A stretch of 64,000 nt of DNA from a virus, in the IMG/VR virus record IMGVR_UViG_3300045988_179398, positions 1-64,000 of that record, one strand, 5' to 3'. Both the position numbers and the translations under genes were made by a program. The notes under the pieces were generated by a model, which worked only from the letters and a program-made list of their open reading frames with translations, ran no database searches and was not told the origin of the DNA. Below are positions 1-64,000 of this stretch, one piece after another. Numbering within the stretch: position 1 is the stretch's first letter; the number at the start of each line of letters is the position of its first letter.

Positions 1-288
1 AAGCCTTTCTTCTAATATGAACGCGGGACCGAACATTCTTGCGAGCCCGACATACGCGTCTTTATAGACGTTCCAGCCTGCATAACGCCGCTGCTTTTCG
101 TTTGAAACCAACAACGTGTATTGCGACGTTGGAGTGCCTGTTCTCGGGTCGCGATATTCGCCGCCGAATTCGAGGCTTACGGTGCCCGTTATATACGGAA
201 CGACGTTTTCTTCGATGTAACGCTCTATTGCGAGAACGTTGGTTTTGAGCTGTTCTTTTTGCTCAGCTGTAAATGTTAAATTGTCCAT
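1..288 (-). CDS. hypothetical protein, partial (N-terminal 96 codons; C-terminus beyond window start)
   Basis: ATG at 288-286 with AAGGAGG 5 nt upstream (rc of 294-300). My translation MDNLTFTAEQKEQLKTNVLAIERYIEENVV... stays open to position 1. Absent from the ORF track only because no stop lies in the window. Confidence 0.6.
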   Translation of the reverse strand, partial: MDNLTFTAEQKEQLKTNVLAIERYIEENVVPYITGTVSLEFGGEYRDPRTGTPTSQYTLLVSNEKQRRYAGWNVYKDAYVGLARMFGPAFILEERL

Positions 289-304
289 TTTAACCTCCTT
301 GGAC

Positions 305-484
305 TTAATCCTTAATTACGCCGTAAATATCATCGACGTAATAACCCGCGAAAATGTTATAAATCGCGGTGCATTTCTTACCGTTGTATTCAACGATAAT
401 GTCGTTATCCCCGTTGTATTGGAGAATGGTTACTTCGGCAAACTTGCCGTCTAAGCTGTGAATGTGTGCTTGTACTTTGTTCAT
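305..484 (-). CDS. hypothetical small protein (59 aa)
   Basis: ATG 484-482, GGAGG 6 nt upstream (rc 491-495), TAA at 307-305. Translates MNKVQAHIHSLDGKFAEVTILQYNGDNDIIVEYNGKK... Below the track's length cut-off. Confidence 0.6.
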   Translation of the reverse strand: MNKVQAHIHSLDGKFAEVTILQYNGDNDIIVEYNGKKCTAIYNIFAGYYVDDIYGVIKD

Positions 485-541
485 ATCGAACCTCCAGATT
501 TTACTGCGATTATTCAGGCGAACATCGCGAAACGCCGTTTT

Positions 542-688
542 TTACTCCTCGTCCTTTTCAGGCTTCGGGAGCGTTTTGGGGTCGTGGGTTGAACCTGCGT
601 TTTTGACTTTGAGCAGGTCTTTGTCCGCTTCCGTCAACGCGAGTTTCTCGACGCTTTTCTTCGTGTAATCCTTGAAGAAGTTAGCCAT
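542..688 (-). CDS. hypothetical small protein (48 aa)
   Basis: ATG 688-686, AGGAGG 6 nt upstream (rc 695-700). Translates MANFFKDYTKKSVEKLALTEADKDLLKVKNAGSTHDPK... Confidence 0.55.
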   Translation of the reverse strand: MANFFKDYTKKSVEKLALTEADKDLLKVKNAGSTHDPKTLPKPEKDEE

Positions 689-689
689 T

Positions 690-860
690 TCAGTCCTCCT
701 TTTTGAGACGCTCATTTATGAGCTTGTTTCTGATTTTTTCGATTTCGATGCGGTTCTTACATCCCCGCAACGAAGCTCTGATTTCGTCCGTAATTTCTAT
801 ATCGAAGTCACGGAGCAGATGCCGCGTATAACGGCGGTATTCCTTTAACGTGAGTTCCAC
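690..860 (-). CDS. hypothetical small protein (56 aa, GTG start)
   Basis: GTG 860-858 with GGAGG 9 nt upstream. Translates (M)ELTLKEYRRYTRHLLRDFDIEITDEIRASLRGCKNRIEIEKIRNKL... The nearby ATG at 867 gives only 19 aa. Confidence 0.5.
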   Translation of the reverse strand: MELTLKEYRRYTRHLLRDFDIEITDEIRASLRGCKNRIEIEKIRNKLINERLKKED

Positions 861-988
861 TACTCATCACCTCCTTTCGTCCAGAAGAACGATTTCTTTC
901 CTTTGACGGCTCTTTCGTAATCGATAAGAACTGTCGCTCCGACGATTGCCGTCGTTAAACAAACAACTGCGATAATTCCGAGTACCAT
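860..988 (-). CDS. small membrane protein (42 aa, one hydrophobic helix)
   Basis: ATG 988-986 with GGAGG 8 nt upstream. Translates MVLGIIAVVCLTTAIVGATVLIDYERAVKGKKSFFWTKGGDE. Confidence 0.55.
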   Translation of the reverse strand: MVLGIIAVVCLTTAIVGATVLIDYERAVKGKKSFFWTKGGDE

Positions 989-989
989 T

Positions 990-1421
990 TTAATCACCTC
1001 CTTTAAGTGCTTTCTTTAACGATTCAGCTTCGTCAGCTAAACCGTTCCTTTTGAGAACACGATACGCACTTGCGTAATCTCCGAGTTCAACGAAAACGCT
1101 TGCGTCGTCGATCGCGAGTTCTTGCGAGTATGCAACCACGCGTTTTGCCGCGTTCGTGAGAAGACGTTGTGCAACGCCTTTGCGGTCGTACTTGCGCGTT
1201 TTGCGGACTTCGATTACAACCTTCGTCGTTTTGCGGAGCTCTTCCGCTTCGAGAAGCGCCATCTTCGCCGCGTGCAATTGGGCGAGATAACATTTATCTT
1301 CGATGCAAAAACCTGCTTTGGGGCAGATCGAGCAACTGTGCTCGAAACGTGATTTTGCTTCTTCGATAGTCTTTGCCTCGTCTTGAAGTTCGATTGCTTT
1401 GTTCTTGTTAAACCACTTCAT
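990..1421 (-). CDS. hypothetical protein (143 aa), Cys-rich centre
   Basis: Track ORF with AGGAGG upstream (rc around 1429-1435). Contains CSICPKAGFCIEDKC. No family recognised. Confidence 0.8.
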   Translation of the reverse strand: MKWFNKNKAIELQDEAKTIEEAKSRFEHSCSICPKAGFCIEDKCYLAQLHAAKMALLEAEELRKTTKVVIEVRKTRKYDRKGVAQRLLTNAAKRVVAYSQELAIDDASVFVELGDYASAYRVLKRNGLADEAESLKKALKGGD

Positions 1422-1422
1422 A

Positions 1423-1647
1423 TTATTTCACCTCCTTGACGTCCGTCCAGTTGTATTGAGCGTCGCCGCCCGAATTCTTTTTGAAGTTCTTGCAGAAAAG
1501 CATGCAGTAATCATGTGCTTCATTCAAGCATTCTTGCTCAGTTTCGTGTAACGAAGTTGTGAATTCGTTCACGATTTCGTTGCTGCGCTCGTCTCTGAGC
1601 GTTTTGCCATCCACTTCGAGAGTGAATTTGATGTTATAGAATTTCAT
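1423..1647 (-). CDS. hypothetical protein (74 aa)
   Basis: Track ORF with GAAGGAG upstream. First cistron downstream of hammerhead 1. Confidence 0.8.
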   Translation of the reverse strand: MKFYNIKFTLEVDGKTLRDERSNEIVNEFTTSLHETEQECLNEAHDYCMLFCKNFKKNSGGDAQYNWTDVKEVK

Positions 1648-1698
1648 AGTTTACTCCTTCGCCCACCCTTTCGAGGTATATGAACGGGCTTGTTTATT

Positions 1699-1761
1699 GG
1701 GTTTTACCCTGACGCCTTTCGGCGTTTCGTCTCAATCTTCCGAGACTCTTCAGAGGGTTAA
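1699..1761 (-). ncRNA. hammerhead ribozyme, type I topology (copy 1)
   Basis: Minus-strand RNA reads UUAACCCU-CUGAAGAG-UCUC-GGAAGAUU-GAGA-CGAAAC-GCC-GAAA-GGC-GUC/AGGGU-AAAACCC. The full CUGANGA and GAAA core, the A15.1:U16.1 pair and C17 are present. Stems II and III are closed and stem I is open. Confidence 0.85.
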
Positions 1762-1982
1762 TAGTAACTAATTTCGAGTATAAGTAAATCTTCAACGGGC
1801 GAGACGTCGACCGTGTGAAACTCGGCACTCTTGACTTGCTTGCACTTCAAAAGCGCTTTTTTGATTTCTCCGAGCGGAACGTAAATTTGTTCAATACCAC
1901 GAACACGTTCGATTTCGAAGATATCGTTATCGAAGATGCACAATCTACGTTCAGTTACGATGATGTCAGCGAGTGTTTCCAC
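1758..1982 (-). CDS. hypothetical protein (74 aa; start uncertain)
   Basis: Track ORF uses GTG at 1982. The only SD (GGAG, rc 2014-2017) lies 7 nt before an in-frame ATT at 2006-2004, so the true start may be upstream. Confidence 0.65.
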   Translation of the reverse strand: METLADIIVTERRLCIFDNDIFEIERVRGIEQIYVPLGEIKKALLKCKQVKSAEFHTVDVSPVEDLLILEISYY

Positions 1983-2064
1983 TAAAGTGTTATTGAGTAA
2001 TAAAATGGTAGTTCTCCTTTGCTCTAAACCCCTGAACGTCCTATCTACGTTAGCGAAAGGTAAT

Positions 2065-2127
2065 GGGATTTATCCCGACGCCCGAAGGCGTTTCGTCGTA
2101 ATTTTCAACGACTCGTCAGGGGATTAA
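2065..2127 (-). ncRNA. hammerhead ribozyme, type I topology (copy 2)
   Basis: Minus-strand RNA reads UUAAUCCC-CUGACGAG-UCGU-UGAAAAUU-ACGA-CGAAAC-GCC-UUCG-GGC-GUC/GGGAU-AAAUCCC. It has the same architecture as copy 1, with compensatory changes in stems I and II. Confidence 0.85.
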
Positions 2128-2300
2128 AGTTCTTCCTGTTCGCATTCGAGCTGATATTGTTCATCAACTCCGATACTCGAAAGGAATTCAGCAACCATAT
2201 CGGCTGCTTCACGCGCTGTCTCTGCGCAAAAGATGTGAGAGAGTTTTACTTCGTCGTTCGTGTCTAATAGAACGACTTTGAAAGTATAACCTTTCAGCAT
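2124..2300 (-). CDS. hypothetical small protein (58 aa)
   Basis: ATG 2300-2298 with GGAGGTG upstream. Translates MLKGYTFKVVLLDTNDEVKLSHIFCAETAREAADMVAEFLSSIGVDEQYQLECEQEEL. The stop codon lies inside stem I of hammerhead 2. Confidence 0.65.
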   Translation of the reverse strand: MLKGYTFKVVLLDTNDEVKLSHIFCAETAREAADMVAEFLSSIGVDEQYQLECEQEEL

Positions 2301-2312
2301 TTTGTCACCTCC

Positions 2313-2675
2313 TTAAAGGGCGATGCCAAAAAGTTTGGCACCAACCCTTCTTGCTGCTTTGCGAACCTTCTCCGCTTCGGGCGAAGAAAATTTCGCAGCT
2401 GTTTCGAAGGCTTCTCTAAGATACGCCTTCAGGTTGTTACGTCCGAAATCGGTCGTAACTATTTCTTCGCTCTCGATAACGTGAGCGATGTCTCTCGCGC
2501 TTACTGCGAGCATTATAAGCTCATCGTAACGAGCTTCGTTGGACCCCGACACTATAATGTCGTAATCTTCGTAGCCTGCTTGCTTTACATCAGCAACCAG
2601 CTTGCGTGCTTCGTCCGCGAGATATTCCGCGAACTCTTTTGCTTGTTTTAACCAACTGTTCATAACGTTTGTCAT
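2313..2675 (-). CDS. hypothetical protein (120 aa)
   Basis: Track ORF 2313-2711. I prefer ATG 2675-2673 (MTNVMNSW...) because GGAGGG sits 5 nt upstream. Confidence 0.75.
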   Translation of the reverse strand: MTNVMNSWLKQAKEFAEYLADEARKLVADVKQAGYEDYDIIVSGSNEARYDELIMLAVSARDIAHVIESEEIVTTDFGRNNLKAYLREAFETAAKFSSPEAEKVRKAARRVGAKLFGIAL

Positions 2676-2728
2676 AAAACCCTCCATTGGGTGCTCGCTT
2701 AACTCCTGCATTTCAGCAGTGAGTGCTT

Positions 2729-2772
2729 ACACCCACACCTTTTGAAAAGGCGGAATTACATTATTGTAATTC
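2729..2772. promoter_or_regulatory. two palindromes in the leftward promoter/leader region (operator candidates)
   Basis: CCTTTTGAAAAGG at 2729-2741 has 6-bp arms. GAATTACA-TTAT-TGTAATTC at 2753-2772 has perfect 8-bp arms and contains the recurring AATTACAT motif. Confidence 0.45.
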
Positions 2773-2795
2773 ACTTTTATTACTATATATAGTAT

Positions 2796-3110
2796 ATGTT
2801 AACCCATCTCCTCCTCAACCCAAAATTTTCTTCTCCTCACATAAAACCCCTCCATCCCCCATATCCCGCCCTTCGTAAAAAATTTTTTCCCAAACCCGCC
2901 TATAAAACTCCCAAATTCCCCTTTTATCCACCATCTGGCACAACTCCCCTCTCTCGCCTGTCACCATACCCTATCGGTAAGAGTGCCGTTTTGGCACACT
3001 CTCCACCCCACCCATATGCCAGACCCTCAACCCAACCACGCAACCATTCCCACGCCTTCCTCACAAATCAGGAAATTACATTCAGCCTTCCAAAATCCAT
3101 TTCGCCTTTT
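2796..3110. other. about 300-nt C-rich, nearly G-free tract on the plus strand (G-runs on the minus strand)
   Basis: By eye only about 20 G in 300 nt. The minus strand reads GGGCGGGATATGGGGGATGGAGGGG and GGGTGGGGTGG. The Pro-rich ORFs here lack any SD. Confidence 0.6.
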
Positions 3111-3145
3111 CGGCTTTTCCCAAAATTTAAAAAAATCAAAAATCC
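3073..3145 (+). repeat. regulatory-region repeat, copy 1 (AAATTACATTC ... AAAATTTAAAAAAATCAAAAA)
   Basis: Shares order and sequence blocks with 3702-3774. A 21-nt core (3122-3142) is identical to 3751-3771. Confidence 0.7.
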
Positions 3146-3157
3146 ACCAAAAATCAC

Positions 3158-3186
3158 TTGACAAATCTTCCCGCTTATGTTATACT
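3158..3186 (+). promoter_or_regulatory. sigma70/SigA-type promoter
   Basis: TTGACA (3158-3163), 17-nt spacer ending in TGT, TATACT (3181-3186). Lies 22 nt before the ATG at 3209. Confidence 0.75.
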
Positions 3187-3208
3187 ATAACCAAACAAGG
3201 AGGTATTT

Positions 3209-3703
3209 ATGAAATTCGAAGAATGCAAAATTGGCGATATCGTCACACCTAAAACAGATAAAATAAAAACTTATTGCTTTCGCGGTGGAACCTCTTATAT
3301 CGCATTGGCAAAAGAATTTATAATAACCGAACTCAATCGCGCTACAAAGACTGTGGATATAACTTCTACAGATCCAAAAAACGATACAGTATGCCTATTT
3401 GTCTATCCGTCATGTCTTAACCCCGCCAACTCTGACAAATTCTCAATGTCCGAAGCGCTTCATGGCAAAATAATAACGCCCCCGCAAACGCCAGATTACA
3501 AATTAGACTTCGAGGTACGCCGCGAGAAAAACGAGCTTTCGGCTTATTATCACGGTGTCAAACTCGCGACCGTGCGCTGCCACCCAGACGACACTTACGA
3601 CGAGGAGTTCGGGCTTCACCTTTTACTCCGCCGCGCGTGCCTGAAACTCAAAGACGAACACACGGTGGTCGAGACGGTCGAAGAGCTTTTGCAAAAACCG
3701 TAA
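3209..3703 (+). CDS. hypothetical protein (164 aa), moron-like single gene
   Basis: Track ORF with AAGGAGG 6 nt upstream and its own consensus promoter. No family recognised. Confidence 0.85.
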   Translation: MKFEECKIGDIVTPKTDKIKTYCFRGGTSYIALAKEFIITELNRATKTVDITSTDPKNDTVCLFVYPSCLNPANSDKFSMSEALHGKIITPPQTPDYKLDFEVRREKNELSAYYHGVKLATVRCHPDDTYDEEFGLHLLLRRACLKLKDEHTVVETVEELLQKP

Positions 3704-3774
3704 ATTACATTCGGGCGGCTAAAATCGATTTTAACTTTTTAGCGTTTTCGAAAATTTAAAAAAATCAAAAAACC
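3702..3774 (+). repeat. regulatory-region repeat, copy 2
   Basis: AAATTACATTC at 3702-3712 and AAAATTTAAAAAAATCAAAAA at 3751-3771. Similarity to copy 1 ends where the TnpB element begins. Confidence 0.7.
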
Positions 3775-3875
3775 GACTTTGCATGGAAACGGTTGAAAGA
3801 CAACGGTTTGCAATCTTAATCCTTTTAAGGGTTTGGTCAAAGAGTCTATAAAATGAATATGAGGAGGTGATAAGT

Positions 3876-4988
3876 ATGTTAAGAACCTACAAATATAGAT
3901 TATATCCAAATAAACAGCAAGAAATACTGTTACAAAAAACATTTGGATGTTGCAGATTTGTGTATAATCAAACTTTGGATTACAGGAAGAAATTATATGA
4001 AAACGAAAACAAAAGTATGAATAAATTTTCTTGTAATCAATATGTAAATCAAGTTCTTAAAAAGGAGTTTGAATGGTTAAAAGAAGTAGACAAATTCTCT
4101 TTAACTAATTCCGTTTGGAATATGGACGCTGCTTATCAGAACTTCTTTGTATTACATAGCGGTTATCCTAAGTTTAAGAGCAAACGAGATAATCATAAAT
4201 CTTACAAAACAGATTTTACAAATAATAATATAGCGGTTTCGTTTAAAAGAAATAAAGTCAAACTACCAAAACTTAAATGGGTAAAAGCAAAACTACACCG
4301 AGAATTTGTTGGTAAAATTAAATCAGCTAATATTTCACAGGAACCGAGTGGTAAGTATTTTATTTCTATATTAGTAGATGAGATCTATAATGAAACACCT
4401 TCAAGGGTCGATAGTAAAGTTGGAATTGATTTAGGTATAAAAGATTTACTTATCACTTCAAACGGAGATAAATTCGAAAATATTCACACTCTTAAAAAAT
4501 ATGAAAATAAGCTTATAAAACAACAGCAAAGATTATCTCGAAAAGTCAAGGGCTCAAATAACCACAATAAGCAAAAGATTAAAGTTGCAAGATCACACGA
4601 AAAAATTCGTAATATCAGATTAGATTACTTACATAAAATCACTCACAAACTTATTAACGAAAATCAAGTAATAGTTAGTGAGGATTTGAATGTAGGTAAA
4701 ATGATGGAAGAACATAATCTTGCAAAACAAATTCAGGATTGCGGTTGGTACGAATTAACACGACAATTGCAATATAAAGCAGATTGGAATAATAGACAAT
4801 ATATTAAAATTGGCAGATATGTTCCAAGTAGTCAAACTTGCAATTGTTGCGGATATATAAATCCAGAAGTTAAAAATCTATCTGTTAGAAAGTGGATCTG
4901 CCCTGAATGTGGAACAAAACACGATAGAGATATAAACGCTGCTAAAAATATTTTAGCAGAAGGGTTAAAACAATTGACAAAAGCATAA
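3876..4988 (+). CDS. tnpB: TnpB (OrfB) RNA-guided endonuclease of the IS200/IS605 family
   Basis: N-terminal MLRTYKYRLYPNKQQ. RuvC-like VGIDLGIKD and VSEDLNV. C-terminal CNCCG...CPECG zinc finger followed by HDRDINAAKNI. ATG 3876 preferred (GAGGAGG 8 nt upstream) over the track's GTG 3867. Confidence 0.9.
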   Translation: MLRTYKYRLYPNKQQEILLQKTFGCCRFVYNQTLDYRKKLYENENKSMNKFSCNQYVNQVLKKEFEWLKEVDKFSLTNSVWNMDAAYQNFFVLHSGYPKFKSKRDNHKSYKTDFTNNNIAVSFKRNKVKLPKLKWVKAKLHREFVGKIKSANISQEPSGKYFISILVDEIYNETPSRVDSKVGIDLGIKDLLITSNGDKFENIHTLKKYENKLIKQQQRLSRKVKGSNNHNKQKIKVARSHEKIRNIRLDYLHKITHKLINENQVIVSEDLNVGKMMEEHNLAKQIQDCGWYELTRQLQYKADWNNRQYIKIGRYVPSSQTCNCCGYINPEVKNLSVRKWICPECGTKHDRDINAAKNILAEGLKQLTKA

Positions 4989-5107
4989 TAAAGTGCTATA
5001 ATAAAAAATACCGTTGGAACTACGGAAATTTACGCTTGTGGAGACAGAGGTTGCGAAGTCGATGAAGCAAGAAACCCTCACCTTTTTAGGAGCTGTGGGT
5101 GGTTCAC
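4880..5107 (+). ncRNA. candidate omega RNA (reRNA) overlapping the tnpB 3' end and right end
   Basis: Placement follows established TnpB biology. Local hairpins are visible, e.g. CCGT-TGGAACT-ACGG at about 5013-5027. Boundaries are not determined. Confidence 0.4.
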
Positions 5108-5328
5108 AAATACGCAGTTTTAGTGCAGAATCGGTTTTTTAACTGCTCGAAATCGACGGGTTTAAAATGACCCGACAAAGACCCAATGTTTAATACTTTT
5201 GACCCAATACGGGTTTACGTCCAAAATAACAAACATAAACTTAAACACGTCTTTTGTTCTAATCCACGCGAAAAGTCGGTTTCGGCTCGGTTCGCGCAAT
5301 CTTGTTCGTGATTTCAATTTAACATCGA

Positions 5329-5379
5329 TTTTATCAATCTAACATCCGAATGTTAAATGTCTAAAACGAATGTTACTAT
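5329..5379. promoter_or_regulatory. nested TAACAT/ATGTTA inverted repeats overlapping an extended -10 (TGTTACTAT)
   Basis: TAACAT occurs near 5330 and 5340 and ATGTTA near 5349 and 5370. TGT-TACTAT lies at 5371-5379 on the plus strand. Confidence 0.35.
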
Positions 5380-5385
5380 ATCACC

Positions 5386-5520
5386 TTACTGATACAAAAC
5401 CGCCTCGCTCGTTTTTATCCTGTGATTTCAAATTCGGTAATCTCCGTTTCTCCGATTAAAAACGAGCTCTGCGATTTTAAGTAAGCAAAAAGCCCCGCCG
5501 AAACGGAGCTTTGTTTTTTT
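5386..5520 (+). ncRNA. candidate small RNA (about 130 nt)
   Basis: Lies downstream of the extended -10 at 5371-5379. An 11-bp long-range stem pairs GCTCGTTTTTA (5407-5417) with TAAAAACGAGC (5457-5467). It ends at the intrinsic terminator 5491-5520. No SD-led ORF. Confidence 0.3.
5491..5520. terminator. bidirectional intrinsic terminator between convergent units
   Basis: AGCCCCG-CCGAAA-CGGAGCT stem-loop followed by TTGTTTTTTT on the plus strand and preceded by AAAAA, so U-runs flank it on both strands. Confidence 0.6.
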
Positions 5521-5536
5521 GACAAACTGATTTTTT

Positions 5537-5788
5537 TTACCAACTTATTCGCAAGACTGTTTTCGTATCTTCGTCGACGCAATCCACATTATATCCAAGA
5601 TTTCGAAGTCCTTCCTGTATTTCAACAACAACGAACAACATGCAATGTTCAAAATCCCAAACAATGCTTGTTTCGCCGTGCTCTGCTGCTTGCCTGATGT
5701 TTTTGAAGATTTGGTTCTCTAACCATTTCTTGCCAAGCGTTTTGGTAACTTCTCGTGCCTGTTTCACCGTCAATCTTTCTTTTTCCAT
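5537..5788 (-). CDS. hypothetical protein (83 aa)
   Basis: Track ORF with GCAGGAGAAG upstream. Confidence 0.75.
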   Translation of the reverse strand: MEKERLTVKQAREVTKTLGKKWLENQIFKNIRQAAEHGETSIVWDFEHCMLFVVVEIQEGLRNLGYNVDCVDEDTKTVLRISW

Positions 5789-5864
5789 AACTCTTCTCCT
5801 GCTCTAACGGGCTAACGCAATTATGGCTACGCCGCGAACCCGATTTATCTAACCCTTTCGGAGA

Positions 5865-6620
5865 TTAGTCTTCTATTATAATACATCCAACTTTATAGCT
5901 CAACGCCGTTGTCGTATCGAGCCCGATTAACTTACGCTCTTTATCGACGTAAATATCGCCGTCTATCTCTCCCCACTTCCCAGCGAACCTCTCGTTCAAT
6001 TCTTTCGCTCGCCAGTGTCCAAACACGATGGTTTGGTCGGGTTTTACCTTAATCTCATCAAAGGCTCTTATATAATCGGGAGTCTTTGCCCACGAAGCGG
6101 TCGCCCAGTCGTCTCTGTCGAATTCTTCCAGTCCCAAACCGCGAGTAAAATAATCCATCGGTACAAACCCGTGCGTGATAATATAATGCTCCATCTCGAA
6201 ATACCACGGAAGCGATTTGAGCCAGTTGTAAAACCCGACGTTAATCATCACCTTCGCCGCGTCGAATTGCAGGTAATAATCGCGCTTTACTTGATTTGGG
6301 TAACGTCCCAAAAACGAAGCAAACGTGTTGTGCTCGCCATTATATATATCGGTTTCGGTCAGCTGCCTACGCTCGATTGCGTCGATGAGAATGCTCTCGT
6401 GATTTCCCCGAATGCAAATCGGCTTATTTGTGTGATGGGGCGAAGTGAGATATCGCCAAATATCCACACAATCCGAATTGCTCCGCGCCGCCCTGCCGAA
6501 ATAATCCCCGCACCCGACGAGTTGGTGTTGCGGGTTCGCCGCATCATAACCCATTTCGGTAATCGCGGTTATAAGTGCCTCGTAATTCCCGTGCGGGTCT
6601 GCAAAAACAAAATATGTCAT
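5865..6620 (-). CDS. PPP-family metallophosphatase (Ser/Thr phosphatase or ApaH-like, as in lambda phosphatase)
   Basis: Motifs in order: FADPHGN (DxH), CGDYFGR (GDxxxR), RGNHE, ITHGF, VFGHW. Confidence 0.85.
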   Translation of the reverse strand: MTYFVFADPHGNYEALITAITEMGYDAANPQHQLVGCGDYFGRAARSNSDCVDIWRYLTSPHHTNKPICIRGNHESILIDAIERRQLTETDIYNGEHNTFASFLGRYPNQVKRDYYLQFDAAKVMINVGFYNWLKSLPWYFEMEHYIITHGFVPMDYFTRGLGLEEFDRDDWATASWAKTPDYIRAFDEIKVKPDQTIVFGHWRAKELNERFAGKWGEIDGDIYVDKERKLIGLDTTTALSYKVGCIIIED

Positions 6621-7844
6621 TTATTTCCTCCCAAGCTCCGAAATATCTTCCCAACCAGACACAATACCTTTGCGAATGTAATTGGCGGTCATATCGTCAA
6701 CCTTACCCGATAAAAAGTTGTGAATGAGTTCGGCTATTAAGACCGCCTCTTCTCTATTGCATCCTCTCGTTGTCGCTGCTGCAAAACCAATTCTTAACCC
6801 ACTCGTTTCAGACGGCTTTAACGTGTCGCCAGGAAGCATATTTTTATTGGTCGTTATACCAATGCTTTCAAGCTTCTTTTGGGCTTCTAAACCAGTTAAT
6901 CCATATGAATCAAGCGTGTTCAAAAGAAACAAGTGCGTTTCAGTTCCGCTTACTTTTGCTCCGAGTTCTGCCAATCTATCGCAACAAATTTTTGTGTTGT
7001 CCAAAACGTGGCAAATGTATCTCCGAAAAGCGATACTTTCTGCTTCGCTAAAGCATATCCCTTTCCCAGCGATTATATTCATTAACGGGCCGCCCTGATA
7101 ATAAGGAAATACCGCTGAGTTAATCTTTTTAATCAAATCGTCTCGGTTGGTCAATATCAGGCCGCCTCTCGGTCCTCGAAGCGTTTTGTGAACCGTTGAT
7201 GTTACGACGTCGGCATAATAGCAGGGGTTATCATATTCATCTGCCGCAACTAACCCAGCGATGTGAGCCATATCGACCATCAAATACGCCCCGATGCTGT
7301 CTGCGATTTCTCTAAATTTTTTAAAGTCGATTTTGAACGGATACGCGCTATATCCAGTTAAAATAACGTTTGGACGAAATTTTAAAGCATACTCCTGAAC
7401 TAAATCGTAATCTATTTTGCCATCGTTACCAAGCGGAAAGAAATGAAATTCATAAGTTTTGCTCGAAAAGCTAACGTCTGAACCGTGCGTCAAGTGAGCA
7501 CCGTCATTCAAACACATCGATAAAACACTCCCGCCATTCGGCATTAAAGCGCGATAAGCGGCGGCATTCGCTTGACTTCCGCTGTGCGGTTGCACATTTG
7601 CGTATTTGACATTGAAAAGGTTCTTTGCGTGCCTAATCGCGTATTCTTCTATCTTATCGATAAACTCGCATCCGCCATAATATCTCTTGTCGGGATAACC
7701 TTCAGCATATTTGTCCATTGCAATACTTCCACAAGCCTCGAGTATATCTTTACTGGGATAATTTTCACTCGCAATAAGTTCTATCCCTAAGTTTTGTCTC
7801 GCCAACTCGTAATCGAGCAGAGTTTTTATAATTGAATTGTCCAT
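6621..7844 (-). CDS. glyA: serine hydroxymethyltransferase
   Basis: ELIASENY, YYGGCEFID, VQPHSGSQANAAAY and the PLP-lysine motif TSTVHKTLRGPRGG. 407 aa. Confidence 0.9.
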   Translation of the reverse strand: MDNSIIKTLLDYELARQNLGIELIASENYPSKDILEACGSIAMDKYAEGYPDKRYYGGCEFIDKIEEYAIRHAKNLFNVKYANVQPHSGSQANAAAYRALMPNGGSVLSMCLNDGAHLTHGSDVSFSSKTYEFHFFPLGNDGKIDYDLVQEYALKFRPNVILTGYSAYPFKIDFKKFREIADSIGAYLMVDMAHIAGLVAADEYDNPCYYADVVTSTVHKTLRGPRGGLILTNRDDLIKKINSAVFPYYQGGPLMNIIAGKGICFSEAESIAFRRYICHVLDNTKICCDRLAELGAKVSGTETHLFLLNTLDSYGLTGLEAQKKLESIGITTNKNMLPGDTLKPSETSGLRIGFAAATTRGCNREEAVLIAELIHNFLSGKVDDMTANYIRKGIVSGWEDISELGRK

Positions 7845-8329
7845 TATTTGATCTCCTTAATTTCGGGGTCTATCGGGTTTCCGTTTGTGTCTAAAACAAC
7901 CGCGTATTTAACGAGATGAGCCGTATAAACTGCATCCCCGTTTTTATGGGTTTCGGAAAATATCTTTCCTCCGTCATCTTCGAGCCAACGCCATTCGCAA
8001 AGTTGGTTACACGTCAGATTTATCAATTTTTCCCTATCGGTAATCCCGCCAAACATTTCGAGGTTTTTCGCGTAAAGGCTATCAATGATTTTCTCTTGAA
8101 TTGCGTTTATATCGGTTTCGTCTCTTCCGATTTCAACGTCGACTTTATAAGTTTTTAACTTATACCTTTTTTGGGTGACTTTTTCGGGATTAGAAACGTC
8201 GAGCCAAGCAACCTCGTTACCCCAAACGTTCATACTCGTATAATAAGCGCAAAAAGGTTTTGATTCTTCGATTATATCGTCATATCCGTTATTTTTGAAA
8301 TATTTCTCTACTTTGTTGATGTCTATCAT
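7844..8329 (-). CDS. hypothetical protein (161 aa)
   Basis: Track ORF 7844-8407. I prefer ATG 8329 (MIDINKVEKY...) because GGAGG lies 5 nt upstream and the consensus promoter at 8352-8380 falls inside the longer ORF. Confidence 0.75.
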   Translation of the reverse strand: MIDINKVEKYFKNNGYDDIIEESKPFCAYYTSMNVWGNEVAWLDVSNPEKVTQKRYKLKTYKVDVEIGRDETDINAIQEKIIDSLYAKNLEMFGGITDREKLINLTCNQLCEWRWLEDDGGKIFSETHKNGDAVYTAHLVKYAVVLDTNGNPIDPEIKEIK

Positions 8330-8351
8330 ATTTACCTCCATCTTCACTTCT

Positions 8352-8380
8352 ATTATACCACATCGAAACCCGTTTGTCAA
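8352..8380 (-). promoter_or_regulatory. sigma70/SigA-type promoter (perfect consensus)
   Basis: Minus strand reads TTGACA (rc 8375-8380), 17-nt spacer ending in TGG, TATAAT (rc 8352-8357). Confidence 0.8.
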
Positions 8381-8490
8381 GCGTTTTGCTAAACTTTTTT
8401 TTGACAACGCAGTGACACAATTTTATAAGTGGTTGTTGCACAAATTGCACTACCCACAAATACGGCAAATTCGCCATAATTAGACGGTAA

Positions 8491-8514
8491 TAACCCCTCG
8501 CTTTCGAGGGGTTA
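8491..8514 (-). terminator. stem-loop terminator after ORF 8527-9153
   Basis: TAACCCCTCG-CTTT-CGAGGGGTTA, a perfect 10-bp stem. The downstream tract on the minus strand is only moderately U-rich. Confidence 0.55.
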
Positions 8515-8526
8515 TTTGGGGTTACG

Positions 8527-9153
8527 TTAGTTAAGCTTTTCGTCCGTCTTTTCTTCGAACGCTTTATCAACCGCTTCGTTGTCAATCGTGTCTTTGAGAT
8601 TATTCAACGCGGGGTCGTTCATACGAGCAATATCGGCGATGTTTTTAATTACCTCGGGGTCGATCTCGTCTTTCATTCCACGGATTTTCTCCGTAACTTC
8701 GCTCAAGCTCCCGACGTCAACTTCTCTTATGCTCTGAACCAGTTCCATAAGGTTTTGGTAAGAAAGCGTGCGTTCCATCATACGAACGAGACGGTCATAA
8801 TCTTTTCCGCAAAATTCGAGAATGTAATCGGCAAGCCCCGACTGATAAATCAGGTCGTAATTCTCGTAATTCTTTATATCGATATTTACTTCTGGTTCGA
8901 TATTCACATACGAGAGAAGTCCGTCGAAGCAACACGCGATTTCGAGCCCTGCCGTGAAAAATGCTTCGGGAACGTCGATGTCTTTATCGCTGTCTATAAT
9001 CATACGGACGAGCGCGACAACCTTATCCTGCATCGGCAAATAAGCACGGATTACGAGACCTTGAAGCATGTCGTTATAAGTTTTAACAGCTGCTTCGTCT
9101 TCGGGGTTTTTGATGAACGCGTCACAAACGTTTAATATTTCTTGAAGTTTCAT
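8527..9153 (-). CDS. hypothetical protein (208 aa)
   Basis: Track ORF with AGGAGGG upstream. Confidence 0.75.
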   Translation of the reverse strand: MKLQEILNVCDAFIKNPEDEAAVKTYNDMLQGLVIRAYLPMQDKVVALVRMIIDSDKDIDVPEAFFTAGLEIACCFDGLLSYVNIEPEVNIDIKNYENYDLIYQSGLADYILEFCGKDYDRLVRMMERTLSYQNLMELVQSIREVDVGSLSEVTEKIRGMKDEIDPEVIKNIADIARMNDPALNNLKDTIDNEAVDKAFEEKTDEKLN

Positions 9154-9156
9154 AAT

Positions 9157-9522
9157 TTAGCCCTCCTGCTCGTCGGGTTCTCCACCGAGCACAACTATTT
9201 CTTCTTTGGGAAGTGTATAATACCAATTGCCGTGTAATTTTACCATTGCTCGAAGTGCATACGGGAAAATACTCGTCATCTCCCACGTGAGATTATCGGT
9301 AAATACCGCGCAATCATCTTCTGTCGGCATCAAGTCTTTGGTAATGAGTTCGAGCTTCGCTCGACAACCTTGCTTTGCGAGCTTTTCGGTCACTTCTTCG
9401 TAGTGCCTCTGCCCACCGAGATAGTAACATCTATGCCCTTGTGAAAATTCATCCTGAATCATTGTGATGAGGAATTGAGTTTTCCCGCCCTTCTTTGGGG
9501 CAACATATCCGAGTTTAATCAT
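9157..9522 (-). CDS. small P-loop protein (121 aa)
   Basis: Walker-A-like APKKGGKT near the N-terminus. Function unknown. Confidence 0.65.
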   Translation of the reverse strand: MIKLGYVAPKKGGKTQFLITMIQDEFSQGHRCYYLGGQRHYEEVTEKLAKQGCRAKLELITKDLMPTEDDCAVFTDNLTWEMTSIFPYALRAMVKLHGNWYYTLPKEEIVVLGGEPDEQEG

Positions 9523-10093
9523 TTTTATTTATTTCCTTTTCTTTTATTTCTTTTTCGTTTTTTACTTTTAATTTTTCAGCCAACCCACACGGGTAAAACT
9601 CTGTGCAAGTATATCCGCGATAAACGCAGTTCGGGACAAGTAACCCTTTGAATTCGGGGTTCACTTCTTCCACCTGTCTGCATATTTCCGCCACAACCTG
9701 TCGCGTTTCAGGCGAAGCCTGTGTGCATAAACGCTTACGGGCGATTACCATCAATTCTTGGGCATTCATTGCCCAGCACATATCTACGGGTTGATTTTGC
9801 GGCGCTTCCCCACGGTCGTAATTCGATTGGCGGTCATTTCTTTGCGTTTTAACAAACGGCGTTGCATGAACGTGTCGGCATAAATGAACGCTTACCCAAT
9901 ATGAGATATTCGTAATCCTGAATACGAATTGCAACGTTCTTATCGGGCTGTGTTCTGCCGCGAGTATTTTGTGTTTCCATTCAGCTGTTGGGAGCTTATC
10001 GCTGTCTTTCCCGACCGTGACCAATGTGCATTTTTTGCACAAAAGCCAATCTTCGTCGGTCGGGCGCTTTAATATTTCGACTTTAAAGTCCAT
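9515..10093 (-). CDS. thyX: ThyX-like (flavin-dependent thymidylate synthase fold) protein with a non-canonical signature
   Basis: AEHSPIRTLQFVFRITNISYWVSVHLCRHVHATPFVKTQRN aligns with the ThyX motif RHRxxSxxxxSxRY but reads RHVxxTxxxxTxRN. The downstream segment NAQELMVIARKRLCTQASPETR is also ThyX-like. Only 192 aa. Confidence 0.7.
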   Translation of the reverse strand: MDFKVEILKRPTDEDWLLCKKCTLVTVGKDSDKLPTAEWKHKILAAEHSPIRTLQFVFRITNISYWVSVHLCRHVHATPFVKTQRNDRQSNYDRGEAPQNQPVDMCWAMNAQELMVIARKRLCTQASPETRQVVAEICRQVEEVNPEFKGLLVPNCVYRGYTCTEFYPCGLAEKLKVKNEKEIKEKEINKND

Positions 10094-11076
10094 CAGTACA
10101 CCTCATCTGCAAGAGATTTTATTTTTGGTTTCTCTATACCATATTGTTCGAATAAATCTATTTGCGGAGCATATTCTCCAAAGTATTTTGCTTCTGCCTC
10201 TAAACGAGCTTTTATAGCTTCATCCTTTTCTTTAAATCGTTTATGAAGTTTATAATCATCATCTATTTTTAACGTCGCCATCCACAATGAACGTTCTTTA
10301 CACCAATGAACGCCGATAATTCCAGAAGTGTTTGTGCATTTTATTCCTTTATTGAAATTATTTTCTCTTTGCGAGCACTTGCGCAAATTGTTCCGACGGT
10401 TATTTAATTCATTTCTATCTATGTGATCGTAATTTGAAAAACCAAGATATACATGTTGCCTTATCTTTTTCCCGTTTACAACCCCGCTTAACCTTTTCAT
10501 ATTGGTCCATTCTGTATTTTCAATCCAATAAATATCTTTTACTTTTTCATAATCTTCTAAATCAATATAAAACGGTGTTCCTTTTTGCGTATATCCAACA
10601 ACATAATTTTCATGTATTTCATATTTATTTCTTTTTCTACGCTGTTCTCGTTCTTCTTTTGCTAAACAACCACAAGATAATCTACTTCCATATAAAATAC
10701 TTCCGCCAGATAATTCAAATTGTTTTTTGTTTCCACATCGGCATTCACACATCCACATCCAATTATTTTGCTTATTTTGTTTTGTGCGATAAATTACTTT
10801 AATACGGCTTCTAGGAATTCCGTGTTCCCACATTTTCCAACCCGTAATATCCTTAAAATAACGATTTTCTTTTTTATAACATCCGCAACTTATGTTATCC
10901 TCGTGTCTTAAATCATATGAGGATTTAATAACCTCTTTACCACATTCACATAAACACTTCCATTTTGTGACGTGACCACCTTTTGGTGAAATATAAGTCG
11001 GTGCTCTTTCTATTACGGTAAGTCTCCCGAATTTTCGTCCAGTCAAATCTTTTAATGCCATTTTAATTAACTCCAT
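10093..11076 (-). CDS. free-standing HNH homing-type endonuclease with an AP2-like DNA-binding domain
   Basis: DHIDRNELNNRRNNLRKCSQRENN (HNH) followed by GIIGVHWCKERSLWMATLKIDD...AEAKYFGEYA (AP2-like). N-terminal repeats of W.C.C.CG...SCGC. An alternative start lies at 11061. Confidence 0.8.
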   Translation of the reverse strand: MELIKMALKDLTGRKFGRLTVIERAPTYISPKGGHVTKWKCLCECGKEVIKSSYDLRHEDNISCGCYKKENRYFKDITGWKMWEHGIPRSRIKVIYRTKQNKQNNWMWMCECRCGNKKQFELSGGSILYGSRLSCGCLAKEEREQRRKRNKYEIHENYVVGYTQKGTPFYIDLEDYEKVKDIYWIENTEWTNMKRLSGVVNGKKIRQHVYLGFSNYDHIDRNELNNRRNNLRKCSQRENNFNKGIKCTNTSGIIGVHWCKERSLWMATLKIDDDYKLHKRFKEKDEAIKARLEAEAKYFGEYAPQIDLFEQYGIEKPKIKSLADEVY

Positions 11077-11794
11077 CTGCCCAAGAGCAAAATTTTGACC
11101 TGTAAACTTTCGTTAGTTTGACTTCTGTAACAAAATCACAATCAGTGACCGCATTCATATATTTTGGTAACGCTGAATCGGAAGGATACTTCAAATCACA
11201 TTGAGAAGAACATCCCAAAACAACAACTTTACAATTTTTCCCAACTCTTGTCAGCACCTTCTTTGCTTTTCTCATGTCATAATTCTCGAATTCATCTACG
11301 ATTATAAAAGCATTATCTATGGTTTGTCCCCGCATAAACGTTTCGCCTGTAAAAATAACTTTCGCCGAACCAAATTTTTGCGCTTCCATATCGTCATCAC
11401 TAATAATTGTTTGGGCGGGATCATATCCCCATTGTAATATTGCCTGATCAAGAGCTGTCCTCATCGGCAAACATTTTGTGTTAAAATCTCCAGGTAACAT
11501 CCCAATTGAAGATACCTCTACCGTTGGGTTAATTATATAGTACATTTTGTCAAACATTTTAAGTTCATTTGTCATAAGGAGTCCGCATCCGACCGCTACA
11601 CTAGTTTTTGACGTCCCAGCCTTCGCGTTTACAAAAATACCAATATTTTTCTCATTGAAAATTGCTTTAATATAATCTTTTTGTTCATCGTCTAATTCAT
11701 AAGGAAATCTTTTCCAATAAGTATAATCCAATGGGTTTTTTAAAATTTCAATTTGTTTTTGTTCGGTGTTTGCACTGCTTTTCTTTGTCGCCAT
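11063..11794 (-). CDS. phoH: PhoH-like ATPase
   Basis: Walker A NAKAGTSKTS, Walker B FIIVDEFENY, and a VVVLGCSSQCD segment typical of PhoH-family proteins. Confidence 0.7.
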   Translation of the reverse strand: MATKKSSANTEQKQIEILKNPLDYTYWKRFPYELDDEQKDYIKAIFNEKNIGIFVNAKAGTSKTSVAVGCGLLMTNELKMFDKMYYIINPTVEVSSIGMLPGDFNTKCLPMRTALDQAILQWGYDPAQTIISDDDMEAQKFGSAKVIFTGETFMRGQTIDNAFIIVDEFENYDMRKAKKVLTRVGKNCKVVVLGCSSQCDLKYPSDSALPKYMNAVTDCDFVTEVKLTKVYRSKFCSWADGVN

Positions 11795-11802
11795 AAATCA
11801 CC

Positions 11803-12489
11803 TCACAACAACTCGCTTATATCGGTTATAATTTCATCAACGATCCCGAGTTCAAGTTGTTCTTCGCCATTTATATACCATTCGGATTTCTTTTTCTTTT
11901 TGAGCAATTCTTTCGAAATTTTAGTCCTATTGAGAACACGAGCGTTTAAGGTCTCCAGCTGTTTAGGATATTGCGCTGTTTGCGACTGTATCTGTTCGGC
12001 TGTTCCAGAAACACCTGCTGAACCAGAATGATATAATGCCTTCGAATTTTTGAGGGCAAATCTTTTATGTCCACTAATCAAAATATCAAATCCTGCGGAG
12101 AGCGCAATTCCCATGTTATAAGTATAAACGGGCGTCTTTGAAATCTCGATTATGTCTGCAATATGAAAAATTTCCTCGACTCCGCCGCCGCAAGTATATA
12201 TAAACAATTTAATCGGTTTGCGTGATTCGATCGGAATATTTTTTTCATTATCTTCCCTATTCCACGCCAAAATCATTTTGGTAATAGGAATAGCTGTAGT
12301 TTCATCAACCAAGTCATCGAGCCATACGGTTCTGTTTTTTAACCCGTCGTAATACATATAGAGATCGGGGTTGGGCAACTTCGGATCTTCATCCATGCGC
12401 GTAGCATAATCCATATTGAGATTAGCGACACTTAAAAACAAAGAATCCATATCTTTTGGAATAAAGTCTTCGATATGTTTTTTAGCCAT
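11803..12489 (-). CDS. ClpP-family serine protease-like protein
   Basis: IYTCGGGVEE, GIALSAGFDILISGHKRFALKNSKALYHSGS. Compare the ClpP patterns INSPGGSV, G.AAS.G and IHQP. Confidence 0.7.
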   Translation of the reverse strand: MAKKHIEDFIPKDMDSLFLSVANLNMDYATRMDEDPKLPNPDLYMYYDGLKNRTVWLDDLVDETTAIPITKMILAWNREDNEKNIPIESRKPIKLFIYTCGGGVEEIFHIADIIEISKTPVYTYNMGIALSAGFDILISGHKRFALKNSKALYHSGSAGVSGTAEQIQSQTAQYPKQLETLNARVLNRTKISKELLKKKKKSEWYINGEEQLELGIVDEIITDISELL

Positions 12490-12501
12490 ATTTTCTCCTT
12501 T

Positions 12502-12554
12502 GACGATTCTTAATCGTCTAACAGCATTATAACATACATATCATAGATTGTCAA
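12502..12554 (-). promoter_or_regulatory. sigma70/SigA-type promoter (perfect consensus) plus a leader hairpin
   Basis: Minus strand reads TTGACA (rc 12549-12554), 17-nt spacer ending in TGT, TATAAT (rc 12526-12531). The leader hairpin GACGATT-CTT-AATCGTC lies at 12502-12518, before the SD of the ClpP-like gene. Confidence 0.8.
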
Positions 12555-12627
12555 CTGAAATTACATACAAAATTTTAAAAATATTTTTATTTTTGTTGCT
12601 TTTGCAATCACACATTTTTAATAATTA

Positions 12628-12636
12628 TGTTACAAT
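12628..12636 (+). promoter_or_regulatory. extended -10 promoter candidate (TGT-TACAAT)
   Basis: TGTTACAAT at 12628-12636. No good -35. It faces the ORF-free structured region. Confidence 0.4.
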
Positions 12637-12642
12637 GCCCCC

Positions 12643-13010
12643 GAAACTGAATAGGTATCAGCGGACGCGCCACCGCTTCAACAACAGGACTGCCACAAGA
12701 TACTGTCGCCACACACCGACATATTTTGCGTAAGAGGATCGTGGACACCAAACAAAACCTCAATAAAAAAGACGGTGGGCTTAGGAAGGCGAAGAAGAGA
12801 GCGCTTACCTCGATAAAGACGTTATGGATTCGCGTGTAACGAGAGGTATGACGATGTGAAATCATTGTTTATATGTGTGTTATAGCAGAACGGAAACTCA
12901 AGCAGGGGAAGTTTGTGAAAAGGGTATAATGTTGTCCCATTACCGCATGGGAGCATTATACCCAAAACACAGAACCATATTTCTCGCAGGGGAAGGTTTG
13001 TGTTCATATT
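12643..13010 (+). ncRNA. candidate large structured ncRNA or regulatory element (strand and ends uncertain)
   Basis: No SD-led ORF on either strand and more GC-rich than its flanks. Many helices, including a perfect 10-bp stem GGGTATAATG/CATTATACCC (12922-12963) flanked by two similar stem-loops whose loops carry GCAGGGGAAG. The last one is followed by a T-rich run. Confidence 0.45.
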
Positions 13011-13055
13011 ATTTCTTATATTTTTTACATAGTTTTCATATTTAATAAAGTTTTT

Positions 13056-13082
13056 GGGTGTAATTAGGGTGGTTTGGGTGGG
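13056..13082 (+). other. G-tract cluster / GGGTG iteron-like repeats in an AT-rich spacer
   Basis: GGG-N8-GGG-N6-GGG-N1-GGG. TGGGTG, AGGGTG and TGGGTG are spaced 9-11 nt apart. Confidence 0.4.
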
Positions 13083-13150
13083 TAAAGTGTAGTTTATTTT
13101 GAATAAATATAAAAATATATATTTTTTGTGTATAATTTATACAAGTTTAA

Positions 13151-13179
13151 TTGACAATATAAATATTCTATGTTATAAT
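13151..13179 (+). promoter_or_regulatory. sigma70/SigA-type promoter (perfect consensus)
   Basis: TTGACA (13151-13156), 17-nt spacer ending in TGT, TATAAT (13174-13179). Heads the rightward gene block. Confidence 0.8.
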
Positions 13180-13199
13180 AAAGTTGTAAGTTAGAAAAT

Positions 13200-13820
13200 A
13201 TGTATTCCAACAAGGAGGAAAACGATGACGTGAAAGTATTTTTAGATTGTGATGATACGATTATAGATTCTTCCAAATGTATTATCAATTTATTAAATAA
13301 GAAAAACGGAACAAATAAAACAATTAAGGATTTAAAAGATTTCCATTATCTCTCAATTGACAAAACTTTAACAAATAATGATGTGATTGAATTATTTGAA
13401 TCTGACGACTTCTGGGACACGGTTCATTATAGCCAAGAATTTTTAAGATATAACCGATTCTTAGATAATAATTTTGAAGTTGAAATCGTAAGTTGTGGAA
13501 CAAGGTTAAATTTGGAGAAAAAAGAAAAATATCTGAAAGATTTGGGTTATAAATTCACAGGCGTTTTAATCGATAATGATATGAATTTATGCAAAAGGCA
13601 TATAAATATGCAGGGTGGAATTCAAATCGATGATAATATACAGAGTATTGAAAATACAAACGCCGCAATAAAAATTCTTTTTCAAGGTGGTAATAATTTT
13701 CCGTGGAATAGGGTTAAACCAAATGTAGATAATTTGTATGTTGCTCAAACATGGGAAGAAGTTTATCAGATTTTAGAATTTTTTAAGAAAAATCCAGAAT
13801 TTGTTTATAAAGGATATTGA
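13200..13820 (+). CDS. HAD-superfamily phosphatase, 5'(3')-deoxyribonucleotidase-like
   Basis: Motif I VFLDCDDTIIDS (DxDxT). The start is either ATG 13200 or in-frame GTG 13230, which is better placed after AAGGAGG at 13212-13218. Confidence 0.65.
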   Translation: MYSNKEENDDVKVFLDCDDTIIDSSKCIINLLNKKNGTNKTIKDLKDFHYLSIDKTLTNNDVIELFESDDFWDTVHYSQEFLRYNRFLDNNFEVEIVSCGTRLNLEKKEKYLKDLGYKFTGVLIDNDMNLCKRHINMQGGIQIDDNIQSIENTNAAIKILFQGGNNFPWNRVKPNVDNLYVAQTWEEVYQILEFFKKNPEFVYKGY

Positions 13821-13821
13821 G

Positions 13822-14346
13822 ATGAAAATAATTTTAATTTCGGGTGCCGCTCAAAACGGAAAAGATTCTTCGGCTTTTATAATGAAAGAATTGTTGGAAA
13901 AGCAACAGAAGAAGGTCCTGATAATTCATTATGCCGATAATCTTAAACTTTTTGCAAAAAATTATTTTGGTTGGAATGGAATTAAGGACGAAAAAGGTCG
14001 CCGATTATTACAGTGGCTTGGAACCGATGTAATTCGTAAAACTTATCCTGATACTTGGGTAGATATGGTCGCGGCATTGTTAAAAGGTATAAAAACATTG
14101 TACGATTATGTAATTATTCCAGATGTTCGTTTCCCAAATGAAATCGACAAAATGTGTGATGATTTTAATTGTGTCACGGTTCGTGTAATTCGCCCTAATT
14201 TTGACAATGGTTTAACCGATGAGCAGAAAAAACATCCAAGTGAGACGGCGCTTGATAATTATCCAATGGAGTATGAGTTAATTAACGACGGTGACTTGGA
14301 AAAATTATTAGAAACAACGAAAACATTTCTTAAAAATATTGGCTAA
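13822..14346 (+). CDS. deoxynucleoside monophosphate kinase-like P-loop protein
   Basis: MKIILISGAAQNGKDS (GxxxxGKD P-loop typical of phage dNMP kinases). ATG 13822 preferred over the track start at 13801. Confidence 0.65.
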   Translation: MKIILISGAAQNGKDSSAFIMKELLEKQQKKVLIIHYADNLKLFAKNYFGWNGIKDEKGRRLLQWLGTDVIRKTYPDTWVDMVAALLKGIKTLYDYVIIPDVRFPNEIDKMCDDFNCVTVRVIRPNFDNGLTDEQKKHPSETALDNYPMEYELINDGDLEKLLETTKTFLKNIG

Positions 14347-14358
14347 AAGGAGAAAATA

Positions 14359-17169
14359 ATGCCAGTTTTGCAAAACCTGTATCAGGTTTATAAATTACCA
14401 TCGAGTTTTATCGTGGAAAACAATTTAAAAATCGATAATTATACTCGAAAACGAGCAATCCAAGACGGCAATCTTGTAAGCGTCGGCGATAATATGGTAT
14501 TTTATAAAATTCGGGATTATTATGGGGATACAAGAAGCCACAAAGAGATTTTTGACGCGGTGCAAAATCTTAGAACAACTCTTCGCATTTGTAAAAGAGA
14601 AGGTAAGATACTCGAAGGGCACATTGTAAATCAACAAATTCAAGACATTCTTTTTGTGAAAGATATAATCGTTGTGGTTTGCGAGAAGAAATCTGAATAT
14701 CTAAAAATCGGAACAAAAGGTTTTGAAGTAAACGGAGTTAGATACACGAGGCTTTGTGCAGGTGCAGGTAATTTGCGCCGCAACAACGCAATTTATGTAA
14801 ACGAGAAGCTTTACTCTTATCTTTATGAAGTGTTTATGTGCGGGCTCGCCGACAGACTCAAAGAAGCGGTTCTCCCGAAGCTCGGTGCATATTTTGCCCT
14901 TTCTTTCTCATCGGTTTTGTGGGTTAGAACACCGCGAGTTTGCGTGATAAAAGATTTCGAAACGACGCTCCCCAATCAAAATGTTGATTTCATTTGCCGA
15001 AAGGAAGAATTGGACGAAGAGGGTAAACCCCGAACGAAACATTACATTGAAAAGCGTGTGATGGATTTAACGCTCAATAGTGCGGACGGACAGGGTTTAG
15101 TAGATCCCGAATTCAGTAAATTGTGGGCGGAGGATATGCAGCTCGATTACGTACCTTCGTCGTTTGTTGTAAGAAGCTCATTTGTAAAAGGAAATCTCGT
15201 TCCGTTTGATTTTAAGGCTTACGCAGCGGAACATGGAATAGACAAAATTAAAGACAGATGGGGCGTTGAATACCCGTTGAATGAAATTGACGTTTTATTA
15301 AGCGAGTCGCAGTTCAAAGAATATAAGGAATATTCGAGCTGGCAGGAGTATTTGTATTATTTCAACAAATACAAGCTCCGTTGGGGCGTCGCCCGTTATA
15401 ATAAGAAACACGATGACGAATACGTCCTCGCGAATTATCAATACATTCAGGCGCTCACCCTTTCAAAGGAAGATATTCACGGGTTAATTCAACCGACAAT
15501 TGATTGGATAAAAAATATTTGTTCGGGCGATGATTTGTATAGTCTTCTTTTTATGTTCGGAGGCAAAAGCGAAGACATAACTTACGAAAGAATGTACTCT
15601 TCGGCGCAATCGACGTTTATGAAGGCGATCGTGAAAAACAACGAAATGCTGAAAGACGCGCACGTTCAACGGAAGATTTACAAAAACATTGTCGAGTGTA
15701 TAAACCGCGCGAAGATTGGCAAGATTTGGGTGAGAGGAAATTACCAGTTTATGATTTCCGACCCGATCGCGCAGTGCCAGTCGGCGTTGGGATTACCAGT
15801 TAAAGGGGAAATTCCAGCAAAAAATATTTATTCCGAATTTTGGAATAATAGAGGGTTAACTGGGAAGGAAGTTGATTGTTGCAGAAGCCCTCAAATAGAT
15901 ACAAGTGAACACACTCCTTCAGTTGTTTATAATTCTGAAAACGCATATAAATGGTATCAATATATAAAAAGTGGAGTTATTTTTAGTATTTATGATACTG
16001 CAACACTTTTTTTGTCAGATGCGGACTTCGATGGGGATTTGTGTTTCAGCTCGGATAATGAATATTTTTTAAAAGGCAGTGCTCGTGTTGAAAACGTTAT
16101 AACCTATGAAAAAGGGATTGCCGTTAAAGAAAAAATAAGCAGGCAAAGTTTTGTAAAAAAAGATCTTATGGGGTTTGGCACGGCAGTAGGAAGTTTTTCT
16201 AATACGGCAACAATTCTTTATTCAATGATCGGGATTTTTAATAAACCCGAACAGGAGGAACAAAGAAAAGAGTTGAAAACGAGAATTAAACTTCTTCGCG
16301 AATACGTCGGGCAGGAAATCGACAGAGCAAAACTCGGAATAAAGCAGCAAAAACTACCAGATGAGTGGAAAAAGCACGTTAAAGTAAACGAAGACGACAC
16401 GGACGAAGTAAAGGCGGAAAAATATAAACATAACTCGATGGTTATTTGTAAAAAACCGTATTTCTTCCGTTATCTTTATCCCGAACTCAACAAAAAATTC
16501 AAGCAGTTCGAAAACGGTTATAACATCGTTTCAAAAGATATGTTCGGTATTAAGTTCAAAAAACTTCTCGCAAAGCCCGATAAAACCGAGGCAGAGAAGA
16601 TGCTTGTTAGAAGATACCAAAAATACTCTCCGCTAATCGTTTCAAATTGCACGATGAATATTTTATGCAAAGAGTTTGAAAACGTTGATTTCGATATAAA
16701 GTTCGGGAAGTCTAACACAAATCTTCTCAATCTTTATCAAAACGAAGGATTCGAGGCGGATACAAAAATTCTTGCGAAATTCCGAAACGCTTATCGGAAA
16801 TATAACAACAAAAAAACGGTTCACGTGCTCGATGACGTTTTTGAAAACAAAGACGAAGACGATATAAAGAGTATTTATAATCTCGTTCTCGATACGGCGA
16901 AGCAGGAAATTCAGGAAGAAATTTTCGGGTTCGGGTTAAAACCCAAGGAAATGCTCTTTTACGTTGGTCAGCTCGCAAAGGAATACACGAATTTTAATTG
17001 GAGCTTCGTTTGGGACATAATGGATTCAATCGTTCTTGAAGGCGTTGAACAAGGAAAAAGTTACGCACCAGTTCGTTCGGAAGACGGAGAAGAATATCTC
17101 GGCGAGAAGTTCGCGCTTAAAGAAGTTGTGAAGAAAGCCGAAGGGGAGGTTTATACGAATGTTGAATGA
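14359..17169 (+). CDS. single-subunit two-barrel RNA polymerase-like protein (YonO / eukaryotic-type RdRP-like)
   Basis: LSDADFDGDLCF (aa 552-563, nt 16018-16038 for DADFDGD) matches the beta-prime NADFDGD metal-binding motif. CRSPQI lies upstream (cf NRAPTL). AGAGNLRRNNAIYV resembles the RdRP SxSQLR segment. 936 aa. Confidence 0.6.
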   Translation: MPVLQNLYQVYKLPSSFIVENNLKIDNYTRKRAIQDGNLVSVGDNMVFYKIRDYYGDTRSHKEIFDAVQNLRTTLRICKREGKILEGHIVNQQIQDILFVKDIIVVVCEKKSEYLKIGTKGFEVNGVRYTRLCAGAGNLRRNNAIYVNEKLYSYLYEVFMCGLADRLKEAVLPKLGAYFALSFSSVLWVRTPRVCVIKDFETTLPNQNVDFICRKEELDEEGKPRTKHYIEKRVMDLTLNSADGQGLVDPEFSKLWAEDMQLDYVPSSFVVRSSFVKGNLVPFDFKAYAAEHGIDKIKDRWGVEYPLNEIDVLLSESQFKEYKEYSSWQEYLYYFNKYKLRWGVARYNKKHDDEYVLANYQYIQALTLSKEDIHGLIQPTIDWIKNICSGDDLYSLLFMFGGKSEDITYERMYSSAQSTFMKAIVKNNEMLKDAHVQRKIYKNIVECINRAKIGKIWVRGNYQFMISDPIAQCQSALGLPVKGEIPAKNIYSEFWNNRGLTGKEVDCCRSPQIDTSEHTPSVVYNSENAYKWYQYIKSGVIFSIYDTATLFLSDADFDGDLCFSSDNEYFLKGSARVENVITYEKGIAVKEKISRQSFVKKDLMGFGTAVGSFSNTATILYSMIGIFNKPEQEEQRKELKTRIKLLREYVGQEIDRAKLGIKQQKLPDEWKKHVKVNEDDTDEVKAEKYKHNSMVICKKPYFFRYLYPELNKKFKQFENGYNIVSKDMFGIKFKKLLAKPDKTEAEKMLVRRYQKYSPLIVSNCTMNILCKEFENVDFDIKFGKSNTNLLNLYQNEGFEADTKILAKFRNAYRKYNNKKTVHVLDDVFENKDEDDIKSIYNLVLDTAKQEIQEEIFGFGLKPKEMLFYVGQLAKEYTNFNWSFVWDIMDSIVLEGVEQGKSYAPVRSEDGEEYLGEKFALKEVVKKAEGEVYTNVE

Positions 17170-17764
17170 TACGACGATAAATCGGTTATTAGAGACAAAA
17201 GAGATAACCTCTCTCGACGAGTTGAAACAACTAACGATTTATTTCACGCAAAAGGGAGCTGATGTTTCTCAAATACTTGAAACGCTCGAAAAGTACGAAA
17301 TCAAATTCGAGATAAAAGGCGTAAAAATCGAAGAAATCGTTCGGCTTTTGGTTGTGATAAACCCACCCTCGAAAAAAGAGAAACAGGAAGAGTTCGAGAT
17401 TTACGAGTCGGAAGTTCGTTATTTACAAAGTGTTAAAAACGAGGCCGACAGAAAAATTCTCTTTTTGCTTTTGGCGATATCGAAATACGATAATCACCCG
17501 ACGGGGTGGATAAAATACAATCGTGACTTGCTTTTCAATTTTTGGGGACTAAAACTCACAAACCCCAAAAAATCAGAGGTTATAAAACGGTGTTGTGAGA
17601 GTGGTGCGATTGATTTACGCGTTATCGGAAGTAAGAACCCTATTGTATGTTTTAAGGTGAATTTCAGGAGTTACGATTTTGCCAACGCGGTGGCAAAGTT
17701 GAGGTTTGAAGATAATTTGATTGCTGACTTTTACGACAGTTATTTATATGGAGAGAGCGAATGA
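17159..17764 (+). CDS. hypothetical protein (201 aa)
   Basis: Track ORF with GGGGAGG upstream. Overlaps the end of the upstream gene. Confidence 0.75.
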   Translation: MLNDTTINRLLETKEITSLDELKQLTIYFTQKGADVSQILETLEKYEIKFEIKGVKIEEIVRLLVVINPPSKKEKQEEFEIYESEVRYLQSVKNEADRKILFLLLAISKYDNHPTGWIKYNRDLLFNFWGLKLTNPKKSEVIKRCCESGAIDLRVIGSKNPIVCFKVNFRSYDFANAVAKLRFEDNLIADFYDSYLYGESE

Positions 17765-18558
17765 ACGATTATATATTTGATTGGGCGGAAAACAGTGAAA
17801 AGATTTTGGCGGGCGGAGGTTACACAACCAAAGTCCACCAAACTTTCGAACAGATAATGCTTTTCGCGTATTTAAGAGAAAGAGGATATAGCAAAGACGA
17901 GATATTTAGTTTGTGGATTAAAACCAATTCGTTGCTTCTCCAAAAAATCGGGGACGATAAGGACCAGAGGGATAAGTATTTTGGGAAATTGTTCGCGGAT
18001 TCGACGAAATATAAGATCGAGAAAGGAAATCGGATAGATATTTATCAGAGCGAGATTGATTTTATCAATAATATGGAAGTGAGCATGTGGATAAAACAGT
18101 ACGTTCTCGCAATGTTGTGTATTTATAAGTGGTATGGGAAGGAATGGTGCGTTTATAACGATAAAATTAAGAGATTTTGTTATAGTTGTACGAGCACAAA
18201 AATAGAGAGAGAGCGAAATGTTGGTTTACTTCATTTATGTCTTGATAAATATAAACCATACATTATCAATACGCGTAATGATTTTTTATCTTATAAAATT
18301 TTAATACCCAAAAAGAATATTAAAATAAAAACTTTAAATGATCCAAGGGAAATAGATAAATTATTTATTTTTTTAACACATGAAAAAAAATGTTCTTTAT
18401 GCGGTAATTGTTTTGAGTATCGAGATAATACGATAAATCTATCAGAGTGTCCAATTTGTAGAAAAAAGATAAGATACAAGAGGCAATATCAAAATATTGT
18501 TACCCGAGGGGGTTCGGAAAAATCCTATAATAGTGAAAACAGACAAATAACTGATTAA
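17761..18558 (+). CDS. hypothetical protein (265 aa) with C-terminal CxxC...CxxC zinc ribbon
   Basis: ATGA start/stop overlap with the upstream ORF. Contains CSLCGNCFEY...CPICRKK. Confidence 0.75.
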   Translation: MNDYIFDWAENSEKILAGGGYTTKVHQTFEQIMLFAYLRERGYSKDEIFSLWIKTNSLLLQKIGDDKDQRDKYFGKLFADSTKYKIEKGNRIDIYQSEIDFINNMEVSMWIKQYVLAMLCIYKWYGKEWCVYNDKIKRFCYSCTSTKIERERNVGLLHLCLDKYKPYIINTRNDFLSYKILIPKKNIKIKTLNDPREIDKLFIFLTHEKKCSLCGNCFEYRDNTINLSECPICRKKIRYKRQYQNIVTRGGSEKSYNSENRQITD

Positions 18559-18571
18559 AGGAGAAAACAAG

Positions 18572-19765
18572 ATGATAAATTTCGAAGATATAGATTATAA
18601 ACGCCTTGACGAAGAAACCGAAGATGATTACACTCTTCGTATATGTGCGTTAAAAGAAATAAAACATCTTTATTGGGATGAAATTGCCCAAATAATAAAT
18701 AGAACGCTTGATCAAAATTATACCGAGAGCAGATATAGAAAAATGTATTCCGCTTACACGAAAGGAAAAGCGGATGCAGTTAAGGAAGAGGAAATCCCAG
18801 AAATCTCCGAATATATGCAACAGAAAATTGAACTCCAAAAAGAGCGTATAAAAATCTCCGACGAAAGAGTTCAAACAAATGCTTATATCCGTCAACTTGC
18901 GAGAGAAGAAACGATTAAAGAGATAGCCTCGAAATGTGCTCAGGAAATGAACTCCAAAAAGCTCCTGGAAGTCCGTAAAATTGATAGAGATTTTTTTGGC
19001 GAAGGAAATTCCGCGATTGTTTGTTTGAGCGATTGGCATTACGGTATTGATATAAAAAATTATTGGAATGTTTACAATCCAGACATAGCGAAAGAGCGTG
19101 TTGCAAAATTACGCGATGAAGTTAGAGTTTATTGCTTTGCAAACGGCGTAAAAGATTTACATGTTGTAAACCTCAGCGATTTAATTTGCGGACGTATCCA
19201 CCTCGGGTTGAGACTCGAAAGTAGATTTGATGTGATAACTCAGGTAATGCAGGTTTCTGAAATTCTTGCCGAGTTGTTAAACGATTGGGCGACAGATTTC
19301 GAAATTCATTATTACGACTGTCTTGATAATCATAGCCGTCTCGAACCGAATAAGAAAGATGCAATGGATTTGGAAAGTCTTGCAAGAGTAATCCCGTGGT
19401 ATCTCAAAGAACGTTTGAATAACAGAATTGTAATTCATGAAAACGAATACGATGAGGGAATTATAACATTCAAATGTCACGGTTACGAAGTAGTTGGCGT
19501 TCACGGGGATCACGATAAACCAAGCACAGTTGTTGATAATATGAGTTTGATGACACATAAACACTACGATTTAGTTGTGACGGCTCATCTCCATCATTTC
19601 TCGGCGGATGAGAAAAACGAAACGGTAGTTGTGAGCAATGGTTCGCTGATGGGGACAGACACATATGCAAAGAATTTGAGACTAAGTAGCAAGGCGTCAC
19701 AAAATCTTATTATCGCGACCGACAATTCACCTTGCGAATGTATATATAGAATAATTTTGAATTAA
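18572..19765 (+). CDS. calcineurin-like metallophosphoesterase (SbcD/Mre11-like nuclease or phosphatase)
   Basis: Ordered motifs CLSDWHYG (DxH), NLSDLICGRIH, GVHGDHD, VTAHLHH. The N-terminal roughly 130 aa are unrelated. Confidence 0.55.
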   Translation: MINFEDIDYKRLDEETEDDYTLRICALKEIKHLYWDEIAQIINRTLDQNYTESRYRKMYSAYTKGKADAVKEEEIPEISEYMQQKIELQKERIKISDERVQTNAYIRQLAREETIKEIASKCAQEMNSKKLLEVRKIDRDFFGEGNSAIVCLSDWHYGIDIKNYWNVYNPDIAKERVAKLRDEVRVYCFANGVKDLHVVNLSDLICGRIHLGLRLESRFDVITQVMQVSEILAELLNDWATDFEIHYYDCLDNHSRLEPNKKDAMDLESLARVIPWYLKERLNNRIVIHENEYDEGIITFKCHGYEVVGVHGDHDKPSTVVDNMSLMTHKHYDLVVTAHLHHFSADEKNETVVVSNGSLMGTDTYAKNLRLSSKASQNLIIATDNSPCECIYRIILN

Positions 19766-19873
19766 AAAAGTTGATAAAACGATTGGGACAGGGAGTCATG
19801 ACCTTTTCCACAACTCCTTTTTGTGGAATTACCAATCTTTTATAATATTTTGTTTTTTTAGAAGGAGCTAAAA

Positions 19874-21046
19874 ATGAGTAGTAAAAAAAATAATATTACC
19901 AAAGAGAACTTATATGATTTGTATATAATACAAGACAAAACTATTGAAGAATGTGCGGAATATTTTAATTGTAGCAAATCTGTTATAAGAAGAAGGATAG
20001 CACAATATAATATTAAATTAAAGGGGCATTCTTATACGAGAAGACATATAATACCAAAAGATAAGCTTTATAAATTTTTTATAAGAGAAAACCATTCGTT
20101 AAAAGAAACCGCCAGCAAATTTGGGTGTTCTGGCGCGACAATATTACTAAGATGTAAAGAATATGGTATAAGAAAACTGGGAAATATAGTTGATAAAGAT
20201 GAATTATATCAGTATTATATTGTAGAGAATCATACCAAGAAACAATGTAATCAATTTTTTAATTGTTATGTCGACCCGTATCTTCAAAAATATGGAATAT
20301 TAAAACCAAAAGATAAAATCAATGAGAATACGTGGCATGAAAAATACCATGTTGATGTTGATTGTTTATATGATTTATATATAGCTAAAAATCATACGGT
20401 TGATGAATGTGCGGAATTTTTTAAATGTCCAAAATCTAAAATAGAAATAACATTGCGAAAGAACAATATACACAAGGTTAATACTATTCCAATACCAAAA
20501 GATGAACTATATAATTATTACATAGAAGAAAATCATACAGCCTATGAAACGGCTGAATTTTTTAATACCACCGTTTCAAAGGTGTTTTATTGGGCAAATA
20601 AAGTTTATGGAATAAAGAAAGATGTCTATAAAGCAAATGAGTTAACGCAGAAGAAAATGCGTGAAAACAAAACTTTTAATAGTTCCAAACAAGAAGATTT
20701 ATTTTATGAATATTTAGTAGGCAAATATGGAAAAGATGATATAATCAGACAATACAAGGAAGAAAGATATCCGTTTAATTGTGATTTTTATATAAAATCG
20801 AAAGATATTTTTGTAGAGTTAAATCTTAATTGGACGCATGGCAGAGAACCATTTGATTTTACAAATCTAAATCATATACAAAAAGCTAAGATATTAGAGG
20901 AAAGATCGGTTTATTCTGATTTTTATAAGATTGCTTTAAATGTTTGGACTGAACGCGACCCGAACAAAATTAAAACAGCAAAATTGAATAATCTTAATTA
21001 CGTTATGTATTATAATGTTAAAGATTTGTATGATGGCAGAGTGTAG
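19874..21046 (+). CDS. multi-HTH protein with C-terminal Vsr/DUF559-like PD-(D/E)XK nuclease domain (homing-endonuclease-like), paralog A
   Basis: Five tandem units of about 40 aa (xxLYxxYIxxNxTxxExAxxFxxSxSxI). C-terminus EDLFYEYL...FNCDFYIKSKDIFVELNLNWTHG. Confidence 0.65.
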   Translation: MSSKKNNITKENLYDLYIIQDKTIEECAEYFNCSKSVIRRRIAQYNIKLKGHSYTRRHIIPKDKLYKFFIRENHSLKETASKFGCSGATILLRCKEYGIRKLGNIVDKDELYQYYIVENHTKKQCNQFFNCYVDPYLQKYGILKPKDKINENTWHEKYHVDVDCLYDLYIAKNHTVDECAEFFKCPKSKIEITLRKNNIHKVNTIPIPKDELYNYYIEENHTAYETAEFFNTTVSKVFYWANKVYGIKKDVYKANELTQKKMRENKTFNSSKQEDLFYEYLVGKYGKDDIIRQYKEERYPFNCDFYIKSKDIFVELNLNWTHGREPFDFTNLNHIQKAKILEERSVYSDFYKIALNVWTERDPNKIKTAKLNNLNYVMYYNVKDLYDGRV

Positions 21047-21076
21047 CTTTTGCCATTTTTTTATAAGGAGTAAAAG

Positions 21077-21943
21077 ATGATAAAACAAGTAAAAAGGGAA
21101 GTTGAAGAAGAAAATATAATAGACAGCGTGTTATCGTCTGAAACGAATGAAACCATAGATCCTACCGAAGGGTTGTCGGAAGAAGATTTAGCAAATAGGC
21201 GAGAAGTTTTGTCGATATTTCATTATGACCCATTTGAAAGAGAATGTTTATCAGATCGTAAAAAAATGTATAGAGATGTTACCATAATGGTCACACCAGA
21301 TCTCTCAACTGATTTACCAAAACAAAGAGGATGTATTGATTTGGTTCGAAGTTATTTGAGAGCCGATAAAATTTCGGTAGCAATTCAAGAGCTCACGAAA
21401 GATGCGGATACGATGATAAATAATGATAAAAAATTAAAAACCTTGCAGGATTTTCAAAAGACAACGAGCGACATAATCCAAAAAAACTTAAAAGATTTTG
21501 GATTTAGTGAGCGTTATTCGTTAGCAAAAAGTAAGGGTGTTGGAACGCTTTCTTATATAATGCGTGAAAGTGAAGAAGTCGACCGCGATGACGAGAAAAT
21601 AAATATTTACGACGTTGAAACAAGCAAAAGTATGCAGTTGGCAAGCGACATAAGCGCCGAATCGTTTTTTAAGCAAATCGCGTTGAATGCGGGCGATTAT
21701 AAGGATATCGTAACGAAACAGAAAAAATTAATCAAAGAATTGACGGATGAAAATAAAAAACTCAAAGAAGAAAATCGGCTTATTTACGAACAAATAACCA
21801 AAGAGGAGCTTTTGAAAGAACTTGCAAAGAAACTCGAAGGGAAAGGTTTAGGGCGTAGAGAAATACAGGATATGGTTCTCGCAGAAATTCATTATGATGA
21901 TAATGAAATAAAAGAAATGAAGAAGCGAGGTAAAAATAAATGA
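21077..21943 (+). CDS. hypothetical protein; possible small terminase subunit (by position only)
   Basis: Immediately upstream of terL, which it overlaps. Coiled-coil C-terminus. No motif recognised. Confidence 0.35.
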   Translation: MIKQVKREVEEENIIDSVLSSETNETIDPTEGLSEEDLANRREVLSIFHYDPFERECLSDRKKMYRDVTIMVTPDLSTDLPKQRGCIDLVRSYLRADKISVAIQELTKDADTMINNDKKLKTLQDFQKTTSDIIQKNLKDFGFSERYSLAKSKGVGTLSYIMRESEEVDRDDEKINIYDVETSKSMQLASDISAESFFKQIALNAGDYKDIVTKQKKLIKELTDENKKLKEENRLIYEQITKEELLKELAKKLEGKGLGRREIQDMVLAEIHYDDNEIKEMKKRGKNK

Positions 21944-23844
21944 TAAGTTTATATAGCCGAAAAACAGAAACCGACCTTACGATACGTAAAAAAGAGTCGA
22001 TGGACAAATATGTCGATTTGATTCAATGGGGAAGAGAAAACCCAACGAAATTTATCGAAGAAATTTTCGGGATACAACTTATCGACTTTCAAAAAAACCT
22101 TATTCTCGGAACGTGGACTTCAAACCGCGCGGTTTGGTGTGCTGCTCGTAACAGCGGTAAATCATTCTTGGTTGCGATATATGCAATGCTTCGAGCGCTT
22201 CTTTTGCCAAATTGCACGATTTATATCGTATCTAACTCGGCTGACCAAGCGCAAGCGACCTTTAACAAAATTTGTAAATTATGCCGTGGTGAAGAGCAGT
22301 CGGTTCAGACAGACCCCTGTATGTTTTATAACGAGTTGGTTAAAAGCAACGCCAACACCGATGGTTTCATAAAGAAACAAGGTAATTATTCGCTCACGCT
22401 TTTTAACGGCAGCACAATTCAAACACTCGCAGCAAACCCTGATACCGCTCGTGGTCGCCGTGCGAATGTAGTTATATTTGATGAGGCGGCATACGTTTCT
22501 GATGTCATGTATCAAGCGTGTTTGCCTTTCATCAACCAAGACCCGAACTTCAAAACAGGGAAAGGTTTCAATTCGAAGGTTCACCCGAAGACTTTCAATA
22601 ACCAGATTATAATGTGTTCTTCGGCAGGAAGCGTTAATACCGAATGTTATAGAGCTTATAGACAATGTATAATAAATTCGATTATTGGTTATCCAGGATA
22701 TTACGCCGCAGATATAAATTGCGAGATGACACTGCATCCTTATATAAACGGTAAACCCGTTCCAGCGATAGCGAATAAGGCTGAAATGGAAATGATAAGA
22801 GATACCGATATTCGAAAATACAACACGGAATTTATGAATTTGTGGACAGATATGGAATCGCCCGATTCGCTTCTTCAACGTTCCGTAATAATTCGTAACG
22901 AAAAAAAATACTTACCCGAAACCGCGAGTACCGACAAAACGAAGAAATACGTTGTTTGTTGGGACCCAGCCGTTCAACACGATAACAGCATTGTTTTGAT
23001 CGGGGAAATATTCAGAGATGAAAAAGTTGGATTAAAAGGCAGGTTAGTAAACTGCTTCAACCTTATTGAACCCGCCAAACCAGGCGGAGGAGAAAGGCAA
23101 CCACTTCGAATGCCAGACCAAATCACTTGGGTTCGTAAGTTTTTGCGCGATTATAACAACGCAGAGAATCACGAATACACAAACGTAACGCTTCGAATGG
23201 ACTCAGGTTCGGGTGCAGGTGGTAAAAGCATACCAGATTACTTAATGGCGTCTTATACAGATGAAAACGGTGTTAGGCATGTCGGTGTTTATGACAGCAA
23301 ATTTAACCCAGATGTTGATGATGTCGGCACGTCGTATCAAAACATGCACAGGGACAAATTCCCCGAAGCGGTAGATTGTTTACAAGCGGTAGACCCGCGT
23401 AAATACAGAACTGAGATGTTCGGCGCGTTGACTTCGATGATTACACAGGATTACATCGAGTTCCCACCATCGCTTCCTTCGCGTGGTGAAATTGAAAACG
23501 AAGATGGTTCGGTATATAAGTTGTCGCTAGAGGAGACCCGCGCGTTACTCGAATTTGACCTCTTGAAAGACGAAGCGGTAAGGATGCAACAAACGAAATT
23601 GACGACGGGCGAAGTGAAATACGCAATGCCAAGCGGCAAAGATCACGACGATAGAGTTTATTGTCTTGCTCTTTTCGCCTCTTATTTGGCAAATATGCGC
23701 CAAGCCGAAAATCGTGCGTCTGAAAATAATAACACAAGTGAATTTGCCGATTATATAATGAGCCGTATTAGAGAAGGCGACGGCAAAAAGACTCAAAACC
23801 CGTTCGCGGGTAAATCAAATCCGTTCGCGGGTAAAAAGTGGTAA
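21940..23844 (+). CDS. terL: terminase large subunit
   Basis: Walker A-like WCAARNSGKSF, Walker B NVVIFDEAAYV, RNase-H-like nuclease segment VVCWDPAVQHDNSIVLIGE. 634 aa. Confidence 0.85.
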   Translation: MISLYSRKTETDLTIRKKESMDKYVDLIQWGRENPTKFIEEIFGIQLIDFQKNLILGTWTSNRAVWCAARNSGKSFLVAIYAMLRALLLPNCTIYIVSNSADQAQATFNKICKLCRGEEQSVQTDPCMFYNELVKSNANTDGFIKKQGNYSLTLFNGSTIQTLAANPDTARGRRANVVIFDEAAYVSDVMYQACLPFINQDPNFKTGKGFNSKVHPKTFNNQIIMCSSAGSVNTECYRAYRQCIINSIIGYPGYYAADINCEMTLHPYINGKPVPAIANKAEMEMIRDTDIRKYNTEFMNLWTDMESPDSLLQRSVIIRNEKKYLPETASTDKTKKYVVCWDPAVQHDNSIVLIGEIFRDEKVGLKGRLVNCFNLIEPAKPGGGERQPLRMPDQITWVRKFLRDYNNAENHEYTNVTLRMDSGSGAGGKSIPDYLMASYTDENGVRHVGVYDSKFNPDVDDVGTSYQNMHRDKFPEAVDCLQAVDPRKYRTEMFGALTSMITQDYIEFPPSLPSRGEIENEDGSVYKLSLEETRALLEFDLLKDEAVRMQQTKLTTGEVKYAMPSGKDHDDRVYCLALFASYLANMRQAENRASENNNTSEFADYIMSRIREGDGKKTQNPFAGKSNPFAGKKW

Positions 23845-23857
23845 AAGGAAATAAAAG

Positions 23858-24274
23858 ATGATTGGAAAATTAGTAGTAGATTACGAAGAAGTAAGTTTGG
23901 GAGATTTATTGGAGTTTTTAACCGATAAAGGTATAGAATGTTGCGTTGATGGTGATAATATTTATGTTTATACTTGTCAACCCGAGGGGGTTCGGAAAAA
24001 TCCTATAATAGTGAAAGAGAAGAAAATACAAAATTATTTCTTCAAAGAATTAACCTCGCCGCCGACTCGCACGCCGACAAATTACGTGCAAACTTGGCTT
24101 TTGGAGAAATTCAATGAACAAGAATATCTTCGCTTCGAAGAAAAGCATCAAGCCGAATTAAAAAAGGCGCAAGAAAATATCCAGAGGGCGATGGAAGAGT
24201 ATAAGCAGTTATACACAAAATACGTAAACCAACAAAACAAGGAGGCGCAGTCCGATGGCGGATCAAACAACTAA
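23858..24274 (+). CDS. hypothetical protein (138 aa)
   Basis: Track ORF with an SD. Lies between terL and the putative portal gene. Confidence 0.7.
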   Translation: MIGKLVVDYEEVSLGDLLEFLTDKGIECCVDGDNIYVYTCQPEGVRKNPIIVKEKKIQNYFFKELTSPPTRTPTNYVQTWLLEKFNEQEYLRFEEKHQAELKKAQENIQRAMEEYKQLYTKYVNQQNKEAQSDGGSNN

Positions 24275-26204
24275 AAAACGCGGCAGACCGCGCAAAATTG
24301 CAGTAGACGAAGATAAGAAAATTTTAACCGATAACGCGAGTGAAACGCTTATGATGGAACAGAAAAGCGCGGCGGGAACGAACGGAAGAGTAACCATTAA
24401 TCAAGTGGCGGAGAGTTTGTTCTCGTTGTATGGGAGTGTTCTTGGTACTTATAACGGGGAATGGGGAAGTAATAACATAAATCTTTACAACCCGTTTTTG
24501 CAGAACTCGCGATTGAAGATGATAAACGCGTCCCCAGTAACGGAGACGCCCGAAGAAATCGCGCAAGCGTTGAAAGACCCTGGGTCTCACGAAGAAGAGC
24601 TTAAATCGGTCTCGGCGGGGCTTTCCGCTCGGCAATACCTTTATTACAAGATATTGCGAGAGGCGTGCGATGTCCCGATGTATAAGAGCTATTTTTTACC
24701 CGAAACGCTCGAAGATGCGAGTGAATATACGAGCAAGAGATTTCGCGAAGAGGAAGCTTTTGTAGAAGAGTGGAAAGATAGACTTGACCCGCAAGCTTTG
24801 TTTAAAAGAATTGGAATGGAAGTCAAGAGAGAGGGAAAACCGTCCTATATATTCAGACAATGTATATATGAGGACGAGGGGAAGAAGCGCGTTAAATACG
24901 TAACGTTCCAAAAACTCCCTGCCGCTTATACCAAACTCACAGGAATTGGCGAGCACGGTTATATCGCGAGTTTTAACCTTATGGTATTTATGAACCCCGC
25001 ATTTTCGCCGTTGCAATACCCCGAATTCATACGTAAGATTTGGGATGACATTATCAAAGGCGGAATCGTGTATCGCGATAATAAAGGCAATTACGCGGTA
25101 GACGCCAATAAACTTGCTAAATTCACATACGATGATGAAGGACAGGAGCGCAAAGGAACGATAGAAATCGCCAAACAAGCGGCTTCGACGGTTTATTTGT
25201 ATTGGGTACAGTTGCCGCAAGACCTTTGTTTTACCTTTATGAGCGACGGTTCTAACGCATGGTCGGTTCCCGATACGATAGGTCTTTTCTCGGACCTTCA
25301 AGAATTAAGCGATTATTCAACACTTGCAGGCTTGATAGCGAGCAGCCCGTTGACGGCTGTTCTTACAGGTCAGGCAGAATTTATAGATGGAGCGCAGCCA
25401 GGTCAAGATCAGACCAAGATCAGACCGACGACGCTCGAAGCGTTCCAAAACCTTTTCAATTCAATGGTTTCTGGAAACATCAATGCTTTCTTTGGACCGT
25501 TCAAAGATATGAAACTACAGTCGTTGCCGAACATACCGAATAGCAGCGACATTAAAACGAAGGCGGTTCAAAACTTCATTTCCTCGGCAGGAGAGGGCGG
25601 CTTGATTGTTGCAACCGATAAACCGTCGGTAGCGATGATTAAAGGCGCGCAAATGCTTGCCGAGTCTCAATACGATTATGTCACAAGACAAATCGAAACA
25701 GCCACAAACACCGTACTTGAAAAATGGTGCGGTTGTAAATATAAATGGAAGCTCAAACTTTGGGGCGGAATTTATACTTTTGACAGTCAAGTCAAGAATA
25801 TGAAAGAACTTGTGTCTTCGGGCGCAACGTTCGTCCTTCCGAGATTGGCTTCTGCTTATGATATGTCTCTCAGGCAGGTACTCGGAGTATCGAGCTATAT
25901 CGATGAGAACAAGTTGTATGATAAATTCAAAACATTAGGTTGGGCGCAGAGTGCACAAAACGCACAGGCTCGTAGCGGCTCGACACAGGATTCTAATGGC
26001 GTTGGACGTACAGCATTGGACGATACCGATATAGAAAATGATTCCACAGCACAAAGCAGAGAGACTGGCGCTAACATCACCGAATTAAAGGAAGATTATG
26101 TCGCTCAACATATTTGCCCGTTGTGCGGGAGCGAAGACGTTGAAGACGGTCATTTCTTATGCTCGGAATGTGAAGAAAAGATGGAATTAGACGGGGAGGA
26201 ATGA
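24255..26204 (+). CDS. putative portal protein with C-terminal zinc ribbon
   Basis: Size (649 aa) and position after terL. C-terminus CPLCGSEDVEDGHFLCSECEEKM. No family motif verified. Confidence 0.6.
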   Translation: MADQTTKKRGRPRKIAVDEDKKILTDNASETLMMEQKSAAGTNGRVTINQVAESLFSLYGSVLGTYNGEWGSNNINLYNPFLQNSRLKMINASPVTETPEEIAQALKDPGSHEEELKSVSAGLSARQYLYYKILREACDVPMYKSYFLPETLEDASEYTSKRFREEEAFVEEWKDRLDPQALFKRIGMEVKREGKPSYIFRQCIYEDEGKKRVKYVTFQKLPAAYTKLTGIGEHGYIASFNLMVFMNPAFSPLQYPEFIRKIWDDIIKGGIVYRDNKGNYAVDANKLAKFTYDDEGQERKGTIEIAKQAASTVYLYWVQLPQDLCFTFMSDGSNAWSVPDTIGLFSDLQELSDYSTLAGLIASSPLTAVLTGQAEFIDGAQPGQDQTKIRPTTLEAFQNLFNSMVSGNINAFFGPFKDMKLQSLPNIPNSSDIKTKAVQNFISSAGEGGLIVATDKPSVAMIKGAQMLAESQYDYVTRQIETATNTVLEKWCGCKYKWKLKLWGGIYTFDSQVKNMKELVSSGATFVLPRLASAYDMSLRQVLGVSSYIDENKLYDKFKTLGWAQSAQNAQARSGSTQDSNGVGRTALDDTDIENDSTAQSRETGANITELKEDYVAQHICPLCGSEDVEDGHFLCSECEEKMELDGEE

Positions 26205-26208
26205 TTCA

Positions 26209-26400
26209 ATGGGAGACAAATGTAATCATCGAATTAAATCGAAAAACACGACCTTGCACTTACTTGGTCGGGTATTTATGACACACCCGAGTGTCCGTCA
26301 CGCCGTTTGTATGATTTGTGGAAAAGAGTTCAAGTTTGTCGAAGATGAAAATGGCGAACTTAAACCCTTTAAGAAGAACTGTGAGGAGGCAGAAAAATGA
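26209..26400 (+). CDS. small protein (63 aa) with CxxC
   Basis: GGAGGA 8 nt upstream. Contains VCMICGKEF. Confidence 0.55.
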   Translation: MGDKCNHRIKSKNTTLHLLGRVFMTHPSVRHAVCMICGKEFKFVEDENGELKPFKKNCEEAEK

Positions 26401-26903
26401 AGATTTCAGAAGCTTGTTATGAGCAATTGAACAATCTTATCAAAAAGAGTTTCGATTGCAATGCTCAAGCGGATAACTTCGCGTATAACATCGATTACAC
26501 GCGCTATCCGAACATCGCAAATCTTTATCATCATGCATTTGCCCACAAATTTCCTCAGCTTGCGGACGTCATAAGCGACCTTATGATACAGTTAAACGCA
26601 AGACCTGTCAGACGGGCGGTAAACGAGTACAAATCGGAATACCTCAGCCTTTATGACTTATTTGTTGATAACGACCGAATGATGGAGGAGTATAGACAAG
26701 AAGTTCGTAAAACAATTGATATCGCGGATTTGAACGACGATTACGAAGTCAGAATTGCGATGGAAGATTTTTTACTTAAACTTTTGCCTTATGTAAAACA
26801 GGCGGACATCTGGCGCACGAAGAGTGAGCAGTATAAAGACGAACCGTCGCAATTTGATGTGCATTTTGCAGAATTAACCACGCTTATCCCACATACCTTA
26901 TAA
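26397..26903 (+). CDS. hypothetical protein (168 aa)
   Basis: ATGA overlap with the upstream ORF. GAGGAGG upstream. Confidence 0.75.
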   Translation: MKISEACYEQLNNLIKKSFDCNAQADNFAYNIDYTRYPNIANLYHHAFAHKFPQLADVISDLMIQLNARPVRRAVNEYKSEYLSLYDLFVDNDRMMEEYRQEVRKTIDIADLNDDYEVRIAMEDFLLKLLPYVKQADIWRTKSEQYKDEPSQFDVHFAELTTLIPHTL

Positions 26904-26938
26904 AATTAACTAACTTATAATAAAGGGGGGTTTAACAT

Positions 26939-27676
26939 ATGAAAGAAATTGTTGATTCAATTATCAAATATGGAAGTACCCCTGTGCTGATAGCCGCGCT
27001 TGTATTTATTATTATTTGGTTCGCCAGGTGTTTTAAAGATATGAATGAGCGGCAACAAGAAATAAGCCAGAAGTCCGAGGAACGGGCTACCGAATTCTTA
27101 AAACTGATCAAAGAGGTCGAGGATAATACTAAACATACGCATCCTGGACCAGAAGAGGAAGAAAATAGGCGTTGTAATGATTTAGTAATGAATTTATTAA
27201 ATTGTTTACGCGAAAAATCTGGCGCAAATCGTGTAAGTTGTTTTATATACCATAATGGGGGGTATAGCGTAACTGGAAGAAGTTTTCAGAAAATGTCGAT
27301 GCTTTATGAAGTAGTTGACGGGAAAACAGTTTCGGTAATGAATTCTTTTCAAAATGTTCCTCGAACAATGTTTTTTACACTTACTCAAAAACTATCAGAA
27401 CAGGGTTGTTACGATATTAGCAATATAGAGGACATAAAAGATGCCGATGCGATAACGTATCAAACCTTTTATGCAAGAGGAGCAAAAGCGGCGTATTGCG
27501 GCGTAATCAAGGACAGCAGGAAGAATATTCTTGGTTTTATCGTTGTGGAATACACCGTTGACAAATGTAGTGATGAGAAGAAAACAAAAGACCTTATTAA
27601 AAACAAGGTCAACAAAATAAGCGCGGCATTGGAAGTAAATCCAGATGCACCGCTTAATCAAGGAGGGAAGAAATAA
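26939..27676 (+). CDS. membrane-anchored protein (245 aa) in the head module
   Basis: N-terminal hydrophobic helix PVLIAALVFIIIWFA, then a charged linker, then a globular alpha/beta-looking domain of about 150 aa. GGGGGG SD. Confidence 0.7.
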   Translation: MKEIVDSIIKYGSTPVLIAALVFIIIWFARCFKDMNERQQEISQKSEERATEFLKLIKEVEDNTKHTHPGPEEEENRRCNDLVMNLLNCLREKSGANRVSCFIYHNGGYSVTGRSFQKMSMLYEVVDGKTVSVMNSFQNVPRTMFFTLTQKLSEQGCYDISNIEDIKDADAITYQTFYARGAKAAYCGVIKDSRKNILGFIVVEYTVDKCSDEKKTKDLIKNKVNKISAALEVNPDAPLNQGGKK

Positions 27677-29508
27677 TGCTTAAGTGTTTTGAACTTGATT
27701 CTAACCAAATCAGAATTAGAGACATCTTAAACGACAAAAACTTCCTCGAAATAGAAATCTTTGCGATTTCTGATGCAAATCCTAACCGTAACAAAAGTCA
27801 TTTTACGCTCGAGTCAATGCAAAAAGGGCTTGAGTCTTTTAACGATAAACCTATACTTGGGTTTTTCAATAAACAGGGCGATTTTGAGTCTCACAACGGC
27901 AGAGTTGCCTATGATCCAGAAGAACAAGTGGATTATTGGGATAACTCTAACGGAGAACAGATTTTGGGTTTTATTCGCCAGACGGATAGGAAAGAAATCG
28001 TAGAAAGAGACGGTTTACACTGGATTTGCTGTACCGCAATGATATACACCCAATATAACTATAAGCAGGTCAAAAAACTACTTAAAGATCGAAAGAAAAA
28101 AGTATCGGTCGAGATAGCGGTTTTAGACAGCGAGATGGTTGACGGAGTTGAATATATCAAAGAATTTGACTTAAAGGGAATAACGATTCTCGGAAGCCGT
28201 AACGGCATACAGGTCAAAGAAGGTATTGAAGGCGCGGGATTATCGATTCTCGAAGTTTTTGACGCGGCGAGATTCAGTGGACAAAAACAAACAATTATTC
28301 AAGCGTACTCTCAGTTAGAGGACGATGAGAAAAATAAGGAGGACGGAAACTTGGCTATAGAAGATTTTGCAAAAGCTCTTAAAGTCAATAAATCCAAAGA
28401 AGCCATGTCCGATACCAGTTGGGGCGACGTTGACAAAACGGAGCTCAGAAAGCGCGTTGTCGAAGCGAGCAACTTTAAGGAAATCGCAGATGACGTGTTC
28501 CTCGACTTGAGAGAAGGCTGGGAAGAAGGGGAAGTTACGAAGCTCAAATATCCAGTTATGGAGATTAAAGGCGACGAACTGGTATATAACAGAGGGGCAT
28601 TAGGCTCAGCAAAGGCTTACGCCGAGAAGAACGGCGAAGAAGAAGTCTTAAAGAAGTTAAAGGCTATTTACGAACATTTAGACCTCGACTTCGAAGAGAA
28701 GTTTGATTGTGAATGCGACGAATTCTGCGACATTTACGAAGACGATGACGACTGTGATGATGATCACGATGATTGCGACGGCCGCTCGCTCGAAAAACAC
28801 GCGGAAGGAGTTGTCGTAGAGGAACCGAAGGCAGAATCCGTTGTGGTTGTTGAAAAGGTTTATACCGAGGAAGAATTCAACGCTGCTTGCGACGAATTGA
28901 AGATGAAATGTCAAGAGGCAGAAGGCAGATGTGCCGAAGTTGAAGGCAAGTATTCGGAACTCGAAGCTAAATGTTGTGAATATGAAAACAAATGCGGCGA
29001 ATACGAAAGTAAGTGCATGGATTATGAGAAGAAATGTGCAGAGTATGAGAAGAAATGTGCAGAGTATGAGAAGAAATGTGCAGAACTCGAAGAGAAGTGC
29101 GCGAATTACGAAGCAACCGCAGGAAAACTTAAGCTCGAAATGGATGAATGTATCGCGAAGATGCAGGACTACGAAGAGGTTAAGAAGGCTCGTGACGAAA
29201 TGGTCGAAAAATTCGCCGTTATGAAAGTTAACGAGCAAAAAGATTATATTTCCAATGTATGCGCTAAAATGAAGTTTACGGAAGAAGAGATTAAGCCGAT
29301 TGGTGAAAAATGCGAAAGAAGAGAATATGAAGATATCGATGCTATAGATAGAGATATTGCGTACTTATCTTTCCAAAAAACCAAAGCGACGCTTTTCAGT
29401 GAAAAAACGGAAATGTTTAGTGTAAATATTGTGGAAGAACCAAAACAAAAATCTGGTCGCAAAGAAAAAACATTACAAGAGCGACTCAAAGATAATTTAA
29501 GAAAATAA
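27676..29508 (+). CDS. putative scaffolding / prohead-protease-like protein with acidic Cys-rich and Cys-heptad coiled-coil regions
   Basis: Position between portal and capsid. CECDEFCDIYEDDDDCDDDHDDCDG, then KCCEYENKCGEYESKCMDYEKKCAEYEKKCAEYEKKCAELEEKC. Confidence 0.55.
   Translation: MLKCFELDSNQIRIRDILNDKNFLEIEIFAISDANPNRNKSHFTLESMQKGLESFNDKPILGFFNKQGDFESHNGRVAYDPEEQVDYWDNSNGEQILGFIRQTDRKEIVERDGLHWICCTAMIYTQYNYKQVKKLLKDRKKKVSVEIAVLDSEMVDGVEYIKEFDLKGITILGSRNGIQVKEGIEGAGLSILEVFDAARFSGQKQTIIQAYSQLEDDEKNKEDGNLAIEDFAKALKVNKSKEAMSDTSWGDVDKTELRKRVVEASNFKEIADDVFLDLREGWEEGEVTKLKYPVMEIKGDELVYNRGALGSAKAYAEKNGEEEVLKKLKAIYEHLDLDFEEKFDCECDEFCDIYEDDDDCDDDHDDCDGRSLEKHAEGVVVEEPKAESVVVVEKVYTEEEFNAACDELKMKCQEAEGRCAEVEGKYSELEAKCCEYENKCGEYESKCMDYEKKCAEYEKKCAEYEKKCAELEEKCANYEATAGKLKLEMDECIAKMQDYEEVKKARDEMVEKFAVMKVNEQKDYISNVCAKMKFTEEEIKPIGEKCERREYEDIDAIDRDIAYLSFQKTKATLFSEKTEMFSVNIVEEPKQKSGRKEKTLQERLKDNLRK
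29023..29085 (+). repeat. 3 x 21-nt perfect tandem repeat (TATGAGAAGAAATGTGCAGAG), in frame
   Basis: Units at 29023-29043, 29044-29064 and 29065-29085 (last base differs). Encodes YEKKCAE x3. Confidence 0.9.
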
Positions 29509-29525
29509 TTAAGGAGAAATTTAAT

Positions 29526-30068
29526 ATGGCTACTTTTGCTAAAATTAAAATGATGTCGGAAGACGTCAATTCTCTTCTTCTTACTGGTAAGTTTAAGGCC
29601 AACAGCCAACTTGCTAGAGTTGAAGATGGCGCTATCGTAGTTGTTGGCGACTTGATGGATAGCACGGTATATGCTAATAACAAAGATATGAACGTATTTG
29701 AAATCGGCGCACCTGCTGCTGATACCGATGAAGTTGCGATAGTTGATATCGTCGACGTTTCGAAGGGTGACGTTTATGGTGATGCGTGGAGACTCGGCGT
29801 TAGAACCGACAGCCTCTTTGCTGAACCTGGTCAACCTGTTAGAGTTAGAATACTTAAAAAATATGACAGATTCGAACTCTCGGCTGATGGTTTCAAGAGT
29901 GAACCCACTGTTGGTAAATATGCTGTTATCGAAGCTAACGGCACTAAGCTCGTTCCCTCGGAAGACGCTCCTGCTGCTGGAAAATTCGGTGTTAAGATCG
30001 AAACGGCGAAAGATTTCGTTATAGGTCAGACTGTTGCGGGCAAGAAATATTACTGCCGTGTACTTTAA
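29526..30068 (+). CDS. putative head decoration or auxiliary capsid protein (180 aa)
   Basis: Position immediately upstream of the capsid gene. Strong SD. No motif verified. Confidence 0.4.
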   Translation: MATFAKIKMMSEDVNSLLLTGKFKANSQLARVEDGAIVVVGDLMDSTVYANNKDMNVFEIGAPAADTDEVAIVDIVDVSKGDVYGDAWRLGVRTDSLFAEPGQPVRVRILKKYDRFELSADGFKSEPTVGKYAVIEANGTKLVPSEDAPAAGKFGVKIETAKDFVIGQTVAGKKYYCRVL

Positions 30069-30092
30069 TTTTTAAGGGAGGAATAGAATATT

Positions 30093-31187
30093 ATGTTAAA
30101 GATGTTTAATTATAAGAAATCTGACGTCGCCCTTTTTAATGATGTTGTAGACGGTATCGTTGATTCCGCTCGTCAAAGCATCGAAGGCGTTCAGAACCGT
30201 AAAGAATACGATGAAATGCAGGATGTAGTTTGCGAAAACCTCGTTAAATACTGCGTAAGCAATACTCGTTATGAGAACAGATTTGAAGCGGAAGGTCTTG
30301 ACCTTATAAAGAACCCCGCTGTTAACGGAAGCAGAGATTTCAGAGAAAACTTCGACGCGGTTATTGCGCAGGTTATCAACGCGACTCTTCCGATGACGAT
30401 GAGCTCGAGATTTGCTGATACGTTTATGGAACTTCATCACGTTGGTTGGGGCGACACCGCTCGTTTCATCGTTGATTCCAACGAACTTTATCAGGTAAAC
30501 GAACTTGCGGAAGGTATCCACCGTGGTGCCCTTCAGCACATTTACAACAACGAGATTTCGGTTAACCCGCAACCCGTTGAAATCGCTGTTTCGATCGACT
30601 GGTATCTTCTCGCTTCGAGAAAATTTGATATCGGTGTTTGGGCTGCGAAGATCGCTCGTTCGTTCGAAAACTACGTTCTTGCGAAAGCTATCGCTTCGCT
30701 CCTTTCTGTAACGGATGGACTTGGCGCTGGTTACACCACGAACGGTGTTGACGTTAAGAAATTCGGCACGCTTGCTCAGAGAGTATCTGTGGCTAACAAC
30801 GGCGCTGCTGTTTATGCTCTTGGTACTTCCGTTGCGCTTGCTTCGCTTATGCCCAACACGGTAGGCCTTCAGTATGGTCTTGGCGTTGAAATCACGAAGA
30901 ACGGCTTCCTTGACAGATATCTTGGAACCAACGTTATCGCGATTGATCAGGCTATCGATCCGTCGACCTTGAATTCGACCGCTAACCTTATGGTTCCCGA
31001 TGATAAGATTTTCCTTATCGCGGCTGGCGCGTACAAACCTCTCAAAGTTGTTATGGAAGGTAATGAAATCACCCTTACCGATATTCCCGAATACACCTCC
31101 GATAGAACTTACGTATTCTCCGTAAAAGTTCGTCTCGGAATAAAAGCGGTTCTTGGCTCCAAGCATGGCGTTATCAACCTCGGTTAA
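30093..31187 (+). CDS. putative major capsid protein (364 aa)
   Basis: Position after scaffold, size, strong SD, and followed by a hairpin. The family was not verified from sequence. Confidence 0.6.
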   Translation: MLKMFNYKKSDVALFNDVVDGIVDSARQSIEGVQNRKEYDEMQDVVCENLVKYCVSNTRYENRFEAEGLDLIKNPAVNGSRDFRENFDAVIAQVINATLPMTMSSRFADTFMELHHVGWGDTARFIVDSNELYQVNELAEGIHRGALQHIYNNEISVNPQPVEIAVSIDWYLLASRKFDIGVWAAKIARSFENYVLAKAIASLLSVTDGLGAGYTTNGVDVKKFGTLAQRVSVANNGAAVYALGTSVALASLMPNTVGLQYGLGVEITKNGFLDRYLGTNVIAIDQAIDPSTLNSTANLMVPDDKIFLIAAGAYKPLKVVMEGNEITLTDIPEYTSDRTYVFSVKVRLGIKAVLGSKHGVINLG

Positions 31188-31199
31188 TTAAGTTTTTTG

Positions 31200-31226
31200 A
31201 TGGCGTTTCTTTTTAAAAAACGCCAT
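31200..31226 (+). terminator. hairpin after the capsid gene
   Basis: ATGGCGTTT-CTTTTTAAA-AAACGCCAT, a perfect 9-bp stem. Only a short T run follows. Confidence 0.5.
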
Positions 31227-31242
31227 TTCCATTACAAAACGC

Positions 31243-31271
31243 TTGACAAGTGCCAAGTAATTTGTTATAAT
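31243..31271 (+). promoter_or_regulatory. sigma70/SigA-type promoter (perfect consensus) for nuclease paralog B
   Basis: TTGACA (31243-31248), 17-nt spacer ending in TGT, TATAAT (31266-31271). Confidence 0.8.
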
Positions 31272-31368
31272 TAACGTGTAAATTGCGGGACAGCGACGGC
31301 CATCGTTTTCCTTTGTCTCCTATCATTGGGATTACCGCTTTTTATATATTTTTATAGGAGATCAAAAA

Positions 31369-33297
31369 ATGAGAAATTTTTCGAAAGAAGAGTTATATGA
31401 ATTATATATAACTCAAAACAAATCAAAAAGAGAAGTAGCTGAAATATTGCATACTAACGAGAAAACTTTGGGCGATTATTTTAAAAAATATGGAATAAAA
31501 AAATCAAAAGAAGATGTCGTTAGAGCAAGAGAATTGACATGCTTGAAAAATTTTGGTTCAACAAACCAAATGAAAAATATTGAAATCGCGCAAGAACTTC
31601 GTTCCAAACAAATAGATAGTGGTAAAATTAAAGATATACCATACGAAGAGCTTTATGATGTTTTGGTTAATAAAAAAATGCTTGTAACCAATGCGGCGAA
31701 TTTTTTTCATACTTCAATAAGCACCATAAAGAGACTTGCAAAAGAAAACGGGATTGAAATTTGTAAAGAAGAATTAAAAGCCGTTGATAAAGACGAGTTG
31801 GAAAATTATTATATTACAGAAAAACATACTCGCGAAGAATGTGCAGAGTATTTTGGAGTATCTTATTCTCGTATTAAAACGTTTTTGAAAAAGTATAAAA
31901 TCGAAAAAAGTAAAGATGAGATTTTTGAAAACATTAAACGTGGGCATAAGCGTAAAACTGGATATGAATATGCTTTGCAAAACCCCGAATCGATAAAAAA
32001 ACAAAAGGCTACTTATAAAAATAGAACCGAAGAGGAAAAGTCGGAGACGATTGAAAAACGCAAAAATACCTGTATGGATAGATTTGGTGCGAATAATCCC
32101 TTGCGTTCAGAAGATATAAAAGAAAAAGCGTTTGCTACTAATATAGAAAGATATGGATATAAAACATCAATTCAAAATCCAGAAATTCGTAAAAAAGCGG
32201 AAGATACTTTATTTGATCGGTTTGGAGTCAGGAACCCGTCTTTAGTTCCCGAGTTTAAACAAAAAAGAGAAAACACCATGCGAGAAAGATTTGGTGTTTG
32301 TAATTACGGAGAGATTGTCTTATCGGAAGATATTAGGAATTTACTTAACGATAAAGATAAATTCAAAAAATATGTTTTAGATAATAAGTTATCGACGACG
32401 TATGATATTGCGGAAAGTATAGGATGTTCAATTACAACTATTACAAACAGAATTCACGAATATAATTTAGAAGATTTGGTGAATAGGTCACAATCGCATT
32501 TTGAGACGGAAGTCAATCGTATTCTGACCGATTGGAATGTTAGACATTATAAAACAAGACAAATTTTAAGCAGTAAGCAAGAAATAGATTTTTATTGTCC
32601 GAATGAAGCGGTTGGTTTTGAATTTAATGGTAACTGGCCTCATTGTTCGATTAATAAAGATAAAAAATACCACATGGACAAATCATTGGAAGCGCAAGAA
32701 AAGAATGTAAGATTTGTCCACATATATGAATACGAATGGTGTAATCCTCAAAAACAGCCAATAATATTATCTTTAATGCGTGGAGCGCTTGGTCTTTTTG
32801 ATAAAAAAATATATGCAAGGAATTGTAAAATAAAAGAGGTTGGGACAAAAGAGTATTTCGACTTCTGTAATCAAAATCATACACAGGGTTATAGGCAAGC
32901 AAGGATTATTTATGGGCTTTATTTCAATGATGAATTAGTTCAGATAATGAGTTTTTCTCATAATGATAAATATGAATGGGAGATAATTCGTGAATGTTCT
33001 AAAATTAATACTCAAGTAATTGGCGGTAACTCAAAGCTGTTTAAATATTTTATAAAAACGCAAAATCCAAACAGTATTTTTAGTTATTGCGATTTTAATA
33101 AATTTAATGGCAAAGGCTATGAGTTATTGGGTATGAAATTTATAGGATATACTGGTCCAGATATGAAATGGTATTTGAAAGGCAATATAGTTATAAATAG
33201 AAGTCCAAGTAAAAACAAAGAACTCAAAGAAAAAGCTATTGCCCAAATTTGGGGCGCTGGTTCTAAAAAGTATTTGTGGATAAAACCGCAAGAATAA
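31369..33297 (+). CDS. multi-HTH protein with PD-(D/E)XK nuclease core and extra C-terminal domain (homing-endonuclease-like), paralog B
   Basis: Three N-terminal units like those of ORF 19874. Repeated ...RFG..NP... modules. ETEVNRIL...QEIDFYCPNEAVGFEFNGNWPH. C-terminal KIYARNCKIKEVGTKEYFDFCNQNHTQGY domain. Confidence 0.65.
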   Translation: MRNFSKEELYELYITQNKSKREVAEILHTNEKTLGDYFKKYGIKKSKEDVVRARELTCLKNFGSTNQMKNIEIAQELRSKQIDSGKIKDIPYEELYDVLVNKKMLVTNAANFFHTSISTIKRLAKENGIEICKEELKAVDKDELENYYITEKHTREECAEYFGVSYSRIKTFLKKYKIEKSKDEIFENIKRGHKRKTGYEYALQNPESIKKQKATYKNRTEEEKSETIEKRKNTCMDRFGANNPLRSEDIKEKAFATNIERYGYKTSIQNPEIRKKAEDTLFDRFGVRNPSLVPEFKQKRENTMRERFGVCNYGEIVLSEDIRNLLNDKDKFKKYVLDNKLSTTYDIAESIGCSITTITNRIHEYNLEDLVNRSQSHFETEVNRILTDWNVRHYKTRQILSSKQEIDFYCPNEAVGFEFNGNWPHCSINKDKKYHMDKSLEAQEKNVRFVHIYEYEWCNPQKQPIILSLMRGALGLFDKKIYARNCKIKEVGTKEYFDFCNQNHTQGYRQARIIYGLYFNDELVQIMSFSHNDKYEWEIIRECSKINTQVIGGNSKLFKYFIKTQNPNSIFSYCDFNKFNGKGYELLGMKFIGYTGPDMKWYLKGNIVINRSPSKNKELKEKAIAQIWGAGSKKYLWIKPQE

Positions 33298-33358
33298 GTT
33301 AAAACAAACGTTGCGTAAGCGGCGTTTTGTATGATAAAAGTAGTAAAAGGAGAAAATT

Positions 33359-34051
33359 ATGACAACAACAACCAAAAAAGAAGCCATTGAAGAAGTGGTA
33401 AAAGAAACAAAACCCGCGGAAACCAAGGTAACAAAGAACGATAGTCTTGACACAAAAATGGCAAACTTGACTGACCTTATGTCACAGTTTGTTCAGGCGA
33501 TGATGGCAAATCAAGCTGCTCGCACAGAGGTTAGAACGCCCGAAGACAAAATTGTAATTGTTCATTTGGCACAGACCGACCCCCAACTTGGAACCACAAT
33601 TCACCTTTCCAACACAGAAATTGGAATGACCGAATTCGGCGAAGAAAGACAGCTTACGATACAGCAGTTCGAAGAATTGCTTTCGAAATACAGAAGCTGG
33701 TTTGCTAAGGGACTTTTGTGTGTGGCGGACGGCTACGAAGAGGCGGCTAAAAAATATGGCGTAACAACTGCGGGTTCTTGTCCCATAGATAAAACGTTCA
33801 TAAAGGGTCTCGGAGATATACCGATGAGTAAAATCGAAGAGGTTTACGCTAGACTTCCAGAATACGGAAAAGAGAACCTTGTAAGTTACTGGATTAGGTG
33901 TGCTTATGACGGAAATCCGAAATTCACCGATATGCGTAAATTAAGACAGCTTAACGATATAACGGGCGGCAAGTTCGACAATGTAATTATCGAGTTTGAC
34001 GGAAGAAAAGATACGACCGAAATCAATAGACCAAACATTGTAAGATACTAA
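33359..34051 (+). CDS. hypothetical structural-module protein (230 aa)
   Basis: Track ORF with AAAGGAG SD. Confidence 0.75.
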   Translation: MTTTTKKEAIEEVVKETKPAETKVTKNDSLDTKMANLTDLMSQFVQAMMANQAARTEVRTPEDKIVIVHLAQTDPQLGTTIHLSNTEIGMTEFGEERQLTIQQFEELLSKYRSWFAKGLLCVADGYEEAAKKYGVTTAGSCPIDKTFIKGLGDIPMSKIEEVYARLPEYGKENLVSYWIRCAYDGNPKFTDMRKLRQLNDITGGKFDNVIIEFDGRKDTTEINRPNIVRY

Positions 34052-34067
34052 TTTAATCAAACAAATA

Positions 34068-34105
34068 AAAGCCCCATTTTATTGCATGATAATTTGGGGC
34101 TTTTT
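34068..34105 (+). terminator. intrinsic terminator
   Basis: AAAGCCCCA...TGGGGCTTT stem followed by TT. Confidence 0.7.
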
Positions 34106-34134
34106 AATAAAAAAAATAACGGAGGGGAACACCA

Positions 34135-34845
34135 ATGATTCAGTTCTCAGATATTTACGAGCGGACGGTTAATCTTATTGATGACCCCGATATCAACAGA
34201 GCATATTTAACAAACACAATTGAATTTCAGAAAATAATGTACAATTTCCTCATCAACGGTTTAAGTTACTTTTCCAACCCGATAAAAGTATCCGACGCGC
34301 TTGCACAGTACGACAAACCGACTGGCGAGACAGAAGTCGGAAAGTGCGAAGCTGGGAAGCAGACTTACAATGTCACGATGGACATACCCAAAGACGCGGA
34401 AATTGTATTTTACATAGACACGCCGAATAAAAAAGGCGTGTTAATCAAACACCAAACGGAAGCGACTTATAACGCGGCCGCTAAAACCGTCGAGTTCGCG
34501 AACCCCGTGAACGATGGCGAACAATATGAAATCGAGTGGTATAAAGCAGGCGCATTTACGGCGGATTTTGTCGCCGCAGGGAAAGCAATCGGCGATTCTA
34601 TGACGAAACGTGTAACGGAAATACTCGCAAGAACAACGGTAATCGCGTGGGCAGAAAAAGAGCAAAATTTCTTGCTCGACATTCGCAACTTACTCAATGA
34701 TACCGACTTCAAGCTTCATTCCCCAGCGAACTCGTTAAAGACAAAAACCGACTGGGTAAAAGATTTGCAGTTCGAGATTTACTCGTTGCAAAACAAGCTT
34801 GATTGGGATTTACGGTGCAGGAGCGTGAGTTGGTATGGATACTAA
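34135..34845 (+). CDS. hypothetical virion-module protein (236 aa)
   Basis: Track ORF with GGAGGGG SD. Confidence 0.75.
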   Translation: MIQFSDIYERTVNLIDDPDINRAYLTNTIEFQKIMYNFLINGLSYFSNPIKVSDALAQYDKPTGETEVGKCEAGKQTYNVTMDIPKDAEIVFYIDTPNKKGVLIKHQTEATYNAAAKTVEFANPVNDGEQYEIEWYKAGAFTADFVAAGKAIGDSMTKRVTEILARTTVIAWAEKEQNFLLDIRNLLNDTDFKLHSPANSLKTKTDWVKDLQFEIYSLQNKLDWDLRCRSVSWYGY

Positions 34846-35185
34846 TACATTTGAGAACCGCATAATAATTTCCGACGCCGCAAAAAAGAAATTTCTCGAA
34901 AAACTTATCGGCAAGATGATAAAGATTTTGCACCTTGTTGAGGAGAGAGAAGAAACGGGAATTGACCCTCGTGATTTCATATACGGACAACTCGTCGAGT
35001 TAAACTCGGCTAACCAACTATTCGACAATGAACTGATTGAAATAATCGTAAAACTTAATGTGGTTTATCGCGATTTCAACCAAGTCGAATTTAAAGCAAT
35101 AAAAAAACAAATTTTCGAGATAAAGCGCAAAATCAATTATCTTATCGGTTTGATTGATGCTCGCGAGAAGGAGGCGGTGAAATGA
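34835..35185 (+). CDS. hypothetical protein (116 aa)
   Basis: Track ORF overlapping both neighbours. Confidence 0.65.
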   Translation: MDTNTFENRIIISDAAKKKFLEKLIGKMIKILHLVEEREETGIDPRDFIYGQLVELNSANQLFDNELIEIIVKLNVVYRDFNQVEFKAIKKQIFEIKRKINYLIGLIDAREKEAVK

Positions 35186-36486
35186 GCAAAGTAATAAACA
35201 GCGCGTTTACCCCAACTTCTTACGTTTACGATCTTGAAAACAACGTCGGCGCTAATAACGGAGAACCTTATAAAACAATTTCCCAAACGCCGAAGAATTA
35301 TTCAAAATACAATTACTATTTGCACACGTTGCAGGACAAAATCGACGCCGATTGGAAATATCGTCCTAACAGAGTTGACGTCGAAGAACAAGAGATCGAA
35401 GATTGGGGTACTGATAAATACACCCCGATTGAGGTTGTTATTCAGACGCTCAAAAACGATAAGGGCGAGAAACTTGCGGATGATTATAAGAAGCTCGTGT
35501 TCCGTGATATTCAACACAACAAACTTCTCGGAATGAAATACCGTTTCTCGTTCAACTTCGATCTCGAAGAAGATGACGTGGATAAGTTCTGCTGGCTCAT
35601 TACAAACCTAAACGAAACTGACCCGATGAGCGCGGTTGCAATAACTCGTTGCAACGGCACGATTGCCTCGGTTTTCAAGAACGCAGACGGTTATAACGAT
35701 GTTCATATCGAAGAGGTTATCGCAGGAACTGATTTGTCTGGAACTGGTTTTCATTTCAATGAAACGATTTTGACACAAAAAGACAGCATTGTGATGATTG
35801 TTCAAGCGAACGATTACACGCGTGGTTATTACGTAAACCAACGTTTCATCGTCGGTTACGACACGGTTTATAAAGTAACTAACATTGAAAATTACAACAG
35901 CAGAAGCACTTATAAAGCGAAGGATAACGGGTTAATCGTGTTATACGCGACCGTTGACCAAAAGAGCGAGCAAGACATCTTCGACAAAGAGGTTTACGGG
36001 AAAGAACACGTTTATCTCGCGTACAACAAAGCGGAAGACCAAATCACGGTTACGCCTCCCGACGTTAGCGAGGGTTATACGTTCAGATTCTACGAACCCG
36101 TTCCGATGCCGACCGAATTATACAGCGAACCGATTACGTTCAGAGTCGGTTTATTCCAAGGCGACGCGTTGGTCGAAGCGCCCGTCAATATCAGCATAAC
36201 GCTTGGTACGCTTGTGCCGTTTGCGGCTTATGACCCGAACACTTACGCGGGTTATGCGTTCCTTATCACGAAAGACGGAGAAGACTTCTACGTTGTCGAT
36301 ATGGCCGACTACGAAAAATACGTCGAAGTCGTTGATGACGACGATAAAGGTACGTTTACTCTTCGCAGACTGAAAGTTTACGCTCGCAAAGAACTCATCG
36401 TTATGGCTTATATATCGGCAGAAAACAGTCCGACAGGCAAAGAGATGAAACAATCGTTCGTTTTGAGCCTTCGTGGGCTTGAGTAA
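35182..36486 (+). CDS. hypothetical virion-module protein (434 aa)
   Basis: ATGA overlap with the upstream ORF. AAGGAGG SD. Confidence 0.75.
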   Translation: MSKVINSAFTPTSYVYDLENNVGANNGEPYKTISQTPKNYSKYNYYLHTLQDKIDADWKYRPNRVDVEEQEIEDWGTDKYTPIEVVIQTLKNDKGEKLADDYKKLVFRDIQHNKLLGMKYRFSFNFDLEEDDVDKFCWLITNLNETDPMSAVAITRCNGTIASVFKNADGYNDVHIEEVIAGTDLSGTGFHFNETILTQKDSIVMIVQANDYTRGYYVNQRFIVGYDTVYKVTNIENYNSRSTYKAKDNGLIVLYATVDQKSEQDIFDKEVYGKEHVYLAYNKAEDQITVTPPDVSEGYTFRFYEPVPMPTELYSEPITFRVGLFQGDALVEAPVNISITLGTLVPFAAYDPNTYAGYAFLITKDGEDFYVVDMADYEKYVEVVDDDDKGTFTLRRLKVYARKELIVMAYISAENSPTGKEMKQSFVLSLRGLE

Positions 36487-36510
36487 AAGTGAGAAAAGGA
36501 GGAAACGAAC

Positions 36511-37185
36511 ATGGGGCTTCCTATGTATTTTGACGACAACGGGTATAACCGTTATAACGACCTCGATGGGTTGGAGTGGCGAATTATACACGCGTTAGTA
36601 AACAGCGATTCGAAATATGGCAAGTATTTGTGGAAGTTGCTGAAATATAACACGCCTGATTGTCTTATGAACGATGAACTCAACAACAAAGAGAAGTATA
36701 AAATGGTTTATCGTGACAATGGCGACGCAGGCAATTATAACGTATTTTTACTTCCGTTCATCGACGACGGTTGGACAAAGCAGGCTTCGAGGCTTGACGT
36801 TTACGTGAGCCGAATTGAGCCTTTTGATCAAGTCCGCTCGAAAGTTGATGTAACGCTTGAAATTATAGTTCATAACAAAATCAACAATGTTTACGGCGAC
36901 GCGGATGACGAAGAAAACCCGCTGACCAACCCGACTGAAACCGATGAAGATGGGGACATCTTAATCCCGACGAAGAGCCGCGCGACCACTATTTTGAAGT
37001 GCGTTTTGGCTATTTTAAACGGCTTATACGTCGATGGCGTCGGTACGTTGCAGTGCAACCAACTGACAAGCCCGTATTGCGGGGTAAAGAGTTACGTCTG
37101 GAACGACCGCTCGTATTTTGGTTATTCGGTTACATTCTCGACGGTTATGGCGCAAGAAACGGTTAACCCTGATTGCGGCTGGTGA
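36511..37185 (+). CDS. hypothetical virion-module protein (224 aa)
   Basis: AAAGGAGG SD. Confidence 0.75.
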   Translation: MGLPMYFDDNGYNRYNDLDGLEWRIIHALVNSDSKYGKYLWKLLKYNTPDCLMNDELNNKEKYKMVYRDNGDAGNYNVFLLPFIDDGWTKQASRLDVYVSRIEPFDQVRSKVDVTLEIIVHNKINNVYGDADDEENPLTNPTETDEDGDILIPTKSRATTILKCVLAILNGLYVDGVGTLQCNQLTSPYCGVKSYVWNDRSYFGYSVTFSTVMAQETVNPDCGW

Positions 37186-37198
37186 GGCGGTGATTTGA

Positions 37199-38200
37199 GT
37201 GAAAATTTATAACCCGAATTTACCGCAAAGTCTCGTTGATGAGCTTAATCGGCTTAATGCGACGTATTTTCAATTCGATGAGCCCGTTCCATTTAAAGAC
37301 GGTTTGACGTTATACCCGATAAACGTTCGGTATCATGATGAATTTTTAGCTGCGTCGGAGTGTCTAACACTTAATAAAGACGACGTGGAAGGGAACGAGG
37401 AGAAAACTAACCTCGAATATCTTTTGCTGAAGATGAGTGGAAAAGCCGACTCGCAAGACAAAGATGGACCGCTGAAAGGCGCGTTAGAAAAAGCCGCCGA
37501 AGAGAAAAAGGCTAAGGAAGAGCAGGCTCGAATTTCGCAGTATTTTATACGCATTTGCGAGTTGGTTTTTCATGTGAAATATGGTATTCGTTGTGCGAAG
37601 TGCGGAAAAGTTTACGATTATCAAGAGTTTTTAATAAAAGCGCTTGATAAAGAGCATCCATTCCATTGCGAGTGTTATAAAGGCGAAGAAGGTAAGGAGG
37701 AAGACTTCGATATAAACATAAAATATCGAATGAATCCCGAAACTAAAAAATACGAAATTTTGATTAACGGAATTACGATAACGTCGGAAGACTTCGACCG
37801 TTTGAGACAAATTGTAATGTATCAAAATTTACCCGATTTTAAGGATGACACTTGGGTTGATCCCGATATGAGAGCCGATCAAGCGGAGAAACAAAGGCTT
37901 TTGGCGAAGAAAAACAATGCTGGAACTGCGACGCTTGAAAGAAAGATTGTTTGCGTTTCGGCGAAATCGTGTTATAAAATCGGAGATATTTACAAATTAA
38001 CGATGAGAAAATTCTTGATTTTGTTGTCTGCGATTGACGACGCGATGAATTATGAATGCACACGTATCGGTTTAATGACTGGTATGGTGAGTATGAAAGA
38101 ACCAGTTGAACACTGGATTTATAAGAAAGAATCTGATGATTTGTATGGCGGAGAGGCGGTAAGCCTTGATGAAATGAAACAAACTTTGGGTTCTGAATAA
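37199..38200 (+). CDS. hypothetical protein (333 aa, GTG start)
   Basis: GTG 37199 with GAGG upstream. Contains a CAKCG...HCEC cysteine cluster. Confidence 0.65.
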   Translation: MKIYNPNLPQSLVDELNRLNATYFQFDEPVPFKDGLTLYPINVRYHDEFLAASECLTLNKDDVEGNEEKTNLEYLLLKMSGKADSQDKDGPLKGALEKAAEEKKAKEEQARISQYFIRICELVFHVKYGIRCAKCGKVYDYQEFLIKALDKEHPFHCECYKGEEGKEEDFDINIKYRMNPETKKYEILINGITITSEDFDRLRQIVMYQNLPDFKDDTWVDPDMRADQAEKQRLLAKKNNAGTATLERKIVCVSAKSCYKIGDIYKLTMRKFLILLSAIDDAMNYECTRIGLMTGMVSMKEPVEHWIYKKESDDLYGGEAVSLDEMKQTLGSE

Positions 38201-38220
38201 TTTACAAAAATTATGGCTTT

Positions 38221-38250
38221 AAAAACGTGGTTAATCCGCTGCGTTTTTTT
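38221..38250 (+). terminator. A/U-rich hairpin with T-run
   Basis: AAAAACG...CGTTTTTTT flanking an inner GG/CC pairing. Confidence 0.45.
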
Positions 38251-38306
38251 ATTGCTTGATTTTAATATATATAAATTTATATAAATTAAAAAAGGAGAAA
38301 ATTAAT

Positions 38307-39170
38307 ATGGCTAATTATATTCTTGGCGATGTTATGAAGGCGCAGGCTTTTATATCTGTTAAAGATAAGACTGGTGACAGTTATCATCTTGAACCTTATT
38401 TCACTGCCAATACGATGACTGAAAGTACCATAAATATATCGACGACCGCTGAGGAAGTTCGTGGTGGCTGGGGCAACCAGTTGCTTGGTAAAATATTCCA
38501 TGATTCCAATTTTGCGGTAAACCTTACCGAAGCAGAGTGGTCTCTTGATTATCTTGCAGCGCAAATTGGTAAAACCATTGACAAAAAAGCCAATGGTATT
38601 AATATTAAAACTGGCAGGGGAACGATAGCTAAAACGACTGGAATACTTACTTTCAAAGAGGGTCAAGGACCCGCAACTGGTGAAACTATTGCCACCATAT
38701 TTGCCAATGCCAGCTCTTTCTGTGATGTCTCGAATACTGCTATAATGTGGGCGAAAGATTGCAAAGATAATGTATACACGATTACTGTCGGAGCTAACGA
38801 AGGAAAACCTGTATATACTGTTGTTGGTGATGCACCCACAGCAGATATCGACGTGTGTGTAACGTACCCGTTGCAGCAAGCTGATTGTGAATCTCTTATT
38901 GTTGAAGCAGCTTATGAACCTGCTGAGTTCAGTCTTTTCTTGTATGGTAAGATATTCAAAGGAAACGGCTGTCAGAAGTCTAAGACCAATAAGGTTGGAT
39001 ATTTTACGATTGAAATCCCGAGATTCCAGCTTGATGGTACAGTTGATCTTGCGATGAACCCGAGCTCTGCTGCTACTACTGGTCTTAATGGTTCTGCTCT
39101 TGCATATGGTTGTACTTGTGGCGGCGAACCCGAATATGCAAAAATTACTGTTGTTCTTGACAAAGAATAA
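38307..39170 (+). CDS. putative major tail/tube-type structural protein (287 aa)
   Basis: ATG 38307 (MANYILGDV...) preferred because AAAGGAG lies 8 nt upstream. Set between terminators as a highly expressed single gene. The family assignment is only a guess. Confidence 0.4.
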   Translation: MANYILGDVMKAQAFISVKDKTGDSYHLEPYFTANTMTESTINISTTAEEVRGGWGNQLLGKIFHDSNFAVNLTEAEWSLDYLAAQIGKTIDKKANGINIKTGRGTIAKTTGILTFKEGQGPATGETIATIFANASSFCDVSNTAIMWAKDCKDNVYTITVGANEGKPVYTVVGDAPTADIDVCVTYPLQQADCESLIVEAAYEPAEFSLFLYGKIFKGNGCQKSKTNKVGYFTIEIPRFQLDGTVDLAMNPSSAATTGLNGSALAYGCTCGGEPEYAKITVVLDKE

Positions 39171-39355
39171 TGGCTTGTAAATTTGCTATTGATAAAAATG
39201 GGCCAGTTCAAATAGCTTGTAGTAAATTACATAATATGAATTGTCCTTATCAATATTGGTGTACGACTTTTCATCGTTTTAATAGTACCGCCACTAAAGA
39301 TAAATGTAAATATTACGAAGAAGCCGAGAACTCGGAACAACTGAATAAAAAATAA
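39170..39355 (+). CDS. small Cys-rich protein (61 aa)
   Basis: TAATG overlap with the upstream gene. Weak SD. Seven Cys residues. Confidence 0.45.
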   Translation: MACKFAIDKNGPVQIACSKLHNMNCPYQYWCTTFHRFNSTATKDKCKYYEEAENSEQLNKK

Positions 39356-39362
39356 ATAAATT

Positions 39363-39409
39363 AGAACCCGTTGAATGTGTTATGCGATACGTTCGCGGGT
39401 TCTTTTTTA
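39363..39409 (+). terminator. intrinsic terminator
   Basis: AGAACCCG...CGGGTTCT followed by TTTTTAT. Confidence 0.6.
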
Positions 39410-39524
39410 TCTATCGTGCAATAAAACAAAACTTTTATTCAACGAAAATAGTAAAAAAGAGAGATAAAAGATAAGAAAAGAGGAATAATAACATAAAAAA
39501 TCTAAAATTATAAGGAGGTTTATT

Positions 39525-40427
39525 ATGTATTACTTAGACTATGCTAAAAAAGTAGACGATAGATATATACTTAACTTTTTCGCGGATTCCGCCGAGGATC
39601 TTAAAGACGTCCCCACGGATAAACCGTATATAACCCGTAACGGCACGAATTACGGTATACCGCTTGAAACGTCCGTTGTTACGATAATCGAGAAAGGCAC
39701 GAAGGTGAATTACGTGTTACAGAACGGCGCGTATATCGCTGGTGGAGATGTTGCACCCGTTGTTGGCACGCTCGAAGCTACCGAAAACAAAACTTATCTT
39801 GCGAAAGATGCCAACCTTGACGGTTATAGCCAAGTTGTGGTCAACGTTCAACCCACACTTCAGGAAAAATCGGCAACCCCGACGAAGGTGCAACAGGTTG
39901 TTACCCCCGAAGAAGGGTTTTATGGTTTGTCCAAAGTAACGGTCGCGAAAATACCTGATAACTACGTAATTCCGACTGGCGCGGTAGAAATTACGACTAA
40001 CGGCACTCACGACGTATCGGGAAAAGCGAGCGCGACGGTAAATGTTCAACCTAAATTACAGGAGAAGACCGCGACTGCTAACGGCGAAGTAACTCCAGAT
40101 GCTGCGTATGAAGGTTTGAGTAAGGTTACGATAAATGTTCAACCGAAACTCCAAGAAAAGAGCGTTACGGCGAATGGTGCGGTTACGCCCGACAGCGGTT
40201 TCCAAGGTTTGAGCAAAGTGACGGTCAACGTTCCCGCAACCCCGACCGAAGAAAAGACGGTTGAGTTAGCTCTCGCGAGTGGCAACCAAGTGATAACCCC
40301 GACCGCTGGGAAAAACATATCGAAAGTTACGATTACAAAGCCCGCGGAATTGCTTCCTGAAAACATCAAAAAAGGTGTGACGATCGCTGGCGTTGTAGGA
40401 ACTTATGAGGCAGCGCCGCAGGCTTAA
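39525..40427 (+). CDS. tail-associated protein with N-terminal domain shared with ORF 61536 and tandem 31-aa repeats
   Basis: MYYLDYAKKVDDRYILNFFADSAEDLKDVP...NGTNYGIP parallels MLYLNYAKPIQGGNILNFFADSEKDLEAVS...NGTDYGVP. Repeats have the form VNVQPKLQEK. Confidence 0.7.
   Translation: MYYLDYAKKVDDRYILNFFADSAEDLKDVPTDKPYITRNGTNYGIPLETSVVTIIEKGTKVNYVLQNGAYIAGGDVAPVVGTLEATENKTYLAKDANLDGYSQVVVNVQPTLQEKSATPTKVQQVVTPEEGFYGLSKVTVAKIPDNYVIPTGAVEITTNGTHDVSGKASATVNVQPKLQEKTATANGEVTPDAAYEGLSKVTINVQPKLQEKSVTANGAVTPDSGFQGLSKVTVNVPATPTEEKTVELALASGNQVITPTAGKNISKVTITKPAELLPENIKKGVTIAGVVGTYEAAPQA
40038..40223 (+). repeat. 2 x 93-nt in-frame tandem repeat (a more diverged third copy starts near 39840)
   Basis: VNVQPKLQEKTATANGEVTPDAAYEGLSKVT and INVQPKLQEKSVTANGAVTPDSGFQGLSKVT. 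Confidence 0.8.
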
Positions 40428-40465
40428 AGGCGTCGCTTAATTTAGATAAATAATCGAGGTACAAT

Positions 40466-40792
40466 ATGATTTCAATCAAAACATTTTACGCTTATGGTAA
40501 AGAAAAGCCAATTACAGGCGAGAGTTCTGTTATTTTTAACAATTCTGCGGAAACCCTCACTATGCAAGTTGACGAACTAGCGGGTAGTGTTGAGTTATAT
40601 GGTACCGCAGATTTCGATTCAAATATTTTTTACAAACTCACGGGCAATAATTTGTCTTTTGAGTTAGTAAACAAAATCACAACCGACGGGATTTACCACT
40701 TTTCAATTGAAGGCATTGCAAAAATCAAATTCGAGGTCGAAAATACCAATAAAGATTTGATTGTATTTTGCCGAATGACAAAGGGGGTATAA
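40466..40792 (+). CDS. hypothetical protein (108 aa)
   Basis: Track ORF with GAGG SD. Confidence 0.65.
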   Translation: MISIKTFYAYGKEKPITGESSVIFNNSAETLTMQVDELAGSVELYGTADFDSNIFYKLTGNNLSFELVNKITTDGIYHFSIEGIAKIKFEVENTNKDLIVFCRMTKGV

Positions 40793-40796
40793 TCTT

Positions 40797-43043
40797 ATGA
40801 CGGATAAATTAGCGAGAGATTTAGCATTAAGCGCTTTAGACAGAGTAAACAAAACAGTCGAAGGTGTTCCGAGAGATTATGTCGATGAGCATTTGTCGAG
40901 AAAAGTAGATAAGATAGAAAGTTCGTCCGCAAACCCACGGTTATACGGGGTTAGCGAGGCGGGGTCTCAAACTAGTTATTTCGCCACCCAAACTGCCAAC
41001 GCGCATACAATTCCGATAAGAGACGCGAGTGGCAGGTTCCAAGTAGAAAGCGGGTTGGCTCCGAAACAAGCCGTGAATAAAGAGCAGCTCGATGCTGCGA
41101 TAGAGGCGACTGCGAAGTTGTCGGAGCCCAATGCTTTTACGGAACAAAACACATTCACATCGGAAGTAAAGTTTTACGGAACCGTCGAACACACGTCCAA
41201 CGTGAACATAACAAATGGTTTTCTGAAAATATTAAATGGCAACGACAAAGATTACGTTACGACGTATAACGTCGACAATATTAAAGTTGAGGAAAACGGA
41301 AATGAATACACTTTGGCGTTTCCGACCCAATCTGGAACGTTGGCGTTGATGGGTGACATTACCACGAAGATAAATGAAAAAGTCGGGTTTAAGCATTCCG
41401 AGCTTAAAAACGAAGATGTGTTAAATAACGGCGTAATTCAAAAAGAGGATGTTTGGAAGACGGGGGATCCCGATGTGTCGTTAGTTGTTCAACACTCCGA
41501 TAGTACCAACCAATCAGGGTTGAATATCTCAAAGGCATTTGCGGAGATGGGCGTTCACGCTTTTGCGGGACAATCAACGGAAGCCGCGCAGATAATGATG
41601 ACGCCGAGCAGCATCAACATAACGAGTACAAAAAGCTCAGACACTTATACGACGGTTATCATAACCCCTGACGGAGCGACGCTGAATGGCGATCAGATTG
41701 CGACCGAAAAGACGGTTGACGCGAAAGTTGCGCGTATTCCCGAGGGTGTTGAATTAAGCGAACCCGAAAGCGCGATGCAGGGAAATTTGACGGAAGAGCA
41801 GCTCGGGAAACTCCAATTCAACAAAGCGAATTACATCCTTTTTGCGGGAAAGAAATACGACTTACGGAACGAGCGGGAGCAGAAAGACTCGCTGTCTTAC
41901 GTTTATAACGATTATTTGAACAACCGTTGCGTCCAAGATGTTATAACGATCACGGTTTCGAACCGTTCGTGGGTACGCAACTCATGCACGTTAGTAACAA
42001 ACAAAGATTATGGAGATGGGACAGCTGGCGCCGTGTCGATAAAGAAAGATTTTTCGGACGGGTTGGAAATAGCGACGACAGACGGGAATTTAAGCATATA
42101 CGGCGCAATTGACGCGGATATAGCGGGCAGGAACTCGAAACGACCGATTACAGCGACAAATCTCAATAAGGCGGTTTTAGCGGCGCTGACCGACGCGAGG
42201 AAAGTTGAACCGACCGAGCAGCAGAAGAGCGCTTTTAAGTCGGCATGGGGAATTATCGATGCGGCAAATCTGCTTGACGCTGAAATGTCTGATGAAAGCA
42301 CTAACGCGGTTCAAAACAAGGTTATCAAAGCGGAATTGGACAACCGCGTTAAGTGTTGTACGAACGTTCAAAGTGGGCAGGTAAAGGTTTACTGCGCGAC
42401 GCAGAATAATCCCAACGACGTTTGTTTGGTTTCGAGTTCGGGGACGCAAAGCTCGATTGCCCGATATACGTCGACGGGGCAGCTCGCCGTTGGAAGAGAG
42501 CCGAGTGGCGATATGGAAATTGCGAATAAGAAGTTCGTGGAGGGGATTGTCCCAAAGTACGGGGCGCAACTTCCCGATCCGACGAACGGCGCATATAAAG
42601 TTGGGTGTTCGTTCTTGAACACGACAACGGGTGGTTTGTACGTTTTGGTTACTTCTGGGAGCGCGAACAACCGCTCTTGGCAGTTACAAACTACGATTGA
42701 AAAGCCAAAATGGAGAAATACGTTACCGCACGTAAACGACACACAAATGGTGGACGAGGCGAAGGTTTTGTTCACGAAAGTCACGATAACGACGACCGAT
42801 AGCACGAACTTCCCTGGAATGAGTGGAAAGTCTGTAACGGTTCAAGGATTGAGTCTCGACGGGTTCGCGGCTGGCACGATTGTGTGTGATGAGACGACTG
42901 GCGACATAAAATATAGCCCTTGTTTTGTCGGTTCGATTACTTCGAGTAGGGCGTCTGGAATTCTGATAAAGGGTTCGAACGCGGTCGCAATCGTGAGCGC
43001 CGACAACCCGAGCGTGACGTTTACTTATGAATATTTGTGGTAA
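40797..43043 (+). CDS. tail fibre protein (748 aa)
   Basis: Fibre-like composition. The motif TIPIRDASGRFQV recurs in ORF 43447 as TVPIRDTAGRIQV. Confidence 0.6.
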   Translation: MTDKLARDLALSALDRVNKTVEGVPRDYVDEHLSRKVDKIESSSANPRLYGVSEAGSQTSYFATQTANAHTIPIRDASGRFQVESGLAPKQAVNKEQLDAAIEATAKLSEPNAFTEQNTFTSEVKFYGTVEHTSNVNITNGFLKILNGNDKDYVTTYNVDNIKVEENGNEYTLAFPTQSGTLALMGDITTKINEKVGFKHSELKNEDVLNNGVIQKEDVWKTGDPDVSLVVQHSDSTNQSGLNISKAFAEMGVHAFAGQSTEAAQIMMTPSSINITSTKSSDTYTTVIITPDGATLNGDQIATEKTVDAKVARIPEGVELSEPESAMQGNLTEEQLGKLQFNKANYILFAGKKYDLRNEREQKDSLSYVYNDYLNNRCVQDVITITVSNRSWVRNSCTLVTNKDYGDGTAGAVSIKKDFSDGLEIATTDGNLSIYGAIDADIAGRNSKRPITATNLNKAVLAALTDARKVEPTEQQKSAFKSAWGIIDAANLLDAEMSDESTNAVQNKVIKAELDNRVKCCTNVQSGQVKVYCATQNNPNDVCLVSSSGTQSSIARYTSTGQLAVGREPSGDMEIANKKFVEGIVPKYGAQLPDPTNGAYKVGCSFLNTTTGGLYVLVTSGSANNRSWQLQTTIEKPKWRNTLPHVNDTQMVDEAKVLFTKVTITTTDSTNFPGMSGKSVTVQGLSLDGFAAGTIVCDETTGDIKYSPCFVGSITSSRASGILIKGSNAVAIVSADNPSVTFTYEYLW

Positions 43044-43108
43044 TCAAAATATAAAAAAATGTTTCCCCTAGCCCCGAAAGGGGTTGGGGGAGAATAACGG
43101 AGGGAAAT

Positions 43109-43444
43109 ATGAATATAGATACGATTGTTTTATACGCGATAATTGGCATAATAGCCGTTTGCTTGCTTGTTTTTGTAATTACGTGGATTGTGAAATTCTG
43201 CAAAATGAGCAAAGAAGAAAAAATAAAAACGCTGAAAACTTATCTCAAAGGGCTTGTTTCGCTCGCGGAGCAGGAGATAGTCGGAAGCAAAATGGGCGAA
43301 GAAAAGCTCGCAATGGTCGAGGCATACTTTAACAAAAAAGCCCCGATAATATATAAAATCATACTTTCGTTGCTTGGGAAAGACAACCTGAAAGAATTCA
43401 TAGAGGAAGCTCTTAAAGAAATCAAAGAATCGTTCGGAGGTTAA
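43109..43444 (+). CDS. small membrane protein (111 aa), holin-like topology
   Basis: N-terminal TM IVLYAIIGIIAVCLLVFVITWIV and a charged C-terminus. A holin role is speculative. Confidence 0.6.
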   Translation: MNIDTIVLYAIIGIIAVCLLVFVITWIVKFCKMSKEEKIKTLKTYLKGLVSLAEQEIVGSKMGEEKLAMVEAYFNKKAPIIYKIILSLLGKDNLKEFIEEALKEIKESFGG

Positions 43445-43446
43445 TC

Positions 43447-43935
43447 ATGGCTGAATATCTTTCTACCCACACTGGGTTACGTGTCGACGAGGCGATCGCA
43501 AAAATCCCCGCTGGTAATCCAGGTGATAAATCGGTTATAGTCGTTAACACGGACGGAAAGCCTGAATACGCCCCTGCGACAACGGGGGTTGCCCCAAACA
43601 CGGTTCCAATTAGAGATACGGCGGGGAGAATTCAGGTTGCTGATGGCGTGAGCGATAGTGACGCGGCAAATTATGGACAGATCAAGAAATACGCTGACGA
43701 TAATTTTGTAAAAGCAAGAACAAATGTCACTGGCGAAAGTTTTGTATTATATGGAGCAAGTGCTGGTAATCCTAGCGATGGCGTTGAAATGGCTTTAACG
43801 GCAATTCCGTATACCGTTCCTCGAAGAGTTGCAAATGGGCAGATTTTTGTCGGAACACCTACCGAAGATTTACACGCCGTAAACAAGCAATACTTTGACA
43901 CAAATGTAACCACTTTCTCCGTGGAGGTGTGGTAA
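43447..43935 (+). CDS. tail fibre-related protein (162 aa)
   Basis: Shares the PIRD.aGR.QV...A.N motif with ORF 40797. Confidence 0.65.
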   Translation: MAEYLSTHTGLRVDEAIAKIPAGNPGDKSVIVVNTDGKPEYAPATTGVAPNTVPIRDTAGRIQVADGVSDSDAANYGQIKKYADDNFVKARTNVTGESFVLYGASAGNPSDGVEMALTAIPYTVPRRVANGQIFVGTPTEDLHAVNKQYFDTNVTTFSVEVW

Positions 43936-45308
43936 TGAAATTAAAAGTTAGTAATGTTTGTCAGTTGTTGGATAAGAGTAAATATCCTGCAACGATTACA
44001 AACAGCGGAGTTACTTTTACAAACAATGGCGATGGTACAATCACCCTAAATGGTACTAATACGGGTGGTAGTGAGAATTTATATAGTTTTATGCTTGTTT
44101 CTGTTAAGGCAGGACATTATTACTATATTTATTCGGGTCAGGAAGGAAGGTGGGAAAATTGTATGTTCACCGTTAATTACAGTATAAGTGCAATCAACGT
44201 CGATGGAAATATCGGTTTTCAAAATAAGTCTTTTGATAATTGTGTGGTATATTTATACATTGGTGCGGGAGCAACATTTAATAATTATATTGTAAAACCA
44301 CAGTTTTTCGACCTAACCGAAATGTATGGAGCAGGACACGAGCCTACCACGGTTGAACAATTCCGTCAAGACTTCCCGAACGAGATGTATGATTACAGTC
44401 CTGAGTGTTGGAAAAGGTTAAAAGAGTTGAGATATAGGACTGAAACGAAGAACTTATTTGATATAAGTAAAGCGGATATTACTCAACATAATGGGTATTG
44501 GACATCAAATGCTAATTATACGGAGCATTTTTATACACAAATTGTTGAGCCTGGTAAAGCTTATAGAGTGAGTTATGAATGCTACAACCCTTTAGCAGGA
44601 CTTGATGCTTTGAGTTTAGGTGTACAGACGGGTAATGGGTTTGGTGATGGCACGGCTTTATATATAGGATTAATAGGTGATGCCCACTATAAATGGGTTA
44701 AACAATATAGAGATTTCACAATTCCAAACGGTATAACACAAATAACTTTTTCGGCTTTTACAGAGACGATGTTTCGTAATCTACAATTCGAAGAAGGCTC
44801 AACAGGAACTCCCTATCAACCTTACGGTTATCTCCCATTAAGACGGGGGAAGTTTAGAACTGAGACGAGGAATTTACTACAACTAAATGACTTTTCAAAT
44901 AGTTGGCTTACTATAAAGGGTAATGCTATAAGGATAAAGAAGACAAACGATGTCCAAGTATATGATGACCAAGTAGGCTTTTCTCCAATTTCAAGTCAAT
45001 TAAAAGCAGGGAAGTATTATCGAATAAGTGCAAAAGTCATTGGAGAGTTTACGGGTAGATTGTACCGAATGTTTGGCGATAGTTTATACAGTAATGAAAT
45101 TGTAGACAGTCATTGGCAGAAAACATTTACCACCGATACGGTTACAGATAAGTATGGTCTTTATATTGCTCAAAATAACACAACTTCAATTGGTATGACC
45201 TTGATTAGCGATGAAGTTGTTATTTACGATATAATGCTTGAAGAAAGCGATACCGCATTCACGGGTATTGCTCAATATCAACCCTATAAACACGTATCTT
45301 TCCATTAA
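43935..45308 (+). CDS. tail fibre / receptor-binding-type protein (457 aa)
   Basis: ATG 43935 (TAATG overlap, GGAGGTG 5 nt upstream) preferred to the track's GTG 43929. Confidence 0.6.
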   Translation: MKLKVSNVCQLLDKSKYPATITNSGVTFTNNGDGTITLNGTNTGGSENLYSFMLVSVKAGHYYYIYSGQEGRWENCMFTVNYSISAINVDGNIGFQNKSFDNCVVYLYIGAGATFNNYIVKPQFFDLTEMYGAGHEPTTVEQFRQDFPNEMYDYSPECWKRLKELRYRTETKNLFDISKADITQHNGYWTSNANYTEHFYTQIVEPGKAYRVSYECYNPLAGLDALSLGVQTGNGFGDGTALYIGLIGDAHYKWVKQYRDFTIPNGITQITFSAFTETMFRNLQFEEGSTGTPYQPYGYLPLRRGKFRTETRNLLQLNDFSNSWLTIKGNAIRIKKTNDVQVYDDQVGFSPISSQLKAGKYYRISAKVIGEFTGRLYRMFGDSLYSNEIVDSHWQKTFTTDTVTDKYGLYIAQNNTTSIGMTLISDEVVIYDIMLEESDTAFTGIAQYQPYKHVSFH

Positions 45309-45319
45309 GGAGGTAAAAG

Positions 45320-45619
45320 ATGGCAGAAACAAATATAAAAGATGTAAAATTAAAAATCGGCACGGAAGCTCAGTTTCAAGACAAACTGAAAGACTTACCG
45401 TTAAACACATTAGTCGGAGTTACCGACCCGATACAAGAGGGCGAGTTGGACACTTCGATTATAAACAAGTTGGACAAGGCGGAAAATGCGCTACCCAAAC
45501 CGACGAATGACAGTACGGGAACTGATGGGCAGGTTCTTACTAAAACCGCAGCGGGGAGCGTGTGGAAAACCCCAATCACCGCTACGCTCGACGGCACCGT
45601 TCTGACCTTGACGATATAA
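45320..45619 (+). CDS. hypothetical tail-module protein (99 aa)
   Basis: AAGGAGG SD. Confidence 0.7.
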   Translation: MAETNIKDVKLKIGTEAQFQDKLKDLPLNTLVGVTDPIQEGELDTSIINKLDKAENALPKPTNDSTGTDGQVLTKTAAGSVWKTPITATLDGTVLTLTI

Positions 45620-45629
45620 GGGGTGGGCT

Positions 45630-47183
45630 ATGAGCATAATGATAAATGGGACCGAGGTCACGGGCGTTATCGTGAATAAAGACGGTGTGCAAACCGACGT
45701 GACTGAAGTCCGTGTTAAAACGCAAGGAAGTACGTCCTACACGGTCGTTTTTACGAGCGCGTTACCCACTCCGACGAGTTATCGTGTTGATACACTCACA
45801 GAGATGATGGAGAACGAGGAATACGTCGATTACGGGGTTGTCCCGTTCCAAGACATCGATAGTTTAAAGGAAAGTCTTTTTAGAAACCAAAAAACGATTT
45901 TCTACTTACTCGATCCGTTGAACGCACACTACAATTACAATGGCGTGGCTTTCGCGAACGATTACCCACAGGTCGCAGACGTTTACAAGGATGCAACAGC
46001 TTCTACACCGCTGAACTTCGTCCCGACAGCTGCGGATGGTCAAGCGGTTTATACGACGTTCCAGATAGTCGACGCGCAGTTGAGCACGCCGAGTTTGGAG
46101 GCTTATAACAATTATACAAATTTGAGCTTTGGTTTTGCGTTGCGTTACGGGTTGACGCTTAGAGATAATCTTTTTGAAATTCCAGCAGATGATGTTTTGC
46201 AGGCTTTCCACCGAATAACCGATATGGTGACCGACAGAGGGGATGATATTATCGTTATTTATTTAAATGACAGAATGACGCCTGAACGTCTTCAATATAC
46301 GTTCTCGAAAGGGTTTGGTGCTTATGTCGATACTTACGGTTCGGCTGTTGATCAGCAAAAGCGCAAAATCGCCGTGTTATTAGTCGGAGACAAGACGATA
46401 ACCGAGTTCACGAATTATCAAGAAATCATCGGTAATGCTTTCGCGCAGTCAGGAATTGCGGAGAACGCGGGTATGGACGCTAATTTATTATCTGATTACG
46501 CTCAATGGAATGACACGCTTACCAACATACTAATTAACCCGTCTTCCCAGTTGTCTCACTCTCAGGTTTATACCATCCCTATTCCAGCCACAACAAGTTA
46601 TGTGAATGCGCAAGGTTGGGTTGGTTGGGATAGCGGCGAGGTAGATAAATATCTTTATGATACATTGGGACAAATTTGGAGTAACGGGGTAAGTGATTTT
46701 AATAAAGCGATTATCAGATTCGACGATAATATTTCGAGCAGCCTAGACGGGCAAGTTAATCAATCTTTCACTATGTCGACAGATCCGAATTATTACGTCC
46801 CGCCTTATATATATGACCTTATACATGTATCGACGCTCACTTTTGAATTGCCAGCAGCAACGTTATTCGTTGATGAATTAAATTATAATTATACCAACAT
46901 AGATAAATTAGTTGGAAATTTTTCCACTATTTGTTTCGGGCTTCGGCTGTGGCCGATTTTTTATTCAAGTTTAGGCGGAGGCGGAGACACGACAGGGAGC
47001 AATTGGAATTCGTTAATGCGGCACATTGTTCGCACCGAAAGAAAACGATTGAATATTCCATCGGATGTTACAAACGAAGAACTTTTAAGCTACTTTAGTT
47101 CGATGTATGGAAGCATCTCGGAAAAGATAACATCTAGCAACGTCAAGAATTGCGGTGACAATTATATAGTCGGGCTTAAATAA
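45630..47183 (+). CDS. hypothetical tail-module protein (517 aa)
   Basis: Track ORF with GGGGTGGG upstream. Confidence 0.7.
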   Translation: MSIMINGTEVTGVIVNKDGVQTDVTEVRVKTQGSTSYTVVFTSALPTPTSYRVDTLTEMMENEEYVDYGVVPFQDIDSLKESLFRNQKTIFYLLDPLNAHYNYNGVAFANDYPQVADVYKDATASTPLNFVPTAADGQAVYTTFQIVDAQLSTPSLEAYNNYTNLSFGFALRYGLTLRDNLFEIPADDVLQAFHRITDMVTDRGDDIIVIYLNDRMTPERLQYTFSKGFGAYVDTYGSAVDQQKRKIAVLLVGDKTITEFTNYQEIIGNAFAQSGIAENAGMDANLLSDYAQWNDTLTNILINPSSQLSHSQVYTIPIPATTSYVNAQGWVGWDSGEVDKYLYDTLGQIWSNGVSDFNKAIIRFDDNISSSLDGQVNQSFTMSTDPNYYVPPYIYDLIHVSTLTFELPAATLFVDELNYNYTNIDKLVGNFSTICFGLRLWPIFYSSLGGGGDTTGSNWNSLMRHIVRTERKRLNIPSDVTNEELLSYFSSMYGSISEKITSSNVKNCGDNYIVGLK

Positions 47184-47200
47184 TTTCAAAGGAGAGAATT

Positions 47201-47551
47201 ATGGGTCTTTTTAAGGAAAATTACGAGAGTAAAAAATTGGGCATTACGCTGCCGAAAGCGTATGCGTATATAACCGATTTTAAGCTCAAAGAAACGGCTG
47301 GCAAAACTTACGGCAGAGCCATATTTGCAGTTCAGACTTCGAGGGAGGCGTGCGTGAACAAAGCACCCATTGAGGAAGTTATACTCGAAAGCATCGAACT
47401 CGATAGAAGCAAAAATGTGCTTAAACAGGTTTACGACAAAATGAAAGAGGGAGAAACCCACGAAATCATAAATCCCGAAACGGGTAAAAAAGAAACGGTT
47501 GAATTTGGAATGCCGTTTTACGGTTGGTCGGATGATATTACAGCCGAATAA
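47201..47551 (+). CDS. hypothetical protein (116 aa)
   Basis: AAAGGAGAG SD. Confidence 0.7.
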   Translation: MGLFKENYESKKLGITLPKAYAYITDFKLKETAGKTYGRAIFAVQTSREACVNKAPIEEVILESIELDRSKNVLKQVYDKMKEGETHEIINPETGKKETVEFGMPFYGWSDDITAE

Positions 47552-47595
47552 TAAACCACAATTTTTTAAAAATAATATCTAGGAGGATCTGCCTT

Positions 47596-48636
47596 ATGGC
47601 AAGAACGACGGTTTATAACGAAGATTTGTCAAAAGAATGGCAGGTCGTCAATCCAAAAAACCAAAAATTATTGCGGGAGTTTGTGCGTTATTGCGTCGCG
47701 AACGATAAAAGCCCGCACACTTGTAATCAATACGAATCGCAGCTCAAAATCTTTTTCTGCTGGAATTACAGAGAAAACGCCGACAAGTTTTTTATCGACG
47801 TTAAGAAGCGCGATTTGGTCAACTTTTTCGGCTGGGGGAGAGAAATCGGATGGAGCCCGTGTCGGCTCGCCTCTCTCCGCGCCGTGTTGAGCTCGTTCAG
47901 CAATTACATCGAACGAATACTCGACGAAGATTACCCCACGTTTAGGAATCTTGTAAAGGTTCTCGAGCCGATCCATCTCGAAGCCGTCCGCGAAAAGACG
48001 ATTATCGAGAAAGACGATATAATGGCGGGGATTGAGCGATTGGTCGCACTTGGCGAGTACCAATACGCGTGTTTTCTCTCGCTTCTCTTTTCATCTGGAA
48101 TGCGCAAGTCCGAAGCGGTGCAAATGAAGGTTTCGTTTTTCACGACCGAAAGACAAGATGCTCTCGGTGGGCTCGCTTATATGACCCCAAAAATCAGGAC
48201 GAAAGGACACGGAGCGCGGGGCAAACAAGTTCAAAGGTACGTTTTTAAGGAAACCTTTGACAAATACTTTGACTTATGGATGAAGGAGCGCGAAAAGCTT
48301 GGCGTGAAAACCGACGCGCTTTTTGTTATAAAAGGCGGGTATGAAGATTACCAACCCGCGAAATCGCAAAATTTCTCCCATTGGGCGCAGAAAATCGGCG
48401 AGCTGATAGGCGTTGAATCGTTATATTGCCACAGCCTGCGACACGCGTTCACCACGTACTTAAAGCGTAACGGAACGCCAACCGACGTGGTACAAAAACT
48501 CCAATCTTGGGGAAGTGCGGATATGGTTGCGAGATATGACGATCGAAGCGAAAGCGAAGAGTTGGACGAGTTCTTCTCGACGCTTTCTGGTGAAAAAACA
48601 ACGGTTAAGGAGGAATGTGATTTATGGCAGAAGTAA
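47596..48636 (+). CDS. tyrosine recombinase / phage integrase family
   Basis: SGMRKSE (Arg), TKGHGARGK, HSLRHAF (H-x-x-R), WGSADMVARY (W/H...Y), in canonical order. 346 aa. Confidence 0.8.
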   Translation: MARTTVYNEDLSKEWQVVNPKNQKLLREFVRYCVANDKSPHTCNQYESQLKIFFCWNYRENADKFFIDVKKRDLVNFFGWGREIGWSPCRLASLRAVLSSFSNYIERILDEDYPTFRNLVKVLEPIHLEAVREKTIIEKDDIMAGIERLVALGEYQYACFLSLLFSSGMRKSEAVQMKVSFFTTERQDALGGLAYMTPKIRTKGHGARGKQVQRYVFKETFDKYFDLWMKEREKLGVKTDALFVIKGGYEDYQPAKSQNFSHWAQKIGELIGVESLYCHSLRHAFTTYLKRNGTPTDVVQKLQSWGSADMVARYDDRSESEELDEFFSTLSGEKTTVKEECDLWQK

Positions 48637-49724
48637 TAGGCGATAACACCATACCGAACGGGTTATCGGCAAACGTAATGCGCGAGTTGTTACAGAGCAA
48701 AAATATGCTCAAAAACAAAGGCGATATGTATATAGGTACTGGAATACAGGAAAACGGAGTATATAAAACGGGAATTTTATCTGGCCCGAGCAAAGGCGGT
48801 TTGGTTTTAGCGGGGACAAATGCGGGAAGTGGTGTCGATGTTCAATACAAATCAGCACTTGATATTTTAAATGAAGATTTAACCATTGGTGATTCCGATG
48901 GAATACACATAGGTAAAAGTGCCGAGACGTCTAATGGAGGCGTAGCGATTGGCGTGTTCGCAGAAGCTAAAAATGATGGGACCACCTCATATGGAAATTA
49001 TGCAAAAAGCCTTGGCAAATATTCGGCTGCCATTGGTAATTTGGCAAATGCAACTGCTGAATACGCATACCAATTAGGGCCTGGAGAGAACAGTGTTGCA
49101 AATTCATTAAAATTCATAAATACACAAATTGTGGACGGGACGGGGAACGTAAATGCCACAAAAATAAACGGAGTGTTGAGCACGGAGATTTTTGAAAGTG
49201 ATGGGAAGACGGCAAAAAATAGTACGTTGGCGCAAAGTGTTGTTAATGGCTCTATTATAAAAGATTCATTCAAAACTCCTAAGCAATTGGTTTCGCATTC
49301 AATTTGCATTAAAGCATCGAATTTCTCAATGGAAGTTGCGGTCCTCTGTGTTAATAATAGTGACCCTTATGGTAATAACTTTTTAAATTTTTGCAAAGAC
49401 TATGAGACCACTGCGGTCGTTCGTGCGGAGCATTTGATGGTTTGTGGATACATAAATAGGGAAAGCGATGGAAGCGGCTTATCTATAAATATTAAACCAG
49501 TGATGAAGATGTGGAGAATATCGGCGGGTCAGGTTTTTCAATATGAAATTAATTTTACTGGAGTAGAGTATAATTCGACCACAAATCGTACAGAACAAAC
49601 GTCCTTATCTTTATATATACGAAATGGAGACGATGGAACCAAGGCTTATAAATATATAGAACCGACTTCTGGCGAACCAGTTTATACCATGTATGACTTG
49701 GCTTATTCGGTAACTGGGGTATAA
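48624..49724 (+). CDS. tail fibre-type protein (366 aa)
   Basis: Overlaps the recombinase stop. Contains KGDMYIGTG and Gly/Asn-rich repeats. Confidence 0.6.
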   Translation: MAEVIGDNTIPNGLSANVMRELLQSKNMLKNKGDMYIGTGIQENGVYKTGILSGPSKGGLVLAGTNAGSGVDVQYKSALDILNEDLTIGDSDGIHIGKSAETSNGGVAIGVFAEAKNDGTTSYGNYAKSLGKYSAAIGNLANATAEYAYQLGPGENSVANSLKFINTQIVDGTGNVNATKINGVLSTEIFESDGKTAKNSTLAQSVVNGSIIKDSFKTPKQLVSHSICIKASNFSMEVAVLCVNNSDPYGNNFLNFCKDYETTAVVRAEHLMVCGYINRESDGSGLSINIKPVMKMWRISAGQVFQYEINFTGVEYNSTTNRTEQTSLSLYIRNGDDGTKAYKYIEPTSGEPVYTMYDLAYSVTGV

Positions 49725-49836
49725 TATCTTTTATGTCGATAATTTATGTAATAATATAAATAAAGATAGTTGCAATTAAATAAAACCCTCGTTTTATTAC
49801 AAGGAAAAAATTTAGGATATTTTTTTTGGTAAAATT

Positions 49837-49869
49837 AGAGACTTCGCTACGCGCGAGGTCTCTTTTTTA
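49837..49869 (+). terminator. strong intrinsic terminator
   Basis: AGAGACTTCGC-TACGC-GCGAGGTCTCT followed by TTTTTT. Confidence 0.8.
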
Positions 49870-49926
49870 CTATATTTTTTGGAATTTAGGAACTTTAAAT
49901 TAGAAAATAATCACAGGAGGAATGAT

Positions 49927-50370
49927 ATGTTTGAATTAAAAGAAAAAATGCTGGAGATTTATAACGAAGGCGACAAAAAAATACCGTTAGAACGTTATCG
50001 TTCCGAGGGTGTTAGATATATACAAGACAATATTCGGAGCGTTGCGTATGATTCAATCACGCGAACGTATTCGGAGAGCGGAAATAGACGACTAATTGAT
50101 TTACCTGATTTATTTAATTCGGTCAGGTTTAATCAACTCGACCAATGGAATTTTGATATGATGATTGACAAATCGTTAATTTACGAGAAGCAAAATCGAT
50201 TACGGCAAAACGAAGAGGTTTACGGAATGTCGAGTTTGATATATCGAGACGCGACGGAATTTAGCGAGAATGATTTAATCAGAATGCAAGTTCGATTGGA
50301 AAACGATGTAGAAAAATTTATAGATACGAATTTTACGGAATATTTAGGTAAATTGGTTAGGAGGAAATAA
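49927..50370 (+). CDS. hypothetical protein (147 aa) immediately upstream of the giant gene
   Basis: ATG 49927 (MFELKEKML...) with AGGAGG 7 nt upstream, preferred to the track's alternative start at 49879. Confidence 0.7.
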   Translation: MFELKEKMLEIYNEGDKKIPLERYRSEGVRYIQDNIRSVAYDSITRTYSESGNRRLIDLPDLFNSVRFNQLDQWNFDMMIDKSLIYEKQNRLRQNEEVYGMSSLIYRDATEFSENDLIRMQVRLENDVEKFIDTNFTEYLGKLVRRK

Positions 50371-50375
50371 AGTTT

Positions 50376-53300
50376 ATGATAATGAATCGTGCTGAATTAG
50401 ATAAATATTTGGCTAATAATATAGTTTATACTGGCGAATATCTCGAAGCTATGTCTGCGAAAGACTTTGCAACTTTAAACGAAGCCGCGAAAAAGAAGGT
50501 TCAAGAAATGGCTAAGCGCGGAAGAGAAGAGAGTGCGATGAAAGGGTCTTTGGCGGATATGGAAGCAAAGGCTAAAAGTCTTGGATATGATGTTGCGTAC
50601 AATGTAAACAAAAAAACTAATGAAATAGAAGTCATCTTGGTTGAAAAAGGGCAAGATGTAAAGAAAAATTATGAAAAAGTTGCGGCTGAAGCACCGACCT
50701 TCAAACTTTCTATCGGCGAAGGAACTCGTGGCGGAAAGGGAAGAATGGCTGCGCCAAAATCTTACGCACCACACGTTAGCAAAAGCGGCAAAGGGACTGT
50801 TTTACTCACACAGGTGGAAGAAACTATAAATAGTGTTACTGACGCTTTGTCAAAGCTCGACAGCAGAAAAACAAGACCCGACAAAGGATATGTTAAACAT
50901 GAAGTGAAGAAAGCACAGCGGTTGGCAGAACAATCTATCGTTACGACCGAGGGCTATTCGGTTGTTGATGAAGATAAATTCATGGAAGAAATGAAAAGAG
51001 AAACCTCGAATGCAAGAGGACAATTTGTTCGAACTAGTATGAGAGTAGGCGGCTTAATTGGCGAAGTTATTAAAAAAAGCAATTTTACCAAAAATATAAC
51101 AGCTGCTCAGAGATTAACACAGGACGAACTTAAAGCTCTTAATCAAAAGGCGGACGCGGTTGTAACGAAATACCTTGCGATTTATGCACAAGAAGGAGAA
51201 AAAGCAGCCGATAATTATTTTAAAGCCACCAAGGTCTTAAAAGACGATTTTAAATTGAGTGAAGATGATATTAAAGCTCAATTAGAAGCGGTTAAATCTG
51301 GATTTGGTGACTTTTTATATTTGCCGTCTTCCTTTGGTTTGAGCGGTGATAACGCTTTAAATACGAAAAAATTTTCCTATGTAGGCGATAGAGATTTAGC
51401 ATTCCGTCCATCCACGAGAACTGGTAGACATACGTCGCAAACAAGGAATTATCTCGAACGTAGCCAAAGAGCAAAATCAAGAGTCAAAAAAAGAGCCACG
51501 GAACGTTTTATTCCTGATGTTGATAAAGCAGATACTTCTTATTATAAAGAAATGGGGCATCAATTATATAAGCGTGGCTTGGTTTCTGGTGGGACTAAGG
51601 ATGGGATTGAATATACTCCGCAGATGTTGGTCACTAAAGCATATGAAGATGCTGCGGCTGCTTATATTGAAGAGAAGGTAAAAAAACTCAAAGAGAGCAA
51701 AAAATATAATAAAGCTTCCGACGCTCGTAAAGCAAAAATGGAAGAAGAATTGCGAGATAATATTCAAAAATCGCTTCCGACGATAGCTCAACTTGGCATT
51801 ATGGAAGATGCTGGTTTAATGAGTGAATCCGCCGCTCGTGAATTCGAATCGAGCAGAATGGTGACGACGACTATTTCTGAAAATGAATACGACAAATTGC
51901 AAAAAGAAGCCAAAGAAAAATACGAAAAACTTTCTGAAAAAGCTAAGAAGGCTGTAAATTTATCGGATTTTACCGATCGATTTATCGCTAAAAAAGCACT
52001 TAAACGCAGTAAACTTTCTGACGTAGATATTTTTCGTAATGGAGCGGAGGGTGCTTTTTCTATATCTGCAACGGAAACAGTTGGTGGAAATAGAGCTAAA
52101 TTGCTTTCGAGATATACTGGCGCTCGTGAAACAGACGTTGCCGTTCCTGATTTTATTTTCAATAGGATGGCAAAAGAGCTTAAGATTGAAGGCGCCGACA
52201 TAATTAGTGCGGCGAAAAAGTTTAAAGCGGAGGAAATTCCTGGGTATTTTCAAGGATTATTAGGTGCTTCTATATCGCAACGAACAGCAGGCAAAAACCA
52301 AGATGAAATAGAAAAAACACTTAAAGATACGGTTGCCGCTTTAAATTCAATCGGCTTTAAAGCTTCACTTGGTGAGAATGGAGAAATTTTTATAGATAAT
52401 TCTGACGAAGCAGTGTCACAGATTAAGTGGGATAAAGCATTGGGTTATCTTGAAAGTCTCAATATTCTTAAGCAAATCGATGGCGGTTTTGAATTTGTAA
52501 ATCCAGCAACAATTATAGAAGATGTTATTAATCAAGCGGATACATACGATCCGTCGAAAAAGGTTAAAACAAGCCCAAAAGAGTATTCAAGTGTAAAACG
52601 TGATATCGCCGAGGCGATGGCTGCCTCTGGAGATAAGAGCAAATTCAAATCTTTGGCGGCAGATGTCGATAGAATGTATGATCCAACCACTGGAGCGTTC
52701 GGCGCCGAAGCCAAAAAGGCATCGGTTGACATAGATGCCATATTGAATAAAAAAACGGGGTCTATAGTAAAAACTTATCAAACGACCATAAGTGGGAAAG
52801 ACAGAATAAAAGACGTCACTTCTCTTAAGAGAAAAAGTTATAAAGGGAAGATGAAAAATAAAAAGGGTGCTCACTATATAATATCCGTTGGGCGTGGTTC
52901 TGGGTACACCATTGACGCCTCTCAGTTAGAAATGGCAGCAATCAATTATCAAGAGGCTGGCGGTTTGCTTACTCGTGAAGATTATGAAAACACAGTTCTT
53001 GGTACAATTAATAAAGTCAAGTCGGAAATACTCACGAATGATACAACTGCCTCGGTAGATGTCATGATCGATCCTGGCACTGATTTTGGATTTGGTATGT
53101 CGTTCGATGGAGAAAACGCCTCGGAAGGAGCAACTGGAAGATTTTTGGTTTTGCCAAATGTTGAAATAGACACTGTGCAAAAGGATGGCGAAACATTATA
53201 TAGTTTGCCAAGTTACAACAAAGAGATTCATTCTCTCATTGGTTCGATTAAATCGGGGCAAGGGGATAGCGGTAAAATAGCACAAGAGTTAAATAAGAAA

Positions 53301-56300
53301 ATGTTTGATGCCGCACATTCAAGCAAAGGGACGTTGTGGCAAAAGGCGCATACTAAGCGACAGGGCGGATCAACGAGTGGTCACATTACTGGCATATCTC
53401 AAGATGCGATTGATAAAGCGTTAGCTGAAGGCGATATCGAAAAAGCAAAGAGATTGGCTTCCGATATCTGGGTAAGCGAAAAAGCAATGATGGAAATGCT
53501 TTCCAGCAAAACCCCTTATACAAGCGCAGATGGTGTTTATAATGTTTCCGAACATCAAAATTTTTTAACAGAAGCGGTGAAGCACTTATATAAAGACGAA
53601 GCTGGTGGTATACTCGATGGTTTAAGTGGTTCCGATGACGAAAAAAATAAAATATTATCCAGAGCAATTGCTCAAAGAATAGCAGATGATAAATTTACTG
53701 GCGCAAAAGAAGGGTTGGCGGGCATAATGAACCGTTTCCCGTCGATTGCACAATTATCAGCTGTTTTCAGTAGTTACCATGTTTCTTCCCAATTACAAGG
53801 GAAAGATATAATGGTTGGTGCCGCAATTGCAAAATTTGTAAACGGCGACTATGACGGAGATACTTTGCAACTTGTATTGGGGTTGATGAGCAGCGGAAAA
53901 TCGTTTGAAGAAGCCGATGAAATGGTCGAAAGGCAGCGAGAGAAAAACCTTAATCTTTATAAACAGATGTTCTCGAAAGGAAAAGGTGAGCCGCTCGATA
54001 AAACTGTCGCAACTCTAACAGATGCGCAAAAATTATCAGACCCGAAATATATGGGATTGTCTGCGTTGGCGGCTAAATTCAATAAACCTTATACGGGAAT
54101 GTTTTCTAATATTTCCACGCGTATAAGAGAAGGGTTGAAATTTACTGGTTTTGATGTTATCGATGAGCAAGGCAATCCAAGAGAATTATCTTCGGTTAAT
54201 GATTATATCGACGTAATAAGAGGTAAATTAGTTGCTGGCGTTGGGCAAATATTGGAACAAGATAGTATTTCTTCTAAAAAGGTCGAAAAGCGTTTAGATG
54301 AAGCAAGGAAAGCGAAAGGAAGAGATTTAACATCCGAAGAAGAAGAGGCAGAGCAACTTAAAGTTTTGCAAGAGTTTGAAGATTTGTATAATATGATGAG
54401 GGATCCGAAATCCTCATATTCCGATATTATAGGAAGAATGTCCGAAATGGGATTATTCGGTTCAGACGTCACTCAAATTTCAAGCACTTTAAGCTCAAAT
54501 ATTTTAGGATTGTTAAAAGGCGTATCTGGCGAAGATAGAAATATAATTCTTTCGAGACTCGGAATTTCTGAAGACGATTTAACGAAAGGTGCTTTATCAT
54601 CAGATGTTTATAAAAATGCTGGGAATGCTTTGGAAAACCAACTTGTTGATCCAACCACAGGAAAGCGGCTCAAAATATTCGCAGGCGAGTATGGAACTGG
54701 TTTAGCAACCTCGAGATCTTTCACCCCTTATATGAAGCAGGATACCTATGAGCTTCTTAGGTTTTTAAAATCATTGGAAGATGTTAATAGCGTATTAAAA
54801 AAGACTGGCGAAATAATTGATGAAAATGGTAACAAATTCAATCAGTATGGTGAGAGAATTAAAGAAGCGAAATCTTCGTTGGCGGCAGAAGCAGGGCAAG
54901 AATCTGCAAAAGTTGTTATTGCTGCTAAAGAAGGAAAGACGATAGAAAGGAATGTTGATATTTACCAGAAATTATCTGAAAAATTAAAGACGGCTGGTAA
55001 TAATTATAACGAGATTAACCGTTTATCGACTTCTGAGCTAAAAAGCAGATTACTTCCTTACGGCGGAGAACAAACGACTGGAATCGACGAGAAAACTTTA
55101 AATAGCGTTTATCGAAAAATCAAAGCTGGCAAAACGTTTACAAAAGCAGAACTCGCTACGCAATTTGGTGTCGAGGACGAAAAGGCGTTAAACTCATTAT
55201 TCCTTGGTAATTTAAGTACCGTTCGTGGTAATTATATCCATAACTTATCGCAGGGAGATGTTAAAGGCGCAAGGAAAGAAAAACTGAAACTTCAAAAAAT
55301 GTTTGGAGTTTTGGGGTATTCAGATGAGCAAATCGCAAGCACGTTTGATACATATAAGGCTGGCGCCAAAAACGTAAAGGCTATAACTAAACAATACGGC
55401 AGGTCTTTGGGCTCAGAAATTCCTTTTATCGGAATGACGAGTGATGGGCAATACGTTGTCAATGCTCGAGGAGACGAATTTTTCGTTGGCGAGCGTGCAA
55501 ATCCGTTTTATGATAAAGACTTTAAAGATCCAAATCAAAAGAAGATGCAAAGGGTCTTTACCGCTGTTGATTATAAAACACATACAAGTGGGAAACTCGA
55601 AGACTCTGATATTGTTCAAGGTGTAATATACAAAACATTTCTTGAAGATTTACAGACACGTTTAAAGAGTATAAAAGGCGACGTAGATATTGATTCTTTC
55701 CGTGCCGAAGTTAGTAAAGGTATGAAATATACCTCGAAAACAGAAGAAAGAGAAGCTTTGCTTGCTAAAATTACACCAGATCTTATTAAAAACCTGAAAG
55801 AATCAGATGTTGTTCAAACAGAAATTATTGTTGTAAATCCCTCAACTGGTTCTGCTCAAGCATATTCCGTTGGGGCTGATAAAGATAAATTCAAAGTAGC
55901 ACGTGATATAATTCTTAGTGGCGATACTTCTCCTTTAACATCGGAAGAGAAGACTTCGGTAAAAAGCGTAGCGAAGAAAAGGACTGACGCAAGATACTTT
56001 AAACCAGGCGAACAACAAGAAGGGATTGGAAGTATAGAGGATAAACTCAAACAAAGTGGTGGTGTTACCGCTGAGCAAAAGAACGAATCTCAAAAAGAGT
56101 ATAACACTCTCGTTTCAGAAGAGTTTAAACTCAAAAAAGAAATCGCTGCTCTCGATAAAGAACGCTGGAAGTTGACCAATATTGAAGGCAAAAAGAGCAC
56201 CGACTATACAGTTCAAAATCTCGATGCGGAAAAACAATGGCGCCAAGACGAGTTAAAACGTATGCAAGATCGCAAAGCCGAACTTGAGGGTTTGGGTGCG

Positions 56301-56974
56301 GTTGAAAGTAAAGCGACAACGGCTTCGAATGAAGAAAAAATGACCGCGTATTTGACGCGATTAGGCGTCGGCGCAGATGGGAAAATGGCTTTAACACCCG
56401 AAGAACAGGCAGATTACTGGTCTCAATACGAGCGTGCGCTTGACAAACAGGCTCGCGCGGAAGAAGAGATTTTCGGTATTCGAAATAAAGCGCAGACAAG
56501 TTACGGAACAGAGAAAAACTTACTTTATCAAATTGCAGACGAGAAAGAAAAAGCGCTGGTAACGGATAAAGCAAATGTCGCAATGCTCGAAAAGATTGTT
56601 GGCAAACTTGATCCGACCCGTCTTGCGAACATCAAAGAACAGGTTGCACTTAACCAACAGCTTTATAAACTGCAAGCACTCAAACAAACCCGTGGCGCGA
56701 CCTCTATTTGGGACGTTATGGCGAACGATATTCGTCGTGCGACCATGCGTATTGCAGACTTCGGAATTGCTGCGAAGGTTTTAAACAAGATTCCGCAGGA
56801 TATACAGAAGGTAATTCAGTATACGAAAGAGTTAGACGCGGCGATGACGAATATCAGAATCGTTAGCGGAAAATCGATGGAAGAAGCGCAGGAATTTATG
56901 CGCGGATTACAACAAATAGCACAAAAAACAGGTACAACTTTAAGCGAGTTGGCGAGTGCTGCCAACGAGTGGCT
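50376..56974 (+). CDS. giant virion protein, exon 1 (aa 1-2199 plus 2 nt): RNAP beta-prime-like double-psi-barrel motif and start of the tape-measure core
   Basis: NRFPSIAQLSAVFSSYHVSSQLQGKDIMVGAAIAKFVNGDYDGD (nt 53730-53861). The C-terminal ...MTNIRIVSGKSMEEAQEFMRGLQQIAQKTGTTLSELASAANEWL is TP901-type TMP core. The apparent tail DDCLGHYKLL* is intron read-through. Confidence 0.75.
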
Positions 56975-57281
56975 TGACGATTGTCTGGGTCACTATAAAC
57001 TCCTTTAATTGCTGGAACCCCCTTAGAACCATATAGCTACAACATAACGATGAAATATGCGCAAGTGTGATAGTTGAAAATATATGGATTGGGAAATCAG
57101 CAGCCAAGCCTCGAATAGAGGAAGGTTCAACGAATATGTTCCACGAGTGTGGATAATGGGGAGCTCTACATAGAGAAATCTATGCGAAAGATATATTCTG
57201 AACTTCTGGGGAAACTCAGAGAAAATTCTATTATAGAATCTTTTAAATGATAAACTAAATTTAAAAGTAACACAATTACAG
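56975..57281 (+). ncRNA. group I self-splicing intron (IA-like, ORF-less, 307 nt)
   Basis: P1: exon AGUGGCU (56968-56974) pairs with GGUCACU (56988-56994), with a terminal U.G. P AAUUGCUGGAA (57007-17), Q AAUCAGCAGCC (57095-105), R GUUCAACGAAUAUG (57125-38), S AAGAUAUAUUC (57188-98). Ends in G57281. Splicing restores the frame. Confidence 0.85.
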
Positions 57282-60200
57282 ACAAGGTTATGAAAGCACT
57301 GAGGAGATAGAAGAACTTCTCGACGCTTCGACAAAATTAAGTAAGCTTGGTATGATACCCGCAAGCGAAAGCGTTAAACTCTTAACGTCGAGCTTAAAAG
57401 GTATGAAGTTATCCGCGAACGAAGCGATTTCCGTCGTTGATAAGTTGACAAAACTTGACATGAAGAGTGCTACGAGTGCGCAGGAACTCGCCCAAGCTTT
57501 AAGCAAGGTTGCAAACTCGGCGCGTCTCGCGAAAGTGTCTCAAGACGAAATTTTGGGTATTCTCAGTGTCGGTATTGAAACGACGCAACAGAGTGGTGAT
57601 GTTATCGGCACGGCTGTCAGAAGTCTTTTGGCAAGGTTCTCAAACGTTAAAGCTTCGAAATTTGGCGGAAGTGGAGAAGAAACCGAGGGAACGTTGAACG
57701 ATACGGAAGCCGTTCTTTCTAAGATTGGAATTCGTATAAGAAGTGCGTCGGGCGAAATGCGCTCGTTTATAGACGTTCTCGATGATGTCGCAGAAAAGTG
57801 GGATACTCTCGATGATGTTTCCCGTAATGCCATCAGTACCGCCATGGCAGGCACTAGACAAAAGGAGATCTTCGCATCAATCATTGAAAATTACGATCGC
57901 GTAAGAGAATTGATAAACGAATCTGCCAATGCCGCAGGAACCGCTGACGAGAAATACACCGCTTACATGGACTCTATGGAGGCGGCGACGAAGCGGCTCC
58001 AAAACGCGTGGGAAGGATTTACTCAATCGCTCGAAACGAGCACGGTAATGAAATCTATTACAAATACGGCTGCGTTTTTTGTCGAAAATGCTGATAAACT
58101 CAAGTATCTTGTGACTTATATAGCAGCCGCTGGTTCAGTAAAATTTTTTAACTTCTTGACCAACAAAGGCGAAACGGGCGGCTGGAAAGGTTTGGTTGCC
58201 AATATCCCGTTTGTAGGCAGAGGAACGAAGACTAACAATATCCTCGAAAGTATTGACAAAAAAGTCGGCAACATCGAGAGAGGTGTCGGAGCGGATTCGT
58301 TAGCAAATCAAACAAAGAATGGTGGTTTCTTTAAAAGGCTTGGCGGTTTCTTAAAAACTGGCTTTGGATTTGGGGATATTTATGATCCAGAAACTGGGAA
58401 GAGTATTTCTTATAGAGAAGCAAAGGCATATGGCAAACTTTTAAAATCGACTACTGGGGGGACCGCAGTAACCGATCCACAAATGAACCAATATGTAAAA
58501 CTCCTTAAACAGCGTAAAATCGGTAATGTCGCGATGGGTGCAACTTCTGCCGTTTTAACTAATCTGTTTACTACGAAACAAGTCGGCGGAAGCGGATTTG
58601 GGAAGCTGGTTAATACAACCAATCAAACCGTAGAAGAAACTACTGGCGATAAAATCGGGAGGACGGTTCTTTCTGGTGCCCTTGCTGGGCTCGGAGGATA
58701 CGTTTTAGGTCCTTTTGGAGCTATAATTGGGCAAACTCTAGGCGAAAATTTTGCAGGAATGTTCTCGACTTGGTTCCATCGTGACGAGCTTGCGATGAAG
58801 CAGCGCGTCGCTGAAGCCAAAGAGAATCTTGCAGCGCTGAAAAACTTGGATACGACCTTAGACAGTATAAATCTTGCAGAAGAAGGCAGCGCTGATGAGT
58901 TCGCGAATAAATTGAGAGATTATTTCACAGATAACCCCGATTTGTTCAAGCCCTTAATAGGATCATTAAACGATAGTAAAGCGATACAGGGAATAGATAG
59001 AATTTCTCAATTAGTGAACTTAGTTAAGAACAATAACACGGCCGACAACGAGAAGATTTTACAGGCGTTGAAAGTCGCTATTCCCAAAGGGAAAATCGGG
59101 GAGATATACGACTCTCAAGAAGAAGAACGCGCGAAAATTATAAAAGAAGAACAATCGGTTATTTATAGTGTTTCACAGTTACGTGATATTTTAGACCGTG
59201 TTAGTCAGGTCGATAAGAGTGTAGATTGGAGCCCCATAATAGGTGGAGATTGGGGCACCATAGAGGGAAGACTGGCCATTTTCGAAAAGCTCCGAGATAT
59301 AAATAGTGAAAATCTTAAGGATATTCTGCCTGATGAGTACATTGATTATTATATAAACAAAGTGAAACCCCTTGCTATAAAAATGCAAGCGCTGGATGAC
59401 GAGATTCTTACCCCGATTGCGCAATTCGGTTTTAATAAGTCTAATATTGCCAATCTTTCGGGGTATGAATTGACCGATCTCGGTGTTGAGGGGGCTGTCA
59501 AAAAGGTTGCAGATACACTGCAAGACGCGGGTTATAATGTCATGACTAACGGTCTGATACATAGGGATATATATGACCAGATTATGAATCAAATTAAAAA
59601 ATCTGATATATATAAGAGTTTGCAGTATGGTACAAAGACCATAGGGGAACTCGACCTAAACAAGGAACAAGATTTAAAGAGATTTGAACAGTTCGCTCAC
59701 GCGTTTGGTATTTCTATAGACAAAGCCGAAAAATTAAAAGAAGAATTCGGAGATTTATCTACTGCGATGGCTTATATGACGCCGCAAGAAGTGCTTGATT
59801 ATTATAATAATTTATCGTCCATATTCAACGATTTGGCTACTAACGCCGCAGTTTCGGCTGAAAACATCGAAAAAATATTAACCGACGAAAATTATAAGAG
59901 TCTTATTCCTTATTTAACCAAAGGGAACGAAGCACTTCAAGCCAACCTTTATAAAAGGTTGTTGGGCGGAGAGAAGGACTTTGTTTATGAGGCATCTTTA
60001 TTTTCTTCGTTAATGTCCAACAAGGATATTTTTGAGAGTTTCACAGATAAGCTCGAAGACGAAGGTTTGAAGAAGAGAATTAGCGAATTAGGCTACACGT
60101 CTTTCCAATCCATTATTTCTGCCGTTCAGGACGGGACCATTAAAGAGAGTGATGAAATTGTTCAAAAGGCAAAAGAAGAAATCGAAGCTTGGAACGTAGA

Positions 60201-61467
60201 ATACAAGAAAGACTTGGAGGGGACCAATAAACTTATTTCTTATCAAACGTCCCTTTTAGACAAACAAATCACTAACCTTAACGACCAAAAATCGGCGTTA
60301 AAAGATGTTAACAATGAGCGCGAAAAAGAGCTTAATCTCATAAAGGCGAGACAAGCACTTGAAGACGCACGGAAAGAAAAGAAGAGGGTTTATCGTGCGG
60401 GTGTCGGGTTTGTTATGGAAAGTAACGAAGAAGCAATAAATTCCGCTCAGAAAGCGCTCGACGATCTTGACGTTGAAAAGAGGCAGGAGGAAATCCAACT
60501 TCGAATAGACGCCCTACAGCAAGAAAAAGATATTCTAGAAAATTTGCCCAAAGAAGAAGAAATGGCGCAGCTTTCGAAGATATATGCTCAATGGGCTGGC
60601 GATGGCGAAGGCAGCATGAACTCTGTTTCCAAGGCAACCGCCGATTTGGTTGCAAAATACAAAGATTCAATCGGGGCGCTGGATGCTTATAAAAAGTTCG
60701 TCGATGAACTTAGGATTGAAAAGCCCAAAGATAATACCCCGCCGTCTTCCAACAACAACACTTTAGGTGCTCGACGTATCAATGTGGGTAGTATTGAGGG
60801 TGTAGATGACGATAAGTATAAGAAAAATTATAGGGGTTACGACGGGATGTCGATCACATTCGACGGAACAACGTATGAAGTGTTAACGTCGAATAAGAAA
60901 GATGATATTAGAGAGCAAGAATTTATCAAAGCCAAGTATAAAGAATTATATAAAAATCCCAAAACAGGAGAAGTTGACGATCCTAAAACAGGAGATGTCG
61001 TCTCCTATGGTGGGAACTATTATGTTTACCACGAAAGTAATACAACTTGGGAAAAAATTCTTAATGAAAGAGATGGCGAAGAGTTAATTAAAGCTTTCCG
61101 TGACAAGGGATATTCTTCTGGAACAACTTCCTTCCAAGGTGGCAGAGCTCTTGTCAATGAGCTCGGAACCGAGGCGGTCATTACTCCAGGCGGCACGCTT
61201 ACCGCGCTTCCTTCGAAGACGGGTATCGTCCCTGCGGACATAACCCGAAATGTTTGGGCACTCGGCGAAGTTGCTCCGACGCTGGTTGCGCAGCTTAGTT
61301 CGCTTAATCAAAAAGCGCTCACTGGCAACGCTGGAAACACGACTTATGAAGAAGGTCAATACATCGATAATCTTACCATGAACGTTTATCCGACAAAGGA
61401 TTACGATATGGATAAGTTGCTTTCCGAGGCGCGTGCCAAGGCGAAGCTCACAAGGCACAACAATTAA
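57282..61467 (+). CDS. giant virion protein, exon 2 (1,394 aa): rest of the tape-measure core and C-terminal region
   Basis: The frame is open from 57271. The junction CT|A gives ...ANEWL-QGYESTEEIEELLDASTKLSKLGMIPASESVKLLTSSLKGMK..., a continuous TMP core. The C-terminus has VNELGTEAVITPGGTLTALP, typical of TMP ends. Confidence 0.8.
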
Positions 61468-61535
61468 ATAAAGGTGGGGATAAGGCGGGGTAAAACCCGC
61501 CGATATCCGCACTAAATAGAAATAAGGAGAGAATT

Positions 61536-62336
61536 ATGTTATATTTAAATTATGCAAAGCCCATACAGGGCGGAAACATCTTGAACTTCTTCGCAGACTC
61601 TGAAAAAGACCTCGAAGCGGTGAGCGGCGGCAAAAAGTTCATAGCGAATAACGGAACGGATTATGGCGTGCCCGCCGATAGTTCTACGGTGATAATCACG
61701 CTGCCCGATAAGACTAAAAAGACATATATGTTGAGTGGCGGCGAGTGGATTGAAAACCCTGGAATAGAGAGTTTTATTAATACAGAGTTAAATCCGACAA
61801 AGATGAGTTTGCCATTGATTGATGCAATTGGAACTTTAGCAAAAAAACCTGCTGATTATTGTCTCGCGCCACAATATGATGAAAAAACTGGGTTTGTATT
61901 TGGAAATGAGTTTATAGAACTACAAACTAATACTCATTTTAATGGAGATGAAACTGGCGCATCAAAACCTATGCCTGGGGAGTTATATATAGTGTTTCTT
62001 CCCGACATAAATGACTTTGGGAGTATAATGACCTCGACAGACCGTGATATTCAATGTGAAACTCCCACCACATATATCTGCAAGGTTGTGGAAACAACAA
62101 ATCAAGATTATTTTTTAATAAATTATGATTGTACTTTGGAAACCCCTGAAGATTATTCTAATTTTTACCAGTATTTGATGAGTGAATTTAACGGTGTTTA
62201 TGACGAGAGATACTCTTCGGTAAAATTTGCCTGTCCATATAATTCATCTGGAGAAATAAGTTTTGCTCTCGGCGGTTTCATAACAAGAGAAAAACGTCTT
62301 AAGTCGATGACTTTTTCGATGATAAGAATTAAATAA
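61536..62336 (+). CDS. tail-associated protein (266 aa) sharing its N-terminal domain with ORF 39525
   Basis: See ORF 39525. AAGGAGAG SD. Confidence 0.7.
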   Translation: MLYLNYAKPIQGGNILNFFADSEKDLEAVSGGKKFIANNGTDYGVPADSSTVIITLPDKTKKTYMLSGGEWIENPGIESFINTELNPTKMSLPLIDAIGTLAKKPADYCLAPQYDEKTGFVFGNEFIELQTNTHFNGDETGASKPMPGELYIVFLPDINDFGSIMTSTDRDIQCETPTTYICKVVETTNQDYFLINYDCTLETPEDYSNFYQYLMSEFNGVYDERYSSVKFACPYNSSGEISFALGGFITREKRLKSMTFSMIRIK

Positions 62337-62453
62337 AATAATGGTTTTATCGCGTTTCCATTAAAAAACGCGTTACCATTAGTTTGGGTGTGGCGGTTGA
62401 GAAAACCTCCCGCCCGCCACGACTCAATAAAAAAATAAAGAGGAGGAAAAATC

Positions 62454-64000
62454 ATGGCGGTTTATAAACCAAGTAATTGCGTCCCGTTTTTATCTTGTTG
62501 GGATTTGACGCAGCCCCAATACATTAGCGGAGAATTGAACACTTCGAATGAAACCGTGACGGGGTATAAAGTTAGAGTTTTAGATAGTGAAAATAACACA
62601 ATTTTTGAAGGGAGCGAGTTTAACCCAATAAACTTTTCAGACAAAGTAATAAACAGCGGTCTCAACGGCTCAATTTTAACTCTTCCCTTAATTGTTTCGG
62701 TTGATAACTTGGAGACTGCGGATGCGCAGTATAATTTTATATATTATCAGAAAGGGCAAAATAAGTGGTATGGTTTTGCCAAAAACTCTTTTTACGAAAT
62801 CTCCAATTTTTCGAACAATTATCCCGACCAGCCATACAAATGGCAGATAACGCTCGCACAGGGTCAGCAAAACATAGATGGTGTTCTTGAACAGCAACCC
62901 TCCGACGAATACTTCGATATGGTAATCGACGAAGCAAAAATTCTCGGCTCGACTGGAAACCGTATTCAGAGTTGGTTGTCGGAAAATATATACAAAGATT
63001 ATTACATTCAATTATACGACGCAAGTAACAACGAACTCGGCGTGAGAACGCGCATCTCGAGTTACGATCATTCTTATGGTTTCATATACCCGCAAGAAAA
63101 TACGATTTCGCAAGAATTGGTCGATAGTGCGAGTTACTTTAAAATCTTCAAAGACACGAATGACCCGCAATACGTTTCAACGGCGAGGTTGATTAATTAC
63201 AGGTTAAAGACCGATATAGACAAGGTTGTGCTTGATGGTAAATTCCCGATAAATACTGAAAGTTTCGATGGTAGATTTAAACCTTCGGGAGATCCTTCTG
63301 TAGTTTCAAACCCTTATTTTACGCAGGTTTATGACGGGGATGTAACGAGTAATGTTACTTACGGAGCTTATACAAGGACAGAGAATACCACACCCCTCGC
63401 GGAAGGTACGACGTTTTTACTTATGTATCAAGGCGATACAAATACCGAACCAAACCCTACTTATAATAAATATAATGGTGTGTTTGCTTTCCAGTCGGCA
63501 GAGTTTAAAGATGGGAAAACCACGATTAAATGGTTACGCCCCGCTAACTTCAACAAATACTCCGATTTTCTTAATCGGTTGATTTGCGTTCAAAGCGAAA
63601 ACACAAATTACAGCACGAGCGCGACGGCAGAAAATCTCGGTACGATTAACCAAACCGAATTGATGTTCTACGACGAAACCGCGATAGGGTTATACCCCGT
63701 TTACGAAGACGGAACCAAGACTCTGAAAGTCGCGGAGGTAACGCTCGCCAATTCCGCGATAGGGAAGCCGCAAAATTTTGAGGGCGGCATCATTTCGTCG
63801 GTAAAGGTCAAAGCTCAACTAACGGGGGTAACCTTAACTGCGATTTGTCTTGGCGGTAATAAGTATGTTGTTAAAGCGCCAGATACATATACAGGAACGG
63901 CAACCGTAAATATCACCTATATGGAAGATAAAGGTGAAGTTTTCAAAAATACGGCGGGAAAGGCGTATATACGCCCGTTTATTGGAATTCATGCGGGCGA
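62454..64000 (+). CDS. large tail/baseplate-type structural protein, partial (runs off window end)
   Basis: ATG 62454 with AGAGGAGG 8 nt upstream. My translation MAVYKPSNCVPFLSCWDLTQPQYISGELNTSNE... has no stop up to 64000. Absent from the track for that reason. Confidence 0.7.
   Translation, partial: MAVYKPSNCVPFLSCWDLTQPQYISGELNTSNETVTGYKVRVLDSENNTIFEGSEFNPINFSDKVINSGLNGSILTLPLIVSVDNLETADAQYNFIYYQKGQNKWYGFAKNSFYEISNFSNNYPDQPYKWQITLAQGQQNIDGVLEQQPSDEYFDMVIDEAKILGSTGNRIQSWLSENIYKDYYIQLYDASNNELGVRTRISSYDHSYGFIYPQENTISQELVDSASYFKIFKDTNDPQYVSTARLINYRLKTDIDKVVLDGKFPINTESFDGRFKPSGDPSVVSNPYFTQVYDGDVTSNVTYGAYTRTENTTPLAEGTTFLLMYQGDTNTEPNPTYNKYNGVFAFQSAEFKDGKTTIKWLRPANFNKYSDFLNRLICVQSENTNYSTSATAENLGTINQTELMFYDETAIGLYPVYEDGTKTLKVAEVTLANSAIGKPQNFEGGIISSVKVKAQLTGVTLTAICLGGNKYVVKAPDTYTGTATVNITYMEDKGEVFKNTAGKAYIRPFIGIHAG

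Follow-up and report, generated by a model that had tools for sequence, protein, structure and literature searches.

Two stop-codon-abutting type I hammerhead ribozymes bracket one gene in a likely small-gene operon of an uncultured phage

Does a short minus-strand motif lying between two small phage genes represent a genuine hammerhead ribozyme, and what would such a ribozyme do when placed directly behind a stop codon? The original prediction recorded, accurately as judged from the literature (PMC3088659, PMC6765202), that hammerheads are known in phages and that their role there is unresolved. Here we analyze the locus within its window, by which we mean the whole 64,000-nucleotide stretch of viral DNA, and in its relatives (designated by L numbers). 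Most likely, a polycistronic early transcript processes itself at these sites into single-gene mRNAs. We assign a probability of about 80% to this explanation as a whole, in which two active type I hammerheads, HH1 and HH2, would cut a leftward early mRNA into single-gene messages. The features discussed below are collected in Table 1.

The phage nature of the window is indicated by TerL, a tape-measure protein and an integrase-family protein, and the genome falls into a small clade of uncultured phages, about 140 kb in size and closely related to one another. Megablast and blastn searches with window positions 1-6000 and 1-3200 and with the 57-nt HH2 returned no match among the INPHARED phages, so that neither a cultured relative nor an annotated precedent was retrieved. 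A TerL search of genome contigs retrieved only a metagenome bin labelled Bacteroidaceae, which we do not trust as a host assignment. The strong use of AGGAGG-type Shine-Dalgarno (SD) sequences, the likeness of TerL to that of Bacillus and Clostridioides phages, and the Firmicutes bias of pistol ribozymes (PMC6154101) instead suggest that this is probably an uncultured tailed phage of Bacillota.

On the minus strand, HH1 and its surroundings read UUAACCCU (1761-1754), CUGAAGAG (1753-1746) and UCUC-GGAAGAUU-GAGA (1745-1730), followed by C-GAA-AC, GCC-GAAA-GGC and GUC up to 1711, and by AGGGUAAAACCC (1710-1699), which matches the initial reading base for base. The core is intact (C3 U4 G5 A6 A7 G8 A9, G10.1-C11.1, G12 A13 A14, A15.1-U16.1 and C17), so that the claim that every invariant position is present was borne out both by direct reading and by an RF00163 alignment without core mismatches. 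The core-adjacent pairs are standard (U2.1-A1.1, G10.1-C11.1, A15.1-U16.1) and the three stems consist of 5+5+5 perfect pairs; stem II, stem III with its GNRA-type loop and the position of C17 are all as first proposed. Stem I is open while stems II and III are capped by loops, and the best Rfam family, Hammerhead_1, aligns over the full length, in line with the type I assignment. Folded alone, the 54-mer adopts the hammerhead secondary structure as its minimum free energy (MFE) structure (-19.4 kcal/mol, z = -3.0). By sequence and fold, HH1 is confirmed as a genuine textbook type I hammerhead.

The hammerhead had been described as a single element, and a second copy, HH2, had been missed. It belongs to the same subfamily, has a complete invariant core, standard core-adjacent pairs (C2.1-G1.1, G10.1-C11.1, A15.1-U16.1) and 5+5+5 pairs, and is 80% identical to HH1 within the same genome. 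In its L124 orthologue (2882-2938), a U:A pair of stem II is replaced by G:C, a compensatory change.

Table 1. Coordinates of the ribozymes, their parts and the surrounding features in the window
Feature	Position	Strand	Description
HH1	1706-1759	minus	Type I hammerhead; core, RF00163 alignment, MFE fold, model R1, descriptor
HH1 stem I	5' strand 1758-1754, 3' strand 1710-1706		ACCCU/AGGGU, 5 bp
HH1 core	1753-1747	minus	CUGAAGA
HH1 stem II	1746-1742 with 1733-1729		GUCUC/GAGAC, 5 bp
HH1 loop II	1741-1734	minus	GGAAGAUU, 8 nt
HH1 G12 A13 A14	1728-1726	minus	
HH1 stem III	1725-1721 with 1716-1712		ACGCC/GGCGU, 5 bp; GAAA loop 1720-1717
HH1 C17	1711	minus	Predicted cleavage 1711/1710
HH1 alternative hairpin	1699-1709	minus	GGGU-AAA-ACCC; stem I 3' strand and next 7 nt
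HH2	2072-2124	minus	Type I hammerhead, same subfamily as HH1; RF00163, R1, descriptor
HH2 stem I	2124-2120 with 2076-2072		AUCCC/GGGAU
HH2 core	2119-2113	minus	CUGACGA
HH2 stem II			GUCGU/ACGAC
HH2 loop II	2107-2100	minus	UGAAAAUU
HH2 stem III			ACGCC/GGCGU, UUCG loop
HH2 C17	2077	minus	Predicted cleavage 2077/2076
HH2 alternative hairpin	2065-2076	minus	GGGA-UAAA-UCCC; starts at first nucleotide of the HH2 3' product
ORF58	2124-2300	minus	Cistron upstream of HH2; homologues in L121, L124, L127
ORF82b	1758-2006	minus	Earlier "ORF 1758-1982"; single gene bracketed by HH2 and HH1
ORF74a	1423-1647	minus	Cistron downstream of HH1; SD GAAGGAG 1660-1654
Predicted monocistronic RNA	1711-2076	minus	366 nt, between the two predicted cleavages; ORF82b, then HH1 body
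Promoter-like site	2791-2818	minus	TTGAGG-16-TATACT; consensus scan only

We searched both strands of the whole window with a strict descriptor that demanded the full core, the A15.1-U16.1 pair and stems I-III of at least 4 bp each. Exactly two sites were found, both on the minus strand, where their CUGA starts at 1753 and 2119. Shuffling the window 300 times with its dinucleotides preserved gave 0.003 sites on average: a single shuffle contained one site and no shuffle contained two. The match is therefore far beyond chance. Two plus-strand matches to a looser pattern, at 43694 and 54568, lack the helices and were rejected as spurious.

An Rfam scan of the window gave no matches at gathering thresholds. 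The covariance search proposed with the original prediction identified Hammerhead_1 (RF00163) as the best and full-length family, with scores of 20.4 bits for HH1 (E = 0.21 in 4 kb, 3.4 over the whole window) and 22.8 bits for HH2, below a gathering score of 34 that is a curation cut-off rather than a structural feature. In 20 homologous loci, no type I hammerhead reaches this threshold either, and the orthologues score 21.5 bits. We ascribe these values to a poor sensitivity of the model to this long-looped phage subfamily, whose loops II and III are longer than RF00163 allows. This subfamily is systematically missed at the type I threshold of Rfam.

Family membership was assessed with homologues from IMG/VR, gathered with a pattern based on the core and stem III of the window itself. 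Both parts recur in at least 118 viral contigs, and stem I, which the pattern left unconstrained, pairs in all of them. From 34 subfamily members on unrelated viral contigs, excluding the window and L078, we built an alignment (A1) and a covariance model (R1). The only matches of R1 in the window are HH2 (77.8 bits, E 6.5e-25) and HH1 (74.4 bits, E about 1e-23), E-values that are partly circular since the family was collected with a window-derived pattern, so that independent evidence is confined to stem I, loop II, the flanks and the inner pairs of stem II. Since the pattern fixed stem III and three pairs of stem II, these are uninformative for covariation. In A1, 5/5 stem I pairs and 2/5 stem II pairs change on both sides, 99.8% of the cells are paired (82% in shuffles, 30-49% in slid controls), and the covariation score was reached by 0/500 shuffles.

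Among the loop II positions left free by the search, A25 and U27 are invariant and G21 is near-invariant, a pattern to which both window copies conform. Likewise unconstrained, the sequences flanking stem I are A-rich in the subfamily. These features are consistent with a tertiary contact between the peripheries of stems I and II, of the kind that natural hammerheads require to cleave fast at physiological Mg2+. We infer this contact from conservation, and no pairing partner for it was found. In the Schistosoma hammerhead such a contact is made by an internal bulge of stem I with loop II; the short stem I of the window lacks such a bulge.

The order on the minus strand is HH2, ORF82b and HH1, namely two ribozymes of the same orientation bracketing one gene, and this arrangement recurs in L124-L129. 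ORF82b likely starts at an ATT (2006-2004) located 7 nt after AGGAG (2018-2014), and its homologue P0002 (81 aa, MLLLN...) has an ATG at this position. Pfam and PHROG scans of ten small ORFs near the ribozymes, ORF82b included, gave nothing usable, and homologues of ORF82b form only two clusters among 5.8 billion proteins. The 5' UTR of ORF74a contains a hairpin (GCCC 1689-1686 with GGGC 1664-1661). The promoter-like site is likely to mark the start of a leftward small-gene operon holding both hammerheads, and the region just downstream of it (2797-2754) is 96% conserved with L119. Between this site and HH1, the consensus scan gave two weak terminator-like matches on the minus strand (2208-2190 and 1810-1792), which lie inside the coding sequences of ORF58 and ORF82b, respectively, and lack a proper U tract. 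A TnpB gene 2 kb away was considered as a ribozyme partner and rejected, as it is on the other strand and its insertion is absent from relatives that keep the ribozymes.

The UAA of ORF82b had been placed inside the 5' strand of stem I of HH1. The ORF exists, and its stop codon abuts the ribozyme; however, the UAA spans 1760-1758, so that only its last A (1758) lies within stem I. Similarly, the last base of the ORF58 UAA (2126-2124) is the first base of stem I of HH2. Across the family, an ORF of at least 40 codons ends between -25 and +12 nt from CUGA in 86 of 103 members, compared with 20% at control positions, and the stop codons most often abut stem I, with a peak at -3 or -2 nt. The next SD-preceded start lies a median of 34 nt 3' of the cleavage site. 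The fusion to the upstream stop, first noted for HH1, is real but is the family norm.

Hammerhead self-cleavage yields a 2',3'-cyclic phosphate and a 5'-OH. From this chemistry and the two predicted cleavage sites, we infer that the RNA released between HH2 and HH1 would be 366 nt long. It would start with a 5'-OH at G2076 and would finish, behind the structured HH1 body, with a 2',3'-cyclic phosphate at C1711.

The 3' strand of stem I can also pair differently. In both copies it can form, with the nucleotides that follow, an alternative hairpin located at the 5' end of the 3' cleavage product. The two folds are close in energy: -19.6 kcal/mol for the hammerhead and -19.1 for the alternative in the HH1 region, with a product hairpin of -4.4, and -18.9 and -18.8 in the HH2 region, with a product hairpin of -5.2. 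In 146-nt contexts, the MFE structure favors the alternative pairing. A 5'-terminal product hairpin is found in 43 of 97 family members (28.5 +/- 3.7 on permutation, p about 3e-4), or in 61 of 96 under a looser definition (against 45.1). The enrichment is moderate, and the members of the family are not independent phylogenetically. The mirrored upstream control showed no enrichment across the family, and a refined search revealed an 8-bp hairpin in the L078 product.

We propose that HH1 and HH2 are transcribed within one leftward polycistronic early mRNA, each directly behind the stop of one cistron, with the next start codon about 50-65 nt further on. Each would fold co-transcriptionally into a three-way junction and cleave 3' of its C17. 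The upstream fragment would retain its whole ORF and stop codon, and its 3' end, structured by stems II and III of the compact ribozyme body, would bear a 2',3'-cyclic phosphate. The RNA downstream of the cut would carry a 5'-OH, and its first 11-12 nt, released from the 5-bp stem I, may refold into the 5'-terminal hairpin. This refolding should drive product release and prevent religation, and the hairpin would probably protect the 5'-OH terminus against RNase J-type enzymes, which degrade RNA in the 5'-to-3' direction, an argument that is conditional on the host. The operon would thus be converted into independent single-gene mRNAs, such as the ORF82b message, and the stability and translation of neighboring accessory genes would be uncoupled.

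The near-equal energies cut both ways, since a hairpin isoenergetic with stem I could equally inhibit cleavage. A refinement compatible with the proposed processing is that cleavage is gated, occurring only on transcripts whose upstream ORF is untranslated or within a short co-transcriptional window, thereby coupling processing to translation. As the stop abuts stem I, both this stem and the CUGANGA core would lie under a ribosome that terminates on the UAA. The peak of stop codons at the edge of stem I and a gap of at most 0.5 kcal/mol between the two folds, with the alternative preferred in longer contexts, fit such gating, and regulation of phage hammerheads was suggested by Perreault et al. 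(PMC3088659). On the other hand, simple genome compaction predicts the same abutment, and neither a sensor nor an aptamer domain is present. Twister-sister ribozymes of related phages are likewise fused to the upstream stop (GUAACCCGCAAGG), and hence the placement is not specific to the hammerhead architecture. Overall, we consider gating unlikely.

The strongest functional argument for selected cleavage comes from the relatives, which carry twister-sister, twister or pistol ribozymes where the window has hammerheads, between nearly identical flanking UTRs. The discovery of twister-sister, twister-P5 and pistol ribozymes in phage-like contexts is reportedly due to Weinberg et al. 2015. Ahead of the conserved UTR and the ORF74a homologue that follows it, the slot holds a type I hammerhead in L121 and L133 and a twister-sister in L119, L120, L124, L136 and L137 (54-62 bits; gathering score 34); the ORF74a homologues of L119, L120, L121 and L124 are thus preceded by one class or the other. 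In L127, a stretch of 1.6 kb contains five consecutive intergenic gaps that are occupied by a pistol, a twister-P5, two hammerheads and a twister-sister. The Rfam scan found no twister-sister (RF02681), twister type P5 (RF02684) or pistol (RF02679) in the window. Since unrelated ribozyme classes fill one slot, cleavage itself appears to be the selected trait.

The same logic points to a further element. The HH2 slot is held in L119, L120, L133, L137 and L078 by a 45-nt pseudoknot-like element, and in L136 by a twister-sister. This element is absent from the window and has no Rfam match; its copies are at least 84% related and differ only in predicted loops, and no divergent homologues were found by exact pattern or via the upstream ORF. 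Judging from the slot that it occupies, and on the cassette reading set out below, it would be a candidate undescribed self-cleaving or processing motif. More generally, the synteny of ribozyme slots can flag uncharacterized RNA elements as candidate new ribozymes.

The exchange of ribozyme classes also raises a broader, tentative idea, which we regard as possible but rather doubtful: that interchangeable ribozymes of at least four classes act as punctuation, defining plug-and-play single-gene cassettes in the accessory and early regions of the clade. If so, a cassette would consist of a 5' UTR, an ORF and a stop fused to a self-cleaver, cleavage would insulate each newly acquired gene from its neighbors, and the bistable switch between stem I and the 5' hairpin would make the cut irreversible and the 5'-OH protected.

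The region is strongly mosaic, and one might expect the conserved 55-nt ribozyme sequences to serve instead at the DNA level, as portable homology for recombination that shuffles cassettes, with RNA cleavage being incidental. L121 and L124 indeed share the identical hammerhead body, although the genes on either side of it differ, ribozyme-bounded cassettes are present or absent among the window, L127, L124 and L119, and the identity between HH1 and HH2 would provide such homology. However, the compensatory substitutions in stems I and II preserve RNA pairing and not DNA identity, stem I differs between the neighboring copies, and the filling of one slot by classes without sequence similarity is sensible only if RNA cleavage is selected. 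We therefore find a DNA-level role quite improbable.

Two ribozymes of the same orientation around a short unit would also generate the 5'-OH and 2',3'-cyclic phosphate that RtcB can join, so that the 366-nt ORF82b segment might be excised to circularize, through RtcB or hammerhead ligation, or its flanking exons be spliced, as in retrozyme- or viroid-like systems. This possibility was raised for tandem prophage hammerheads by Perreault et al., who sought spliced and circular products and found none (PMC3088659). In our case the two stems I differ, and a rejoined hammerhead would carry a C.A mismatch; the partner ribozymes belong to different classes in relatives, so that no common ligation junction would be re-formed; and the ends of the excised unit are ordinary mRNA features, with an SD and a start on one side and a stop on the other. 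Circularization or splicing thus appears very improbable.

Finally, despite the sub-threshold RF00163 scores, a chance resemblance or a decayed, inactive relic is hardly credible, as all core positions and core-adjacent pairs are intact in both copies, HH1 and HH2 are both kept in L124-L129, with compensatory change, and the descriptor count (0.003 expected), the R1 scores of 74-78 bits, the covariation and the compensatory change in the L124 orthologue effectively refute it.

The proposed processing of a leftward early mRNA by HH1 and HH2 can be placed among known systems. Clustered hammerheads flanking single phage genes were already described in 2011, and HH1 and HH2 add members to this group (PMC3088659). 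Cleavage in vitro and in E. coli was reported there for tandem prophage hammerheads around single genes (Perreault et al. 2011, PMC3088659); such arrangements occur in Clostridium scindens, Azorhizobium caulinodans and Agrobacterium tumefaciens, and those of A. tumefaciens flank ardA. HH1 and HH2 pass the acceptance rules of that study, i.e., three helices, standard core-adjacent pairs and no multiple mispairs in short stems. As in those clusters, the core matches the consensus, the ribozymes are intergenic in phage operons, several of them surround single genes or short blocks, and the identity of the flanked genes is not constant; the proposal that long phage transcripts are processed into single-gene mRNAs is shared as well. 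Here, in contrast, the phage lineage is another one, and the ribozymes form a specific subfamily of type I whose loop II is 8 nt long (consensus UGAAAAUU), whose stem I has 5-6 bp and whose flanks are A-rich.

RF00163 hammerheads such as Schistosoma Sm-alpha and those of satellite DNA have the same open stem I, capped stems II and III and identical catalytic core; they differ in context, which here is an mRNA instead of a repeat transcript. Conversely, twister-sister, twister P5 and pistol have unrelated folds and catalytic cores, but they occupy the same slots in the sister phages, are fused to stops and share the cleavage chemistry. Phage-like contexts common to these three classes have been reported (PMC8782182, PMC6154101).

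Closer to a role in 5'-end formation is HHphage, a hammerhead of the haloarchaeal viruses HF1 and HF2 that precedes the start codon of an early gene by a few nucleotides. There, a mapped transcript 5' end lies at most 3 nt from the cleavage site, which supports the formation of mRNA 5' ends in vivo (PMC3088659). Unlike our ribozymes, HHphage has a variant core, needs high salt, belongs to an archaeal virus and sits at the transcript head and not between cistrons. As for the fate of a 5'-OH product, the account of Collins 2007 given in PMC3328962 describes the product of the glmS ribozyme as a substrate of RNase J1 in B. subtilis. As far as that account goes, glmS is similar in that a cut in a 5' UTR makes a 5'-OH that sets the fate of the downstream mRNA. 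It is, however, ligand-dependent and destabilizes its mRNA, whereas HH1 and HH2 have no ligand domain, and a hairpin is predicted to sequester the 5' ends of their products, which would act in the opposite direction.

The benefit of ribozyme cutting in phage operons is unproven across the field (PMC6765202). Taken alone, the window provides two more members among thousands of known phage-associated hammerheads. Its clade, however, yields testable hypotheses on the insulation of single-gene mRNAs, on stop-codon abutment and on the post-cleavage 5'-terminal hairpin; the last two are quantified here, and the phrase "stop codon" does not occur in PMC3088659. The main value lies in the comparative setting, a natural swap experiment which suggests that cleavage has been selected, rather than a feature of any one ribozyme fold.

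The two minus-strand sites HH1 (1706-1759) and HH2 (2072-2124) are a pair of canonical type I hammerheads, whose most probable role is that of intercistronic self-cleaving punctuation in a phage early operon. We found that the original prediction, which described HH1, is genuine and that it overlooked the twin HH2. The minus-strand string quoted from 1761 to 1699 was identical when the window was read again, the renumbered core agrees with a scissile bond at 1711/1710, and the ORF reported at 1758-1982 (annotated here as ORF82b) is present in the ORF listing of the window. For the HH1 54-mer taken alone, the MFE fold is the hammerhead secondary structure (-19.4 kcal/mol, z = -3.0). Core, helices, a strict descriptor and a family model agree that both the observation and its interpretation as a type I hammerhead are correct.

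Coordinates of the features discussed (HH1 elements by direct reading)
Feature	Sequence	Position	Strand	Remark
HH1 stem I, 5' strand	window	A1758-U1754	-	
HH1 core C3-A9	window	1753-1747	-	
HH1 stem II	window	G1746-C1742 with G1733-C1729	-	loop II GGAAGAUU
HH1 G12 A13 A14	window	1728-1726	-	
HH1 stem III	window	A1725-C1721 with G1716-U1712	-	loop GAAA
HH1 C17	window	1711	-	
HH1 stem I, 3' strand	window	A1710-U1706	-	
ORF132	window	2313-2711	-	first in order
ORF58	window	2124-2300	-	upstream of HH2
ORF82b	window	1758-2006	-	between HH2 and HH1
ORF74a	window	1423-1647	-	after HH1
ORF143	window	990-1421	-	after ORF74a; more ORFs beyond
Group I intron-like element	window	56932-57221	+	
TnpB-only element	window	~3784-5114		TnpB ORF 3867-4988, +
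Pistol	L127	546-612	+	
Twister-P5	L127	928-978	+	
Type I hammerheads	L127	1230-1286, 1592-1648	+	
Twister-sister	L127	2028-2103	+	
45-nt element	L119	3340-3385		
45-nt element	L120	about 3334-3379		
45-nt element	L078	1390-1435	-	
45-nt element	L133, L137	2636-2685		
45-nt element	L135, L138			

The window is a genome fragment of a tailed phage, with TerL at 21940-23844 (26% identity to Bacillus phage terminases), a giant gene for a tape-measure protein and a gene of the integrase family; comparison with cultured phages at the DNA level gave no match. Both hammerheads sit among small minus-strand ORFs with strong SD sequences, and a promoter-like site found by consensus scan (2818-2791) lies just upstream of the block kept in relatives. 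From this site to the hammerheads, the consensus scan picked up two weak minus-strand matches resembling terminators (2208-2190 in ORF58, 1810-1792 in ORF82b); since both are inside coding sequence and devoid of a U tract, we infer that the string of small ORFs is co-transcribed. Further upstream, the minus strand carries long G-rich runs at 2830-3150 (C/T-rich on the plus strand, with spurious proline-rich ORFs), part of a divergent intergenic stretch of ~500 nt, partly conserved in relatives, that separates ORF 3209-3703 from the leftward operon.

The single gene flanked by HH2 and HH1, ORF82b, matched no family in Pfam and PHROG scans, and its homologues form only two clusters in a collection of 5.8 billion proteins. 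The ATG of an 81-aa homologue, beginning MLLLN, aligns with an ATT of the window, and the orthologues in the related contigs L124-L129 also have ATG at this position (2006-2004, minus strand). Because the homologue's ATG occupies the place of the ATT, the probable start of ORF82b is ATT 2006, a weak initiation codon with AGGAG 7 nt ahead of it.

A scan of IMG/VR for the shared core and stem III (CTGANGAGTC...GACGAAACGCC...GGCGTC), with stem I left free, matched at least 118 viral contigs. The UAA of ORF82b had been placed inside the 5' strand of stem I; one nucleotide, the last A, is indeed common to both, as it is for ORF58 and HH2, but the stop codon (1760-1758) otherwise abuts the stem. Likewise, the reported "fusion" exists as adjacency but is not special. 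Among the matches listed, an ORF of at least 40 codons ends -25 to +12 nt from CUGA in 86 of 103 unique family members, against 20% at random positions on the same strands, so that the HH1 arrangement is typical of compact intercistronic elements. The commonest stop position lies 3 or 2 nt ahead of the first stem I nucleotide (-2 for HH1 and HH2), and the next SD-preceded start follows the cleavage site by a median of 34 nt in family members among these matches. As the predicted cut falls 3' of the stop, the upstream fragment would never be a non-stop mRNA.

The 3' strand of stem I can alternatively pair downstream (GGGU-AAA-ACCC, 1709-1699, in HH1; GGGA-UAAA-UCCC, 2076-2065, in HH2). In 146-nt contexts the MFE fold retains stems II and III and swaps stem I for this hairpin, the hammerhead and alternative folds being isoenergetic in the nearest-neighbour model (-19.6 versus -19.1 kcal/mol for HH1, -18.9 versus -18.8 for HH2). 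Once the RNA is cut, the hairpin is formed within one molecule (-4.4 and -5.2 kcal/mol, respectively), while the 5 bp of stem I have to join two molecules. Of 97 family members among the matches listed, 43 have a hairpin of 4 bp or more that begins no further than 2 nt from the newly made 5' end, compared with 28.5 +/- 3.7 expected when downstream sequences are permuted among members (p ~3e-4). A looser definition gave 61 of 96 versus 45.1 +/- 3.7 (reached in 0 of 2000 permutations), and the mirrored test on the upstream side showed no enrichment across the family. Within this phage group the hairpin accompanies every hammerhead (window, L124, L078, L133). It may drive product release, block reverse ligation and sequester the 5'-OH end. 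The 5'-OH made by the glmS ribozyme is a substrate of RNase J1 in Bacillota (Collins 2007, as cited in PMC3328962); if the host is of Bacillota type, a 5'-terminal hairpin could plausibly turn a destabilising cut into a stabilising one. Cleavage gated by translation or folding is compatible with our data, although these hammerheads have no sensor domain and stop abutment occurs with twister-sister too.

Predicted double cleavage would free a 366-nt RNA, from 2076 to 1711. Circularisation or splicing of this excised ORF82b unit is unlikely, because the stems I of HH1 and HH2 are not interchangeable, relatives combine partner ribozymes of different classes, and previous work detected no products of this kind.

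Homologues of ORF143, ORF58 and ORF82b led us to the syntenic loci L119, L120, L121 (the same as L078) and L124-L129. The order ORF58-hammerhead-ORF82b-hammerhead is kept in L124-L129 (75 and 74.6 bits with R1, our subfamily covariance model), and in stem II of the HH2 orthologue a U:A pair is replaced by G:C, a compensatory change. In L121, which has an extra twister-P5 upstream of its ORF58 homologue, a hammerhead precedes the ORF74a homologue and its conserved UTR hairpin (CAAGCCGACAC...GUCGGCAAAGGAG); in L119 and L120, whose downstream UTR is almost the same, a twister-sister takes that slot (59 and 62 bits; gathering score 34), as it does in L124, L127, L136 and L137. The slot in L133 is filled by a type I hammerhead with a different stem I (AUCCU/AGGAU). 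The 3.3-kb contig L127 has ribozymes in five intergenic gaps in a row, spread over 1.6 kb (546-2103, plus strand), including a pistol-gene-twister segment between ORF132 and ORF58 that the window lacks. Dense mixed arrays were also seen in L133, L124 and L121. Unrelated folds with only their chemistry in common thus swap at orthologous gene boundaries, which is strong comparative evidence that RNA cleavage there is the selected function, and argues against a DNA-sequence role or a protein-binding feature of a single fold. Although the region is very mosaic and the ribozymes lie at cassette boundaries, a purely DNA-level role in recombination is contradicted by the compensatory changes and by replacement with non-homologous ribozyme classes.

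Stem I is paired in 122 of 122 occurrences among the matches listed, mostly over 5-6 bp and with very different sequences. HH1 and HH2 are members of a subfamily whose stem II/loop II insert measures 12 nt; we aligned 34 distinct members of it among these matches, leaving aside the window and its close relative L078. This alignment, from which R1 was made, shows covariation at all five stem I pairs and both free stem II pairs, with 99.8% of cells paired versus 82% in shuffles and 30-49% with slid partners. In loop II, A25 and U27 are invariant and G21 nearly so, a pattern to which both window loops (GGAAGAUU and UGAAAAUU) conform; we take these positions for a probable tertiary-contact surface. 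R1 matched the window at 2070-2126 (77.8 bits, E 6.5e-25) and 1704-1760 (74.4 bits, E 1.1e-23) only, the next-best match reaching 9.7 bits; these E-values are partly circular, since the pattern that gathered the family derives from the window, and the independent evidence is stem I, loop II and the flanks.

The original prediction had named the Rfam hammerhead models as a check. Hammerhead_1 (RF00163) is the best family and aligns with HH1 end to end in E-value mode, but its 20.4 bits fall short of the gathering threshold of 34 bits (E 0.21 when 4 kb are searched, 3.4 for the whole window). HH2 scored slightly higher (22.8 bits), and the window gave no matches at gathering thresholds. This low score is no argument against HH1, because none of the type I hammerheads in 20 subfamily loci (e.g. 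L116, L053, L059, L083, L074, L032) reached the Rfam threshold; Rfam found four pistol and five twister-P5 ribozymes and two type II hammerheads nearby in those loci. The RF00163 model or its threshold lacks sensitivity for type I hammerheads whose loop II has 8 nt and whose stem III is longer. Our strict descriptor, which demanded the full core, helices of 4 bp or more, the A15.1-U16.1 pair and H17, found exactly two sites on both strands of the window, HH1 and HH2, against a mean of 0.003 in 300 dinucleotide-preserving shuffles, none of which had two. Chance resemblance or a decayed relic is excluded by this comparison together with the covariation, the R1 scores and the compensatory change.

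Some relatives carry a conserved 45-nt element, UUCGACGCAGCCUUACAUCCGCACUGCGAAACAACGCGGAUGUU, directly 3' of the UAG stop of a 44-aa ORF (MDVFDYIR...). It is absent from the window and, on its downstream side, occupies the window's HH2 slot ahead of the same UTR; in L136 a twister-sister replaces it after that ORF. An H-type pseudoknot is one possible drawing of the element (S1 CGCAG/CUGCG, S2 CAUCCGC/GCGGAUG, A-rich L3); its variation is confined to the predicted loops, and an Rfam search at E <= 10 gave no match. It is a candidate for an uncharacterised processing or self-cleaving motif, or for a post-stop pseudoknot with another role.

Elsewhere in the window, an element resembling a group I intron (RF00028; 47.2 bits, with the gathering score at 50; E 7e-9) lies between ORF 50376-57008 (2210 aa) and ORF 57352-61467 (1371 aa). 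The N-terminus of the latter matches PhageMin_Tail profile positions 54-201 only, suggesting a tape-measure gene of ~3,500 aa split by a self-splicing intron. The TnpB-only element of the IS200/IS605 family (OrfB_IS605, Cas12f1-like TNB and HTH domains) appears as an insertion relative to L119, L120 and L121, where window position 5115 is joined directly to 3783. The TerL of the window shares 92% identity with one encoded on a 62-kb contig (L130, CAVKBM010000005.1) that was binned in a "Bacteroidaceae bacterium" MAG. The window's strong SD usage makes us doubt this host label; the contig is probably a phage co-binned with the MAG and not evidence of a Bacteroidota host.

The HH1/HH2 setting is a moderately valuable test bed for the function of phage ribozymes, with class swapping at orthologous slots, regular stop-codon abutment and a bistable stem I/5' hairpin. 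That function has been described as undefined (PMC6765202). Phage-like contexts common to these ribozyme classes are already published (PMC8782182, PMC6154101), and several hammerheads bracketing single prophage genes have been reported, with cleavage in vitro and in E. coli (PMC3088659). The HH1/HH2 pair adds to this known kind of phage ribozyme arrangement.

Follow-up and report, generated by a model that had tools for sequence, protein, structure and literature searches.

Background

Does the short segment at positions 2072-2124 (minus strand) of this phage DNA encode a genuine self-cleaving hammerhead ribozyme, and what would its cleavage do to the small genes on either side? The segment, hereafter referred to as HH2 (hammerhead copy 2), lies in a window of 64,000 nucleotides (positions 1 to 64,000 of the IMG/VR record IMGVR_UViG_3300045988_179398), which also carries an element of the same architecture, HH1 (hammerhead copy 1), at 1706-1758 of the same strand. 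An initial annotation, made by reading the letters without database searches, had described the pair as hammerheads and regarded the base changes between them as a sign of selection on the fold rather than on the sequence.

In prophages, single genes or short runs of genes of variable identity often have several hammerheads beside them (Perreault et al. 2011, PMC3088659), and the processing of long phage transcripts into single-gene mRNAs has been proposed on that basis (PMC3088659; reviewed in PMC6765202). DNA phages are listed among the known homes of type I hammerheads (preprint 10.1101/2024.05.16.594327), and a 2019 review considered the role of the self-cleaving ribozymes of bacteria and phages to be still unresolved (PMC6765202). 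The sequence, the conservation and the genomic neighbourhood of HH2 were analysed together with those of its relatives in viral and bacterial DNA.

Methods

Both strands of the window (128 kb) were scanned with a lenient type I descriptor requiring stems of at least 4, 3 and 3 bp, and the same scan was applied to dinucleotide-preserving shuffles of the window. A family covariance model (R1) was built from 18 members, HH1 and HH2 being included in the training set. Relatives were retrieved with a pattern that specified the core together with portions of stems II and III and placed no demand on stem I. For an unbiased sampling of the orthologous site, the metagenome collection and the loci already collected were searched with 19 fixed bases of the conserved 5'UTR downstream of HH2.

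The hammerhead motif and its genomic setting

The string given in the initial annotation for the minus strand from 2127 to 2065 (UUAAUCCC CUGACGAG UCGU UGAAAAUU ACGA CGAAAC GCC UUCG GGC GUC GGGAU AAAUCCC) is exact, and a complete 53-nt type I hammerhead is recognised within it at 2124-2072 by sequence, descriptor, family model and fold. The parse on standard hammerhead numbering has no exceptions and every consensus core nucleotide is present. Stem I is formed by the 5' strand AUCCC (2124-2120) and the 3' strand GGGAU (2076-2072); the core nucleotides C3-A9 (CUGACGA, 2119-2113) lead into stem II (G-UCGU, 2112-2108, with ACGA-C, 2099-2095), closed by loop II (UGAAAAUU, 2107-2100), and the core nucleotides G12-A14 (GAA, 2094-2092) into stem III (A-CGCC, 2091-2087, with GGCG-U, 2082-2078), closed by the UUCG of loop III (2086-2083), with C17 at 2077. 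Three helices of 5 bp each thus surround the core, the closing pairs G10.1-C11.1 and A15.1-U16.1 are present, and the topology is that of type I, both ends lying in stem I and stems II and III being closed by loops. The numbering places the predicted self-cleavage site 3' of C17, between 2077 and 2076, in agreement with the position first suggested. Ribozymes of this class cut so that the upstream RNA ends in a 2',3'-cyclic phosphate and the downstream one begins with a 5'-OH, which would here be on G2076.

The minimum-energy fold of HH2 in a 76-nt context is the three-stem hammerhead junction (z = -1.4), and the 53-mer of HH1 likewise folds as a hammerhead junction. The folding energy of HH2 is unremarkable, and the case therefore rests on comparative data. 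HH1, detected by the descriptor, Rfam and the family model, has its predicted cleavage site between 1711 and 1710, which is 366 nt downstream of that of HH2. With their flanks the two copies are identical at 52 of 86 positions; they differ by two pairs in stem I and two in stem II, all of them compensatory, and by loop III (GAAA in HH1, UUCG in HH2), just as had been described. The accompanying statement that the core is unchanged holds in substance and fails to the letter, as N7, the sole unconstrained core position, is C in HH2 and A in HH1.

HH1 and HH2 are the only two sites in the window that match the lenient descriptor, and a single match was obtained in 2 of the 200 shuffles. Rfam at its curated thresholds returned no match in the whole window; in E-value mode the Hammerhead_1 model scores HH2 at 22.8 bits (E = 0.0034 on 400 nt) and HH1 at 20.4 bits, both under the gathering score of 34. 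HH2 falls below this score because its loops are longer and its stem I has 5 bp against the model's 6, and the shortfall is a limit of the seed alignment of the model and not a defining biological feature. The family model R1 gives 78.6 bits to HH2 and 76.6 bits to HH1, both being training members, and nothing else in the window exceeds 9.9 bits.

The window is part of a tailed phage, as indicated by a terminase (21940-23841) and by portal and tape measure proteins; the phage is an uncultivated one of about 135 kb and probably has its host among the gut Bacillota. A megablast search of positions 1-6000 against 50,697 deposited phage genomes gave no match, the best identity of the terminase is about 26% (to Bacillus and Clostridioides phages), and a syntenic sister genome is available as an IMG/VR contig of 138.5 kb (L078/L119). 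The hammerheads sit in a minus-strand block of small ORFs. HH2 occupies a spacer of 117 nt between an upstream 58-aa ORF (2124-2300, minus strand), which has 21 metagenome homologues, and an 82-aa ORF (1758-2006, minus strand), which is delimited by reading frame analysis and comparison and is bracketed by HH2 and HH1. As had been noticed at the outset, HH2 begins at the upstream stop codon, the final A of the UAA at 2126-2124 being the first base of stem I. The 82-aa ORF probably starts with the ATT at 2006-2004, exactly at the position of the ATG of its relatives, and its L078 homologue has the same ATT and the same N-terminus. In Pfam and PHROG no confident family match was found for the proteins flanking the hammerheads, the 58-aa protein included; peptide-pattern searches of the viral contigs recovered no relative of the 74-aa protein and, for the 58-aa protein, the L078 contig only.

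A consensus scan finds a promoter-like site, TTGAGG-16-TATACT, at 2791-2818 (minus strand), in a stretch conserved with L078, and this is the likely start of a polycistronic transcript holding both hammerheads. No intrinsic terminator with a proper T-tract was found from this site to the hammerheads. For a group I intron-like match that was also considered, joining two large ORFs at the borders of the model gave no clean in-frame junction.

Conservation and covariation within the subfamily

More than 150 instances of the same hammerhead subtype were identified in viral contigs and Bacillota genomes. The pattern matches come from more than 118 viral contigs and from 36 bacterial genomes or MAGs, mostly of Bacillota (Lachnospiraceae, Clostridia, Oscillospiraceae, Paenibacillus). 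Stem I, which the pattern leaves free, has at least 4 contiguous pairs in 124 of the 130 unique matches against 9.5 +/- 2.7 with permuted partners, and the 124 paired matches, from viral and bacterial DNA, carry 65 different stem I sequences. The first of those stem II pairs that the pattern does not demand is formed in 130 of 130, by five pair types.

A model search of 98 loci gave 140 hammerheads. Among 136 distinct members, standard pairs occupy 98.3% of the pair cells, compared with 71% after shuffling and 28-46% when the partner strand is slid, and changes on both sides are seen at 13 of the 15 pairs, the G10.1-C11.1 and A15.1-U16.1 pairs being invariant. The core nucleotides C3, U4, G5, A6, G8, A9, G12, A13 and A14 are invariant in all 136, about two thirds of which were retrieved by the core-requiring pattern and the other third by the model or the descriptor only. 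All four bases occur at N7, and only C or A, never G, at H17. The pairing of stem I, the double changes and the invariant core together bear out the original suggestion that selection acts on the fold and not on the sequence.

Loop II is conserved in the subfamily (U-G-A-A-A-A-U-U), stem I has 5-6 bp, and the flanking positions are rich in A (91% at -1, 77% at -2 and 73% at +1). Inspection of both copies by eye revealed no Watson-Crick pairing of the pseudoknot type from loop II to either flank of stem I, such as is present in many of the hammerheads of Perreault et al. 2011. A non-canonical tertiary contact would fit the conservation of loop II (UGAAAAUU) and the abundance of A in the flanks, which imply it rather than prove it. 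Stem I of HH2 is short at 5 bp, and fast cleavage at low Mg2+ needs a tertiary contact of the kind here only implied.

Hammerheads of this subtype are intergenic between co-directional genes, and a descriptor scan finds them in arrays on many contigs, with 11 on L092. Of 167 hammerheads, 137 have the end of an ORF of 50 codons or more between -60 and +12 nt relative to stem I; the upstream stop codon is at most 7 nt from the start of stem I in about two thirds, and for 35 it is the UGA of the CUGA box itself. A Shine-Dalgarno sequence with a start codon comes next, at a median distance of 31 nt.

The orthologous site and the predicted downstream product

Comparison with sister phages delimits a conserved 5'UTR module downstream of HH2 (UTR-A, ...ACCUUUCGCUAACGUAGAUAGGACGUUCAGGGGUUUAGAGCAAAGGAGAACUACC; 2007-2064, minus strand), which contains the Shine-Dalgarno sequence AAAGGAG at 2020-2014. 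The UTR-A anchor retrieved 16 distinct contexts: an HH2-type hammerhead precedes the module in 8, an unclassified H-type pseudoknot in 7 and another unclassified structured element in 1 (L190), and a decayed hammerhead in none of the 16. A spacer retained around a broken core, which the initial annotation had named as counter-evidence, was thus absent from these contexts, the core being intact in all 8 that have a hammerhead. Differences among the 8 orthologous hammerheads are confined to N7 (C, U or A), to loop III (UUCG, UUUU or CUCG) and to a compensatory swap in stem II, from UCGU/ACGA to UCUC/GAGA.

In the sister phages UTR-A is joined to differing upstream elements and downstream ORFs. 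HH2 together with UTR-A is found between at least 4 different upstream genes and at least 4 different downstream ORFs, and since the flanking genes differ between contexts, the module is conserved independently of them. In L078, a sister phage, the next gene starts 14 nt past the stop codon of the 58-aa ORF with no element between, which means that this particular junction can do without the ribozyme. The overlap of stop codon and stem I was considered as a fixed coupling device and rejected, as among the HH2 orthologues the upstream stop codon has its first base at 2, 3 or 8 nt from stem I, on the 5' side; with the register unfixed, the overlap is read as tight packing combined with the preference for A-rich flanks, which a UAA satisfies.

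The pseudoknot that occupies the HH2 position in the other phages is a 37-nt H-type fold, in which P1 is formed by GCAG and CUGC and the loop CAUCCGC pairs with a downstream GCGGAUG. It has 12 pairs, with 99% of the cells paired, and 4 pairs show double changes, which come from two divergent sequences. It has no match in Rfam, and a pattern search of viral contigs finds the motif restricted to this phage lineage; five further matches, lying outside the lineage and devoid of the P1 arm, were set aside as chance.

The 3' strand of stem I and the next 7 nt form a hairpin, GGGA-UAAA-UCCC (2065-2076, minus strand), whose first base is +1 of the predicted 3' product; stem I and this hairpin cannot form at the same time. 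Folding of the initial 32 nt of the product recovers it as the minimum-energy structure (-5.2 kcal/mol), and all 8 orthologous hammerhead contexts retain the GGGAUAAAUCCC hairpin. All hammerheads of the lineage form such a hairpin from differing sequences (GGGA/UCCC, GGGU/ACCC, GGAUAUCG/CGGUAUUC). By minimum-energy folds it is present in 57% of the family against 39.5 +/- 3.4% of permuted controls, and in an independent bacterial set in 62.5% against 48.7 +/- 7.3%, the latter being significant on folding energy only. The enrichment is accordingly a modest trend. A cruder measure based on contiguous helices (46% against 30%) was discarded, the mirror-image 5' side giving 47% with no control of its own. 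With such a hairpin, cleavage would become irreversible and the 5' end could be protected.

When HH2 is folded in a 141-nt context, the structure of lowest energy (z = -2.7) pairs 2129-2114, C3 to G8 included, with 2038-2022 of UTR-A, so that a slowly cleaving full-length RNA may become caught in an inactive state. The UCAGGGG segment of UTR-A shows equal conservation where the pseudoknot takes the place of the hammerhead, and for this reason the pairing is not regarded as selected.

Exchange of ribozyme classes at conserved joints

Several other self-cleaving classes occur in the relatives with Rfam scores well over threshold. A twister-P5 lies upstream of the 58-aa gene in L078 (58.2 bits), a pistol (63.6 bits) lies downstream of the L130 homologue of that gene, and twister-sister ribozymes (55-66 bits) are present in L123, L126, L130, L132, L180, L181, L183, L184 and L188. 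The relatives' mixed classes sit among small hypothetical phage genes. The 5'UTR "GCCGACACAAUCAGGUCGUUCGAAGCGG...GGCAAAGGAGUUAUCCUAUG" has a twister-sister directly 5' of it in L126 and L132 and a type I hammerhead 5' of it in L078, L127, L130 and L135. The UTR found 3' of HH1 is preceded in L126 and L135 by a candidate permuted (type II-like) hammerhead with the order GAAAC, stem III, GUC, a 7-bp stem I hairpin and CUGAAGAG; this element, read by manual parse, is not recognised by Rfam even as a 231-nt slice.

Ribozyme classes are thus swapped one for one before conserved 5'UTRs, which goes beyond mere proximity. Among the indirect arguments that selection acts on cleavage itself, none is stronger than this exchange of unrelated self-cleaving folds at the same joint.

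A broader proposal, which we put forward tentatively and consider rather unlikely, is that each operon joint is a slot needing some element that defines a 5' end, with different solutions being swapped before the same conserved 5'UTR. The occupants under this proposal are the type I hammerhead, the pistol, the twister-sister, the permuted hammerhead-like element and the pseudoknot. If it were true, the pseudoknot would represent a new class of small self-cleaving RNA or else a non-catalytic counterpart, such as a block to 5'-3' exonucleases, and the product hairpin of the hammerhead would provide the downstream cistron with a structured 5'-OH end.

Proposed function and alternative explanations

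The motif is conserved, covaries, occupies intergenic positions and is replaced by other self-cleaving classes at orthologous sites; we infer cleavage in vivo, co-transcription of the neighbouring cistrons and effects on their stability and translation. It is quite probable that HH2 is an active type I hammerhead whose co-transcriptional cutting of the polycistronic mRNA would uncouple the stability and translation of the cistrons on its two sides. The operon would be transcribed from a promoter near 2790-2820, and the 53-nt ribozyme would fold once the 3' strand 2076-2072 emerges and cut after C2077. The upstream RNA, with the 132-aa and 58-aa cistrons, would then end in a 2',3'-cyclic phosphate and be capped at its 3' end by the hairpins of stems II and III. 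The downstream RNA would begin with the 5'-OH of G2076, its first 12 nt refolding to GGGA-UAAA-UCCC and so removing the partner of stem I. A cut at HH1, 366 nt further on, would free the 82-aa cistron as a 366-nt single-gene RNA, the net result being that the stability and the translation of adjacent cistrons are uncoupled.

That HH2 is a chance or decayed look-alike devoid of activity is scarcely credible. Its Rfam score under the gathering threshold and its short stem I might suggest so; however, the lenient descriptor matches only 2 of 200 shuffles, two copies occur on the same strand 366 nt apart and both in spacers, more than 150 relatives show covariation, and the orthologues are conserved with changes that are only neutral or compensatory, so that the comparative data effectively refute this reading already. 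A different possibility, and in our judgement an unlikely one, is that the hammerhead and its UTR are chiefly a promiscuous intergenic module that marks or promotes recombination joints through microhomology, with cleavage mattering little. The variety of genes around HH2 and UTR-A, at least 4 on either side, is in keeping with such a role, as are the resemblance of the two window copies (52 of 86 positions with flanks), the chimeric ribozyme of L121, which has the stem I of copy 1 and the stem II of copy 2, and the order 58aa-HH-74aa in the relatives L121 and L127, which are devoid of the middle gene and in whose light the window resembles an insertion of UTR-A, ORF and hammerhead. Microhomology needs no catalytic core, yet the core is invariant and the stems covary; unrelated classes with no sequence similarity occupy the same joints, which indicates that the property they share is cleavage and not sequence; and the shuffling of cassettes can be a result of conserved intergenic modules rather than their function.

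The activity of HH2 might also be conditional, being gated by ribosomes that terminate at the UAA or by a long-range helix with the UTR, in which case the cut fraction and the downstream expression would depend on translation of the upstream ORF. We think this improbable. The overlap of the stop codon with stem I, the family-wide closeness of stop codons (at most 7 nt from stem I in about two thirds, with 35 ending on the UGA of the CUGA box) and the alternative 15-bp helix 2129-2114/2038-2022 favoured in the 141-nt fold (z = -2.7) are features that such gating would employ. The stop register of 2, 3 or 8 nt, however, is better explained by compaction and A-rich flanks, and UCAGGGG, equally conserved next to the pseudoknot, is not kept for pairing with the ribozyme. 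Two type I hammerheads in tandem, 366 nt apart, further raise the idea that the segment 2076-1711 is excised for circularisation by a host RNA ligase such as RtcB, in the manner of retrozymes and viroid-like RNAs. The ends expected from the two cuts, a 5'-OH and a 2',3'-cyclic phosphate, are the established substrate of RtcB, the length of the segment is a multiple of 3, and a chimeric stem I of ACCCU and GGGAU would keep 4 of its 5 pairs. Circularisation nevertheless appears very unlikely: the segment is an ordinary cistron with Shine-Dalgarno sequence, start and stop and has no stop-free frame or sign of a rod-like fold, the spacing of ribozymes and the gene content vary freely in relatives, where single ribozymes are common, and the known circular-RNA systems mostly use type III hammerheads (10.1101/2024.05.16.594327).

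Comparison with known systems

Judged by its sequence, HH2 is a genuine type I hammerhead of the phage or bacterial kind, with a long stem III. Hammerheads flanking phage genes have been known since 2011, and HH2 is an ordinary example that would not surprise a specialist; the finding adds one phage pair to the thousands known and indicates that such elements can be spotted by reading raw sequence. Of more interest than HH2 are the by-products of the analysis, namely the swapping of ribozyme classes before conserved UTRs and the pseudoknot that replaces HH2 in sister phages. The lineage amounts to a natural experiment, in which the same 5'UTRs in related gut phages are preceded by a hammerhead, by other ribozymes, by a pseudoknot or by nothing. 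It thereby supplies matched constructs for testing the effects of cleavage on the stability and translation of neighbouring cistrons, and it draws attention to at least one uncharacterised RNA element that may serve the same purpose as the hammerhead.

HH2 shares with the Rfam family RF00163 (clan CL00010) the open stem I, the closed stems II and III, the core CUGANGA...GAAA...UH and the GUC cleavage triplet, and its subfamily is set apart by a loop II consensus of its own, UGAAAAUU. The type I hammerheads borne by eukaryotic repeats have a short stem III, in contrast to the stable 5-bp stem III with a tetraloop seen here. Type I hammerheads with a long stem III are also found in eukaryotic viruses, where they lie just upstream of ORFs in short spacers and have been proposed to make translatable sub-genomic RNAs; those hammerheads, however, belong to RNA genomes and mostly have no loop-loop contacts, whereas HH2 is DNA-encoded and belongs to a bacterial virus. 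Self-cleavage of the glmS ribozyme, the subject of Collins et al. in 2007, is said to leave on the coding part a 5'-OH that decides the fate of the mRNA in Bacillota (RNase J1). The glmS ribozyme is ligand-dependent and its 5'-OH product is degraded, whereas HH2 has no evident ligand pocket and its product starts with a hairpin that could shield the end.

The arrangement described by Perreault et al. 2011 (PMC3088659) is matched by the bracketing of one 82-aa ORF by HH1 and HH2 and by the arrays of the relatives; ribozymes on the same strand occupy the spacers around hypothetical genes, and other classes the equivalent spacers of relatives, as is characteristic of multi-ribozyme gene blocks. 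The present case differs from theirs in the phage lineage and in that no tertiary contact of the pseudoknot type was seen by eye. As far as the 2015 study is represented in the summaries of PMC6765202 and PMC8782182, the relatives agree with it in carrying twister-P5, twister-sister and pistol ribozymes within 1-2 kb of hammerheads, and go beyond what those summaries describe in that the classes can here be placed at orthologous joints before the same 5'UTRs.

Structured RNAs in the hammerhead slot and the operon spacers

The slot held in the window by HH2, the second type I hammerhead copy, is occupied in other loci by an unclassified H-type pseudoknot with the same 5'UTR downstream. Its P1 stem is formed by (C)GCAG/CUGC(G), GCGGAUG, located 3' of an A-rich linker, pairs with the loop CAUCCGC, and compensatory double changes at four pairs are contributed by L179 and L120. 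The pseudoknot was identified in the loci L132 (261-330), L120 (3326-3400), L131 (2705-2750), L138, L140 and L184 and in the syntenic sister phage L078 (1440-1385, minus strand), along with a divergent copy in L179 (about 2040-2090). It has no match in Rfam and could represent a novel class of self-cleaving RNA or serve as a functional analogue.

In sister phages, twister-P5, pistol and twister-sister ribozymes, each scoring above its Rfam threshold, lie in the spacers of the same operon of small genes, and some of these sites are joints orthologous to the hammerhead-bearing joints of other relatives. Rfam places members of this group in L078 (1840-1890, minus strand), L130 (2183-2249), L126 (1841-1918 and 355-405), L132 (573-650), L123 (3621-3696), L180, L181, L183, L184 and L188.

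A repeated 5'UTR element was also observed directly 5' of the Shine-Dalgarno sequence, consisting of a 7-bp hairpin with GUGAGU at the loop end followed by AGC(R)CCGCUAACG. It is present in L131 (about 2760-2800) and twice in L078 (2160-2115 and 1375-1335, minus strand), where the two copies covary (GUUGCUC/GAGCAAC versus UCUGUUC/GAGCAGA); only CGCUAACG, at 2055-2048, is common to the window.

A permuted hammerhead-like element

An element in L135 (about 985-1085) and L126 (about 1400-1490) reads, from its sequence, as a circularly permuted hammerhead, in which CGAAAC-GCC GUGA GGC-GUC is followed by a 7-bp stem I hairpin and then by CUGAAGAG. Its loop I GAGCG and a CGCUC just past the core could pair. 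The hammerhead models of Rfam give it no score, and the UTR downstream is that following HH1, the first hammerhead copy, in the window. A conserved module, GGACUGGUAGAUGCAGUCC-RCCGAAAGGU-CAAGAGCC, is found 5' of different ribozymes, preceding the twister-sister in L130 (module at 2690-2745) and the permuted element in L135 (955-1000) and L126 (about 1385-1430), and in L190 (site at about 770-900) it is followed by an unclassified structured stretch of ~75 nt and then by UTR-A, the conserved 5'UTR module downstream of HH2.

Alternative pairing and translation signals

An alternative helix of 15 bp (2129-2114 with 2038-2022, minus strand) is predicted between the 5' half of HH2, C3 to G8 included, and the UCAGGGGUUUAGAG stretch of the UTR that follows. 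This helix is the dominant feature of the minimum-energy fold computed for the 141-nt context. In 35 of the 167 hammerheads (35 loci from the set L001-L135), the ORF upstream, at least 50 codons long, stops on the UGA of the ribozyme's own CUGA box, and translation therefore runs through stem I into the catalytic core. The ORF between HH2 and HH1 appears to start at an ATT (2004-2006, minus strand), 7 nt past the Shine-Dalgarno sequence AAAGGAG, at a position that is ATG in relatives sharing the same UTR. In L078, the homologous N-terminus (I-L-L-L) likewise starts at ATT, but with a different UTR in front.

Intron-like and transposon-type elements of the window

A group I intron-like element at 56932-57221 (plus strand) scores 47.2 bits with the Rfam model Intron_gpI (threshold 50, E = 7e-9). 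It lies between an ORF of 2210 aa (50376-57008) and that of the tape measure protein (57352-61467). Past the element, the reading frame stays open only from position 57271 onward, which prevented reconstruction of the exon junction. A gene at 3867-4988 (plus strand), inserted on the strand opposite to the hammerhead operon and ~1.1 kb upstream of it, encodes a TnpB/IS605 OrfB-type protein with the Pfam domains OrfB_IS605, Cas12f1-like TNB and HTH_OrfB_IS605.

What the first reader, a model, noticed from the sequence alone, without database searches (positions are those of the whole stretch)
12637..13010. ORF-free, densely structured 370-nt element between the divergent gene blocks: candidate large ncRNA
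The 0.7-kb gap between the leftward and rightward blocks has no SD-led ORF on either strand. Its centre is visibly more GC-rich than the AT-rich flanks. An extended -10 (TGTTACAAT, 12628-36) points into it. Visible helices include GCGG-ACGCGCCA-CCGC enclosed by GGUAUC/GAUACU (12656-12702), GUCG-CCACACAC-CGAC (12706-12720), AGGAAGGCG/GCGCUUACCU (12783-12810), UACCUCG/CGAGAGGUA (12806-12848) and ACGAUG-UGAAAU-CAUUGU (12851-12868). A 3' module follows in which a perfect hairpin, GGGUAUAAUG...CAUUAUACCC (12922-12963), is flanked by two similar stem-loops (about 12887-12917 and 12967-13003). Both have the form CA-G-AAC...GUU-UG and both present GCAGGGGAAG in the loop. The second ends in a U-rich run, like a terminator. 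I could not match the element to a known class by eye. Large phage-associated RNAs (ROOL- or GOLLD-like) and an origin or packaging element are the main alternatives.
Basis: partly seen in the sequence, partly recalled or inferred. Interest (0 to 1): 0.65.

Follow-up and report, generated by a model that had tools for sequence, protein, structure and literature searches.

The report
New structured non-coding phage RNA
The gap between the two divergent gene blocks of this large gut phage holds a previously undescribed non-coding RNA gene of about 365 nt, whose fold is conserved by compensatory mutations across related phages and whose job is still unknown.

Summary
Window 12643-13005 is an ORF-free block with its own sigma-70-type extended -10 promoter (12607-12636) and a U-rich tail. 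It is the best-conserved stretch of the locus: 93-98% identity, against 70-90% in the neighbouring genes and 55-63% in the flanking spacers.

I found 13 distinct copies in gut-metagenome phage contigs. All lie between a ClpP-like gene and an NT5C-like gene, upstream of a YonO-type RNA polymerase gene. Three copies are a divergent subtype.

On a curated alignment, 66 base pairs are 97.4% canonical. Nineteen pairs show changes on both sides, and 0 of 500 shuffles reach that number. The fold has a 5'-3' closing helix, a long-range helix, four covarying hairpins and an almost invariant 50-nt core. The + strand is the folded strand.

No Rfam family matches (ROOL, GOLLD, raiA, T-box and the rest). 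Neither do the phage or plasmid collections. Indels break every small ORF.

The downstream G-rich box is a separate module.

Function is inferred only. My best guess is a stand-alone early RNA that acts in trans. The rivals are a transcript of a c2-type replication origin and a cis-acting leader or terminator switch.

The parts
12526..12554 (-). P_L: consensus sigma-70-type promoter (TTGACA-17-TATAAT with TG) for the leftward ClpP-like/PhoH block. It is context, not part of the RNA.
12607..12636 (+). P_nc: promoter of the RNA. In the window it reads ATCACA-18-TACAAT with an extended -10 (TGTTACAAT, 12628-36). Relatives read TTGAC(A/G)-17-TGTTATAAT at the same place, with a variable spacer.
12643..12662 (+). 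Inferred transcription start (G12643, 7 nt after the -10) and the 5' leader. It is invariant in the close subtype but differs in the divergent subtype. The discriminator 12637-42 is variable.
12663..12668 (+). P1 5' strand (GGACGC). It pairs with 13000-13005 and closes the whole fold.
   Evidence: C-G at 12666/13002 becomes G-C in L117 and G-U in L121.
12670..12678 (+). P2 5' strand (CCACCGCUU). It pairs with 12769-12778, with A12772 bulged.
   Evidence: Changes are one-sided only (G-C to G-U).
12694..12730 (+). P3: a 14-bp hairpin with the conserved loop CCWYACAC (12709-12716). It shows the heaviest covariation, 8 of 14 pairs.
12732..12781 (+). Nearly invariant core, about 95% identical even between subtypes. 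It contains P4 (12734-37/12758-61), P4a (12742-44/12748-50), the A/CA-rich single strands and the P2 3' strand.
12783..12810 (+). P5 region: an RGGAAGG motif and a purine-rich loop (GAAGAAGAGAG). The pairing differs between subtypes and is unresolved. L001 and L056 carry a 42-43-nt extra hairpin after 12809.
12820..12841 (+). P6: the 7-bp hairpin CGUUAUG/UGUAACG with loop GAUUCGCG. Four pairs covary.
12845..12875 (+). P7: a long irregular hairpin with core ACGAUG-UGAAAU-CAUUGU (12851-12868). Three pairs covary.
12886..12917 (+). SL-A: CAGAAC...GUUUGUG around GAAACUC-loop-GGGGAA. Its 3' half is a lineage-specific copy of the SL-B 3' half.
12922..12963 (+). P9: the 'perfect hairpin', with an outer stem of 11 bp and an inner stem of 6 bp. 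Three pairs covary and the tip is variable.
12968..13005 (+). SL-B (CACAGAACC...GGUUUGUG, 12968-13002), overlapping the P1 3' strand (GUGUUC, 13000-13005). Block conservation ends here.
13006..13026 (+). U-rich tail. Its sequence varies but it is always T-rich. The preceding stem is strengthened in some relatives, for example a 12-bp perfect stem in L017 and L057. This is the inferred 3' end.
13046..13085 (+). A separate conserved module: a -10-like TTTTTGGGTRTAAT followed by the G-rich GGGTGGTTTGGGTGGG. It is not part of the RNA family.
   Evidence: It is absent after the RNA in L117, L121 and L119, and present without the RNA in L120 and L123.
13151..13179 (+). P_R: consensus promoter (TTGACA-17-TATAAT with TG) of the rightward NT5C-like/dNMP kinase/YonO block. 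It is context, not part of the RNA.

Best explanation
Window 12643 to about 13010 (+ strand) is a stand-alone gene for a structured non-coding RNA of about 365 nt.

**Shown**
- It has its own sigma-A/sigma-70-type promoter with an extended -10.
- The functional unit runs exactly from the predicted start to a stem followed by a U-rich tail.
- It is not protein-coding.
- Its fold is kept by selection in two diverged subtypes. The fold comprises a 5'-3' closing helix P1, a long-range helix P2, hairpins P3, P6, P7 and P9, and a nearly invariant 50-nt core holding the invariant helices P4 and P4a and A/CA-rich single strands.
- It occurs only in one lineage of roughly 130-145-kb gut phages that encode a YonO-type RNA polymerase.
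- It always lies between the ClpP-like and NT5C-like genes.
- It is missing from some relatives with the same gene order, so it appears to be an accessory element.

**Inferred**
- Host RNA polymerase transcribes it immediately after infection, and transcription ends at the U-rich tail.
- The folded RNA then acts in trans as RNA. It would be a scaffold or decoy for a protein, or a self-associating RNA.
- The likely interaction surfaces are the invariant core and three RRGGAAR motifs. Two of these motifs sit on twin stem-loops (SL-A, SL-B) whose sequences co-evolve within each lineage.
- It does not act by antisense pairing to the phage's own genes in this window.

Confidence that it is a genuine structured ncRNA gene is about 0.9. 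Confidence that it works in trans as described is about 0.45.
For: **Transcription unit**
- The promoter is conserved in place, with a variable spacer and discriminator.
- Conservation begins at G12643 and ends at 13005.
- The element is 93-98% identical, against 70-90% for flanking genes and 55-63% for spacers.

**Not coding**
- A 1-nt deletion, 1-nt indels and 42/43-nt insertions shift every ORF.
- In my own count of the alignment columns listed and the peptides, substitutions in the 32-37-codon ORF are 3 synonymous, 7 non-synonymous and one stop-to-stop.

**Structure**
- RNAalifold on 11 sequences predicts 66 pairs, 20 of them with compensatory changes.
- On the curated alignment of 13 sequences, 97.4% of cells are paired. 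Nineteen pairs and 43 cells show changes on both sides, and 0 of 500 shuffles reach this. Slid controls give at most 4 such pairs.
- The single-sequence fold of L117 gives P1, P2, P3, P4, P6, P7 and P9 on its own, at z = -3.34.

**Strand**
- Alifold energy is -92.5 on the + strand and -74.1 on the - strand. Every copy folds better on the + strand.
- 99.2% of cells pair on the + strand, against 84% for the mirrored structure on the - strand. There are 133 G-U cells and 5 A-C cells.

**Accessory status**
- The element is absent from L120, L122, L123, L124, L129 and L130, although dNMP kinase and YonO-like genes follow the NT5C-like gene in all six. The leftward ClpP/PhoH genes are seen in L122-L124 only.

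**No antisense target**
- No complementary site lies elsewhere in the 64-kb window.

**Twin stem-loops**
- Their 3' halves are the same within a lineage but differ between lineages. L116 carries three coordinated changes.
Against: - There is no expression data, so the start, the end and the stability of the RNA are all inferred.
- The U-rich tail is an imperfect terminator in the window. The terminator scan did not call it.
- The P1 3' strand overlaps the SL-B 3' strand, so the 3' module has competing folds.
- The position is also what a replication origin or a cis-acting leader would show: between divergent blocks, and between a first and a second rightward promoter.
- No partner protein or target has been identified.
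- The curated alignment was fitted to the structure, which inflates the pairing percentage.
- Only 13 distinct sequences are known. They fall into two main subtypes, so many of the compensatory cells trace back to a few events.
Confidence: 0.45

Rival explanations
1. **Origin transcript.** The element is the non-coding primer or activator RNA of a transcription-dependent replication origin. It would resemble PE1-T of Lactococcus c2-type (Ceduovirus) phages, and more distantly ColE1 RNA II. Transcription from the first rightward promoter through a structured untranslated region would open or prime the origin in cis.
For: The layout matches the c2 origin.
- It is a non-coding region between two divergent blocks, bounded by the first two promoters of one block.
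- The untranslated transcript's sequence and structure matter for origin function.
- Each origin type is more than 90% identical within the type and unrelated between types (PMC7150918).
- The annotated c2 origin shows 361 nt between the -10 elements of EP1 and EP2. GC is 42-46% inside and 20-29% outside.

In the window, cumulative GC skew reaches its minimum at 12-13 kb. AT-rich stretches flank the element.
Against: - The element is missing from relatives with the same gene order, whereas an origin should be indispensable.
- The G-rich box and the AT-rich stretch that made an R-loop model attractive form an independent module. It is absent beside the RNA in L117, L121 and L119.
- GC skew follows gene orientation here. 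The + strand TnpB gene flips it at 4-5 kb, so skew is not independent evidence.
- There is no DnaA-box cluster and no similarity to the c2 origin or to plasmids.
- A fold closed by a 5'-3' helix, with a discrete U-rich end, is not what a primer needs.
Confidence: 0.2
2. **Cis-acting leader.** The RNA is a large leader that decides whether polymerases starting at P_nc stop at the U-rich tail or read on into the rightward operon. It would work through alternative pairings of four segments: SL-A 5', SL-A 3', SL-B 5' and SL-B 3'/P1. That makes it a terminator/antiterminator switch, or a put-like RNA that modifies the polymerase.
For: - The four segments can pair either as two hairpins or as one rod, with similar energies in all three lineages.
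- L116 keeps both schemes through three coordinated changes.
- The P1 3' strand overlaps the last stem directly before the U-run.
- In read-through transcripts of the close subtype, the 3' arm of P9 can pair with the downstream box. The G-to-A and C-to-U changes in L017 and L057 are coordinated.
Against: - A consensus promoter (P_R) lies between the RNA and the first gene in every copy. Regulated read-through would therefore add little.
- The box is not a feature of the family.
- No ligand, tRNA or protein signature was found, and no Rfam riboswitch or T-box family matches.
Confidence: 0.15
3. **Small protein.** The region encodes a small basic protein, 32-37 aa (M(RKRIV)DTKQNLNKKDGGLRKAKKRALTSIKTLWIRV, 12726/12741-12839). 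The nucleotide conservation would then reflect coding plus regulation.
For: - The ORF is open in 11 of 13 copies.
- AAGAGGA precedes the GTG.
- In L001 the 42-nt insert is in frame, and the stop changes from TAA to TGA.
Against: - The SD-to-start spacing is only 2 nt.
- Substitutions are mostly non-synonymous and radical, for example L to P and L to Y/H.
- L056 truncates the ORF.
- The ORF covers under a third of the conserved block.
- The same substitutions are explained as compensatory pairs in P6.
Confidence: 0.04
4. **DNA-level site only.** The element is a DNA site such as iterons, a packaging signal or an operator cluster. Conservation would come from protein binding to double-stranded DNA, and any transcript would be incidental.
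For: - The motif (A/T)4GGGTATAAT occurs three times in and after the element, and changes in concert in L017 and L057.
- The element contains palindromes.
Against: - The compensatory changes preserve pairing, not sequence.
- Pairing is strand-asymmetric, with many G-U pairs that would be C-A on the other strand.
- Helices with partners 100-340 nt apart covary (P1) or change only to G-U (P2).
- The terminase gene lies 9 kb away.
- Contig ends near the element fall at four different positions, so they are not a fixed genome end.
Confidence: 0.04

Closest known systems
PE1-T / origin region of Lactococcus c2-type (Ceduovirus) phages
   Same: - A non-coding stretch of about 0.35 kb between two divergently transcribed blocks.
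- It starts at the first promoter of one block and is followed by that block's second promoter.
- It is richer in GC than its AT-rich flanks.
- It is untranslated, and the sequence and structure of the transcript matter.
- It is highly conserved within a type.
   Different: - There is no sequence similarity.
- Origin function is untested here.
- Our element is absent from some relatives with the same gene order.
- It has a closed, covariation-supported multi-helix fold. I did not check whether that is documented for PE1-T.
- The host phages are roughly 140-kb phages that encode a YonO-type polymerase, not 22-kb prolate siphoviruses.
ROOL and GOLLD (large structured RNAs common in phages and prophages; Rfam)
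   Same: - A large, intricately folded, phage-borne non-coding RNA of unknown function, with conserved single-stranded cores.
- Duplicated, mutually complementary segments that could support self-association. This last point is inference.
   Different: - No covariance-model match, even at E <= 10.
- It is smaller, about 365 nt against roughly 580 and 800 nt (sizes from my own knowledge).
- No tRNA gene is found anywhere in the window.
- It is confined to one phage lineage.
ColE1 RNA II and other R-loop primers (T4 oriF/oriG, mitochondrial LSP/CSBII)
   Same: A promoter-driven, structured, untranslated RNA upstream of a G-rich and then an AT-rich stretch, in the close subtype only.
   Different: - The G-rich box is an independent module, not linked to the RNA in the divergent subtype.
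- No antisense promoter of any quality was found.
- There is no plasmid homology.
Four-segment transcription attenuators and HK022 put RNA
   Same: - Alternative 1:2/3:4 versus 2:3 pairings ending at a U-run.
- Twin stem-loops downstream of an early promoter.
   Different: - It is much larger.
- A strong promoter separates it from the operon.
- There is no leader peptide, tRNA-binding signature or ligand signature.
- Membership cannot be tested by sequence.

Membership tests
Any Rfam 15 family (ROOL, GOLLD, raiA, OLE, HEARO, 6S, T-box, riboswitches, ribozymes, phage pRNA and others) | The covariance-model score reaches the family's gathering threshold. | tested here: not met
   There were 0 hits over the whole window at gathering threshold. 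At E <= 10 on 12400-13300 the only hit is a chance preQ1-II match outside the element. Three homologous loci give no hit on the element.
Structured non-coding RNA (generic) | Base pairs are maintained by compensatory substitutions, beyond what shuffles and shifted controls give. | tested here: met
   19 pairs and 43 cells with changes on both sides, reached by 0 of 500 shuffles. Slid controls give at most 4 pairs. (uncurated MAFFT alignment plus RNAalifold): 20 of 66 pairs are compensatory.
Structured non-coding RNA (generic) | No conserved reading frame. | tested here: met
   Frame-shifting indels occur among the copies, and the substitution pattern is mostly non-synonymous.
Structured non-coding RNA (generic) | A discrete transcript is detected. 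| not testable with these tools
   Only the promoter and the U-rich tail are inferred. No expression data are available.
c2-type (Ceduovirus) transcription-dependent phage origin | A non-coding region between divergent blocks, bounded by the first two promoters of one block. | tested here: met
   P_L lies at 12526-54 (-), P_nc at 12607-36 (+) and P_R at 13151-79 (+). Compare the c2 annotation and PMC7150918.
c2-type (Ceduovirus) transcription-dependent phage origin | The fragment supports autonomous plasmid replication in the host without phage proteins. | not testable with these tools
   This needs an experiment, and the host is unknown.
c2-type (Ceduovirus) transcription-dependent phage origin | Present in every member of the phage group, possibly as alternative types of similar size. 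| tested here: not met
   L120, L122, L123, L124, L129 and L130 carry the NT5C-like, dNMP kinase and YonO-like genes but have no element. They have only short AT-rich spacers or other small hairpins.
Intrinsic (factor-independent) terminator at the 3' end | A GC-rich local hairpin immediately followed by a run of U. | tested here: inconclusive
   The scan does not call it in the window. The SL-B or P1 3' strand is followed by UUCAUAUUAUUUCUUAUAUUUUUU. L017 and L057 have a perfect 12-bp stem followed by UUUUAUUGUGUUUU.
Riboswitch or attenuator leader | It lies in the 5' UTR of the regulated gene with no promoter in between, and has mutually exclusive terminator and antiterminator folds. | tested here: not met
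   Alternative folds do exist. However, a consensus promoter lies between the RNA and the first gene in all copies.

The most novel reading that the evidence does not exclude
This is a new class of large 'ornate' phage RNA whose function lies in its three-dimensional form. The closed P1-P9 architecture and the invariant core would form a catalytic or ligand- or protein-binding centre. The duplicated segments X-X'-[P9]-X-X', which co-evolve within each lineage, would drive a conformational switch or strand-swapped self-assembly into dimers or cages, as recently shown for ROOL, GOLLD and OLE. The phage would use it early in infection, for example against a host defence system.
Probability: 0.15. 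Interest if true: 0.85.

Novelty: new variant of a known kind. Interest (0 to 1): 0.62.

Why it matters
Large, highly structured bacterial and phage RNAs with no assigned function are few: OLE, ROOL, GOLLD, raiA and a handful of others. Each one studied so far has revealed unexpected biology.

This one has several useful properties:
- It is compact, at about 365 nt.
- Its transcription unit is clearly delimited.
- Its fold is supported by covariation, with an almost invariant core.
- It comes in two subtypes.
- It has natural 'knock-outs', meaning close relatives that lack it.

Together these make it unusually tractable for structure probing, cryo-EM and genetics once a host is found. It also marks an uncultured lineage of roughly 140-kb gut phages that carry a YonO-type single-chain RNA polymerase.

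If the origin reading is right instead, it would extend the RNA-dependent c2-type origin design to a very different group of phages.

Tried and rejected
**Searches that found nothing**
- Rfam at gathering and at permissive thresholds, on the window and on homologues: no family.
- blastn against 50,697 phage records and 72,556 plasmids: no match.
- tRNA/tmRNA scan: none.
- A second copy or a DGR-like variable repeat in the window: none.
- nhmmer and a covariance model of the 3' module on the 37 YonO-related IMG/VR loci whose YonO is 46-57% identical to the window's. A profile of both subtypes was also run on about 130 loci. Nothing turned up beyond the family.
- Pattern scans for the loops, the core and the 5' domain in IMG/VR: only the same contigs plus chance hits, for example L029 inside a gene.
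- A DnaA-box cluster: none.
- Homology to the c2 origin or to the large gap upstream of the SPbeta-like YonO gene: none.

**Ideas considered and dropped**
- GC skew as origin evidence: rejected, because skew follows gene orientation.
- Pairing of the RNA with the downstream G-rich box, as an R-loop or attenuation mechanism. I first favoured this because of the coordinated changes in L017 and L057. I rejected it as a family feature once the divergent copies lacked the box and copies without the RNA carried it.
- Likeness of the box to the T-box sequence (AGGGUGGU): recalled from memory only, and the Rfam T-box model does not match.
- CRISPR repeat, tracrRNA, omega-RNA, retron and pseudo-ToxI ideas: no repeat array, no reverse transcriptase and no adjacent nuclease. 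The TnpB gene is 8 kb away.
- Contig ends near the element as genome termini: rejected, because four contigs break at four different places.
Full report
**1. What is there**

The window is part of a large phage genome with 40% GC.
- A leftward block holds a ClpP-like protease (11803-12489), PhoH and an HNH endonuclease.
- A rightward block holds an NT5C-like nucleotidase (13200-13820), a dNMP kinase and a 936-aa protein.
- The 936-aa protein carries the DFDGD motif and matches YonO of SPbeta-like phages. It also matches 'RdRP'-annotated proteins of Enterocloster, Thomasclavelia and Clostridium phages.
- The terminase and portal genes follow in the same rightward block.

The two blocks start from perfect sigma-70-type promoters at 12554-12526 (-) and 13151-13179 (+). 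The strong Shine-Dalgarno sequences and these promoters point to a Firmicutes host. One homologous contig sits in a MAG labelled Bacteroidaceae, which I regard as a doubtful bin.

Between the two promoters lies the reported element. It is GC-richer: 0.40-0.53, against 0.13-0.29 in the flanks. A third promoter with an extended -10, TGTTACAAT at 12628-36, precedes it.

**2. Is it more than chance?**

The + strand of 12637-13010 folds at -104.7 kcal/mol with z = -2.42. The - strand gives z = -0.86.

Homologues came from three sources:
- Flanking-protein and DNA-pattern searches of IMG/VR, metagenome and GTDB contigs gave eight distinct close copies.
- A search with the NT5C-like protein, followed by contig look-ups, gave two more close copies (L114, L116).
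- The same route gave three copies of a divergent subtype: L117/L118, L121 and L119.

In a multi-genome alignment, mean pairwise identity is 93-98% across 12700-12999. It is 70-90% in the neighbouring genes and 55-63% in the adjoining spacers.

Conservation switches on exactly at G12643, 7 nt after the -10 hexamer. The six bases in between differ in almost every copy. Conservation switches off at 13005, after which only T-richness is kept. The relatives carry TTGAC(A/G)-17-TGTTATAAT at the same position, with unrelated spacer sequence. This is the footprint of a transcription unit whose product, not its DNA, is under selection.

**3. Coding?**

No.
- Among the copies there are a 1-nt deletion at 12917-20 (L056) and single-base indels at 12654/55 and 12699.
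- L001 and L056 carry a 42- or 43-nt insertion after 12809.
- These shift every ORF of 30 aa or more on both strands in at least one copy.
- The best candidate is a 32-37-codon ORF for a basic peptide. In my own count of the alignment columns listed and the peptides, it shows 3 synonymous, 7 non-synonymous and one stop-to-stop change.
- That ORF has a 2-nt SD-to-start spacing and is truncated in L056.

**4. Structure**

With the close copies alone, covariation is thin: 3 pairs. The divergent subtype changes that. RNAalifold on an uncurated MAFFT alignment of 11 sequences predicts 66 pairs, 20 of them with compensatory changes.

I then cut out the homologous blocks by anchors and placed indels by hand. 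I passed them through the aligner unchanged (A8) and counted a structure that I specified.
- 66 pairs, with 97.4% of 833 cells canonical.
- 19 pairs and 43 cells with changes on both sides. The shuffle mean is 8.0 ± 1.9, and 0 of 500 shuffles reach 19.
- Covariation score 0.221, against 0.126 for shuffles.
- Sliding the partners by 1-3 columns gives at most 4 such pairs and 35-51% pairing.

| Helix | Window coordinates | Evidence |
|---|---|---|
| P1 | 12663-68 / 13000-05 | Closes the 5' and 3' ends. C-G becomes G-C (L117) and G-U (L121) |
| P2 | 12670-78 / 12769-78 | A12772 bulged. Only G-C to G-U changes |
| P3 | 12694-12708 / 12717-30 | 8 covarying pairs. Conserved loop CCWYACAC |
| P4, P4a | within the core | Invariant, so uninformative |
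| P6 | 12820-26 / 12835-41 | 4 covarying pairs |
| P7 | 12851-56 / 12863-68 | 3 covarying pairs |
| P9 | 12922-40 / 12947-63 | 3 covarying pairs |

The single-sequence MFE and centroid of L117 recover P1, P2, P3, P4, P6, P7 and P9 unaided, at z = -3.34. The curated alignment leans towards the structure by construction. The uncurated result and the L117 fold are the independent checks.

The core 12732-12781 is about 95% identical even between subtypes. It reads AGAGGAUCGUGGACACCAAACAAAACCUCAAUAAAAAAGACGGUGGGC.

**5. Strand**

- Alifold energy is -92.5 on the + strand and -74.1 on the - strand. Every copy is 7-23 kcal/mol more stable on the + strand.
- The + structure has 133 G-U cells and 5 A-C cells. 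The mirrored structure on the - strand would pair only 84% of cells.

**6. The 3' module**

SL-A (12886-12917), P9 and SL-B (12968-13002) can fold as three hairpins. Alternatively they form one rod in which the SL-A 3' strand pairs with the SL-B 5' strand and the SL-A 5' strand pairs with the SL-B 3' strand. Duplex energies are comparable in all three lineages.

The 3' halves of SL-A and SL-B are near-identical within a lineage but differ between lineages:

| Lineage | Shared 3' half of SL-A and SL-B |
|---|---|
| Close subtype | GGAAGKUUUGUG |
| L117 | GGAAAAGUUG |
| L119 | GGAAAGGCGC |

L116 carries three coordinated changes: A to G in SL-A 5', U to C in SL-A 3' and A to G in SL-B 5'. This concerted evolution is unexplained. 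It fits a switch, a self-association interface, or two sites for one partner. The P1 3' strand overlaps the SL-B 3' strand by three bases, directly before the U-rich tail.

**7. The downstream box**

Bases 13046-13085 hold TTTTTGGGTRTAATT followed by GGGTGGTTTGGGTGGG. This box is conserved in the close subtype. Its first half is complementary to the 3' arm of P9, and L017 and L057 show coordinated changes there. I first read this as coupling between the RNA and the box.

The coupling does not hold across the family.
- L117, L121 and L119 have the RNA but no box.
- L120 has a TTGACA-17-TATAAT promoter followed at once by GGGTGGTGGGCGGGCTTGGG, and no RNA.
- L123 has the box in inverted orientation.

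The box is therefore a separate promoter-plus-G-rich module.

**8. Distribution**

All copies lie at the same locus. The ClpP-like gene is the left neighbour wherever the left flank was read. The element is absent from IMG/VR relatives whose YonO is 46-57% identical. It is also absent from six loci with the NT5C-like/dNMP kinase/YonO gene order: L120, L122, L123, L124, L129 and L130. It therefore behaves as an accessory cassette of one lineage.

**9. What it does (inference)**

Three readings fit the anatomy.

(a) **A stand-alone early RNA that acts in trans, about 0.45.**
- It has its own promoter and a discrete end.
- It has a closed fold, an invariant core and accessory status.
- No antisense target lies in the window.

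(b) **The untranslated transcript of a c2-type replication origin, about 0.2.**
- In Ceduoviruses the origin lies in the non-coding region between divergent blocks, bounded by PE1 and PE2.
- PE1 makes an untranslated transcript whose sequence and structure matter.
- Origin types are more than 90% identical within a type and unrelated between types (PMC7150918; c2 annotation and composition).
- The layout is strikingly similar here.
- Against it: the element is dispensable in close relatives, GC skew is confounded by gene orientation, and there is no homology.

(c) **A cis-acting leader or terminator switch, about 0.15.**
- The alternative pairings support it.
- The consensus promoter P_R between the RNA and the first gene undermines it.

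A small protein and a purely DNA-level site are each at about 0.04.

**10. Comparison with what is known**

By kind, this belongs with large phage-borne structured RNAs of unknown function, such as ROOL and GOLLD. It is not a member of either, because the covariance models do not match.

By position, it works like the PE1-T region of c2. One defining feature is met, one is not met, and the decisive one (autonomous replication) cannot be tested here.

I rate it a new RNA family. That makes it a new variant of a known kind.

Noticed in passing
window 3867-4988 (+), with 3209-3703 upstream: An IS605-family TnpB gene (Pfam OrfB_IS605, Cas12f1-like TNB and HTH_OrfB_IS605 domains) sits in opposite orientation inside the leftward block. 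The 164-aa ORF upstream matches no family. GC skew flips locally here.
   Followed up: partly
L059 8689-9847 (also L060, L061, L062, L086). Equivalent to window 16005-16054, inside 14359-17169.: In several relatives the YonO-type polymerase gene is interrupted exactly within the catalytic DFDGD motif. The insert is about 1.16 kb and encodes a 265-aa protein with LAGLIDADG-like motifs. It gives a weak, sub-threshold group I intron hit (15.7 bits, E = 0.44). The window's copy is uninterrupted.
   Followed up: partly
window 13046-13085; L120 2674-2720; L123 about 1865-1895 (inverted): A conserved module is shared by related phages with or without the RNA. It is a -10-like TATAAT followed at once by a G-rich run with four G-tracts, which could form a G-quadruplex. 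An extremely AT-rich stretch follows. It could be a special promoter or an origin-like element.
   Followed up: partly
L001 about 3573-3615 and L056 (after the equivalent of window 12809): A 42-43-nt insertion forms its own perfect 12-bp hairpin (CGAUGUUUUACC/GGUAAAACAUCG). It comes with matching changes in the flanking bases. It sits in a junction of the RNA, as a variable extra stem would.
   Followed up: partly
L122 about 2905-2925, L123 about 1750-1775, L124 about 2780-2805: Relatives that lack the RNA share a different small conserved hairpin in the same intergenic gap (ATTACTCACTACGTTCGTAAT), with a second perfect hairpin beside it (GAACGATAAATAAATTTATCGTTC). These could be another small RNA or a terminator.
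   Followed up: no
L113 5240-6373 (Bacillus phage SPR): SPbeta-like phages also have a large non-coding gap, about 1.1 kb, at a divergent junction just upstream of the YonO operon. It is not similar in sequence to our element. Forrest et al. 2017 (PMC5467207) mention an unannotated ncRNA at the YonO-dependent late promoter of SPbeta.
   Followed up: partly
window 10093-11076 (-), 19874-21046 (+), 31369-33297 (+): The window contains three HNH or homing-endonuclease genes, which points to heavy traffic of mobile endonucleases in this phage lineage.
   Followed up: no
L023/L103, L003, L053, L056 (contig ends): Four independent assemblies break within or just after the element, each at a different position. 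The likely cause is that a near-identical segment shared by co-occurring strains tangles the assembly graph. One contig (IMGVR_UViG_3300045988_175117) has both its ends inside the element, with the two ends abutting.
   Followed up: partly
L058 (CAVKBM010000005.1): A copy of the locus lies in a MAG labelled Bacteroidaceae. Its promoters and Shine-Dalgarno sites are of Firmicutes type, so the binning or the host assignment looks doubtful.
   Followed up: no
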